Shown here: positions 1 through 58,799 of the stretch, one piece after another
Numbering within the stretch: position 1 is the stretch's first letter
How the letters are laid out: each line of letters starts with the position of its first letter
DNA from: Cyanophora paradoxa CCMP329
Taxonomy: Eukaryota; Plantae; Glaucophyta
Direction: 5' to 3'
NCBI GenBank assembly: GCA_004431415.1
Contig: QPMI01000337.1
Location: 1-58,799, forward strand
Length of the DNA stretch: 58,799 nt
Notes under the pieces: generated by a model
Seen by the model: only the letters and a program-made list of their open reading frames with translations
Database searches by the model: none
Told to the model about the DNA's origin: nothing
Translations under genes and position numbers: made by a program

Positions 1-307
1 CGGGGCCCGGCCCGCGGGCGGGGGCGGCTGAGGGGCGGGGCTCGGGTGGCGGGGGCGCAGCACGACGAGGAGTTCGCGTTCGACCGGGTCGTCTCCCGCC
101 TCGTCGAGATGCAGGCCGCCGCCTACCTCCAGGCACCCCCCGCCCCGCCATCCCCCGGCCCCGGCCCGCCCTCACGAGCGTGGCCGCCCGGGCACGCAGA
201 CGGCGCACAACCCGCTCGCCCAAGCGCACGCGGCGCACACGCGGCCAGGCCACCGCCGGCCCCACGTGCACAGGCACCCCCCGAAGGAGCCCCTCGGGCC
301 CCACTAG
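1..307 (+). CDS. 3' end of an unidentified spliced gene (partial)
   Basis: Exon 61-132 (HDEEFAFDRVVSRLVEMQAAAYLQ) follows a GCGCAG acceptor. A GC donor at 133 and acceptor at 199 lead to a last exon 200-307 ending in TAG. No family recognised. Confidence 0.5.
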
Positions 308-595
308 CCGGCCCCGCCCCCGCCCGACGTCGACGCCGCGGCCGTGCACGATCAAGAATCTTCTGTATTTGATGTTCTCCCTTTTAAACTACCACATAAA
401 GATGAAACAGCGAAGAAGAGAAAGCAAAATTGGTTAGGGCTTCGTAAGGCTCGGAAAGGGGCTCGAGGCTAAGGGAACAAAGGAAGAGGAAGAGATCTAG
501 AGGATGGACGGAGAGGAATAAAGCAAACGACAATAGTGCGAGCGGGTGCAGAGAAGAATGCTGAAGACCGATCAAAGGTTCCTCCGAGCGAACAT

Positions 596-1626
596 TCATG
601 CGTTCGGCCGGTCGGCGCGAATCAAGCTGAGGAACTCCTTGCGGGTCTTGGCGTCGTCACGGAACACGCCGAGCATCGACGAAGTGACAGTGCTCGCGCC
701 GGGCTTCTGCACGCCGCGGGACACCATGCACATGTGGCTGCGCGGGTGCGGGGGTCAGCACGTGCGGCGCATCCCGTGCGATCTAAAGCTAGAAAGACGC
801 ATGGCAGTTTGCAGGCAACCGCAGGGGGCGGGCGGGGGGCCTGAAGCGTGCGTGTCCGCACCTCGCCTCGACGACGACGGCGACGCCCTGGGGCTTCAGG
901 ATATCCTCGACCGCCTGGGCGATCTGCTTCGTGAGGCGCTCCTGGACCTGGAGCCTCCGCGAGTACATCTCGGCGATGCGGGCCAGCTTGCTGCTCCCAC
1001 GTGCTTAGCGACCGGGCGTGCGGAAGGACGCGTACGCGCAGCAAACCTGAGCCCAACAACCTTGCCGTTGGGAATGTAGCCGATGTGGACCTTCCCGTAG
1101 AAGGGCACCATATGATGCTCGCACTGGCTGAAGATGGAGATGTCCCGGACGATCACCATCTCGTCGTGGTTCTCCTCGAAAACAGCGTTGTTCATCACAT
1201 CTAATCGAGCGCAGAGGGGCCCGCGTTAGCCCGGAGTTGCGCGCGCGCGCACGCGCGTTGGTATGTTCGCCGGGCAAAAGATTATTGCGCACCCTCGACC
1301 TTCTTGCCGTAGCCCTCAGTGAAGAAGAGCATAGCCTTGGCCACGCGCTTGGGCGTGTCGAGCAGGCCCTCGCGCGCGGGGTCCTCGCCAATCGCCTCGA
1401 GGATGACCTTCACGGCGTCCGAGATCTTGGCGATCTTCCCCTCGCGCTCCTTGTCGAGCTCAACCTTCTTGGCGGTGCTGCTGCTCTCATCCGAATCGCT
1501 CAAGTCGGCCGCCGGGGAGATGGAGGACGCGGAATCGACGCGGTGCAGGTGGTCGAGCGCTTTGCGCTTCTTGGAGAGAGGGTCCACCTTGCAGTCGCCG
1601 TTGTGGGTGATCTCGACGGGCGGCAT
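596..1626 (-). CDS. GCH1: GTP cyclohydrolase I (single-domain type), 4 exons
   Basis: Spliced product contains [64 protein letters not shown] and [14 protein letters not shown], including the Zn ligands C/H/C. ATG at 1626, TGA at 596-598. Confidence 0.96.
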
Positions 1627-1767
1627 GGCTGCGGGCTGGCTGAAAGTGACGAACGGGAGCGAGACCGGAGTGAAGGGGCTCGGCGAACTGTGCGTGCGTA
1701 CCCCCCCTCGAGTCCTCAATAACGAGCCTCGAGCTCATGCAAAACGCACGTGCGCCGGCTGTCATGT

Positions 1768-4437
1768 TCAGACGAACGAGCGCCAGACGCGCCGGAGCTG
1801 ATCGCGAGCGATTTCGACGGGGAGGGCAACGGTGCGCCCGCTGGGGGCGGCGTGCGCGAGCCCCAGGCGCAGGAGCGTCTCCACCGCCGCCTCCGCCCGG
1901 AACTCCGCCTCCACCCTGCACGCGCACGCCGGCCGCCCTCGAGATCCAGGCGGGGCCCGGTCGGGGGCGCGAAAAGGAGGGGATGGGCACCCGAGGGCGT
2001 CGCGGAGGATGGCGGAGCAGGCGGCCTGCAGGCGGGGGCCGTCGAGCGGGGCGCACCGGCCGCCGTCCCACAGCGCCGCGTACGCCACCAGCGCCTCCGC
2101 CGCTGCGCCCCGCGGCGCCGCCTCGGCTGCCGGCCTGCACGCCGGGCGGGTCGGGGCGGGTCGGGGCGGACTGGACTGGCGGGCGGCGGCGTCGGCGATG
2201 TCGGCGAGGGCGGCGGCGTCCACCGCGAGGCTCTTGTTCAAAAGCGTGTCCAGCTGCTCCCGCCGGTACCGCTCCGACGCGTTCCTGCCCCCCGCCCCGC
2301 CCCTCGGCCCCCGCCCCCGGGCGGGGGCGGGGGGCGGGCGGGCTGGGGCGGGGGGCGGGCGGGCTGGGGCGGGCCGGTAGTTGATGAATGTGCGGGTGGC
2401 GTAGAGGCTGAGGCCGGCCACCCCCAGCAGCTCCAGGTACTGCCGCCCCGGCGCTGGGCCCCGGGGGTGCGGGCGGGGCGGGGCGGGGCGGGGGCGGACG
2501 GGGTCGAGGAGCTCGGTGCGGAGGTTGACGGCGGCGGCGAGGAGGCCGAGGAGGGCGGTGAAGTCGAGCTTGAGGAGGTCCCCCGCGCGGAACACCAGCT
2601 TCTGCACCGGCAGCACCCCCTCCACCTCCACCTGGCCCCCCCCACGCCCCCGCCTCACACCCCCCGCCGCACCCGCGGGGGGAGGGCCGGCCGCGCCACG
2701 GGGACGTCGCGGAAGACGCGCAGGTGGATCGCCTGCCCCTCGCCGCCCCCGCCCCCCGCCAGCTCGCCGCGGCGGAGGAGGCGGCGGAGGAGGGCAGGGG
2801 TGCGGGCGGGGCGGGGCGGGGCGTAGCGGTAGAGGAGCAGCACGCGCTCGAAGGTCGGCTCCTCGAGGGGCGTGGGGGCGAGGAGCCAGCGCACGAGGGG
2901 CCCCACCCCCGCCTCCGCCGGCCCGTCCAGCAGCGTCCGCCGCACGAGCCGCCGCCTCGCCGGGGCGGCCGGGCCGGGCGGGCCCGGGCCCGGGGACGGG
3001 GAGGGTGCGGGGTCGGGGGCGGGGCGCCCGGAGCGGGGTCGGCGAGGGCGGAGTAGCGGGTGCGGAGGCGGAGGAGGACGGCGGCCGCCGATGAGGCGAG
3101 CGCCGGGCGCAGCCGCCGCCCGCCCCCGGTACGCCCCGAACGCCGCCTCCGCCGCCCGCGCCCCAGCGGCCGCTCCCCTCCTCCCCGCCCCGCCCCCTCC
3201 TCCCCTCGCTGGGCGGCGCCGGCGAGGCGGGTGGGCGGAGGAGGGCTGGGCGGGGGTGAGGCGGGGCGGGCAGGGCTGGGGGCGGGGCGGGGCGGGGCGC
3301 CTGGAGGGAGGCGGCGAGGCGGGCGGCGAGGGCGGCGAGGGCGTCGAGGGCGCGAGGGCGCGGCGCAGCAGCTGCGCCTCCACCACCGCCAGCTTCCGCC
3401 CGATCTGCGGGCCCACCTCCTCCCGCCGCCCGTACCTGCCCCCCCCGCCCCGCTCGCCCCGCCCGGAGCCGGCGGCTCGCGCGAAGGGGCGCAGGCAGGG
3501 GCGGCACCCGCGCGTGAAGACGGCAACGCGCTCGTCCAGCGGCTCCTCGCCCTCGCGCACCCCGTTCCGGCCCCGCCCGGCCAGCCCCGCCACCAGGCCC
3601 CGGCGGCGCCTCCTCGAGCGGGGCCGGCGACGGGCTGGGCCCGTCCCCGCGGGCGCGGGGCGGGCGGAGTGCGCGGAGGAGGTCGCGGTCGAGCTTCTCC
3701 CACTCGATCTCGACGGGCTTCGCGAAGGGGTCCGGCCGCGGCGGCCGCAGGCTCCCCGCGAAGGCGCCGCGCTGGCGGGAGCCGTAGCGCTCCCACGCGC
3801 CGTCCTCCACGAGCTCGCCCACCGCCCACAGGAACGCCGCCTCCGACGCCCGCCGCGCCTCCGCCCGCACCGGGGCCGCCCCCTCGGGCCCGGCCCCCGG
3901 CTCGAAGGCGCGGTACAGCTCCCGCAGCCGCGCCCGCGTCTCCGCCGCCTCGAACTGCAGCACGCTCGCAAGCGCGCCGGCCAGCTTCGTGAACTCCCTC
4001 GCGTCGTCGTCCGCCACGGAGGCGCTGATGTGCGCGACCAGCCGCTTGACGCTACCGTCGAAGGCGGCGCCGGCAGGGATATCGCAGACGCAGACGGACG
4101 ACGCGTCCTCCAGAGGCGGTGGCGACGGAGACGTCAGTAGAGATGCTGGCGAAGGCGATGCACGAAGGTTGCGCTCTCCTTTCGGCTCGTCCGCATCGGC
4201 TGGCGCGCTGCAGAACCAGCGGCCGCCGAATGAGTGACCCCAGCATCTTGCAGTCCGCTTGCGCCTGCTGCAGATCGCGGCAGCGTCCGCGGCTCGCTGG
4301 CCGAGCGAGCCGAGACGGACAGCGTCGCGCGTGAGCGCCGCTGGGTGCGCGAGCTGCGAGCAGTGTGCTGAGCCGGAGGCTGATGGTCGCCTGGGTCTGA
4401 GGAGATCGCCGGCCGCGGGCAGCGCCGCCCAGGCCAT
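1768..4437 (-). CDS. DUF3754 / TMEM143-like membrane protein
   Basis: Exonic motifs LEEPTFERVLLLYR, IHLRVFRDVPV, VEGVLPVQKLVFRAGDLLKLD, two hydrophobic segments, LLNKSLA and a C-terminal VEAEFRAEAAVETLLRLGL match the remembered DUF3754 pattern. The Arg/Ser/Ala-rich N-terminus may be an organellar presequence. Confidence 0.75.
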   Translation of the reverse strand: MAWAALPAAGDLLRPRRPSASGSAHCSQLAHPAALTRDAVRLGSLGQRAADAAAICSRRKRTARCWGHSFGGRWFCSAPADADEPKGERNLRASPSPASLLTSPSPPPLEDASSVCVCDIPAGAAFDGSVKRLVAHISASVADDDAREFTKLAGALASVLQFEAAETRARLRELYRAFEPGAGPEGAAPVRAEARRASEAAFLWAVGELVEDGAWERYGSRQRGAFAGSLRPPRPDPFAKPVEIEWEKLDRDLLRALRPPRARGDGPSPSPAPLEEAPPGPGGGAGRAGPERGARGRGAAGRARCRLHARVPPLPAPLRASRRLRAGRAGRGGQVRAAGGGGPADRAEAGGGGGAAAAPRPRALDALAALAARLAASLQAPRPAPPPALPAPPHPRPALLRPPASPAPPSEGRRGRGGEEGSGRWGAGGGGGVRGVPGAGGGCARRSPHRRPPSSSASAPATPPSPTPLRAPRPRPRTLPVPGPGPARPGRPGEAAARAADAAGRAGGGGGGAPRALAPRPHAPRGADLRARAAPLPLRPAPPRPHPCPPPPPPPPRRAGGGRGRRGAGDPPARLPRRPRGAAGPPPAGAAGGVRRGRGGGQVEVEGVLPVQKLVFRAGDLLKLDFTALLGLLAAAVNLRTELLDPVRPRPAPPRPHPRGPAPGRQYLELLGVAGLSLYATRTFINYRPAPARPPPAPARPPPAPARGRGPRGGAGGRNASERYRREQLDTLLNKSLAVDAAALADIADAAARQSSPPRPAPTRPACRPAAEAAPRGAAAEALVAYAALWDGGRCAPLDGPRLQAACSAILRDALGCPSPPFRAPDRAPPGSRGRPACACRVEAEFRAEAAVETLLRLGLAHAAPSGRTVALPVEIARDQLRRVWRSFV

Positions 4438-4530
4438 CAAAGAGTACTAGTACCCCCCCTCGCGCAGCCGAAAGCAGCGCGAGCCTCGGAAAGGGATGCG
4501 GCGTATGGAGATAGCGTGCGGAGCGTGAGG

Positions 4531-6026
4531 ATGGCGAACAAGTTCCCGACTCGGGTCGCCCAGACGCTCACCGGCCACCAAGGGCCGGTCTCTGTCGTCC
4601 GGTTCAACAGTGCGCGCGCCGCGAGTCACTGCACTCCACGCACGATCTTACATTGATGCGCAGGCGATGGCTCGTATTGCCTGACCGGTGGCCAGGACCG
4701 GCTCATCAAGTGCGCGGCCGCGCCATGACCGTGCGCTGCCAAGCTCGCGAGCCTCATTCGATCGAGCAGGCTTTGGAACCCTCACAAGGGACTCTGCGTT
4801 AAGACCTACAAAGGCCACGGTTACGAGGTCTTCGACATCACCTCGTGCGCTTTGCAGCAGCAGTCGCGGCCGGCACTGTCGCCCGCCGAGCGCGCATTCC
4901 GCAGCACAAAGGATAACAACCGCTTCGCGTCATGCGGCGGCGACAAAGTCGTCTTTCTGTGGGACGTGTCGACGGGCCGCACGATCCGCAAGTTCCAGGG
5001 GCACACCGCGGTGCGTGGTGCGGGCGCGCGGCGTCGAGCGCGAGCAGCTGACACCCGCGGCAGCGCATCAACGCGCTCAAGTTCAACGGCGATGAGACAG
5101 TCATCGTCTCCGGTGCGCCGCGCTTCCGCGGCGCAGCGCCGGCGAAGGCAAACCGGCCCCGCAGCGTCTTACGACGGGACGATGCGGGCGTTCGACCTGA
5201 GGTGCGGCCGGCGGAGGCGGGGCGCCGGCGGGGACCTCAGCGCGGGGCCCGGCAGGTCGCAGTCGCAGAACGCGATCCAGACGATCGACAACTTCAAGGA
5301 CAGCGTCACCTCCGTCATCATCACCGCCACGGAGATCGTCGGCGGGTGCGCCCCGCCGCGTGCGTGCGCCGGCCGGGCGCCGGGGCCACTGCCGGCGCAG
5401 GAGCGTGGACGGGACCATCCGGCGCTTTGACATCCGCATCGGGCGGGTCTACACGGACACGATCGGGGGCGCGTGCTGCCGGCGCAGCGCTTTGCGGGAC
5501 GGGCGGGGCGCTGAGGGGCGCGGGGCGGGCAGTGCCGGTGACGTGGATGGCGGTGTCGAACGACGGGAACTGCTCGGTGGCGTCGTGCCTCGACGGCACC
5601 GTCCGCCTCTTCGACAAGGACTCGGGCGAGCTCCTCAACGAGTGCGCCCCCGCCCCGCGCCGCCCCGCGCCCCGCCCCGCGCCGGGGGGCGAGGCCGGGG
5701 GCGGGGCAGGTACCGGGGCCACAAGAGCGGGGAGTACAAGGTGGAGGCGTGCCTCTCGTACGGGGACGAGCACGTGGTCTCGGGCTCCGAGGACTCCCGC
5801 ATCCTCTTCTGGGACCTCGTCCAGGCCCGCCCCGCCCGCCCGCCCCGCCCCGCCCCGCCCCGGCCTCACGCGGGGCGGGCGGGCGCAGAGCAAGGTGGAG
5901 CAGACGCTGGTGGGCCACACGGGGGTCGTCTCGTCGCTCGCGTACCACCCGACAGCGACGTGCCTCGTCTCGGCCGCCACCGACGGCACCGTCAAGTGCT
6001 GGAAGACCCCCGCCGCCGCCGAGTAG
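4531..6026 (+). CDS. WDR83: WD40 protein WDR83/MORG1
   Basis: Spliced product includes MANKFPTRVAQTLTGHQGPVSVVRFN, LWNPHKGLCVKTYKGHGYEV, DNNRFASCGGDKVVFLWDVSTGRTIRKFQGH, SVDGTIRRFDIRIG, LDGTVRLFDKDSGELLNEYRGH and SGSEDSRILFWDLV. TAG at 6026. Confidence 0.9.
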
Positions 6027-6153
6027 CCCGCCCCGCGCACACACCAGCCAGCTAGCCCCACACAGGCTCGTGTATGCATGCCAGTAGACAGAAGGATCTA
6101 CGGGCGCCGCGCACGGGGCGGGGGCGGGGGCGGGGGCGTGCGGGGGCGGGGTC

Positions 6154-8030
6154 CTAGTGGTCCTCGCCGCCGCCGCCCTCGCCGGAGGACTGGCAGACGG
6201 CCATGACGCAGGAGGAGACGGCGCCGCCGAAGAGCCCGCAGCCGTCCGAGATGCGGTCCCACAGCGACTTCTCCACTGGCGGCAGCTTCTGCGCATGCGC
6301 GCCCGTGGGCGGGCCGGCGGAGCGGGGCTGGCGGGCGGCGGGCGGGGCGGACTGCGCGGAGGTTGAGGGGCTCGTGCTTCTGGGAGGGCGGCCCGGGCAG
6401 CTCCTTGTTCCCGAACGTCTGCGCCCGGCTCCCGTCCTGCACGTACAGCGACTTCCCGCAGTACCACACCCGGTTCCCCTCTACCGCCCCGCCCCCGTCG
6501 CCCCGGCCCCCGCACGCCGCGCGCGGGGCCGGCGGGGTTGGGAGGCGGGGCGGACCGACGTCGCCGCAGGCCTCCTTGGCGACGAAGATGCCGGCGCCCT
6601 TGCAGTCGTGCACCACGTTGTTCTCCACGAAGACGTTCAGCGAGTCCTGCCACCCCCGGCCCCCGCCTCCTTCGCCGGCCGCCCCCAGCGCGGGGCGGGG
6701 GCGGGGCGCACGGTGAAGAAGCCGATGCCGCCCTCGCGGCAGTTGTGGACCTCGTTCTTGGCGACGTTGTTCCCCGCGCCCGGCCCGATGTACACCCCCC
6801 ACGCCGCGTTGTGCAGCACTGCCGCCCCCTCGGCTTTCGCACGGGCGCCCCGGCGCGGGCGGCCCCGCCCCGCGCACCGCACTCGGTGACCTTGGCCACG
6901 ACGGGGGCCCCCGCGCTCGCCCCCGCCGGCCGCAGCGACGGCCCCGTCGTCGCCCTGGCACGCGGCTCAGGCGGCGGGGCGCGGGGCGGACTGGGGGAGG
7001 GCGGGCCTGCCGAGGAGGAGGGCGCAGCAGGTCGTCTCCTCGCCCTGGCCGGCGATGTCGCATGCGGTCACCGTCCAGGTCCCCGACACGACGTTCACCC
7101 CGCCCTGCCGCCCCCGCCCCCTCCCTCGCCCCCGCTCCCCACCGCACCGACCCGCCCCCGGCGCTGCTGGGCCGGCGCACCTTGACGGCGAAGTTGGAGA
7201 TGGTGCCGGGGCCCGCCCCGCCGAGCACCAGCGCGTACTCCGAGACGTGCTGCGCCCCGCCCCCGCCGCGTCGGCCGGCGCCCGGGCCGCCCGCCCTGGG
7301 ACACGCGCCTTCATCTCGATAACCGCGTCCGTCTTCTTGTCCCCGCTCCCCTTCACTGCGGCACGCGTTCGGCTGCAGGACCCACACGGTGCGACGCGGC
7401 GGCCGCACCCGTGATGTTCTTGCTGATCGTCAGCGTCTCCTCTATGATGTGCTGCGCGGGGCGGCGCGCTCGACACGGCGACGTACCGCTGTGCACCGCG
7501 CAGCGACGGGCGGGAGGCGCGCACGGTCCCCGGTTTCAGGAGGACAGTGTCCCTCGCGGAGGCCGCGTCAACCGCCTGCGGGGCGTGAGCGGCAGCTCTT
7601 CTTGCGGCGCGGGGGCGGGCGCACTCGTTTCAAGTCGGTGAACAGGAGCTCGGACGCGTTCTCGACCGCCTGCGGGCTTGGGTCCACGGTCAACGTCCGG
7701 AGCTGCGAGGGCACGTTGAGAGCCTGTTGAGCGCATGTTCGTAGGCGCGTGCAAACCTGCATCTTGGCCTCGGCCGCCTCGCGCTTCTTTTGCTCTGCGG
7801 CATACTGCAGGACCGCTGTCAGACGGCGTGCTGCCGTTCAATCGAGGTGAAGCGCCGCCGCACCTGTGCGTAAAGTCTATCCACCTGTGCAATTAAAAGA
7901 AATGAGTCGAGAAGACTCGCAACGTGCAAGCACGCAGCTATTTGGCGAGAAACGCGTCGCATGCGTCGCGGCAAACCTGGTCGGTGACCGGCTCAGGGGC
8001 CGGCTGGCCCTTCCTCGCCGCCGCCGCGTA
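6154..8030 (-). CDS. right-handed parallel beta-helix (CASH/NosD-like) protein; 5' end uncertain, may extend to about 9000
   Basis: Exons give AVDAASARDTVLLKPGT|HIIEETLTISKNIT (typical beta-helix N-cap), VLHNAAWGVYIG, NEVHNCREGGIGF, ENNVVHDCKGAGIFV and VEGNRVWYC. TAG at 6154-6156. Upstream in-phase exons (VTDQ|VDRLYAQ|YAAEQKKREAAEAKMQ) link it to the 7938-9005 minus-strand ORF. Confidence 0.65.
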
Positions 8031-9422
8031 TCTGCAGAACGGTGACAGATCAGCGGCCAGGTCCGGCGGAGCGAGGAAGTTGCAGGCGGTGCGACAACGC
8101 ACAAGGCGTCGACCTGGCGTACGAAAGGTCAACGTACGTCGGAAAAGATAGCCGCTGAGCCATCGCAGCGGCGTACCTCGGTCATCGCTCAACGCGACGG
8201 CGTCGACTCGAAGGAGGCAGCCTGCAGGCCGGGTGCTTGCGACCAATATTCTGGCAGCGGCAGCGACCTGCCACCAGCAGCTTCGCCGCTCTCGTTCCGC
8301 CGCTGCCGAAATGCGGTGCGGCTGTCTGGCGAAGGGGGTACAAGCTGCGCAGGCGATGTTCAGCTCGATGGCGGCGCTGTCCTTGGGACGCCTAACATCC
8401 GGGACGATCATCGCCGAGACCCCGCGCCGCAGACGGGCAGCGGAGAAACCGCGGCGCACCTCCGCAGCACCGCGCGGCCTCTTCCCGCGAGGCCCTCCCG
8501 CCGTCAAGTTGAATTGTGCGCTCCTCATACGCGCTCCTCGTTTTGTCTCTCCGCGCGCCGAATGATAAGTTTTGCGCCTAGCTTGGAGTCCCGACCGGCA
8601 CAACCGGCTTGCGACGTCGACGTCGGATGACAGCGCGCTTCCGTTGAAGCCGCGTACGACGTCGGCGTCCCCCGCGAGGGACGAGAGCGACCGGCCGGTC
8701 TGGTCAGTTCCGCCAGGACCACCTCGTCGGCTTTTCCCCGCAGGACCACCCCACGGGCGCCGGCGACACATCTCCGATTCAGGTTCATGCGCGTCGACGC
8801 CTGCCAGGTCCCGCCAAGCTGACCGGCCGATGCTTGGCGCAGGCCCCGTGGGCGACCTGCACCCTTTCTCTGAGGCGGGCCACGAGTCCGCGAGAAGCTG
8901 CGAGGGAAACGAGGCAATGTTCGCGGAGATGCGCGCGCGTCGCCGCGTTGAGCGCCAGCTGCGGAGGCTCTTTTCCGCGAAGCCGCCGACGCCGGCCGCT
9001 GTCAAGCCTCCTGCACTTCAGTAGAGGCCGAGGCAGCGCGCTCTTTCTTTCCTGTATCACGGCTAACCGCTGTTGTATTTTACTTGTATTTCTGCGTCAG
9101 ATTGGTAGGCGCTCGTGGGTGTTGTGAATATTTATAGTTTGTTCTGAGCAGGTATTTCGTTCACGACTTAGATTGCGGTAGCTAGCGTCGTTTCCAAGCC
9201 TCAGTGCTAGATATCTAGTGTCTGAGCGTCGCAGTGTATACGTATCATATCTAGTGGTATCTAGTATCTGATCATGAACGTCTCGGCCAGGCCGCGTCGC
9301 CTCGGGCGCGCCCGCGCATGCCAGATCCGATGATCTATATCATCTAGACTCTGAGACTCGCACTAGTATATTATAATTGATTGCAATGGGCGCGGTGGAC
9401 TCAGGGCGTCGACCGACGGCCG

Positions 9423-9573
9423 GGCCGCGGCCGGGCGGATTTGTCTGCACTTAAGCTTCTTAAAAGCTTCTCCGTCGTGCCACGGCCGCGGTGGCGGCCG
9501 CGGCCGGGCGGATTTGTTTGCACTTAAGCTTCTTAAAAGCTTCTCCGTCGTACGCGTGCCACGGCCGCGGTGG
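9423..9573. repeat. intergenic tandem duplication, 73-bp period, 2 copies
   Basis: ggccgcggccgggcggatttgt(c/t)tgcacttaagcttcttaaaagcttctccgtcgt[acgcgt]gccacggccgcggtgg at 9423 and 9496. The copies differ by one substitution and a 6-nt indel. Confidence 0.95.
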
Positions 9574-9927
9574 ACGCGGGGAAGCTGCCCCCGTGAAGCC
9601 GCGGCCGGCGCCTCGTCGAGCTCCGCTCCCACGACATGCCATCGTAGTTGGGAAGTAGTAGGAACCCATGGCCAGGGGGATCGCGCCCCCTTCGGAGCCC
9701 GGAGGGCCCTGCTGCGTTGTCCGCAGCTTCTCGCCTTATAGGTAGGACCGCCGCAGCGAGCTCTTGCGTAGCCCGCAGCTAGCCCGCCCGTTCAATCAAT
9801 GTGCAAGCAACGCTCAGACCCCTAGAGCAGCGCACAACAGATGTGTGTAGCAATCCATCAAGCAATCGCAACTTGGCTACAGGCAAAACTGCGGCCGGCT
9901 GGCCGCATCGTGACGAGCAAGAAAAAC

Positions 9928-11084
9928 CTAAGCGCTGCTGTTCATCTCGAGCGCGTTGCTGCCCTCCTTCATCAGGGTCGGGTCCTGCGCGCGCTCGTTA
10001 GCAAGCGGGGCCCGCGGAGAGCGCAGCAAGCAAACAGCGGGGGCAGGGCAGACCTCGTAGACCTGCGTGGGGAGCTCAGTGCGGGGCGGAGCGGGGCGGG
10101 GCGGGGGACGGGCGACGCACGCGGAACTGCTTGATGACCTCCTGGAACTGGGGCTTGACCTTGCCCCAACGCTTCTCCGAAGTCGAGGCCGTCAGAGTGT
10201 AGACCTGCGGCGCGCTGAGCCCCGGAGGGGCGGGGGCGGGCGGGGGCGGACCTTGCCGCGGGAGATGGCGACGGCGCCGACCTTGTGGAGCTTGGGGGAG
10301 GCGGTGGTGAGCTCGAACTCGTAGAACTTGACGCCCTGCTTCGTCACCTCCTTCGCCGTCACGAAATCCCCCCCCTCGCTCGCCGCGATCCGCTTCCCCA
10401 CCTCCTCCTGCCCCCCGCCCCCTCAGATCGTAGCTACCGGCCGGAGGCGCTCCGGGCGCGCACCGGGGTGCCCAGGGCCTCCACGGACTTGCCGGGATCG
10501 GTCGGGGTAATGAAGACGCTGATGGTCTCCTCCTCGTTCTGCCAGTGCGACGTCAGCGCGGCGCGGCTTGATCGTCGAACCCGCCGAGCTGCGGGGCGCA
10601 CAATGAGGTCGCGGAAGCCAACGTCGGGGCCGCCCTTCTTGAACGGATACTGAAGCCAGCCGTTCGGGTACGAGAGCTCGTAGCCGTCGGAGGTGTCGAC
10701 GAAGCGCTTGAGGGCGGCTGCGGTGACGCGGTACGCACGTGAGAACGGCAGCGCACCACGGAGACGGACGTAAAGCAGGACGAGTGCCGATTCATTTGCC
10801 GTGGAGGTGTACAGATCTCACGCACCGAAAGCAGGAGTCGGGGCCAGCGACGACGCAGCCAATGCGATGGCCGCGGCGAAGGCCTGGCGGCGCGAGACGG
10901 CATTCGACGACTCCGAGGGCTCATAGCTCATGCGGATGTCAGAGACCGGCTCGGCCGCGGTCGGCTGCGCGCATCGGAACGTGCGGGAGGCGAGCTTCAC
11001 CGGGCGGCTGATTTCGCAGGCCGCCGTGGCAGCGTTGAAGCTAGCCGAGCCGGGGAGAGCGGGGATGGCGGAGACGAAGGCCAT
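9928..11084 (-). CDS. PsbP-like (CyanoP/PPL-type) thylakoid lumen protein with bipartite targeting
   Basis: Transit peptide MAFVSAIPALPGSASF, then Tat signal SRRQAFAAAIALAASSLAPTPAF. Mature part FVDTSDGYELSYPNGW, GPDVGFRDLI, FYEFEL, AVAISRGKVYTLTASTSEKRWGKVK. TAG at 9928-9930. Confidence 0.88.
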
Positions 11085-11223
11085 GGTTTCGTTGCGCCGT
11101 ACCCAAGAACTAACCAACTCGTACCCCGTCGTCTTGCCTTCGCTCGAGCAGCGCTTCGAGGCGTGGAGGCGCGGCCGTTCAATTGGCGCCAGTGGCTTGG
11201 CGCGGCTGGGGACCAGCATCACG

Positions 11224-14200
11224 ATGACGCTGCGCGTGAAGCTTTACCAGCTGAACGGCGAAGGCCAGTGGGACGACAAGGGCACTGGCCACGTCTCGTG
11301 CTCCTATGTCCAGGTTCGGACCGCGATATGCGCCCCGCGGGCACCCCTGGGCCGTCCCGACGCGCGGGCAGACGGGCCCATCGGCCGACTTGGTCCCCGC
11401 CGACCTGGTCCCGCAGAAATTCGACTCGTTTACGATGACTGTGGTGTCAGAGGAGGACGGCGGCGTGCTTCTCGAGGTCAAAATCGCCGCAGACGTAAGC
11501 TACCAGCGGCAAGGCGGTTCGCGTCCCGACCCCATTCTAGAGCCGCTCGCCGACTGGAGGGCGTGCGGCGGCTAAGAGTTTGCTTGCGCCGAGGCGCATC
11601 TCTGATTCGTTCGTGCGCGCTCCGTTTCCGAATGGCCGCAGACACGATCGTCTCATGGACGTGCCCCGACACCGGGATAGACATGGCGCTCAGCTTTCAG
11701 GAGGTTTCTGGTTGCGCGGAAGTATGGTGCGGAGTCGAAAACGGGCTGCTCTTCATGCGCCAGCTCACATGGAGGTGTTCCTCTCGGCAGGGATCAAATA
11801 TGCACTGCGCAGGGGCGATACAACGGAGTAGCAGGTGCGTTTACGATGCGCTTTCCTTTCTTTGACTGTCGCGGCCTCCCCCGGGATGCCGATTCCTTTT
11901 CGCGCCCGGCAGGCGCCGACGCGGAGATGATTAGCGGGCCCACGCAGGAGGAGGGTCCGCATTCGTCATTTCTTACGCAGGGATGCGCTCGGCTTGCTTT
12001 CAAACCCTCACTTTTGGCCGCCCCTGCCTCGCTTTCGCAGCAACGGGAGTCCAGCTGCCGGACGTTGACTTGAACAACCTGAACGCGATCCTGGAGATCT
12101 TTACGGAGGTCCCGCCCTTCAAAAGGGACAAACTAGCAGCAGCGATTGCGAAACAGGTGCGAGCTTCAGCACTCTTCGTGCGTTTCCCGCTTCGGACCGA
12201 CCCTTTTGTTCTATCCACATCGTGCCGAGCAGCAAGACTACATCAGCAAGCTCATCGATTTGTTCCACATATGTGAAGATCTGGAGAGCATCGAGTCGCT
12301 GCACACGCTGTTCAAGATCTTCCGCGGGATCGGTGCGGCCATGCCGAGCCCAGGCGCCGCGGCGCTCTGAGGGGTTGCCCGCAGTGCTCCTGAACGACAC
12401 GGCGATCTTCGAGCTGCTGCTTTCGGATCAGTACCTCCAGGACTTCGTCGGCGCCCTCGAGTGTATGCCCCCCTCCCGCCCCGGGCCGGCCGGCCGGCGG
12501 CGGGGGCGCTTAGGGCGGGGCGCGCAGACGACCCGGACGTGCAGAAGGACTTCACGCACCACCGGGACTTCCTCCGCAAGAACGCCAACTTCAAGGAGGT
12601 GCCGGCGCTCCGCGGGGGCCGGCGGCCCCCGGGGTCCCGCCCTGACGGCGCCGCGCAGGTCGTGCCGATCTCGAACGAGCAGATCCGGGGGAAGATCCAC
12701 CAGAACTTCCGGCTCTCGTACCTGAAGGACGTCATCCTGCCGCGGGCCCTGGACGACGCGACCTTCGCGACGGTCAACTCGATGCTCTTCTTCAACAACG
12801 TCGAGATCATCACGCACCTCCACTCCGACGAGGCCTTCCTCAAGGAGCTGTGCGCCCGCCCCGCCCCGCCCCGCCGCGCGCCCCGCCCGGGCGGCGAGCC
12901 GGTGCGCAGCTTCAGGCGGCTGCAGGAGGAGGCGGAGCAGGGGAAGTTCAAGGACCTGGTGCTCTTCCTGCAGGAGATGTGCAACCTCGCCAAGAACCTC
13001 CAGGTCCAGAACCGCGCCGCCTTCTACCGGTGCCCCCCGCCCCAACGCCCCCCCCCCCCCCCCCCCCCTCCCCCCCCCCTCCCCCCCCCGCCGCCGCCTT
13101 GCCTGACCCCGCGGCAGCTCCCTTTGCCAGCAGGGCTTCTACGACATCTTCCAGAAGGTCCTGAGCAACGGCGAGCCCTCCATTCGCCTCGCCGGGTGCG
13201 CGCCCCGCCCCGCCCCTCCCCGTCCCCCGCCGCGGGGCGCTGAACGCGGCGTCGCAGGACGGAGATCTTGAACTGCAGCGTGCAGCACGACGCGAGCCTG
13301 CTGCGGGCGTTTCTGATGCAGCAGCGGGCGGAGAAGTACCCGCTCTTCCACATCCTGATCAACGGGCTGATCCACGACGGGGACACGGGGATCAAGGCGC
13401 AGCTGGCGGACATCCTGCGCGCCCTCATCGACCCCGAGACCCTCGACGCCGTGCGCCCGCCCCGCCCCCCGTCCCGCCCCGCGCGCGCCGGCGGCCGGCT
13501 CAGGGGGCGCAGACGCCGGAGAAGGACACGTTCCTCAACCTCTTCTACGACGAGTTCATCGAGAAGCTCGTCTCCCCGCTCGCCGCCGACCCCGAGCCCA
13601 CCGACGGTGCCCCGCCCGCCCCGCACCGCCTCCGGCCCCTCCCGCCCCCCGAGCCGGCCGGCGCAGACCCCGAGGTCGCCGAGGGGCGCAACGTGGCGCG
13701 CAACCACATCTGCGACGTCCTCTCCTTCTGCGTGCAGGTCCCCTCCCCCCGTCCCCGGCTTCTCGCGTCGCGCGCCGACGGGCCGGGGCGCGCGCAGCAC
13801 CACGGGTACCGGATCAAGTACTTCATCCTGCGGAACAACATGGTGACGAAGGTCCTCAAGCTCCTCCGCCACCGCGAGAAGTACCTCATCCTCGGTCCGC
13901 CCCGCCCCGCCCCGCCCCGGTTCGGGGCGCCGTGGCGAGGCGGGGGGCGGGCGCAGTGGCGGTGCGGTTCTTCCGGGCGTGCATTGGGATCAAGGACGAG
14001 TTCTACAACCGCTACATCATCAAGAACAACCTCTTCCAGAACATCATGGACGTCTTCCAGGTGCCCCGCCCCGCCCCGCCCCGCCCCCCGCGCCGCATCG
14101 CGGCGGGGGCCGAGGGCGGGGGCGGGGCAGGCGAACGGGGCGCGGTACAACCTGATCAACTCGGCGATCATCGAGCTCTTCGACTTCATCCGGAAGGAGA

Positions 14201-14605
14201 ACATCAAGAGCCTCGTCTCGCACGTCGTGGAGTCCTTCAAGCCCCTCCTCGAGCGCGTCGACTACGTCGACACCTTCAAGATGCTCATCCTCAAGTACGA
14301 CCAGAACAAGGACCTCCTCGAGCAGACCTCCCGCTCCCGCCAGGCCCCCGCCGAGCACGCCCCGGGGCCCTCCGAGCCCCCGGGCCGCGCCCCCGGCGGG
14401 CGGCAGCGGCCGATGCTGTACGGGCCGCCGCGGCCGGTGATGACGGCGGACGAGGACGACGCTTACTTCAACGAGAGCGACGAGGAGGAGGACGGGGCGC
14501 CCCTCATCGGGCCCATGCCCCCGTCCGCCCTCGCCGCCGCCGGGGGCCCCCAGCGGCCCCGCGCACCCCTCTCCCTTGCCAACTCGGGCCCCAGCGGGCG
14601 GGGCC

Positions 14606-14645
<40 letters not shown>

Positions 14646-15400
14646 CGGGGCGCGGGACGAACGGCGACCTCGCTGGTGGACTACGAGGACGACGACGAGG
14701 AGGAGGACGAGGAGGCGCGCAGCAAGCGGCCCGCCATCCGCGCCGCCGCCGCCGCCGCCGGCCCGGGCGCCGCCCCCCTCTCCCCTTCCCTCGTCCCCTC
14801 CGCACCCCCGGCTCCCCGTCCCTGGCGGCCGCCAGGCCGCCGCCCCCGCATCGGCCCCGTCCCCGGCGCCGAGCACCAGCAGCAGCCGACGGCTCACACA
14901 CAGGGCGCCGCAACAGCGGGCGGCGAGGCGCGGGAGGGCCCGCCGCCCTCCTCGGCGGCCGGCGCGTCCACGGTGAACGGGGCGCTGCGGACGCCGGAGG
15001 GCGCGGCGGCCGGCCCGGCGGAGGCCGGCGGCGGGGCGCGGCGAGCGGGCCGGCGGAGGCGGCGGGGAGCAGGGGTCCGACCTCACCGAGCGCGGCGAAG
15101 AGGAAAGAGGAGGGGAGCGGGGCAGAGGACGGGGGCGGGGGCGGGGGCAAGGCTGGCGGGGCGGGCGGCGGCGCCTCGGGGGCGTCGGGCTCGGCGGGGG
15201 CGGCGGGGGCCGGGATGGGGATGGTGGTGGACCTCGGCCCCGGCGGCTCGGGCCTCCTCGACGCCCTCACGGGCCTCGGCGGCATCCTCGGCGACCCCTC
15301 CTCCGCCCCCGCAGGGCCCCCCGGCGAGAGCCCCCTCGGCAAGCGCCGCCGCGTCGAGGAGGCCGACGCAGCGCAGCCCCCCGAGCAGGAGGCCTCCTAG
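11224..15400 (+). CDS. PPP4R3: protein phosphatase 4 regulatory subunit 3 (SMEK/PSY2)
   Basis: EVH1-like N-terminus [45 protein letters not shown]-1 region [57 protein letters not shown]. Low-complexity tail ends at TAG 15400. Confidence 0.95.
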
Positions 15401-15728
15401 CTGTACAGCCCGCCCTCGATTTCACGCTTTGCCAGGAACCCCCTGTTGTACTCGAATTCGAATCTGCAACCCGAACTTCAGACTGCGTGTCGTCCACATG
15501 TACAGCGCGGCCCGGCGGCGCGCGCGGCCTTGACAAAGTGCGAACGCAGCGGCGGGGTACCGCATAAACTTGCCAGCGTGGCAGTTTAGCAGGGCTCCAC
15601 GCGTACGTACGTCGCCATCCACGCGTCGCCAGCGTCGGTTTCATCAGTCTAATAGGCTGCTGATTATAGGCAGCACCGCCAGCCCGGAGCTTAAAGGCTT
15701 GAATACGGGCCCCATATCCTCAACTAGA

Positions 15729-16848
15729 ATGCTTCTGAACGACGCCACCCTCCAGGTTCGTTTCCAGCCGCCGGGCTTTCAAGTTCGCTTCCGGAGCCCG
15801 GCCTGCTGCAGCTGCAGCTGGGCCCCAGCCGCCGGCGCCGAGGCCGAGAAGCTGTCTGACGCCCTACCAGGACATCTTCTTCCAGTTTGCTTCCTTCGGC
15901 GCTGGGAATGCCGGCTCCGATCTCATGGACGGCGCGCGCTGGGTGAAGTTCCTGAAGGTCAGCACGCGCACAGATTCGAGGGCACGCTCGATCGCCGCCA
16001 CGGCTGAGGCTTCTACAGGACTGCAAGATCGTCGACGCGCGCTTCAACACCACATCGGCCGACATCATTTTCAACAGGCTCGCCCTAGCAAGAAAGCTCA
16101 ACTTCGAGCAGTTTAAGAAGGTGCTGACGTCCCACAGTGGCCTGTTCGAGAGCCACGCCGGCAGCTAACGCGAGCGCGCGCTGCCCTGCAGGCTCTGGGA
16201 GAGGTTGCCGCAGTGCGCATGCGCGAGTTCTTCCGGATCCGTGCCCCTCGATGCGAGCGCCCCTGAAGAGCCGACGCTCCGCAGGAGAAGTACCCGGGCG
16301 ACCCATCTGGCGTTGCCAAGGTCAGCTGGCTGTGATATCGATAAACCCCGCGCTCGCCGCCTCTGATGTTGTCCTGACGGCAGCTGCACGCGAGCATTTC
16401 GGCGAACCGTGGCCCATCGGTGCACCCGGATGCGTCCAAGACAGCTACAAAGGGAAACATTTTCGACCGTCTCACGGAGTACGTGTGCATGTGCAGCCCA
16501 GCGTAAGGGCATGCTGACTTTATCCTCACCTTCCTCCGGCCGGTCACCTGCAGTCACACACAATATACCGGGTGCGCCGCATCACTCGCGCTGACAGCGC
16601 GTCGAACCTCGTCCCTTGCCGCTCATCTCTCGCGACCTCCCCGGCCCCCCGCAGCGTCTACAAGGAGCGCTTCGATGCAGAGGGGCGGGGCAAGGGTGTC
16701 GCGATCAACGGCCAGAAGCGCGAGGTGCGACTTCCTTTGCGCGGCGCGGCCCTCTTTGGCCCAGTGGGCCGGTGCCGATGCGCATGCTCACGCGCCGCGC
16801 GCACAGGTCATTGCCCCGCACGCGCGCGGCCACAAGCTCCCTTGGTAG
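15729..16848 (+). CDS. TPPP: tubulin polymerization-promoting protein (p25-alpha)
   Basis: Not visible as one ORF. Spliced: MLLNDATLQ|DIFFQFASFG, MDGARWVKFLK|DCKIVDARFNTTSADIIFNR, RKLNFEQFKK|ALGEVA, IFDRLTDHTQYTGVYKERFDAEGRGKG. TAG at 16848. Confidence 0.9.
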
Positions 16849-16934
16849 CTATTATTCACTGTGCATAGCCCAACGTACGCGTCGACGGTGAACCTCCTCG
16901 CTCGTGTAGATGCCGTTTTCTTTTGATGCATTAA

Positions 16935-17400
16935 TATTCTTACGTATACGTATTCCGGCATTACTGCAAATTGTCTTCGCTTCAATTTCGAGATCTTCTA
17001 GCTATATATCTGCTATATGATGTGCTACATGTGCACGTGCAGCTGTACAGCATTCGAATTCTTCAATGTGACGTAGTAAGTAGATAGCTATAGCTTAGTA
17101 AATTGGAGCCCAGGTCGTCGACATCGATGTCACAGTACTAGTGTGCATGTACAGACAATTGCAATGAATATTCATTCAACGTCTCATGATCCGATGATCA
17201 TGAGGCCTACACTACTGTACGATAGCGCTAGCCGCTGAGCCGCTGAGCTAGCTATAGCCGCTGAGCGCTAGCCGCGGGCCCGCGGCGCATGCATATGCCA
17301 TGATGGCATATGCATATGCATGCCGGCCGCGGGGCGCCGGGCGCGGCGCACGCGCGCCGCGCGCGGATCCGGAGCTCGGAGCTCCAGGACGCGCGCGCCT
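16935..17400. repeat. intergenic tract of nested short palindromes
   Basis: Perfect palindromes tacgtatacgta (16941-52), gacatcgatgtc (17120-31), aatgaatattcatt (17163-76) and gccgcgggcccgcggc (17271-86), plus a 13-bp-arm inverted repeat atgcatatgccat-g-atggcatatgcat (17289-17315). Confidence 0.85.
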
Positions 17401-17588
17401 GCGCTCGGCCGGCGACGGCTGCAAATCTAACAAAAGAATTCGAATAGCACGATATCGCCGGCTTCTAGCTGGTCGACGTGGCGGCGGCGCTTCCGCAGAT
17501 TACTACTGAGTTAGATGATCATGAAGCCGCAGACGGGTACGGGACTAGTACTGTACCTTCTGGCTTGAGTCCACCTGCGGTCTATAGC

Positions 17589-18764
17589 ATGGCTCTCGTC
17601 GACCTTCTCCAGGCAAATCCTGTAGCCACAGGTTCGCCGAACGCCCGCCGCGCGTCGAAGGCTGGCCGCGTCAACCCACGTAACTGCTGGCGCGGCGCGC
17701 AGCCGTCGTCGTGGGAGCGTCCATAATAGTTCTCTTCAAGCTCTTTGGGGGCGGCAAGAAGATGGGCGCCAAGCAGGCGAAGGACCCGAACGTCGGTGCG
17801 CGGAGCATGCCTTGCACCGCTAGTCGCCCGAGCCGTGCACGCCTGTGCCGAGCGCTGGGCCGACGCAGCGCTCGATCCCGAGGAGACGCTCATGCTTCCG
17901 CTCGTGGAGAGGATCGAGATCACGCACAACACGCGCCTGTATCGCTTCGGCCTCCCCCGCCCCGAGATGCGCCTCGGCCTGCCCGTCGGCAAGCATGTTC
18001 GCTTGACGTGAGTGCGAAGCCGCTCGTGAGCGCGCTCGGCCCCTGACGAGCGCGGCGCGGCGCAGCGCGAAGATCGACGACAAGGAGGTGTCGCGCGCCT
18101 ACACGCCCACGACCGGTGACGAGACGCTGGGCCACTTCGACCTCGTCATCAAGGTCCCGCGGGCCGCCCCGCGCGCCCCGGCCGCCCTCGCCGACCCCTG
18201 GCGGCAGGTGTACCCGCAGGGGGCGATGTCGCGGTATGTGGACAGCCTGAAGGTCGGCGACAAGATCGCGGTGAAGGGCCCGAGCGGGCGGTTCCAGTTC
18301 TCGCGCAACATGAAGCGCCACATGACGATGATCGCTGGCGGCACCGGCGTGACCCCCATGTACCAGGCGCACCCTCCTCGCCACCCCTCCCGGTGGCGCG
18401 GGGCGGCGCGGTGCGAGCGGGGCGGCAGGTTGCCAAGGCGATCCTATCGGATCCCGAGGACAAGACGACGATCAACCTGATCTTCGCGAACGTGACGGAG
18501 GGCGACATCCTGATCCGCAAGGAGCTCGAGGAGCTCGCGTCCAAGCACCCCAAGCGCTTCAGCCTCTACCACGTGCTGAACGAGGCGCCGGCTGGCTGGA
18601 CGGGCGGCGTCGGCTTCGTGAGCGAGCAGATCATCCGGGAGAAGTCGCCGGCCCCCGCGGACGACGTGCTGGTCCTCCTCTGCGGGCCCCTCCCCATGAA
18701 CAAGGCCATGAAGGCCCACCTCGAGGCCATCGGCCACAAGCCCGAGAACACCTTCGTCTTCTAG
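17589..18764 (+). CDS. CBR1: NADH-cytochrome b5 reductase with N-terminal membrane anchor
   Basis: Hydrophobic AVVVGASIIVLFKLF, then ITHNTRLYRFGLP, LGLPVGKHV, VSRAYTPTT, FDLVIKVYPQGAMS, VKGPSG, MIAGGTGVTPMYQ, LIFANVTEGDIL and LLCGPLPM, ending in FVF*. Confidence 0.95.
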
Positions 18765-19394
18765 ACTCTTCCCCTCTCCCGTCTCTCGCGTCCTATCACC
18801 TCTGCAGCTGCTCTATTCCCAACGAATTCTGTATCTCCGTACGCGTCAGACGGCACGTGCGGCCGCCGGACCGCGCGCGGATCTTGAAGCGCTAGCCCAG
18901 GCACGCACATGCGGCCGTAGCAGCCATGAGCGTTCACGGAACGGCCGTGCGTGGACGCTGTTGGATCAGATCCGGTGGCTTCGCATATGCATGCGCATGC
19001 AGCTGTCGACGCGTACACCGCGGCCGCGGCGCGCGCCAGGCGCCGCGGCCACGTGCACGTGCACGGCGCGGCAGCCGGATCCTCAGGGCCTGCACTGCGC
19101 GGAAGCCGGCCTGGCAGATCTAGATCTAGATCTAGAATTCGAATCTTAACTTCACCAAGCCTTGAAGGTTTAGTGGTAGACCAGCGCTAGGCTTGCGGGG
19201 CAAAGCGGCGCTTGCGCGAAAGCGTTGTATTCAGCGGCCAGTTCGAGAGCGCGAGCTCGAGAGCGCGCCAGAAGATCTCGCGCGCGCCTCGAGCTCGGCG
19301 CGCGTTGCGGCGCACCTCGAGCCGAGTACCCCCGCGAGGCGTACCCCTACGTCTAGTAGTTTCGAGGAGAGCGGGCAGGCGCAGAGTAGCAGCT

Positions 19395-20421
19395 ATGAAC
19401 CCCGAATACGACTATCTCTTCAAGGTGCGCCTCCAATGGATGGGATGCCTGCGCTGCGTGGAGAAGAACCGGACTGGTTTCTGACGCTTCATCTGCCGGC
19501 AGCTCCTGCTTATCGGCGACTCCGGCGTCGGCAAGTCGTGCCTGTTGCTTCGCTTTGCGGTGCGCAGTCGTGTTTTTGAGCGCGGAATGGCCGTTGGGCG
19601 GCGAGTGCTGATGCGAATTCTGCGCCACTCTGCAGGACGACACATACACGGAGAGCTACATCAGCACCATCGGCGTGGACTTCGTGCGTCTCATGTCGAC
19701 CTGTCGCAGCTTACGACCCGCCGCCTGACCCCGGGCGCTCGCAGAAAATCCGCACCATTGAGCTCGACGGCAAGACCATCAAGCTGCAGATTGTATCCTT
19801 TTCATGCCGTTTTGCACCTCCGCGCGCCTCGTGTCCGCGCCGGTCCGTCTGAAATGTCCGCTGTGGTTCCTCGACCGCATGTCTGCAGTGGGATACCGCC
19901 GGCCAGGAGCGCTTCCGCACCATCACTAGCAGCTACTACCGCGGCGCGCATGGCATCATTATCGTCTACGATGTGACAGACCAGGAGTCGTTCAACAATG
20001 TGAAGCAGTGGCTGCAGGAGATCGACCGGTACGCCTGCGAGGGCGTCAGCAAGCTTCTGGTGGGCAACAAGAGCGACTTGACGACCAAGAAGGTCGTGCA
20101 GTACGAGGTCGCGAAGGTGCGCTGAGCGCCGGAACCTCGTGTGGTGTCCTGCGCTCAACACGGCCGCAGGAGTTCGCGGACTCCCTCGGCATTCCTTTCC
20201 TGGAAACGAGTGCGAAGAACTCGACGAACGTCGAGGCGGCTTTCATGACGATGGCGGCCGAGATCAAGGCCAAGTGAGTCCTTGATTTGATGTGCCCGCC
20301 CCCCCGCCAATCCCTCGCGCTCCGCAGGATGACCAAGAACGACGTGACCGCCGGCGGAGATAAGAAGAAGGGCGTCGAGCTCGGGAAGAGCAAGCCCGTC
20401 GAGAAGGGCGGGTGCTGCTGA
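19395..20421 (+). CDS. RAB1: Rab1/RabD small GTPase
   Basis: [10 protein letters not shown]|[19 protein letters not shown]|[16 protein letters not shown]|[16 protein letters not shown]|[22 protein letters not shown], plus NKSD, ETSAK and C-terminal GGCC*. Confidence 0.98.
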
Positions 20422-20682
20422 ACCACATAGCCGTCTCCTACCCCTGCCCTCCCCCTTCACCTTCCAGCGTTTCTTTCTCCTCCCCTTCTGGCATACAGAC
20501 CTCTAGCTGTATTCTGCGCGTATTGTATACTACAGGACTACGCGCTCCTTTCACGTGATCTGGTTTTCATTCGCTGGTTTTTTTCATTCGCTGGTTTGGC
20601 ACACGTGCACCCTAACGCCGTGTGTTCCTAGCGAGGAAGGGCTTTGGCGGGCACGCGGCGTGTGCAGCGTATCCGGACGTGG

Positions 20683-22003
20683 CTACATAGGGTCATTTCC
20701 ATTATCCAAAGCTACATAGCCAAGCTCCCTGTCAAGTTCCGCACATCTGCCAAAGCTCTCATGAGCTCTCTCCTCGCCTCGTCCCGGCCAGCAGACTGGA
20801 GACACGCAAGCATCCCAGAATAAGTGTGGATCTTGAACGGAAACAGGAAAGGAAAAAGGAATCACCCGGCGGGAGGTGGACAGCTCGAGGCGGGAAGCGA
20901 CGAGGTCCTCACCAACGAGCCCGTTGCCAGGGCTGAGCTCCGCAAAGCTGCGCGCTGGCGCCGGGCGGGCCCCAACCGTGCTCCCCTCGCTATCTGCGTC
21001 GTCCACTGCATAAAATGTCAGTCGGGACGACAGGGAAAAGAAATATGAGAGGCACCGGTCGAGAGAGACATAGCACCCGTCCGAGGCTTTGTCCGAGGCC
21101 CCCGGATAGGGAGCGAGGATGCCGCAAGGGATGACATGGTAAGAGAAGAGACTGTAGGTTCGCTACTCACTGACACAGTAGCTGTCCGCGTGCTCACAGG
21201 GCTGGTATCGCGGGATCCATGAGGAGCCGGGCGGAACCTCGTGGGGGAGGCCTTCCTCGTCGGCCCCGGCCCCCGCGCTTCCAGAGGCGCCGAGAGCCGA
21301 GCGACAGTCTCCTGATCCCTGGCCCGTTGCCGGAGCAGGGAGTCGACCTTCATGCTGATGTCGGCAAGGGAATCCCGAAGCGCGCCGGAATCAGGAGGGG
21401 GCGGTGCGGCAGCCTCGACGAGTGCAGGCGCGCTCGGAGCGGGCGCGTAGAAGGCTGCCGGGGCCGGCGGCGGCGCCGCTGCCGTGTAGAAGGCTGCCGG
21501 CGCTGGCGGGGGCCGCAAATCGTATGTCGGAGGCCGCAAATCGTATGTCGGTGGCTGCGCCACGGGCGCCTGCTGCTGGTTGAACCGCCCCATAAGGTCT
21601 TCGGTCCGCTCTCCGAAGCGCTCATTGACCCACCGAACGAACGTCCGGAGCTCGAGCTTCTCAGTCAGCTGTACGCGGTGTGGGCGACAGCAGTGCGCAG
21701 CATGCAGAAGCGCACTCTCGCTTGCAGCATGTCGAGATGCAGCTCGGTCGATACCTTCAAGCTCCGCGCGATGTCGCGGGCCTCGCAGGCCACCGACATA
21801 GCTTCCGTGCTAGCGTCCTTGACCTCCAGCACGAGCTGGCGCAAACGGACCATCTCCTGCGCCAACCGCTCGAGCTGTACATGTGTAGAGCTGCTCGCAG
21901 ACGCTCGCATTCTATTCGGAAGTTCCTTCAAGATGGGGGGATACCGCGCCGGGCTCAACGGCCGAAGCCTTTCAAATTCACTGCAAACATGAAATTGAAA
22001 CAT
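20683..22003 (-). CDS. orphan 3-exon protein with N-terminal coiled coil and Pro-rich repeats (start uncertain)
   Basis: ORFs 21665-22003, 21018-21593 and 20683-21006 join in frame through two plausible introns (DMLQ..|LTEKLELRTFVRWVNERFG and LST|VDDADSEG). Internal repeats (PPTYDLR)2 and (PPPAPAAFY)2. Confidence 0.5.
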
Positions 22004-22125
22004 CTGAACTGAAACCTGTTAAGCCTTCAAAGCTGTGGCTTAATTGTGCGAGTTCCGACAGCGACAGCGTCGCAATCGAGCCGCCCGCTGAGCGCGATGG
22101 CCTGCAGCTGGCGGGGCGGCGGGGT

Positions 22126-25100
22126 CTAGTAGGGCTTGCCGCGCCCGGAGGCGGCGACGATGGAGGCGGTCTCGGCGGTGAAGGCGCCGTTGGCGGCGAG
22201 CTCGTCCACGTCGAGGTGCAGCCGCCAGCGCCAGTAGTGCTCCGCGTTCGCCGGCACGTTGATCTGCCCCCGCGTTGGGAGGCGCCCGGGGGCGGGGCGG
22301 GGCGGGGCGGGGCGGGGCGGGGCGGGCCTGCTCGTCGCGGGGGTTGGGCCAGCAGAGCTCCTTGCGGAGGGCGACCAGGTCCTGCCGGCCCCGTGAGGCC
22401 CTGCCGGGGCGGGGCGGCGGCGCGCGCGGCGCGGGCGGGGCGGGCCTGGATGGGGAAGACGGCGAGGACGGAGGGGGAGCGGAGGTGCTGCTCCACGATG
22501 GCCTTGGCGATGTGCGGCTCGCAGGCCTGCGGGGCCCCGCCCTGCATCCCCAGCATCCCGTTGTAGAACTTCTGCGTCTTCCCGCGGTCCTCCTCCCACC
22601 AGCCCCTGCCCGCCCCTCGTCTCACCTTCGAGCGGGGCGGGGCGGGGCGGCTGGGGGCGGACCGGACGGTGGACATGTCGTGGCAGGAGGGGGTGCAGAC
22701 GGTGAGGTAGGGGTAGGCGGCGGGGTCGCCGAAGTCGACCTTGTCCTCCGCCGGCATGCGCTGGATGCGGAGGCCCAGGATGGCGAGCCGCTCCAGCACG
22801 CCCGCCACGCACTCCGGCACCATCCCCAGGTCCTCCCCGCACACCAGCATGTCCGACGCGTCCTTCATCATCGGCAGCTTCTCCATCGCCTTGCCCGCCC
22901 ACAGCCCGTCCTGCCGCTCGTAGAAGTAGCTGCCGCGCCGCCGCCGTCAGCGGCGCCGCGGGGCGGGGCGGGGCGGGGCGGGGCGGGGCCGGGGGCGCGC
23001 TTGACGTAGAGGTTATAGAGCTCGCGCTTCCAGTCGGCAGAGGGGAGCTCGTTGTACGAGGAGGTGTTGTGCATGAGGATGCGCGGGTGGTACGCGTCGG
23101 CCTCCTCGTCGTCCCGCCGCAGCACCACGTTGTCCATCAGCTCGAACAGCCCGTTCCGCGTCTGCCCCGCACCGTCACCCCGCGCCCCCGGCTGCGCGCC
23201 CGGGGGCCGGGTCCCTCACCCGCTCGGCGGCAGTGCGCTGCCACTCGGGGGCGTCCGCCGGCACCCGGAGCGCCGCCTGGCGGCCCGCCGCGTCGGGGCG
23301 GGGTAGGGAGCCGGGGCAGGGAGGGGGCCGGCGCGCCTCGATCTTGCGCTCGGTGTCGAACTGGGGCCGGAAGCGGAAGGCGTGCGGGCGCGGCTCGCAC
23401 GGCTCAAAGTACTGCCCCGCCCGGCCCCGGTCGGCGGCGCGAGGGCGGCGGGGGGCGGGGCGGGCGGGGCGGGCGGACGGTGTCGAGGATGCGCTGCGCC
23501 TCGGGCTGGGGGAAGATGCGCTCCACGAGGTGCCGCCGCACGTACGGCTCTGCGCAGCCCGTCACACGCCGCCCGCCCCGCGCGCGCGCTGCGGCCGGCG
23601 GCGCGCCTGTGAGGCGGTTGATGTCCCAGATGCCGAACTTGTCGAGCTCCGCCTTGCGGATGGGGATGGCGGGGCGGAAGCGGCCTGGCGGGGGTGAGGG
23701 GCGGCGGGGCGGGCGGGGTCGTGCGGACCGAGGAGGCCGGTGACGCAGTAGTCGGGGATCTCCCAGATGCGGAAGAAGCCGAGGATGTGGTCGATGCGGT
23801 AGGCGTGGAAGTACTTGGCCATGTGCCGCAGCCGCATCCGCCACCACGCGTACCCGTCCTTCCCCATCTCCTCCCAGTTGTACGTCGGGAAGCCCCAGTT
23901 CTGGCCCATCACCGCTGCGCCCCGCTCGCGGAGCGCAGGACGGGGCGGGGCGGGGCGGGGCGCGAACCGAAGAAGTCGGGCGGGGCCCCGGTCTGCGTGT
24001 TCATGCGGAAGAGGCTCCGGGCGATCCAGGTGTCCGCGCTGCGCCCCGTCAGGCGCGAGGCAGGGGCGGGGGGCGGGGGGCGGGGGCGGGGGGCGGCGCG
24101 CCAGGCCTTGTTGACGCCGATGGGGAGGTCGCCCTTGACGGCGACGTGCTTCGAGACGGCGTACCTGGCCCCGCCCCGGCCCGCTGAGGGGCGCCGGGGA
24201 GCCGGCTGGGCGGCGGGGGGCGCACTGGGTGGCCTCGAGGAGCTGGCGGTGGGCGTGGAACTGGACGAAGCAGTGGAGGGTCACAGCGTCAAAGTGGGGC
24301 GAGCCCGGCGCCGCGAACGCCTCCATCTCCGCCTGCGCGCCCCTCTCCGCGCGCGCAGCGGGGCGGGGGGAGGCGGGGCGGGGGCGGACGCGGGACATGT
24401 GGGCGCGCTTGCCCCAGCGGGAGAAATCGGCCGAGTCGGTGAGGTCGCGGAAGAAGCAGAAGACGGCGTAGGGGAGGAGCCAGTCGGCGTTCTCCGCGTA
24501 GAAGGCCCGGTACTCGGGCGAGGCGAGGAAGGCGGACTTGTGGGCGAGGTAGAGCTCGCGCAGCACGCGCCGCTTCAGCTTCATCACCCCCTCGAAGTCC
24601 ACCGCCGGCAGCGCGTTCAGCCGCTTCTGCTCCTCCTCCACCTCCCGCCCCAGGCCCGCCGGCATGCCCCCGACCGCCGCCAGGTTCACGTACCCCGGGT
24701 GCAGCGCGATCACCGACACCGAACTGCGCCCCGCTCGCCCCGCGGCGCGGCGGTGCGGCGGGCCGGGACGGGGCGGGGGCGCGCCTGTAGGGGTACGAGT
24801 CGCGCCAGGTCCCTGTGACGGTGGTGTCGTTGACGGGGAGGAGCTGGGCGGGGCGTCAGGGCGAGGGGCGGCGGGGGCGCGTGGCGGGGGCGGGGAGGGC
24901 GGGGCGGGGCGGGCCTGGATGAGCTGGATGCTGCACTTGGCGCAGAGGTCGACGAGGGGCTTGAGGTCCAGGAACTCCCCGATGCCCCCGCTCCGCCCCG
25001 TCCGCAGCGAGAAGACCGGCACCGCCACCCCGGCCCCGCGCCACGCCCCCTCGTACTGCCCTCGCCCCCGTCGCCCGGCGCCGGCGGGGGCGGAGGAGCG

Positions 25101-26392
25101 GCGCGGGCGGGGCGCGGGGGCGCACGCGGAAGTTCTCCTCGTGGAAGAGGGTGATGCTGGCGGGGAGGCCCTTGGCGCCCTGCGCGCCCGCCCCCGCCTC
25201 CTCCACCCTGCCGCCCCACCGCTCGGCGGGGCCCGCGCGGGGCGAAGCGGGGAGGGGCGGGGCGGGCACAGGTCGAGGGCGTCGAGGGGGAGGATGCGGT
25301 TGTCGCCGGCCTCCCACGCCGGCTCCGAGCGGTCCGCCCGCGCCGCCACGAACTTGTACCTGCCGCCCGCCCCGCCCCGTCCCGCCTCACCCCCAGCAAA
25401 GAAGAGAAAAGGAGGGAAAAGGAAGGGGCGGACGAGAGGGGCAGGTCCTCGCGGGCGACGAGGAGGTCGACGCTCCAGAGGGGGAACGCCTCGCCGCTCA
25501 TCGGCACCGCCTTCTTCACGTCCCACCCGCCCAGCGCCGCCGGCGCCCCGCACACGAACACCGTGTCCTCCGGGCCCACCCGCGGCGCGTACAGCTGCAA
25601 CCGCACCCACAGCCGCCCCTTCGAGCCGGCCGCCGTGATCGCTGCGGGCGGGCGGCTCGCGCGGGGGCTAGCGGCAGGCAGGGAAAGGAGGGCAGACCGA
25701 CGGGCTCGGACGGGGCGGGGGCGCTCTTCTTCGCGCGGCCGAAGATGACGTCGCGGAAGGCGGAGGTCATGAAGATGGTCTCGGGGTCCGAGCCCTTCTG
25801 CTCGCCCCGCTCGGCCCGCGCGCGGGGCCCGGAGCGGCGCGCCGCGCACCCGCCAAGAGTCCTTGAGCTCGACCGCGGTGAGGCTCTTGACGACGTCGGC
25901 GGCGAGCTTAAGGGTGCGGTAGCCGCCGCCCTCCACCTCCACGGAGCCGTCGCCGCTCTTGAGCACGTAGCGGTACTTGAAGCCCTCGATGAGCGCCGAC
26001 GCCGGCAGCGCCATCGTCGCCCGCCACTTCGCCCACGGCGCATAGGTCAACGCCGCGCCGGGCGCGCCGTCCTTTGCAGCGAGCTGCGGGATGGAACCCT
26101 CCACGAAAAGGACCTGGCCAAACTGCGCGAAGAGAATGAGACGAGCTGAAGGGTCGCGCGCAGGCCTGAGCCGGCGGCTATCCCAACTGCCGTGCACGAC
26201 TGCGCGCGCCCGGCCACCCTGCGCGGCCGGAGGGTCGAAGGTGGCGAATTCGAGACGCACCTGAGTGTCATAGCTGGTCTTGAATGTCACCCTCACGCTG
26301 CCTGCGAGTCGGGCGCACGAGCGGTCAGCGCGCAAAGACAGTTCGGCAGGAAAAGCGCCGCTACAGTATGCAGGCGCACCTGCGACGGCCAT
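22126..26392 (-). CDS. DPE2: 4-alpha-glucanotransferase DPE2 (two CBM20 domains + GH77)
   Basis: CBM20 motifs DTQFGQVLFVEGSIPQL and VFVCGAPAALGGWD..YKFV..WEAGDNR. GH77 motifs WRGAGVAVPVFSLRT, GIGEFLDLK, KGDLPIGV, GAPPDFF, GQNWGFPTYNW, AYRIDHILGFFRIWEIP, LVCGEDLGMVP, PSCHDMST, INVPA..YWRWRLH. No transit peptide. Confidence 0.96.
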
Positions 26393-26488
26393 CGTGGCGA
26401 ACCGGCCCGCCTGGCGGTCAACCAAGCAGGCACCGAACGAGCTGTAGCCCCCCCTCGACCCCAGGTCCCCCCTCAAGCCGCCCCTGCG

Positions 26489-29400
26489 ATGTCGGTCTTC
26501 GACGCGCAGGTCCGTATTCTTGCGCATGGAGCACATGCGCACCTCACGCGCGTGCCCTCCAGGAGCTGGCCGTCGGGTGGTCGGGCCCCATCTCGGCGGC
26601 CGACACCTGGGCCGCGAACCTCGTTGCCGGCACAACCGACGGGCAGCTCCTGTTGCTTGCGCGGCTCAGCGGATCAGATGGTGCGGCGCCCGCTCCGCTC
26701 GGGTTCGCGGCGTCACCGCGCGCTCGCAGGCGCCCCCAGCTCGCTGCGGGTCATGGACAGGCGGGACGGCCCCAAGAGACCGGTCGAGCAAATCTCTGTT
26801 GTCGAGCGCCTCTTCGCAGTCCTCGCGCTCTCCGGTGCGCCGTTCGCTCGGCGCGCCCGCGGCGCTGACGGCCGTGGCCAGACTCCGTCGTCTCCGTCCA
26901 CGATCTGTCGAGCCTGAAGCACGTGCGAGATCAGTTCGGCAAAGGCACTGTGGCGTACGCGCTGTACACGCCGCGGCCCGGGGAGCAGCACCCCATCCAG
27001 GTCTGCTGCGCCATCAAGCGCTCGCTGCACCTCTACTCGTGGAACGCCGAGAGGAAGAAGTTCGACGTCGAGAAGGCACGCGCGCCTCCGGAACGGCGCG
27101 GGCGGGCACGGGCCTGAGGGGCGCGCAGCGGCTGGAAAACGCGCTGGCGGACTCGCCGCGGGCGCTCCGCTTCCTGGGCCCTTCGCTGCTGCTGGCGACC
27201 TTCCGGAGGGACTTCGCGGCCGTCAACGTTGCCACGGGGGCCGTGTACGAGATCACGCTCCCCGCCGCCCCGCCGGGGGCCCCCGCGGAGGGCGGCGGCG
27301 GCATCCTCGCCTCGGCGGCCGGCTACGTGAGCGCAGCGTACGCGGGGGCACCCCTCGCGGCGGCCGCCGCGCCGGTGTCCCCCGACGAGGTCCTCCTCGC
27401 GCGCGACGGTGAGGGCCCCCCCGACCCGCCCTCGAGGCCGCTGACGCCGAGCCGCGGGGCAGGCGTGGGACACTTCGTGGGCCCGACGGGGCTCCCCACG
27501 GGGCGCCCGCCGCTCTCGTGGCCCCAGCAGCCGGCGCACGTCGCCGTCTGCCCGCCCTTCGTCCTCGCCCTCCTCCCCGCCGCCGCCTCCCCCGCCGCCT
27601 CCCCCGGCTCCTCCCTCGGCGCCGGCTCCTACCGCGGCCCCTCGCCGGCCGCCGGGGGCCCCGCCGCGGTGCTGCACGTGCACCTGCTGCTCCCGGCGAT
27701 GCAGCGGGCGCCCGTGCTGATCCAGGTGGCGCCGGCCCCGGGGCGCGGCTGCTGGCGGCGCGGGCGCTGGCGGCGGTATACGCGCTCGGGGAGCGGGGGC
27801 GGTGCTGCTGGCGCCGCTGGGGCGGTGGAGCAGGCGCTGGGGCTGGCGGGGGCGGGCGCCTGGAGGAGGCCCTCGCCCTCGCCGACCTCGAGGAGGACGA
27901 CGCCGCCCGCGACGCCGCCTCCCGCGCACGCCACCCGCCGCCCCGCCCCGCCCCGCCCGCACCCCCTCACCCCGCCCCGCGCGCAGCACCTGCGACGGCA
28001 GTACGCGCGGCAGCTGCTCGAGCGGCGCGATTTCGAGGGCGGCCTTGCCCAGCTCCGCGCCGCCCGCGCCCCGCTCGCCGAGGCCCGCCCGCCCCCTGCC
28101 CCGTGCCCCGCCCGTGCCTCACCCCGCGCAGGTCCTTGGCATCTTCCGGCGCCTGCTGCCCGTCTCCTCTGAGCTGGCGGAGAAGCTGCGCGGCCCGCGC
28201 GCGGAGCCGGCTCCGCACGCAGCCTTTCCCACGGCGGGTGGCGTGCCGGACGCGCCCCTCCCTGTCCTCGGTGCGCGCGCCGGCAGGCCGGTGGTGCAAG
28301 CGCGGCGAGCATGCCTGAGGCGGGGGCAGAGGGGGACGTGGAGGGGGCGGGCGTGGAGGCGCTGGGGGCCCTGGTGGACGACCTGCTGCAGCGCCGGGCG
28401 GAGCTCACCGGCGCCGCGCGGACGGGCGAGGCCGGCCCGGCGCTGGGGGCGGGGGAGGCGGAGGCGGGGCGGCGCGGGGTGGACACGGCGCTGCTGGAGG
28501 CGTACGTGCGGTGCCGGGAGGCGCTCGTGGGGCCCTTCCTCGACGCCCGCCCCGCCGTCGCCTTCCCCGACGCCGCCGCCGTCCTCTCCGCCGCCCGCGT
28601 CCGCCACCCCCGCCCCGCCTGCGCCCTCTCTTCCCCCGGCGACACCGGCCGGCGCAGAAATACCGCGAGCTCGGCCGCCTGCACGCCGCGCACGGCGCCC
28701 ACAGCGACGCCCTCGCCCTCTTCAAGCGGTCCGTCATCCCCGCGGCGACTGCCACCCCACCCGCCGACGCCCCGCAGGCTGGCCGACGAGGGGTACCGGG
28801 AAGAGGGGGCGGGGGCGGGCGGGGCGCCGTTCGGGGCGCAAGCGGCGGTGGAGTACCTAGTGGAGCTGCGGCGGCGGCGCCCGGGGCTGCCCGAGGCGGA
28901 GGCGGGGGCGGCGGAGGCGGCGGAGGAGGCGGGGGCGGCGTGGCTGCTGCGGGAGCACCCGGAGGCCGGCCTCGCGCTCCTCACGGACCCGTCGGCGCGG
29001 TACGGGGCCCCGGTGGGGCGGAGGAGGCGGCAGCGGGGCGGGCGCTGGCGCTGGTGCGGGCGCACGCCCCGCGCCTCGCCCTCCGCCTCCTCGAGCACCT
29101 CGTCTCCGAGCGGCGCGTCCCCTCCCCGGCCCTCCACACCGCCCTCGCCGCCGCCCTCCTCCGCCGCGCCCTCCCCGCCCCCCCGGCCCCGGCCCCCGCC
29201 CCCGCCCCCGTTCCCGCCCCGTCTCCGGCCTCCACTTCCGCCCAGCCGGCCACGTCCAAGAAGGGCAAGAAAGGAAAGCAGCAGCAGCAGGCGCAGCAGC
29301 AGGCGCAGCAGCCGCCGCCACCGGCGGAGGCGGCGGCGACGGTGCCGGCTGCGGAGGCGGGGCCGGCGGCGGAGGGCCTCTTGGAGGTAGAGGTGGAGGG

Positions 29401-30343
29401 GGCGGCGAGCGAGGAGGAAGCGCGGGAGAGCGCGGGGCGGCTGGTGCGGCTGCTGGAGGCGTCGGCGCACTGCGAGGCGGGGCCGCTGCTCGCGCTGCTG
29501 GAGGCGCGGGGCGGGGCGGGGCGCTGCCGGAGGCGCGGGCGCTGCTGCTGGGGCGGCTGGGGCGGCTGCGGGAGGCGTTCGCGCTGCAGGTGCACGCGCT
29601 GGGGCCCCCGCCCTGGCGGAGCGCTTCTGCGAGCGGCGCTACGCGGAGAGCCCCGCCGCCGGCGCCGACGCCTACGCCGCCCTCCTCGAGGCCCGCCCCC
29701 CCGCCCCCCCGCCCTCCCGTCGCAGCTCGTGAGGCCTTCCCCGCAGGTGTGCGTGCGGCCCGGGGAGGGGCGGGAGGCGAACGCCGCGCTGGCGCTGGAG
29801 CTGCTGGAGCGGCACGCGACGCGCTTCGAGCCGGCGGCGGTGCTGGCGGCGCTCCCCGAGGAGCTCCCCGTCGGGCCCGTCGTCGCCGGCTTCGTGCAGC
29901 GCGTCGTCCGCGGCAGCACCGCCGCCTACCGCTCCGCCCTCCTCCTCAAGTCCCTCCTCCACGTCCAGAGCGCCCAGGCCCGCCCCGCCCCGCCCCGCCC
30001 CGCCCCGCCCCCGGCCAGCGTGCGCCGCCCGGGCGAGCCGGCGCCGGGGCGCAGGTCGAGGTGGAGCTCGGCGACCTCAAGCGCGCCTGCGTCACCGTCG
30101 TGCGCCCCGCCCGCCTCCGCTTTCCCCTCGCGCCCCCTCAGGCCTCACGTGCCCCCCCGCGCCCCGCAGGAGCCGCACCGGACGTGCCCCGTCTGCGGCA
30201 AGCGGATCGGGACGGCGGTCTTCGCGCTCTACCCCAACCGCTCCACCCTCGTGCACTACTCGTGCTGCCGCGACCGCAGCGTCGACCCCGTCACTGGCCA
30301 CAACTACGGCGGGGCTAGCGCTGCCGGCGCGCACGGCGCGTAG
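26489..30343 (+). CDS. Vps39 / TGFBRAP1 (Vps3)-family tethering subunit
   Basis: N-terminal CNH-like propeller (RPVEQISVVERL, VCCAIKRSLHLYSW, EVLLARD.VGHFVGPTG), helical repeats (VDTALLEAY, KYRELGRLHAAHGAHSDALAL) and a C-terminal zinc finger CPVCGKRIGTAVFALYPN..VHYSC. Some apparent frameshifts in G/C runs. Confidence 0.85.
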
Positions 30344-30563
30344 CAAGTAGCACCCTTTTCTCATCCCTATGTACAGGATGCGTGCTTTGCAACGTTTAAG
30401 CGGCCGCCGGGCCGAAGAAGGATGGCCGATCGAGGAACGCGAACGAAGGAAGCGGGGTTGGGGGGATTCTAAGAGAGCCGGCCCGGGAGGGGGTACGCCT
30501 CGTCACCCTGACTTGCGGCCGCCAGCTGAGGCTGGCAGGGCCAGCAGGGCCCGCGCGTAGAAC

Positions 30564-30673
30564 ATGCGCATCGACCAGATCACAAACCGCGATGACCAGA
30601 TCCAGCCTCCAACGCCCTCTCCGCAGCCCAACCATGGCACAAGTCTGAGCATTCGCCCGAGCCACAACAGTCC

Positions 30674-30717
<44 letters not shown>

Positions 30718-33700
30718 TGCCGAGCGGCCACGGCATGCAATTGTTGCAGCAGCAGCAGCAGTTCGCGCAGCAGCAGCAGCAGCAGCAGGTCGTTGCAAAC
30801 CTTCCCGCCGGCCCTGCTCAATCTCTGATGCTGCAGCCGCATCTGTTTGCACAGCCGTTCGTAGGCACGGGAGCGCCGTGCAGCGGCGTTGTCGTGCCCG
30901 TTCGACACCCGCCGGCGAACGCGATGATGCAGGCTCCTATGCATTACGGGCATCATTACATGGGCGCTTACGGGATGCAGATGCACGTCAACGCGCCACA
31001 GCAGATGTCGCCGCATCCAATCCCACAACATCAGCTGCAGGCGACTGCTTCTCAACCTCTGCAACCCTCGCAGCACCCGCCAACAGCCTATCAGATCCCG
31101 CATCACCCGCTGCAGTCGACCCTCTTCCACTTCGCGCAGCCGCTACCGCTGCAACACCAGCTGCAGCCGACTGCAGCTGCATCTGGGGCTGTGCAGCCCC
31201 CGCAGCACCAGTCAGCTGCCCCTCAAATCCCGCAGCCTTCGCACCATGTCGCCTCTCAGATCCCGCAGGCTCCGCAGCACCAGCTGCAGCCAACTGCCCC
31301 TCAAATCCGGCAGAATCCGCAGCACCAACTGAGTGCAGCCGCCTTTCAGAACGAGCAGCCACTGCAGCTAGCGCCCGCTGCAGCTCCCGCCCCCAGTTCA
31401 AGCGAGTCACAAGCAGGGTCCCGATTCAGAGCAGGATACCTCAACACCCTCAAGCAGAACCACGCACCGTTCAAGCTGGGAGGTACGCAGATCCCGTCTG
31501 AGCGCCTCATCCACCCTGACGCGTTCTCCATGCAGCGATCGCTGAGTTCCTCGACAACGCACGAGATGCAGGCGCGAAGCTCATCCAAATCACGCAGCAG
31601 AAATCACTCCCCATTCCGAAAGCCTGGCACGGCGGCGGGAGCGGCGCGCGAATGAGTGGCGCGGCCATTGCTATCACAGACGTGCGCCCCCCCCTCACCT
31701 TCCTCTTCCCCAGCCCTGAATCTCCTCTCGCAGGACGGGAAGGGCATGGCCATGGAGGAGCTGGAACAGTGCTTCCTGTACGGAGGCTCGAGCAAGGATG
31801 CGGCGGCTATTGGGGGGTACGGGGTCGGCTTCAAGAGCGGCGCCGCGCGCGTCGCCAAGGAGGCGGCCGTCTTCACCATCACTGGCAACGGCGACCGCTG
31901 CGTGGGCCTCTTCGGCAAGTTCTACATTGACATGAAGGACAGCATGGACGCTGTCGTCGTTGGTGCGCCCTGCCCGCTCGCCCGAGCCCGCCTCGCCCAC
32001 TTACTTGTGCGCGCCGCAAGCCCCGTGGCCGCGGGCCGGGGAGCCGTACGCGAGCACGCCAAGACGGGAGGATTTCATGCGCTATTCGGCATTCCCGACC
32101 CCCGAGGAGGTGGAGGCGGAGCTCGCCAAGGTGGGCGGCGGCAGCGGGAGCGGGACGCGCGTCGTCCTGTACGACCTGCTGGAAGACGACCAGCCGCTCG
32201 CCTTCACCCCCGACGGCACGGACCTCGTCGTGAAGCGACGCAACGGGAGCCCCTTCGTCCTCCCCTCCCGCACCGAGCAGCAGCTCCTCCCGGGGACGCC
32301 GCTCCCCGCGGACAGCTCCCTGCGCGCCTACTGCGGCCTCCTCTTCGCGGGCGAGGGGCCCAGCTTCGAGATCGGGGGCGAGGCGGTCCCGCAGAAGGCG
32401 CCGGAGGATGTCCTGGAGGCGGATCCGGAGCACCGCGTCCAGTACGAAGCCGAGTTCGGCGACGAAGGCGGATCGGTCGTCGTGAGCTACAGCTTCGGCT
32501 TCTCCCCTCGGCACCACGCGAAGCGCATCCCGGGGGCCTTCTGGTACTACAAGGAGCGGCTCATCCTCGCGTTCCTGCCCGTGGGGGACCAGGGCCGCGG
32601 CACGCAGAAGCTCCGCGGCGTCACCTGCGTCGTCCGCATCGACGGCTCGGGCCGCGACTCGCGACTGGATGTCACGAACACGAAGCAGGCAGGCTTGCCA
32701 GGGCGCGCCCATCCGCGCGAAAGGCTCAACGCTATGCGCAGGGCTTTGTGGCCACGCCGCTGCTGGAGGAGCTCAAGCGCTCCCTCAAGAAGTTTGCTGA
32801 CGTGTACTGGAACAAGGTCGCCGAGGACGGCGGTCCCGATATCTTGCGACAGCCCCGCAACATCGTGCCACCGCGTTCGAAGAAGTGGGTGGGCTGTACC
32901 GCTTGGTGCGCCCTCGAATCCAGCACCCGGGGCGCGATCGACGCACTGAGCGTCGCGCGCAGCAACAAGTGGCGGCGGCTTCCCGCGGATCACCCCAACA
33001 TCGGGGAGGATGATGATTGGTGCGGCATTTTTGCCGGCGTGCGCTGGCTTCGAACTGGCCTCGAAGAGTGGGGCGCAGGTTCTGCGCGATGTGTCCGGAC
33101 CGGGACGTGTGCTGCGAGGACCCTTCAGACCCAACCAAGAAGGACGAGCGGATGGTCAGCGCACGGGGCTTTGGTGGAGCCTCGACAGAGGGCGCCCAAC
33201 GTCAGCTCGAGCTGGAGGGTGACCCCGGGGCTGGGCCCGCCCACGCCAAGCATCCGGCGACCGCCAAATCCGGAAAAGCCATCACGCCCACGAAGGGCAT
33301 GAGGCTTGCCGTGGCCTCCAAGCCGGAGGGCGGCGCCAAGTCCTCGAACCCTTCAAAGCCCGGCGCCAAGCGGGCAAGGGACGAGGAGCCCGCGGGGAAG
33401 GCCGAGGCTGCAGGGCCCTCGCCCGCCAAGCGAGCAGAGAAGGTCGGGCCGGGATCAGCTGCCAAGCGCCCGGCGCCTGCCCCAGGGGCCGCCGCCAAGC
33501 CCTCCGCCTCGTCTTCGTCGGGCAAGGACGCCGAGCCTGAGCGCAAGAAGCCAAGTGCGCGCCGCCCCCGGCCCCCTGCGGATCTGGAGCACGCATTTCT
33601 GACCCTCCGACCCAGATTTCGGCTTTCTGGCGGAGGCGGGCTCGGGACTGCTGACCAAGCGACCGGAGCAGCCCAAGCCCGCATCAGGCGCCAAGCCCGC

Positions 33701-34827
33701 CGCCTCCAGCAAGCCGGCACCGGCCCCCGCCTCGTCGTCGGGCAGGCCGAAGTCGCCCCCGAAGCGGGCGCCGGCGACGGCGCTTAGGCCGGGCTTCGAC
33801 ATCGGGGCGGCGCTGACGGCGGTGGACGCGGTGGACCAGCTCGCCCAGGGGCGCGCGGCCCCGCCCGCCAAGCGCATCAAGCGGGAGGAGCCGGCGCCAA
33901 GCGCCAGCTCGGCCGGCCACGGCAGTCCCCTTAGCACCGCCTCGAGCTCCCCCACCGCCTCCCCGAGACCCGCCCCCGCCTCCAACGCCCGCCCCGCCCC
34001 CCCGCCGCCCAGCGGCCCCCAAGCATCCGGATCCGCGTCTGCTTCCTCCGCCCCGAAGAAGCCCGCCGCTGCCGCCGCTGCCGCTGCCCCGGCCAGCCCA
34101 ATCAGCCCCCGGAGGCCTTCTTCCCCCAACCCCTTCCTCACATCCGACTTCCCCAAGAGCCCGCCCATCACAACTTCCTCCGCCCCAGGGAGCCCCGCCC
34201 CCGCCCCCGCGGCCCCCAGCGCGAGCTCTGCTGTCGAAGCAGCTGCACCGGAGCCGCCGACCGCGGGCCCCAGCGCGCCGTTGCGGCCGCCGTCGTCCTC
34301 GGGGCAGGGGGCCGCGGTGTCGGCCCCCCCGCCGCAAGGGGCGAGGCCGCGCTCCTCCTTCAGGCTCGTCGGCTACGACGCCATCAAAAAGCGGGACTTC
34401 CGCATCGGCACCTTCCAGCCGGCCTCCGACGTCCCCCCGCACTTCCCCGAGTGGTGAGCCCCCGGCCCCGCCCCCACGCTCCTTGGTCGCGAGGGCCCAC
34501 CCGAGCGGCAGGCCGCGCGAGTGGCTCGTCTCCGATGCATCGGCGCCCCCGATCGACGCGGCGGACCCGTCTTTCGAGCTGACGGCTCTCGCTGTCGACC
34601 CCGCCGCCCGAATCGACAAGCTCAGCGCGTACATGGCCAGCAAGGATCGCGTGCTCCGGTACCCCCGGAAGGGCCAGCTCCTGGACAGGGAAGGGAGGGT
34701 GCACGCCGAAAGGGACCTCTCGGAGGGCTACGCGTTTGTCGTCAGCCTCGCGGACCCGGAGCTCGTCGCCGCCGGGCATTCCCCCATGCCCCCGGCTCTC
34801 AACGTCCACTTCCTCCGCCTCAAGTGA
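30564..34827 (+). CDS. MORC-family GHKL ATPase with CW zinc finger, polyQ N-terminus and an extra C-terminal globular domain
   Basis: Spliced: GYLNTLKQNH, GAIAEFLDNARDAGA (motif I), ITD|DGKGM (motif II), IGGYGVGFKSGAAR (motif III). S5-fold motifs SLRAYCGLLF, FWYYKERLI and LDVTNTKQ|GF. CW finger WVGCTACNKWRRLP..W|FCAMCPD..C. Confidence 0.88.
30675..30716 (+). repeat. (CAG)14 microsatellite encoding polyQ
   Basis: Pure CAG run in the first MORC exon, followed by shorter CAG runs. Confidence 0.95.
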
Positions 34828-35122
34828 CCGCCCCGCCGCCCCCGGGCCCACCGCTCCATGCCGTCCCCTCGCCCTTCCTCTCTGACGGCCTCCGCCCCCG
34901 CTTTCCTTCGCGCCTGCCCCACCCCGCCCCTCGCCCACGCACCTCTACCCCGAGCGCTAGCGCTAGGCTAGGTACAGTCGCCAAGTGTATACAAACTGCA
35001 TTGAAGTCGGCAAACGTATACGATCATCGGATGCGTGCGGCCCCCCGAGCCTCGGAGCTTCGCAGGGGCGCGGTTGCGAATACATTTAAGAGAACGAAGA
35101 GGGGCGGGCGCCGGCCGGGCTA

Positions 35123-38420
<3,298 letters not shown>

Positions 38421-38637
38421 GCTGTCGTGTCCTTCCGCGGTGTACCCGAGCCAATGGCCTCAATCTGCGTACCCAACGACAGAATTAGCCGACACGCAGA
38501 ACGCCGTACCGGAACGAGCTCCTCCGCGCCAAAGTTTGCTTACGCTATCTGAGTGCGCGCGTTCAACCGGCAGCGCTGTCGTCGCACTGCAGCGGATCTC
38601 TTGACCCACCGCACCTGGGTCCGCATCTCGGCGCGGG

Positions 38638-40120
38638 ATGCTGAGCATGCAGCAGCCGCGCAGCCTGCACGGTTCCGGAGGCCCGGCCGCTAGCATATAC
38701 GGCACGTCCCTGCCGCCCGTTTCAGCCAGCGGCGTTCCCAGGAGCACCGCAGGGCTTCAGCCGCAGTATCAGCGAGCACAGACCGCTCCAACGCGCACGT
38801 GGTCGCCCTCCAGCCGGCGTGCCAACGTGTCGCGCGGGTCCACCGCGCTTTCTGGACCGGCGCTCTCGGATGCCAGCACGGTTTCGTCCCGTCTCGTCCC
38901 GTGGTTTGTCATCTCTGGCCACCTCATCGGCAACGAGCTGCGTAGCGATCGCTCTAGGGCGGAGCAACAGTCCACGCGGGTTCGTTTGTGCCCTGCTCGT
39001 CTGCTAGCGCTTGGACCTTCCCTGACATGGCCCTAAGCTTTACAACGGCGGTGGAGACTCCAAGCCTTCGATCGGCCAATTAGTCCGCCTGCGCGTGCAG
39101 CTTCGGCAGCAGATGCGCGCCGGCCCTTCGAGGCACTGGTCGCTGAACCGCTGTCGAGACAACCTCCATGAAACGAGGAGACCGGGCCAGCCGCTGCTGC
39201 GGGAGTGGATCTGCGGGTCAGCAGGGCGGCTCTCGAACAGCGTCGAGCTCGTGGGGGAGATCTCCGAACTATACGGCAAATCCATCGTTGCATACGTTCG
39301 CGCCCTCCCTTTCCTTGGCGCTGCGAGCCGCGACCTGACGCGAGCCGCGCAGGTCGAGCCTAGCGATTCTTCGTGCCCTATAGGTACGGGAACCCGGCAT
39401 CTGATTCAACTGCCCATGCGCTGATTGCCCGCACTGCCAGATCTCGACTGCGCACCGATAGGCGCGCCGGCGACGTTCGGCTGGCAAGTCGAGCTCAACT
39501 ACGACCCGTCGGTCGGCAACTGGTTACTCGCCACTATGCGCTTGGTGAGTCGCCCGGCCGATCGAGCAATTTCACCGGGCAGATCTATAAGCCGCCTCGT
39601 TCCAGGTCCCCGCAACAAGGCCGCCCATCAGCGCCACCGGCTCAATGCAGATAATCAAGCAGCTGGTATGCCCAGAGGTTGCTTGAGCGAAAGCATATCA
39701 AGCCCCGCGCAGATCGTTGGAGGTATCCTTTTGGCAAACGACCCAGTTGTCTACGAGTTACGAGGGGCCCAGTGCGCCCCGCGCGGCGCCTAGATTCACC
39801 GTGGCGCCCCTCATGTATGTCCTTGCAGATTCTCGGCTACGATAGACGCCACGGGCTGCCTGATGTCTGGAGATCACTACTTCCAGTCCCCCGGTAGCTT
39901 CTGCGCGGCGTGCGCAAGGTACCTGCTTGGAAGAAAAAAGGAGGCCTTGCCCTGCGTCGACGGCTGGTCCGAGGTCATCGTCGCGAGGTTTGCTCCCCCC
40001 CCCTCGCCCCCTTCCTACCCCTCTGTTCGCTTCTTCTTGCAGATGACGCTCTGTGCGCTTCAGGCTCGGCAAGTCCCTCGCTTCTCTGGCGGCGCCGCAG
40101 CTAGCCCGCGCAGTTCGTAG
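38638..40120 (+). CDS. probable multi-exon orphan gene
   Basis: ATG divergent from SEC23 and a chain of GT-AG-bounded open segments, e.g. SVELVGEISELYGKSIVAY|VEPSDSSCPI|DLDCAPIGAPATFGWQVELNYDPSVGNWLLATMRL, IIKQL|IVGGILLANDPVVYELR. Full structure and stop codon not resolved. Confidence 0.35.
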
Positions 40121-40126
40121 CTGAGT

Positions 40127-40756
40127 TCACAGTAAAAGCGCGATCAACACAGACAGGACGGCACCAGTCCCGACCACGAATATCAAGAATCGCGCGTATC
40201 GCCGCTTGGAGTCCGCCAGCGCCGTCTCCAGCGCCTGGATAGCCGACTCATGCGCGCCACCAGAGGCATCCAGGGCCCGTACGGACCTCGATGCGGCCTT
40301 TGGCTTGCGAGAGTTCCTCCGTGAGCATCGCTGCGCCCAGAGGGGAGTTTTAGGGCCCCGTGCAATGATCATGAATTCGAACCCTAAAAATTAGTCTGGC
40401 GCAGCTGTTTTCCTTGCGTAGCACTGCAATTTCTGCAGGTGTTGCTCGCGCTAACGTTTCGATCTCGAGATCGGAGGGGCGCCGGGAGCCCGGCCGCGAA
40501 ATCAATTTTCGCTGCTCGGGCGTCGCTGGACGCCCCTCGAGCTCCGCGGAGGGGCTCGGCGTGCGTGCCACCTGCGCGTTGAGGCGGAGCATCATGCTGC
40601 GCATACGCACGCGCTCGCGACGCCGGCTCGACGCGCGGCGCGGGCGATGCGGACCGACTGGGCGTGTTCTTCAAGCTCTCGCCGCATTTCGTCGCTGAGG
40701 CGCTCGAGGAACGGGTTTCGCGCATCCGTCTTGGGCGTGGGCGCCGGCGAGCTCAT
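40127..40756 (-). CDS. small coiled-coil tail-anchored membrane protein (orphan)
   Basis: Reconstructed MSSPAPTPKTDARNPFLERLSDEMRRELEEHA..MMLRLNAQ..EIAVLRKEN..MLTEELSQAKGRIE|ALETALADSKRRYARFLIFVVGTGAVLSVLIALLL*. Single C-terminal transmembrane helix. Confidence 0.55.
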
Positions 40757-40808
40757 CTCGAATGAACAATCGTTGGGAGGGGGGCGATCTTGAGGGGGTA
40801 GAGCAGCG

Positions 40809-43800
40809 ATGTCGGGCCATGCGGACCCCGGCGGGACCTCCTACAGAAGCATCCGGCCGCCTCCGGAGAGGTCTCGCATCCACGTGGGCGGCGGCTCCTC
40901 GTTGTTCAATGCCGACGCGAAGAAGCTCATGCAGTCGAGCTCCACTTCGTCGCTGGCGATTGATGGCGCAGGCCCTTCCACGCCTTCTGATCGGGCATCA
41001 AACAGCGCCAGGTCCGGGCACCCCAATGTCCCGCACGCTGCACGTACGCTGAGGTTTGCTTTCGCAGCGCCGAGGAGCCAGCGCGAGTAGAATGCCGTCT
41101 AGCTCAGAGCCTCGTATCTATCGTACTCGATCCCCGGGTGCGCTGCTTCGCTGCCTCCGGGTGCCCGCGCCGACCGCCCCGTGCAGGCGCCCCCGCCTCC
41201 GCCCGTACAGTTCAACCCACCGAATCTAGCATCTTTCCCGGGTTCCGATATCACGCGGTTCTCCTTTGACCGGTATCTGGAGCTGCTCAGCCAGGTTCGC
41301 CGTCTTTTGGCGGTCTGAAAACCGCGTTCTCGCTGAGCGGCGCGGCGCGCAGAAGCAGCTATGGTGGTCGCACACGGGACAGAAGAAAGTCGGTGCGTCG
41401 GACTCGTCCACGAAGCCCGACGCGCAAAGTGGTGCGCCCCGCGTCGCGGTGACGCCGAGGATGCCGATGCGTGGCTCACACTCGTGCTGCAGCTGCGGAA
41501 GGGGTCGCAGAGTGCATGAGGGTCGTTCCGGACGTGCGCCGCTCCTCGAATGATCACTTTTTTCGCTTCTCACATCCCGGCCGCAGTTGTACTTCAGGGA
41601 GTCCTTGCACTTGGAAGAACCGTTCACGTTCAACGCCGCATTCCCGATGCGAGAGAGCTTCAGCGAACTCGACGAGAAGGTCTGCGCCCAGGACGAATGA
41701 TGCCGCTGGCGCTCACAAGCCCTGCTCGATCAGCTCCAGCGATGGCTCGACTGCGTGGAGGTGCAGCTGATCAAGCAGGTCTCCGCGCGGTCGGATTCCT
41801 TTTTCTCCGCGCTCGAGAACCTGCAAGAGCTGCACGTGGAGGTCGGCGACGTCGTGAAAGAGATCTCCACGCTCCGGTGCCGGCTGCAGTCCTCTTGCCC
41901 CTCCCGACGCGCGGCCGACGCGCGCGCGCAGGAGGAAGATGCGGCAGCTGGACGAGTCGGCGGTCGTCAGCTCACTGAAGGTGTTCAAGCTCAGGCGGCA
42001 GCGGCAGCACGCCGCGAACCTCTACACGAAGGCGCGCCGGGCCGCCCCGAGCGGGGCGACGGCCGCTGACGCGCGCGCAGCTGAAGCTGATCAAGACGGT
42101 GAGGCAGACGCAGCCGACGATCCAGCTGCTGTTGAGCACGAGCGACTACGCGGGGGCCCTCGACCTCATCTCCTCCACCCAGAGCGTCCTCCGCACGCAG
42201 CTCGCCGGCATCCAGGCCTTCCGGTGCCCCCGCGCCCCCTTCCATCGATTTCCTCCGCGCACCACGGGGGGGCTGAGCGGGCAGCAGGCACCTGTCGCAC
42301 GAGCTGGCGGAGAAGGTGGTCCTCATCGAGAAGATGATGTCCGCCGAGTTCGTCCAGCTCGCCGTCGACTCCATCCGCCGCTCCCAGGCGCGCCCCGCCC
42401 CCGCCCCGTCCCCCGCCCCTCCGACCCCCGGGGCAGGAGCCGGCGGGGTCGGCGGTGAAGAAGAGCGCCTCGAACTACGCGCTCGCGGACGGCATGAAGC
42501 GCTCCCCCTCCAACTACGCCGTCGCCGACCCCGTGCGCCGCCCCGCCCCGCCGCCGCCCGCCCGCCCCGCCGACGCCGCGCCAGGACGGGGACGCGAACG
42601 AGCGGATGATCCCGCTGCTGCTGGGCCTCACGCGCAGCGGCCGGCTGGGCGGCGCGCTGCAGGCCCTCCGGGAGCGGCTGGGCCATGAGGTGAAGGCGGC
42701 GATGAAGCAGGCGATGGTGGCGGCGTGCCCGCGCCTCGCCCCGGGCTTCGGCCCCGGGGACGAGGCGGGGGCGCTGGAGCGGGACCCCGCGCTGGGCCCC
42801 GACGGGAGCGTGGCGGGGGAGGCGGGGGCGCTGGGTGCGCTGCTGGCGGAGCTGGGGCACGAGGCGTTCATGGGGTGCATGGCGGGGACGTACGCGTCGC
42901 TGCTGGCGCTGTTGCGCCGCTGCGCCGCCATCCGCGACCTCGTCGCCTCCCTCCTCCAGGCCCTCGCCCCCGACGACCCCTTCGCCCCGCCCCTGCCCCC
43001 GTCCCCCGCCTCCGGCCCCGCCCCCTCCCCGCCCCCCTCCGCACCCTCGCCCCGCGGCCCCGCCTCCGCCACCCCGTCCCCCGCCCCCGGCGCCGGCCCC
43101 TCCTCCAGCCCTGGCCCCGCTCGCCCCCCCTCCCCGAGCCGGCAAGCCCGGCCCCCTGTCTCCGAGCCGCGCCGCCTCTGACGCCCCGCGCAGGCCTCCG
43201 CCACCGCGCGTTTCTCCCCTCGCTCCGCTCCGCCCCGTCCCCTCCCCTCTGGCCGGCCCCTCGGCGCTGGCGCACGGCGCGCCGTCGCCGTCCCCCGCGT
43301 GGCCGCCGCCGGCCCCGCGGGCCTTCGCTCCGATCGGGGCGCCGCCGTCCCCGGCGGGCCAGGCGGCGGCCACGCGGGAGGCGCAGCTGGCGGCGGAGGC
43401 AGCGGAGGCGGTGCAGGCGCTGTGCGAGGCGGTGCACCAGCGCTGCGCGCGCGTGCTGGCGCTGCGGGCGGCGGCGCACGCGCGCCTCTCCTACCCCGAC
43501 TTCCTGGCCCTCTACGAGGCCACGCGGGCCTTCGTGTTCGCCTCCGAGGAGATCTCCCGCCGCAAGTGCGTCACCCTCCGCGGCGCCCTCCTCGCCCAGG
43601 TGCCCCGCCCGCCCCGCCCGCCCCGCCTCCTCCGGCCCGTGGCGCCGACGCGGGGGTGCGGGGCAGGCGAAGGCGTTCCTGCAGGGGATGCACGCGGGAC
43701 GGCTGGCGACGCTGCAGGTGCTGCTGGAGAACGAGAGCTGGGCGCAGGCCGACGTCCCCTCGGAGTTCCAGGAGCTCCTCGACGGCGTCCTCCGCCTCGC

Positions 43801-45067
43801 CGCCCGCCCCGCCGCCTCCGACGCCGACGCCCCCGCCCCGGCCCCGGCCCCCGCCCCCGCCCGCCACCCCGACGGCCCCGGCGCCGTCCAGAAGCGGGCC
43901 AAGATCGGCACAGCCTCCTTCGCTGTCGTCAACACCGTCCTCATGCTCCTGCAGGCGCGCCGGGCCGGGGCCGGGGCCGTCTACTGAGGCGCGGCGGGGC
44001 TGACGGGGCGGGGCCGCAGATGGTGTCGGACTACCTGCAGTGCGGGGCGAGCCTGCCGGTGCTGGCGACGGACGTGCTGACGAAGCTGGCGGAGCTCGTG
44101 AAGGTCTTCAACCAGCGCTCCTGCCAGCTGCTGCTCGGCGCCGCCGCCATGCAGGTCGCTGGCCTCAAGTCCATCACCGCCAAGCACCTCGGTCCCCGCC
44201 CCGCCCCGCCCCGCCCCGCCCCGCCCCACCCCGCCCCGCCCTCACGCGGCGCCCCGGCAGCGCTCTGCTCGCAGTGCCTGAGCCTGCTGATCGCCCTCCT
44301 GCCGCACATGCGGGCCGCCCTCCAGGTCCGCCCCCGCCCAGCCGGCGCCCCCGCGCGGCCGCGGCCTGGCGCGGGCCGAGGGGGCGGGCCAGGGGAGCCT
44401 GCAGGCGAAGCACCACGTCCTCCTCTCCCACCTCGACCAGGTCGTCGCCGTGCGCGCCCCGCCCCGCCCCGCCCCGCCCCGCCCCGCCCCGCGGGGCCCC
44501 CGACGCGGGGCAGGACTACGAGGAGCACCGGGCGCAGATCTTCGCCAAGCTCGTCTCCATCATGAGGGACCGCTGCGACCCCTGCGCCAAGCAGATCCTC
44601 GTCCGCCCCCTCCCTGCCCCCCCGCCCCCCGCGCGGGGCGGGGCCGAGGGGCGGTGCAGTCGCAGACGTACGACGGGGAGGCGGGGGCGGCGCTGGGGGC
44701 GCCGAGCGAGGCGATGAAGGCGCTGGTGAAGGGCGTCGGGGACCTGCACCGCGTCCTCTCCCCCATCCTCCCCGCCGACCAGATCCTCGTGCGCGCGCCC
44801 CGCCGGCCCCCGCCGCTCGGGCCGCCCCGGCTGAGGGGGCGGTGGCAGGACGTGCTGGAGCGCGTCTTCGGGCTGGTCTCGCTGCGGCTGGCGGAGCACT
44901 TCGCGGCGGCGCCCGTCGCCTCCTCCATCGGCAAGAAGCGCGTCCACGAGGAGCTCGCCGCCCTGCTCACCGCCGCCGAGCGCATGGGCGTCCGCGAGGC
45001 CGGCCTCGCCGCCCTCGACAAGGTCAAGGCCAGCCGCTTCCCGCAGGGCCTGCCCCCGCCCCGCTGA
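40809..45067 (+). CDS. VPS54: GARP complex subunit Vps54
   Basis: LQRWLDCVEVQLIKQVSARSDSFFSALENLQELH, VRQTQPTIQLLLSTSDYAGALDLI, LLENESWAQADVPSEFQ, VFNQRSCQLLLGAAAMQVAGLKSITAKHLALCSQCL and DYEEHRAQIFAKLVSIM. Confidence 0.95.
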
Positions 45068-45293
45068 CCCCCCAACCCCCACCTCGCACCCACCCCATCC
45101 AGCCCTCCGCTTCAAGCTCCCTAGCACCCCGCCCCCCTTCCTTTCCACTACCACTGTCCCCGCCGCCTCTCGTCGGATGTGCAGCAATCCCGGCCAGACA
45201 TCCCGAAATAGTATGCGGGCTGCCGGGCTGGGCGCCGGGGCGAGAAAGCGTGACAAGATATGGGAGGTGAGGGGGGCCTGGGGGGAGGGGCCG

Positions 45294-47827
45294 CTAGGGC
45301 TCCCCGAGGTCGCTGAAGGCGGCGATGCCCAGGAGGACGTGCGCCCGCCGCGTCTGCTCCTGCACCCCCTCCCGGATGTACCCCCGCAGCGTCGCCAGCT
45401 GCCGGCCCCGCGGTCAGCGGCGGGGCGGGCCGAGGGGCGGGCCGGGGGGGCGGGCCTCCTGCTGGAGGGCCTCGACGGCGGCGCGCTTGGCCTCGAGGCG
45501 CGCCTGGAGGCCCTCCGCGCGCCCCTCCAGCTCCCGCCGCCCCGCCTCCGCCGCCTCCCGCTCCACCGCCGCCGCCGCCTCCGCCCGGCCCCGCTCCTCC
45601 CGCTCCCCCTCAGCCCCGCCTCCAGCGCCCGCCGCTCCGACTCCCGCCCCTCCGCTCCGCCCGCAGCTCCGCCCGCAGCTCCTCCCGCTCCGCCTCCCGC
45701 GCCCCGCGCTCCTCCTGCCCCGCGCCCCGTCAGGCCGGCCTGCAGGCGCAGCCCCCGGGCTGGGGCCGGGGCGCGCCTCGAGCAGGCGGGCGTGGGCGGC
45801 GCGCTCGTCGGCGGCGGCGCGGAGGGCGTCGGCGAGCTCCCGCGCGAGCCGCTCCGCCTCCCGCCGCGCCCGCTCCCCCGCCGCCCGCTCCTGCTCCGCC
45901 TGCCCCGCCCGCCCCGCGTCGACATCGGCCCCCGGCACGCCGGCGCGGCGCGCGCCGCACCGCGAGGGCCCGCCGCGCCGCCTCCGCCGCCTCCCGCCGC
46001 TCTGCCACCTCCGCCGCCGCCTGCGGGGCGGCGTCGGGGCGGAGCGGGGCGGGAGGGACGGGGGAGCGGGAGGGGCCGGGCGCACGCGGGCCTCGTCGAG
46101 CTGGCGGCGCAGCTCGCGCGCCTCCTCCCGCTCCCGCCCCAGCGCCTCCTGCACCCCCGCCGCCTCCTGCGCCCCGCCCGCCCGCTCGCCGGCGGCGCTG
46201 CGCGGTGCGGGGCGGCGTCGGGCGGGGTGCGGACGGCGCGGAGGTCGGCGAGCTCGTGTTCTGCGGCGCGGAGGCGGCCCTCCAGCGCCCGCGCGCGCGC
46301 CTCCCCCTCCGCCCGCGCCCGCCCCGCCTCCTCCTCCACCCGCCCCCGCTCCTCCTGCGCGCTCGCCCGTCGGCCCCGGCCCCGGCCCCGCGCCCCGGCT
46401 CCACCGCGCGCGCCTCGAGCTCGAGCCTCCGCCGGTGCTCCGCCTCGAGCCGCTGCCGGTACTGCTCTCTCTCCGCCTCGCACTCTGCGGCGGGGGTCGG
46501 TGAGGGCGCCCCCGGGTCGCGGGGGCGGCACGAGAGGACCGGCGGCTCGCAGGCGGAGGGCGGCGAGGTCACGCTCGAGGCGCGCCGCCTCGCCCCGCGC
46601 CTCCTCCCGCTCCCGCTCCGCCTGCAGCCGCCCCGCACCCTCTGCCTCACCCCGCACCTCCAGCTGCAGCCCCCAGATCAGCGCCCCTTGGCCGGCGCTG
46701 CCTCAGGGCCCGGGCAACGGCGCACCTCGCGGGCGCGCGCCTGCGCCTCGCGCCGCTCGTTCAGCGCCGCCGCCCGCTCCCGCTCCGCCGCCGCCCGCGC
46801 CCCGCCTCCCGCTCCGCCGCCGCCCGCGCCGCATCCGCCTCCTGCCGCGCCGCCGCCGCCGTCCGGCGCGCCTCCTCCGCCTCGGCCCCTGCGCGGGGCG
46901 GCTCGCGGGGCGCGGGGGCGGCGGGGGCGCGGGGCGGTGCCGCACGCAGGGCGCGGGCGGCGTCGTCGAGCGCGGCGAGCCTCTCCCGCAGCGCTCCGAC
47001 CTCACCCGTGGCCGCCCCGCTCGCCTGCCGCCCACGCCCCGCGCCGTTCGCCACGGCGCCGGCCAGGTGCTGGGATCGGAGGGGGGCGCACGGAGGGCGA
47101 GCGGGGGGTGCTCGGCCCCTGGGCGGGGGCGGGCGGGGGCGCTTCCGGTGCGGCGGTGGATGCCCAGGCGGCGCGTCGGTTCCTGCTGAGGATCTCGTCG
47201 ATCTCCTCCTGCTGCCCCGCCTCGCCACCGTTCCCCAGCACCTTCAGCTCCAGCAGCCGCGCGTTGCCCCGCTGCGCACGCGCGCCCGTCAGAGCGGCGG
47301 CGCAGTCAGTGTAAGACTGCCGCCGCACCAGGGCGTCCGCGAGGGCCGCCACGCCGTCGTGCCCGAGGCAGTTCCACGAGAGGTCCACGCTCTTCAGGCG
47401 AGGGCCCTCGAGCAGGCGCAGCAGCGCCGGGACAGATAGGGCGTCGAGCTGGTTCGAGCGCAGGTCCACCTCCACCAGCTGCTCGTGGTGCGCGAGCTGC
47501 TCGCAGAGGGCTGTAAACGGTCCGTCCACGCGGCGCCCCAGGTTGTTCCAGTCCTGAAGCGCGCGTCGGCCGCAAGCGCAAGCGCGCAATTCGGCTGCGA
47601 CGCACCATATGAAGACGCTTCAGCTGCGAGCACCTGCGCACGAGTGCCGAGAGGCCCGCGGCGTCCTCGAGAAGATTGCCGGTAAGCCGCAGCACGCGCA
47701 GCTGATTCTGCAGGTCCGCGCGCTCCTCGGTGAGCAGCTCGACCGCTTGCGGGCCGAGCTGCATGTACGAGAGGTCCAGCTCGCCGGAGCGCGCCGCGTC
47801 GGCGAGACGGAACGCGAGGGCCTCCAT
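45294..47827 (-). CDS. LRRC45: LRR + long coiled-coil protein, LRRC45-like (basal body)
   Basis: RI-like LRRs (LRVLRLTGNLL, LKRLHM|DWNNLG..FTALCEQL, VDLRSNQL, VDLSWNCLGHDG, LLELKVLGN) followed by an E/R/A-rich coiled coil. TAG at 45294-45296. Confidence 0.75.
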
Positions 47828-48025
47828 CCCGCCCACCCCGCTTCCGTGCAGCAGCAAAGGCTAGCTAGAGCATACGCAGCACACGTATGCAGGTCGCGGA
47901 CGACGAGCTAAACGGCCCGCCTAGGAATCAGCGTATCCCCCTTTTAGCAGACTGAGCCAGACTCTGCCAACTCATAGCAGGAGCCTGCGCTTGACCGCAC
48001 GAGGGAGCAGCTTGAGGCGGCACAG

Positions 48026-49806
48026 ATGGCGGATCCCAAGGCACGCGGTGCCGCAATCCGCTCGCTGGAGGTCCGCTATCTCAGTCTCTCGCGCGGAGTA
48101 GGGCCGGCTTGGCCGCTGTGCACCTGTAGGCGTACTCATTGTGCTGTATCGCGCAGAGCGATACCAGCCCCTTCGTCATGATGGAGGACATCCTAGAAAA
48201 GCTGAAGCTGCTGGATTACGAAAAGCACTTCTGCCACATGAAGTGCGGAAGCAGATCAAGCTATTCTTGTGCACCACTAACGATGTCTGGCCTTCGCCGC
48301 CGCAGGAACTTCAAACCACTGACGCGGCAGTTCTTCGCACTCCCTCAGTCCAATCCAGCAGAGCAGTTCTACACATTTGCGTCCCTAGTATCATGGCTGA
48401 TGGCCAAGAACCAGCACTTCTTCCCAGCGCCAGGCCAGTTCGACGACCCTAACTCCACAGCTACCAACATACGTGCGCCCCCCCGAGCTGCGCACACACC
48501 CCGTCTGACAGGCAACACGTGCGCCTGTCACAGTGCAAGAGCTAAAGAAGATGGGCTTCGCGACGGACTTCGCGCCGGCGAAGCTAAAAGCTGCGCACGG
48601 GGAGGCAGTCTGCGGAGTGCTCAACAACCTGCTGGATCAGACGCTCGAGAGCGAAGGATTCGCGTTCAGGAAACCTATCTACCCACAGGAAGCGTGCGCG
48701 GCGTGGCTGGTCGGGCGAGCGGGAGGGCGTGGGCGTGACGGGGGCGGTGTGGCGGGGCGCGCAGGGCGGAGGAGGAGGCGGTGATGGACGAGGACGGGGA
48801 GGCGGACCTGGCGGAGATCGCGGACGAGGCGGCGGGCAGGCGGCCGCACGACGACGACAGCGAGGAGGAGTACATCAACCCCGTCGCCGCCAGCAAGGCC
48901 AAGGACGAGCGCGAGAAGTGCGCCCCCGCCCTCGCTCCCGCCCGTCTGGACGAGCGGTCGGGGCAGGGGCTGACGCATGGCGCAGGGCGGCGGTGCAGGG
49001 CCCCATCCAGACGGCGATCGACCCCGAGAAGTGGCGGCTCGAGCTGGAGCGGGTGGAGCCGCAGCTCAAGATCGTGCTGGCGTCGGACAACAAGGAGTGG
49101 CGCACGCACGTCGAGCAGACGCGGCTCCACCAGGGCATCGTCAACCAGGCGATGCCCGAGACGCGCTCCATGCTCGACCGGATCGGGAGCGACGTGCACG
49201 GCGCCCTCGAGAAGATCCAGACCCGCGAGAAGTACATCAACAACCAGCTCGACGGCAGGGCGCGCCCGCCCCGCCCCGCCCCACCCCGCACCCGCCCCCG
49301 AGCCCCGCCGCGCCTGACGCCGGGGGCAGATCGGGGACTATCGGGCGGTGCAGGAGCGGCTGAACGTGCTGACGTCGGAGTTCGAAGCGCTGCAGCAGAA
49401 CGTGAGCGGCCTCGCGGAGCAAAAGACCGCCCTCGACGAGGCCCTCGAGAAGATCCGGGTGCGCAGCTGCGCGGGGCGCGGGGCGGGGCGCGGGACAGCG
49501 CTGACGCCCCCGCAGCAAGACATGGACAACCGCAACGGGTCGATGACGGACACGGCGCCCGTCGTCAAGATCAAGGCCTCCCTCCAGAAGCTCAAGGCCC
49601 GCCCCCCCGCCCCTCGCGGCCCGCGCGCGCCGCTCACGGCGGCGCAGAACGAGAGCAAGCTGATGGAGATCCGGATCGGCGTGGTGGAGCAGACGCTGCT
49701 GCAGGCGCGGCTGAAGAACAAGATGGCGGCGGCGGTTGCGCCGAACCCCGCCAACGCCTCCATGGAGTTCGCCCGCGGCGCCGGCCTCGACCAGGAGGAC
49801 TACTAG
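48026..49806 (+). CDS. IFT57: intraflagellar transport protein 57
   Basis: MEDILEKLKLLDYE, NPAEQFYTFASLVSWL, QFDDPNSTATNI, PAKLKAAHGEAVC, WRLELERVEPQLK, KEWRTHVEQ, LEKIQTREKYINNQL, MTDTAPVVKIKASLQKLK and MEIRIGVVEQTLL. Confidence 0.96.
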
Positions 49807-49884
49807 CCCGGCTCGTTCGGCCGTGTACAATACAGCAGCGCGCGGAGACCAGGCGGGGCGAGGCCGGGCGGCAGGGGGCGGGGG

Positions 49885-51883
49885 CTAGGCGGGGAGGGAG
49901 CGACCGGGGGCGTGCCAGAAGCGGGCGCGGCAGATGTTGGGCCCGTGCTCGAGGTACTCTGCGCGGGAGACGGCGAGCTGGCGGTAGGCGGCCTGCTGCG
50001 CGAAGAGGGAGCCGCCCTTCCACGCCGCCGTCAGCGGTCTGCCCGGGGCCGCGCCGTCGGCCGCGGGGAGGCGGGGGCGCGGGGCGGGACGGGGCGGCAC
50101 GTGTCGGAGAGGGCGACGGTGAGGCCCGTGCTCGCGGGGAGCAGCGCCCGCAGCTCCGACTCCCTGCCCCTCCTCCCGTCAGCCGCCCCGCGCCGGCACG
50201 GGGGGAGGGCGGGGCGGGGCGCGCAGGCGGGGGAGGAAGCCCTGGAAGAGGGCGCTGCCGCCGAAGCAGAGGACGTTGGTCTGCACGGCGCGCGCCATGT
50301 GCGCCGGGCACGCCCCCGCCGCCTCCGCCGCCGCCTCCGCCAGCCCGCCCTGCCGGATGCCTGCGGGGCGTCAGAGCATGGAGCGGACGGGGCGGGACGG
50401 GGCGGGCCGATGTCGGAGGGGCGGAAGAGGAGCTCGGGGACGGCGATGCGCTCGTTGTTCATCGACAGCACGTACTCCTCGCTCTTCGGCTCCTCCTTCT
50501 TCTTCGCAGCCGCCTTCCGCGCCGCCGCCGCCGCCGCCGCCGTCGCCGCCGGCGCTCCGCCGTTCGCTGCTGCCGCTGCTGCTGCTGCCGCTGCGGCGGC
50601 GGCGGCGGCGGCGGCCTCGGCGGCGGCGGCCTCGGCGGCGGCCTTCTTCTCCTCCTCGATGCGGCGGAGCTTCTCGCGGATGTGCTCGGGCTCCTCCCCC
50701 TGTCCGCCCCTTGAGGCGCGCTCGAGGGCGGCAGGCGTGGGCGGGGCGAGCGGGGGGCACCCGGATGTAGCCTACGTTGGAGGTGACGAAGTCGGGGAGG
50801 ACGTACTCGCGGCGGAGGGCGCCGCTGCGGCGGCAGGCCTCGAGCTCGCGGGGGAAGTCCTGCGCCACCAAGCAGAGCTGCTCCTTGACGTCGTTCACCG
50901 TGTACCCCTCGTCCATCATGTTCCAATGCCGGTACGAGATCGACTCCTTCAGGAAATTCGTGAGCACCTTGCCCCCGACGTCCACCCTGCCGCCCCCAGC
51001 CGTCGGCGCCCGGCCCCCGCGCACGCCCCGCCCCCGCGCGCGCCCCGCGCCGGCGGCGCACCGGCGGACGCCCGGGAGGAAGGGGGTGCCCGCGAAGACG
51101 GGGACGGCGTGGGAGAAGGAGTAGCCGGTGTCGAGGACCAGGCACCCGGCGCTCCGCGCGATCGCCGACTCGGGGTGCCGCGCCCGATACTCCACCAGCG
51201 CCAGCGCCGCCGCTGGCCCCCCGCCCTCAGCGCGGGGCGCCGGCGGCGGGGGCGGGGCCGGGGGCCGGCACCGCTGGCGCAGTACATGGACTGGAAGCCG
51301 TACTCCTCGTACGCGACCTCGTACGTGCGCACTTGGATCGGCTCCGGCGTCAGCGGCGGCTCCGTCATCAGCAGGCTGCACTCGCGCGGCTCCACCTGCG
51401 CGCCCCCGTCGGCCCGCGCCCGCCCAGCGCCGCCGCCCCGCGCACGTCCAGCACGTTCTTCAGGGCGCGGTTCCAGACGGTCTTCTCGGCGTCCCAGTTC
51501 GTGAGGTAGCCCTGCGGCGCCGGCGGTCAACCGCAGGGCGGGCAGGCGAGCGGGCGGCCACGGCGGCGGGCGCGCCATGTCAAAGGGCCTCCTGAACGAC
51601 ATGCCGCTCGTCTCCATGCACTCGAAGACCTCGTCGCCCACGTACAGCCGCCGGTCGTTGCGCGCTTTCGCTATGTAGTTCGGCATGATCCTGGCGCGTA
51701 TACGGCGTCAACGCGAGCGCGCGCGAGGCGTGCAGGGGCGCCAGCTGCGGCGCGTCCGGACCTCGCAGGCTCCGCCTCTCCGGCGAGGCCGACTTTCGCC
51801 GATCCCGCTCCATTGTCTATCACGACGACGCGTGAGAAGGAAGATGCGCCGGCAGCGCTCGCCCCGCCGCCGCGCCGGGACAT
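49885..51883 (-). CDS. ARP6: actin-related protein 6 (SWR1 complex)
   Basis: VVIDNGAGSAKVG, RRPFDMGYLTNWD, LLMTEPP, CLVLDTGYSFSHAVP, VDVGGKVLTNFLKESISYRHWNMMDE, REYVLPDF, NNERIAVPELLFRPSDIG, AWKGGS and EYLEHG. Confidence 0.93.
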
Positions 51884-52086
51884 CCCCTACGTGCGAAGCC
51901 CGTTCAGCTAAAGATTGCAATCTACAAAACTGAAGCGTTTGCGAGCTCCTGTCGTGCGTGGTTCGCGCTTCGCCACTTTGCTGCTGTACTCCCCCTTGCA
52001 AAAAAGAAGCGCAGCTTTGAGAACGGATCCCGGCGCGGCGTGGGTGCAGCACAGGTCGATCTACAGTGCTTGGAGGCCCTCAGGCC

Positions 52087-53896
52087 ATGAGCTTTTTTGT
52101 GACCCAGCGCGAACGGGTCGGATAGTGAGTTCCGGGCGTCGCCGCGCCGATGCGGGTTGCCTTTGCGCGTTACTGATCTGTGCGTCCGCTTTCCTCCTCG
52201 TCCACAGCCGCGACTAGTGCGTCCAGCGCTCAGCCCTTTTCCGAAGGCGCCCTTCAAAGCTAACGCTGACGGCTGCTTTCGTCGCACAGTGATCGTATAC
52301 CAAATGACCAGGTCGTCCCATTGCCTCCCCTCGTCGACCTGGGGGAGCAGCAGGTCCAGCCGGCCCTCCGCCTCCGACCGGAGCGGACAAAGCTGACGCC
52401 GCACGGCGCAGACGTCGCAGTCCACGCTGCTCCTCCAGAAGAAGAAGGAGATGGCAGAGGTGCAGGAGGAGCTAGACAGGAAGAAGGAGGAGTTCAAGGA
52501 GCGTATGCGCCGCTGCCAAGCCAAGGAGGAGGAGCTGGCGAAAAAGGTGCCCGCTTGCGGGCCTAGAGAGCGGCTACGCGTTGCTCAGTCGCTTGCGCTG
52601 CGCAGCAACAACAAATACGAGAGCAAGTGATCAAGTTCGAGAAGTTCCTGAAGGAGAACGACGCGAAGCGGATGCGGGCGCACAGGAAAGCGGCGGAGGA
52701 GATCAAGCTGCGGGAAGCGAAGGTACCGCCAGAGCCGGCGGCGCGCGCGGCGCGGCTGACGCGGGGGCGGGGCAGGAGCTGGAAATCATCGAGCTGGAGG
52801 AAAGCCTGCGGGAGCTGATCCACAACAAGGAGCAGATGGCTCGCATGCTCGGTGCGAGCCGGCGCGCGACAGGGGCGTGCGGGGCATCGGGGCGTGGGGG
52901 TGCGAGGCGGGGCGGGCGCAGAGAAGATGATGAAGTACCAGCGCTACCTGGAGTCGGTCGTGCAGCACGCCGCCGACGAGTTCCCCGAAGTGCAGGACGG
53001 TGCCCGGCGCTCCGGCGGCGCGCGGGGCGGGGCGGGGCGCGACGCGGGGCGGGGCGGGGCGGGGCGCAGTGCTGGCGCGGTACGCGACGCTCTCCGGGGC
53101 GAACACGGACCTGACGGCGGGGGTGCAACGGGACATGGACACGATGGAGCAGCAGCGCGCGAAGCTGGCGAACTTCATCAAGGAGAAGCAGAACACGCTG
53201 CTGGTGTCGAACAGCGAGATCGCGGAGCTGCAGATGAAGCTGGAGGCGCGCAAGGCCGAGGTCGCCCGCTTCGACCAGCAGGCCCTCCTCAAGGAGAGCG
53301 ACGCCAACAACCGCGTCCGCCGCCCCCGCCCCCGCCCCCGCTTCCCCCCCCCGCCGTGCCCGGCCGACCGGCTGCCTGCGGGGCGGGGCAGAACCGGCTG
53401 CTGGGGGAGATCAAGATGAGCATCATGAACGTGTACGGGCGGTGCCAGTTCCGGCAGCCGCTGGAGGGGGATGCCTCGCTCGTGGCCTACCTCGAGCAGA
53501 TCAAGCAGCGCCTCCTCGACATGCAGGACATCTGCGAGAACCGCGCCCGCTTCAAGATGCCCCCGGCCCGCCCCCGCCCCCGCCCCCCCGCCCCCCGCCC
53601 CCCTGCCTCGAGCTGCCCGCTGACCGCGCGCCGCGCAGGCCGCCGCCTTCGCCGCGGCTCAGGCCGCGCAGGCGGCCGCCGCGCGGCCCGACGCGCGCGG
53701 GGCCCCGGGGCGCAGCCGCGGGCCCCCGGGGCGACGAAGAAGGCCAAGTGCGTGTGGGGCGGGGGCGGGGGCGGGGCGGGGCCGGGGCGTGGGCCGACGG
53801 GTCGGGGGCAGGGCGCCGGCGTCGGCGAAGGAGCTGGGGAGCAGCCTGGACTCGGACGGGCTCTCCTTCCTCAAGGAGAGCCCCCGGATATCATAG
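52087..53896 (+). CDS. CCDC42/CFAP73 (DUF4200) ciliary coiled-coil protein
   Basis: TLLLQKKKEMAEVQEELDRKKEEFKERM, IKFEKFLKENDAKRMRA, YQRYLESVV, EFPEVQDVLARYATL and LLGEIKMSIMNVY. TAG at 53896. Confidence 0.88.
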
Positions 53897-54301
53897 CGCA
53901 GCCCCCCGCCCCGCCCCGGCCCCCGCCCCGCCCTCCTCCCCGCTCCCCTCCTGCCCCGCGACACCGCCCCGCGCCCCTCCCCGCGCGCACCTGCCCGCCC
54001 AGCACCCCTCGACACTCCACTCAGCTGTGCCCCTCCGCACCCTCCCACGCCGCACGACCCGCCTCCCCGACTCGCTTTTGCCCCCTCGATCCCCTGCCTG
54101 TCGATCCGTCTCCAGCTCAAACACCCCTGTCTCGCCGCTCGGCTCTGATCATGATCGCCACCGCGGCGGGATCGAGCGCGGCCCCCGCTGCTCGGCCCCC
54201 GGCGCCGCGCCGGTGCAGGTATCATGCGATTCGTTCAACGAGGCAGGGACGTCCCCTGCTCTCCAGCTGCCAGGTTTGGGGTGAAGCGGGGCGGGGCGGG
54301 G

Positions 54302-56945
54302 CTAGGCGACGGAGGGTGTGCCGAGGGCGAGGGGCAGGGGCCGGGCGTCGGGGCCGGAGTAGAAGAGGAGGGCGGTGGCGTCGCGGGCGGCGGGGCCGGG
54401 GGCCGGCCGCTCGAGGGCGAGGGCCTCGGCGACGACGAGCGCCGCGTCGCCGGCCGCGTGCGCCGCCAGCGCCCGGCACGAGAGCTCCGCCAGCGCGCCC
54501 CGGCCCCCGCAGCCGCACCCGGAAGGCGGCCCCGGGGGCGGCGCAGGCGGGGCGGCGGGGAGGCGGCGGGAGGGCGAAGGAGAGGAGGGGCGGGTCGAGG
54601 GAGAGGAGGGTGAAGGCGTCGGCGAGGGCCGGCGGGGCCGCCTCGGGGGCCCCCCGGCGGGGAGGAGCTCGGCGTGCGGCCGCGGCACGCGCGCCGCGAG
54701 GTCGGCGACGGAGAGGGGCCCACGGGGAGGGGCGCCGGCGGGCCCTCGAGGGGCGTCGGGGCGCGGCAGGCGCGGGCGTGCCAGAGGGCGGGAAGGGGCG
54801 GCGGGGTCGGCGGGGCGGCGCTCGGCGGAGAGGACGCGGGCGAGGACGAGGGCGTGGTCGCCGCCCGGCAGCAGCCGCTCGACGCGGCAGACGAGCGTGG
54901 CGAAGGGGCCGCGCAGCAGCGGCGCCCCCGTCTCGGCGTCCGTCTCGTGCTGGAGGCCCTCGAACTGGCGCCCCGCGGGGCCGGCGAAGCGGGCGGCGAG
55001 GGGCCCCTGGTCGGGGGCGAGGAAGTGGAGGGCGAGGGGGAGGGGCTCGGGGCGCGGCTCGGAGAGGAGGGCGTGCATGGCGGAGCCGCGGGCGACGTTG
55101 AAGGAGGCGAGGGGCGCCTCCCCCGCGTGCACCGCCACGCTGTTCGCCGTGATCGCGTGCGGCCCCGCCCCGCCCGCCCCGGGCGCCGTGATCACCGCCA
55201 CCGGCAGCGGCACGGAGCGCATGAGCTCGCGCAGCTGGTCCCCGCGCACGCCGGCCGGGGGCGCGGGCGGGGCGGCCGGCGGCTCGGCGATCGCCTGGAG
55301 GACGGCCGGCGAGGAGCGCGAGTAGAGGACGTAGCCGAAGACGCGCTCGGGCATCTGCCCGCGCAGCTGGGGGCCGGCAGCGGGGTGAGGGGCGGGGCGG
55401 GGCGGGGCGGGGCGGGGGGGCGGCACCCGCTCGAGGAAGTCGCGGGCGGCGGTGTCGGAGTCGAAGGTCATGGCGGCGGTGGCGAGGGCGTCCGCGAGGG
55501 CGCAGGAGGAGGCGAGCACGGTGGCCGAGGCGACCGAGGTGGCGGTCGCCTTCATCGCCGCCCCGCGGCGCGGGTCGAAGACGTGGTAGTAGCCGAACTT
55601 GTAGAGCTGCTGGTAGTCCCCCGAGGTCGCCGCCGCCCGCCCCCGCAGCGCCACGTCCGCCAGCATCCGCCGCTCCCCGGGCGCCACCCCGGCCCCCTTC
55701 CACCGGTCGAAGAGCGCCTCCAGCGGGGGCGGGCAGAGGACGGCCGTGCGCCAGTCGCGCCCGGCGGGGTGGCGCCCGGCGGCGCGCATGTCGCCGGCCC
55801 AGTCGACGAGGGCGTCCTCGAAGCCGGCGGCGCCGAGGCGCTCGACGAGCATGTCCACCGCCAGGCCCTTGGCGACGGCCCCGAGGTCGAGGGAGACCCC
55901 GGGGGCAGCCTTCGTCGCCACCCCCTCCTCCGACACCGCCAGCTTCGCCATCCCCACGAGCCCCGCCGCCGTCGCCGCCTCCTCCGGCGTCGGCTTCACG
56001 CCCCGCTCGAGCTTCTCCAGCCAGGCGCGCCGCAGGGGCCCGACGGTCGGGTCGAAGCGGCCGCCCGTGAGCTTGTGGAGCTCGCGGCAGAGGGCGAGGA
56101 GCTGCTGGAGGGGGCGGGAGAGCTGGAGGGGGGCCTTGCCGGCGGCGGCGTTGAGGCGGGAGGCCTCGGAGGCGGGGTTCCACGTGTTGAAAGTGGCGTC
56201 CACCTCGGAGAAGACCTCCTCGACGAGCCGCTCCAGCGCCGGGCGCGCCGCCTCCCCGGCCGCCACCATCACCTTGTACTCCAGCGTCATCGCCCGCCCC
56301 CGCAGCACCACCAGCCGCGGGTCCCCCGCCCCCTCCGTGAACTCGTCCCCGGGGATCATCGCCGGCAGCGCCGCCGCCGCCCCCGCCGCTGCCGCGCGCG
56401 TCGGCCCCCGCCGGCGCCGGGGCGCGGGCGCGGGCGGCGCACGCTTGGGCTTGGGCTTGAGGGAGCCGAAGTAGTCGTCCACCGAGGGGCGCGCCCCGCC
56501 CCCGGCCCCCGCGAACGACGCCATCGACTGCCCGCCGTCAGCATCCCCCCGCCCCGCCGGCGGCGCGCCGCACGCGACGCACCATCGAGTCCATCGGCCG
56601 CTGCTTCTGCGCCGCCGCGGCGGCTGGCGCTGCCGCCGGCTTCGGCACCGGGGGCGCCGCGGATGCGAAGGGCCTCCCCGCGCCATAGGCCGTCCCGTTC
56701 TGCGCGCCGTTCGACGTGCCGCCAGACACGCCGTTCGCCGCCGTTGGCTTAACAGAGCCGTTCGCCGCCGCCGCCGCCGCCGCCGCTGCCGGGCGCGCGG
56801 GAGAGCTGCTGGAGGCCACGGGCAGAGACTGCATCACGCCGTTGCTGTCTGCCTTGGCGGCGTGCGGCGGACGTGTTCCGTGCGCGGGCGGAGTCGCGAG
56901 TTGAGCGCTTCCGGCGCTGGCTTCCTTGCTCACCTCGCAGCCCAT
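54302..56945 (-). CDS. fusion protein: MGC acylation signal + ApbE FAD:protein FMN transferase + two flavin-reductase-like split-barrel domains
   Basis: ApbE motifs GRAMTLEYKV, FNTWNPASEASRLN, TGGRFDPTVGPL, LDLGAVAKGLAVD, LVDWAGDMRAAG, ATSGDY, YHVFDPRRG and ADALATA. Flavin-reductase motifs LRELMRSVPLPVAVIT..ITANSV..LAARFA..GAPLL..LVCRV..GGDHALVLARV. Second degenerate copy AFTLLSLDPPLLSFAL..LSCR..AGDAALVVAE..LLFYSG. Confidence 0.88.
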
Positions 56946-57448
56946 CGGCTGCAGGGTGCGAGAATGGCTACGCCCGGGGTTGTTCTCCACCTTCGATGCG
57001 CTGAAGGATGGCTGGCCCTCGAGCTCGCCGGGGCAGCAAGCCCAACAAGGCAGACGAGGCGACGCCGTTGCTCTAATGACGCGCGCAGAGCTGGCGTGGC
57101 CGGTGCGCTCAGACGCCGGTTTCCATCACCAGCGTCCAAGGCCGCGAGGAGTTCGGCTGCAGCGCTAGCCCGCGGCGAGGAGCTTGCAGCCTGTTACAGA
57201 AGTCGCAAGGCTCCCGCAAGCGATGCTCTGCGTACAAGTATCTGTGGGCCCGGGGGGTGTTGTAGTTTGGTTCGGCAAAAAAAAGGCACGCGCTTCTTGG
57301 GTACGTCGGCAACGCAGCTTCCCCCCCCCCCTCTCCGACTTCGTCGCGCAAGCCTTAACTTGATCATGAATCTCTATCTCAATGTAAACGCGAATTCAAC
57401 TGCAGAAGGAACTGATGGGCACGAGGGGGGCGCGGGGCGCCTCTATAG

Positions 57449-58799
57449 CTAGGTGGAGGTGAGGTTCTCGGCGCCGTAGAGGACGGTGGCCTTCTTGATG
57501 GAGTCGCTGTTGGAGAGCTTGGGGAGCACGTCGCGCCCCTCCGTCACGTAGCCGAACACCGCGTAGTTCCCGTCCAGCAGCCGCGACGTGAAGTAGTCCC
57601 CGCTGTACAGGTAGATCATGAACTCCGACGAGGCCCCGTTCGCGTCCCCCTCCGGCCTGCCCACGCCCCACGCCCCCCCGTCAGCCCCCGGGCGGCGGGC
57701 GGGGCGGGGCGGGCGGGGCGGGGGCACCGTGTCATGGCGACGGCGCCGTAGGCCCCGAAGGGGAGGACGACGTCCTTCTGGTCGTCGGAGAGGCCGGCCT
57801 CGTCCAGCGTCCGCCCGTAGATCGGCGTCAGGAACTCCCGCACCCGCACCTCCAGCGGGATCTGCCGCACCGCCTTCGTCGCCGGGTCCACGAACCCTGC
57901 CCGCCCCGCCCCGCTGGAACCGCGGCGGCGCGGCGGCGCGGCGGGGGGTGAAAGAGGGGAGGGGGAGGGGCATGGAGGGGCGGGGCGGACCGGGCTCGCC
58001 GGAGGCGGGGCGGCCGGAGGTGAGGATGCTCTGGCGGGGGAAGGCGCCGAAGGGGAGGCCGTCGTAGAAGCCGCGCTTGGCGAGGTCCACGAAGTTGCCG
58101 GCCGTCACCGGGGCGTTGTACCCGTCCGCCACCACCGTGAAGGCCCCCTGCGTGGTCTCCACGCGCACGGCGGCGCGCCCCTGCGGGCGGCGCTCGGGCG
58201 GGGCGGGGCGGGGCGGGGCGTGCGGGGGGCGGGGCGGGCCTTGAGGTAGGGGAGGCCGGCGTAGCGCGGCATCTTCTTGTAGGGCCACCCGGCACCATCA
58301 GCTCCTGCCCGCCCCGCCCCGCCCCGGCCCCTCAGCCCCCCGCCCCTCCCGCGCGGCCGGCCGGCGGGGCGCTGCGGGGCGGGCCTCGAGCTGGGAGAGC
58401 TTGTCGAGGGCGCGCTGCTCGGTCGGCACGATCGAGTCCCCAGCTTCTGCTCCGCCTGCGCCCCGCCCGCCCCGCTCCAGCCCGCCCCCCGCCCCGCGCG
58501 GCGCTGCGGGGGCGGGGCGGGGCGCACGGCGTAGTAGATGGCCTGGATGTCGTCCCTGCGCGGGGGCCGCGGGGTCAGCCGGCCCGGGGCCGCGCATGGG
58601 AGGGGCGGGCCGGGGCGCGCCGGATCTCGTCGACGAGCTTCGCCGCCTCCATCTGCTTCTCCCGCCCCGCGATCCCCAGCAGCGCTGCCCCCGCGCCCGT
58701 CGGCCCCGCCCGCCCGCCCCGCGAGCCGCCCGGCCCCGCGCGGCCGGGACGCACCCTGGCCCTCCTTCTGGTTGATCACCTTGGACGCGTTCTGCGCCG
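57449..58799 (-). CDS. thylakoid lumen cyclophilin CYP38/TLP40-like (5' end outside the window)
   Basis: LPYLK|GRAAVRVETTQG, VADGYNAPVTAGNFVDLAKRGFYDGL, GFVDPATKAVRQIPLE, VLPFGAYGAVAM, NGASSEF, LLDGNYAVFGYVTEG and GAENL, preceded by a helical domain. Confidence 0.88.

Follow-up and report, generated by a model that had tools for sequence, protein, structure and literature searches.

What sets the choice between G and C at the synonymous sites of a gene? This question is raised by a 58,799-nt stretch of the Cyanophora paradoxa contig QPMI01000337.1 (hereafter the window; GC 71.5%), in which blocks of G-ending and C-ending codons alternate along the genes. The initial annotation had described this alternation as periodic and phased with introns, and had proposed a positional code linked to nucleosomes or methylation, with the introns sitting in linkers. 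We have found that the compositional pattern is real and very strong, and have weighed several possible origins for it.

Codon composition along exons

The C. paradoxa assembly has numerous short introns (Price et al. 2019, PMC6704402). For the window, 19 gene models were derived with a position-independent codon model followed by manual curation, and regions of doubtful frame were masked. This gave 182 introns considered reliable, with a median of 61 nt, and 5293 four-fold third positions occupied by G or C. The joined spliced models were used for local statistics and local sequence comparison only, while searches were performed by single exon. Pfam profile matches on exons confirm SMEK, ApbE, DPE2, Sec23, IFT57, and Vps54; the remaining gene names, such as Vps39-like, are putative. 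Splice support for SMEK comes from contigs of RNA type (the RNA nature of these runs being our guess), which show intron joints near 12463-12527, 12599-12658, 13451-13512, and 13738-13797. The main features are as follows.

11224-15400, forward strand: SMEK/PP4R3 with 17 introns (Pfam PP4R3 on three exons; RNA-type contigs)
12463-14130, forward strand: nine SMEK body introns starting at 12463, 12599, 12850, 13030, 13196, 13451, 13607, 13738, and 13895, together with 14061-14130, with C-rich 5' halves (four contig joints; the others from contig pieces and the model)
13798-13894, forward strand: SMEK example exon, G-ending codons followed by C-ending ones (sequence)
14131-14600, forward strand: stretch of the last SMEK exon that lacks introns and carries a C-to-G switch within the exon near 14398 (segmentation)
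22126-26392, reverse strand: DPE2 with 22 introns, one G-to-C cycle each in exons of 267 and 334 nt (942/942 residues identical to the published protein, EukProt tig00001408_g8607, which places the window on tig00001408; skew tracks)
35155-38420, reverse strand: Sec23 with 13 introns, one cycle each in exons of 268 and 303 nt (808 residues identical to a EukProt C. paradoxa protein)
48026-49806, forward strand: IFT57, with the wave past ~700 nt, including the last exon (Pfam, tracks)

For internal exons lying over 1 kb downstream of the ATG, G is found at 400/506 (79%) of the four-fold sites in the first third of the exon and at 98/567 (17%) in the last third (p~1e-97); the effect of position in the exon on four-fold G versus C has an odds ratio of ~18. 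The trend appears in 8/8 four-fold boxes and in genes of both strands alike, and 74/80 exons run in the expected direction (sign test 5e-16). It is kept at sites more than 30 nt from splice sites (258/321 vs 98/349), and also in the externally confirmed models alone (213/280 vs 40/270). Thus the claim that exons open with G-ending and close with C-ending codons, made on SMEK, is borne out both there (12400-14130: G3 at 37/49 in first thirds and 9/58 in last thirds, p=3e-10) and window-wide. Neither CpG formation nor the identity of the next base influences the wave at four-fold sites in the window; these tests rule out copying of the neighbouring base and CpG dependence as its cause. A purine/pyrimidine wave is ruled out likewise, as four-fold A and T do not track the blocks.

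The window does contain indel errors in G/C runs, one of them at 14813 according to contig comparison, and frameshifts occur in the models, which might suggest an artefact of assembly, annotation, or high GC. On the other hand, an independent DNA run shows 0 substitutions against the window, and the effect survives in the externally confirmed models. In other eukaryotes, Sec23 genes matched in four-fold GC (0.90-0.99), a sample skewed to intron-poor genes and transcripts, give an autocorrelation of ~0.0-0.17 versus 0.28 here, which rules out high GC alone as the cause; one contig labelled human-skin metagenome (L055) was left out of the comparison set. The artefact reading is therefore largely refuted, and we regard it as scarcely credible. 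Among the other organisms, one GC-rich contig (L030) carries a weaker intron-free wave at ~280 nt, while the pattern is absent from Hyaloraphidium and Klebsormidium, the latter leaning the opposite way. The wave is not a glaucophyte-wide trait either, as a Sec23 transcript of the sister group (L089, four-fold GC 0.48) is without it.

The wave had been said to run throughout gene bodies. This holds for the window as a whole and on both strands, with limits. The wave is missing in the first ~400 nt after the ATG and is full only beyond ~1 kb; in SMEK, for example, there is none in the first ~1 kb and it is strong from ~12400. It is weak or absent in the short genes Rab1, p25-like, and GCH1, and weak in a MORC-like gene. 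Along the same span, four-fold GC climbs from 0.80 to 0.98, intron A+T drops from 29% to 10%, and GC-AG donors increase from 7.5% to 33% (p=2e-5). Such values indicate an A/T-to-G/C saturation that overrides function, as in biased conversion (four-fold GC of 0.98, with 33% of donors being GC-AG). This saturation is compatible with gene conversion, but is no proof of it.

Introns, gene ends and cycle length

We located the switches between C and G blocks along the genes. Intron windows make up 35% of the gene bodies, yet 62/78 C-to-G switches lie at introns, with 16/78 exonic, whereas 87/88 G-to-C switches fall in exons. This distribution indicates that introns organise the wave. On the sense strand, each organising site is preceded by C and followed by G. 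The flip from C to G occurs ~20 nt upstream of the acceptor, and that from G to C near the midpoint of two organising sites. The longer the exon, the further along it the G-to-C switch lies (slope 0.57, r=0.80, 97 exons), staying near mid-exon for lengths from 40 to 420 nt.

The introns themselves start C-rich, as the initial annotation had it: CCCCG lies within the first 30 nt in 76/102 body introns, and the 5' half has a skew of -0.40. The complementary claim of G-rich intron ends is at most partly borne out: the 3' half averages ~0, and a mild G excess (+0.1 to +0.2) is confined to the final ~20 nt. The donor-side field (-3.9) also exceeds the acceptor-side one (+2.35), and these unequal fields, together with the exclusion at the 5' end, give the pattern a transcript polarity. 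Additive fields running through adjacent introns are not supported, as non-adjacent introns do not sum in the way that through-going tracts would.

The wave is more than a splice signal, as had been suspected: it reaches 150-250 nt into exons, and is present in intron-free and last exons. Last exons run from G to C, and 3' UTRs are mostly C-rich at their start, although no donor follows downstream. Gaps between converging genes resemble introns.

6027-6153, no strand assigned: gap between converging genes, C-rich and then G-rich, intron-like; likewise 45068-45293

Long exons show the wave in the absence of introns to different degrees.

42585-43141, forward strand: 557-nt exon of Vps54, one G-to-C cycle (tracks; Vps54 identified by Pfam on a different exon)
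28778-29690, forward strand: 913-nt exon of the Vps39-like gene, two cycles with a best-fitting period of ~550 nt (masking applied to frames close to assembly indels)
55427-56527, reverse strand: 1101-nt intron-free exon of ApbE, wave that runs freely, with a best-fitting period of ~330 nt (exon spanned by Pfam ApbE; published model 100% identical)

Two stretches had been cited for a wave continuing inside long exons. The one at 55440-56410 holds, being multi-cycle in the intron-free ApbE exon (56527-55427), where exonic C-to-G switches lie near 56442, 56021, and 55733. The one at 42720-43140 does not, since it represents a single G-to-C cycle that is fixed at either end by the splice sites of its 557-nt exon. 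Overall, near-binary G/C blocks persist mid-exon in exons of 400-1100 nt, with edges sharper than a smooth-field model allows, and runs of exactly four C or four G are in excess.

Exonic switches might be the footprints of lost introns, so that the wave would be purely intron-derived. Several of the exonic C-to-G switches do lie within low-complexity linkers, and the gene finder made false intron calls at some of them. However, the ApbE switches at 56021 and 55733 are within the conserved ApbE domain with no insert, and the creation of skew by introns would be left unexplained; this explanation is therefore very improbable. No A/T-rich patches were found at the exonic switches.

As to the period, the spacing of 130-255 nt between SMEK intron starts is confirmed, with a mean of 178 nt. 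This mean is the average of a broad spread. The oscillation is not periodic in the sense first proposed, for cycle lengths vary continuously from 122 to 677 nt without clustering at multiples of 130-225. With introns removed, the spectrum has no consistent ~180-nt peak, an outcome that the initial annotation had itself named as refuting, and the autocorrelation of long exons is negative at 170-230 nt. Their best periods are mostly 260-550 nt (ApbE ~330 and 260, SMEK 280, Vps54 370 and 690, Vps39-like 550), with 170 for one 463-nt exon. For exons of 200-420 nt, a 180-nt period gains a delta log-likelihood of 0-12, versus 101-113 for exon-scaled or two-end models. Fixed periods, tried over 120-700 nt with donor or acceptor anchoring, and quantised cycles are ruled out for 140-220 nt. 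Similarly, 35% of adjacent introns are less than 147 nt apart, and donor spacing has its mode at 120-140 nt, with no multiples. The same test on 21 haptophyte-clade genes, many of them Sec23 orthologues and hence not fully independent, yields a weak pooled G3/C3 peak at 190 nt (p<0.004), which shows that the method is able to detect a nucleosome-length signal.

These results bear directly on the nucleosome-length or methylation-linked code with introns in linkers, comparable to the DNMT5 algae or the yeast nucleosomal signatures. The window-wide extent of the wave and its reach beyond the splice motif stand, and a cause at the DNA level is what we, too, tentatively favour, but the fixed lattice fails on periods, spacing, and CpG. 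No CpG enrichment is found (observed/expected 1.03 in gene bodies and ~1.0-1.1 at the intronic switch). No periodicity of CpG itself was seen in the window, but the comparison loci showed none either. A lattice of nucleosome or methylation length is thus not supported. In favour of such a code one may count the 178-nt mean of SMEK, the strand-palindromic yeast signatures that shape codons and amino acids (PMC4422121), the weak 190-nt period of the haptophyte-clade genes as a sign that such a signal exists in algae, and the gain of mCG toward 3' ends (PMC12344493), where the wave is strongest. Against it stand the poor 180-nt fit and negative autocorrelation, the many introns closer than 147 nt with unquantised cycles, the lack of a CpG peak at switches, and the description of DNMT1/3, not DNMT5, in this species (PMC12344493); the variable cycle length speaks against dyad locking of the yeast type as well. 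On balance this code is improbable. The C. paradoxa methylome is described as maintained by DNMT1/DNMT3 without classic gene-body methylation, and mCG in expressed genes rises toward 3' ends (PMC12344493); this 3'-biased mCG and the wave overlap at gene scale. The initial annotation had taken the identical reading of the C-to-G switch on either strand as expected for a DNA-level code; this point is void, since a C-then-G switch always equals its own reverse complement. A softer chromatin form, in which introns are irregular nucleosome-poor sites, fits the repair or conversion explanation considered next.

G/C specificity and candidate processes

Selection on base identity predicts that in two-fold boxes A3/G3 and T3/C3 shift with the wave by equal log-odds. 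At 1 kb or more from the ATG, where only ~20 A/T-ending codons are available, the combined ln ratio is +0.2 to -0.5 (+-0.9 to 1.2) versus 2.6-4.0 predicted. From 600 nt onward, with position-defined classes, it is 1.3-1.4 +-0.6 versus 2.3 predicted (bootstrap p=0.07). The test reached z ~5 under the first class definition and was weaker under another, a gap that we traced to the transition zone of 600-1000 nt. The two-fold result favours a G/C-specific process as moderate evidence only, and its signal could be blunted if the rare A/T bases are recent mutations. Where fully developed, the wave affects mainly G/C exchanges. Amino acids follow: 11/12 pairs one G/C transversion apart track the blocks (E/D odds ratio 2.5), with the K/N pair in the opposite direction, and replacements relative to glaucophyte orthologues track them too (odds ratio 4.6, p=0.03, n=41).

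We tentatively favour, without rating it an even chance, a non-adaptive, strand-polarised bias of G/C exchange around introns and gene ends that would arise through gene conversion, mutation, or the repair of DNA. The two-fold result, the amino-acid shifts, a marginal folding gain (below), and donors weakened to GC together speak for such a process at the DNA level, specific to G/C and polarised by strand. The bias would act in gene bodies past the promoter-proximal 0.4-1 kb, with introns, gene ends, and occasional exonic sites as its centres, and the G/C polarisation and the A/T-to-G/C push would probably belong to one shared process. In its simplest form, heteroduplex repair would start at nicks or breaks in introns and terminators. 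C:C is generally the poorest substrate of mismatch repair. If G:G mismatches were corrected while C:C escaped, the top strand would be enriched in C on the left side of the break and in G on its right side, and the predicted sign would match the observed one. Block edges this sharp, and waves that run free within long exons, would call for some local self-reinforcement in addition.

In support of the repair or conversion bias we count the scaling of the switch with exon length, the switches at introns, the CpG independence, and the last exons and 3' UTRs that show the pattern without a donor. Meiotic breaks are elevated in introns and terminators of Arabidopsis (PMC5880243), and human non-crossovers are surrounded by strand-asymmetric C>G mutation (PMC11922761). 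Single-strand C>G mutagenesis of the latter kind would, by our own reasoning, produce a skew of reversed sign about its centre, and such centres would have to lie at mid-exon. Several observations count against the bias. Promoters are the strongest break sites in Arabidopsis, yet the 5' zone here is without wave. The donor field is larger than the acceptor field, non-adjacent introns are not additive, blockiness remains, and K/N goes the opposite way. The one DNA run compared with the window has no substitutions, a mouse annealing assay found the mismatch type of little importance (PMC9001825), and the C. paradoxa strain appears haploid (PMC6704402), with no report of sex found in that paper.

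The main rival is an RNA-level code under selection, in which a C-rich context marks donors and 3' ends and a G-rich one acceptors, read by poly(C)- or G-run-binding proteins or through folding that opens donors. In introns of 88% GC, such a code would make up for the weakness of the splice signals, which lack a pyrimidine tract and often have GC donors. It would agree with a bias that is anchored at splice sites, scales with exon length, has the stronger field at donors, and is present where splice signals are weakest. Predicted donor openness is 0.47, versus 0.42 in wave-destroying shuffles (p=1e-5), and lowest with the wave inverted (0.375); predicted pairing moves to long range across exon and intron midpoints. 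However, the folding gain is just 0.1-0.5 kcal/mol, with none at acceptors or branch sites. The arms show neither added stability nor specific complementarity (z ~0 against wave-preserving and wave-destroying shuffles), and specific exon- or intron-spanning hairpins are excluded on the same ground. Moreover, two-fold boxes at 1 kb or more do not follow the wave, which has full strength hundreds of nt from splice sites, and the exonic SMEK switch at ~14398 is unspliced, a contiguous RNA-type contig piece spanning 14140-14600. The rise of GC-AG donors along with the wave is not what selection for better splicing would favour. We consider the RNA code rather unlikely, though a serious competitor.

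Transcription-coupled non-B DNA is another candidate. Tandem CCCCG at intron starts would form template-strand G-quadruplexes and the G blocks short R-loops, which might pace RNA polymerase II or provoke skew-reinforcing repair and thereby sustain the blocks. A template-strand G4 motif occurs in 55/102 body introns versus 8/80 near 5' ends, and the excess of four-base C or G runs and the blockiness above a smooth field point the same way, as do the G4 motifs enriched near human splice junctions (PMC9065059). But the codon-level skew in conserved exons seldom yields G4 motifs, and the human enrichment is on the non-template strand (PMC9065059). The explanation seems unlikely.

Relation to known systems and implications

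Known systems resemble the wave only in part. The yeast nucleosomal signatures (Quintales et al. 2015) concern a 150-bp nucleosome, are strongest for A/T, and are averages over thousands of nucleosomes (PMC4422121). They share with the wave a strand-asymmetric, reverse-complement-symmetric profile that shapes codons and amino acids, though the symmetry is only approximate here; unlike them, the wave concerns G and C specifically, is almost binary within individual genes, and lengthens with the exon (cycles of 122-677 nt). In prasinophytes and haptophytes, DNMT5-dependent CG methylation of linkers goes with a nucleosome-periodic sequence (Huff and Zilberman 2014, as cited in PMC12344493 and PMC12695648). 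Both systems are gene-body patterns that spare the 5' end in a GC-rich alga, but here there is neither a fixed period nor CpG enrichment or dependence, and DNMT1/3 are described (PMC12344493).

Splicing offers other parallels. Exonic splicing enhancers impose synonymous codon skews close to splice sites. In plants, G+C gradients are structured by introns (10.1101/010819). In both cases introns organise the synonymous composition of neighbouring exons, and the wave shares with enhancer skews a bias anchored at splice sites; in C. paradoxa, however, the sign is opposite at the two exon ends, the contrast is G versus C and not G+C or purines, the odds ratio is ~18, and the reach extends to mid-exon, with no decay to neutral usage in exon cores as for enhancer skews. 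The G4 motifs near splice junctions (PMC9065059) are likewise G-run repeats beside splice sites, but here the template strand carries the donor-side motif, and third codon positions across the coding sequence share in the skew. GC-biased conversion and break-linked mutation share with the wave an A/T-to-G/C push that weakens donors and moves amino acids, a sign flip across a centre, and centres at introns and terminators, while the known asymmetries are small and kilobase-wide (PMC11922761, PMC5880243). The literature searched, which lacks many subscription papers, contained neither a G/C exchange bias at the 100-nt scale recurring from intron to intron nor any description of the wave. The wave is apparently previously undescribed.

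Four-fold G versus C is usually taken as neutral and independent of position; here it depends on where in the exon a site lies, and the amino acids shift along. The wave offers a direct test of whether repair or conversion can drive G/C-conserving exchanges, or whether codons record the architecture of the exon. Gene prediction, codon design, and phylogenetics are affected as well, the genome being a key one among archaeplastids, and the present analysis separates the wave from the weak 190-nt nucleosome-type signal of haptophyte-clade genes. It is conceivable, though doubtful, that introns are the polar centres of an undescribed DNA process that swaps G and C oppositely on either side, or, as an equally new alternative, that splicing reads a G-to-C ruler extending over the whole exon. 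If introns are indeed such centres, the process would be strong enough to fix the majority of synonymous codons in a eukaryotic genome and to alter its proteins in sequence.

Probable assembly indels and genes of the window

Apparent frameshifts in G/C runs were observed at 14659-15033, 27738, 29016, 29519, 29602, 45613-46802, 53705, 54304-54655 and 58440. They are probably assembly indels, and the indel at 14813 has been confirmed in a DNA run. Other features are as follows.

1762-4437, minus strand: probable gene, unannotated
20700-21990: probable gene, unannotated
38620-40310: probable gene, unannotated
30564-34827, plus strand: MORC-like gene, assigned by recognition
54235-56945, minus strand: fusion of ApbE flavin transferase and flavin reductase domains
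9240-9600: intergenic, dense in short self-complementary words
17040-17400: the same
18850-19150: the same

The probable gene at 1762-4437 was left out owing to several frame problems. The gene at 30564-34827, which we take to be MORC-like, has a lower GC content than its neighbours and a much weaker third-position G-to-C wave, although it is long. In the published Sec23 model, the 57-nt intron 35203-35259 is retained, giving a 19-residue insert, and the start lies 22 codons downstream of ours. Gloeochaete has the same ApbE fusion, at 55% identity, as do other eukaryotes. In the window, the second intron of this gene sits within a run of C-ending codons, without a switch. Inspection by eye shows, in the intergenic stretch 9240-9600, a segment of about 75 nt duplicated in tandem around 9415-9555.

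Splice sites

In the gene bodies of the window, one third of the introns beyond 1 kb have GC-AG donors (for example at 22126-25500 and 42388), while this proportion is only 7.5% closer to the start. No pyrimidine tract was found ahead of the acceptors of these gene-body introns.

G/C skew in other lineages

Haptophyte-clade loci, including L021, L010 and L081:9292-11571, show a weak G3-versus-C3 (third-position G or C) period of 180-190 nt, and in L021 the CpG-forming and other boxes share its phase. This is a weak strand skew of nucleosome length, in an algal group reported with linker methylation. A G/C wave of ~280 nt runs without introns within a 1.3-kb Sec23 exon of a GC-rich eukaryote (L030:252-1560; four-fold GC 0.97). 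In Klebsormidium Sec23 (L087:10001-18237), exon G3 rises from 0.46 in first thirds to 0.67 in last thirds, a gradient weaker than the C. paradoxa wave and reversed in direction.

Bidirectional open frames

The whole window holds 66 open frames of at least 250 aa, many of them antisense or out of frame. Antisense stops are removed because third positions are saturated with G/C. Bidirectional ORFs in C. paradoxa were raised as a puzzle in the genome paper (PMC6704402), and this loss of antisense stops through third-position saturation may account for them.
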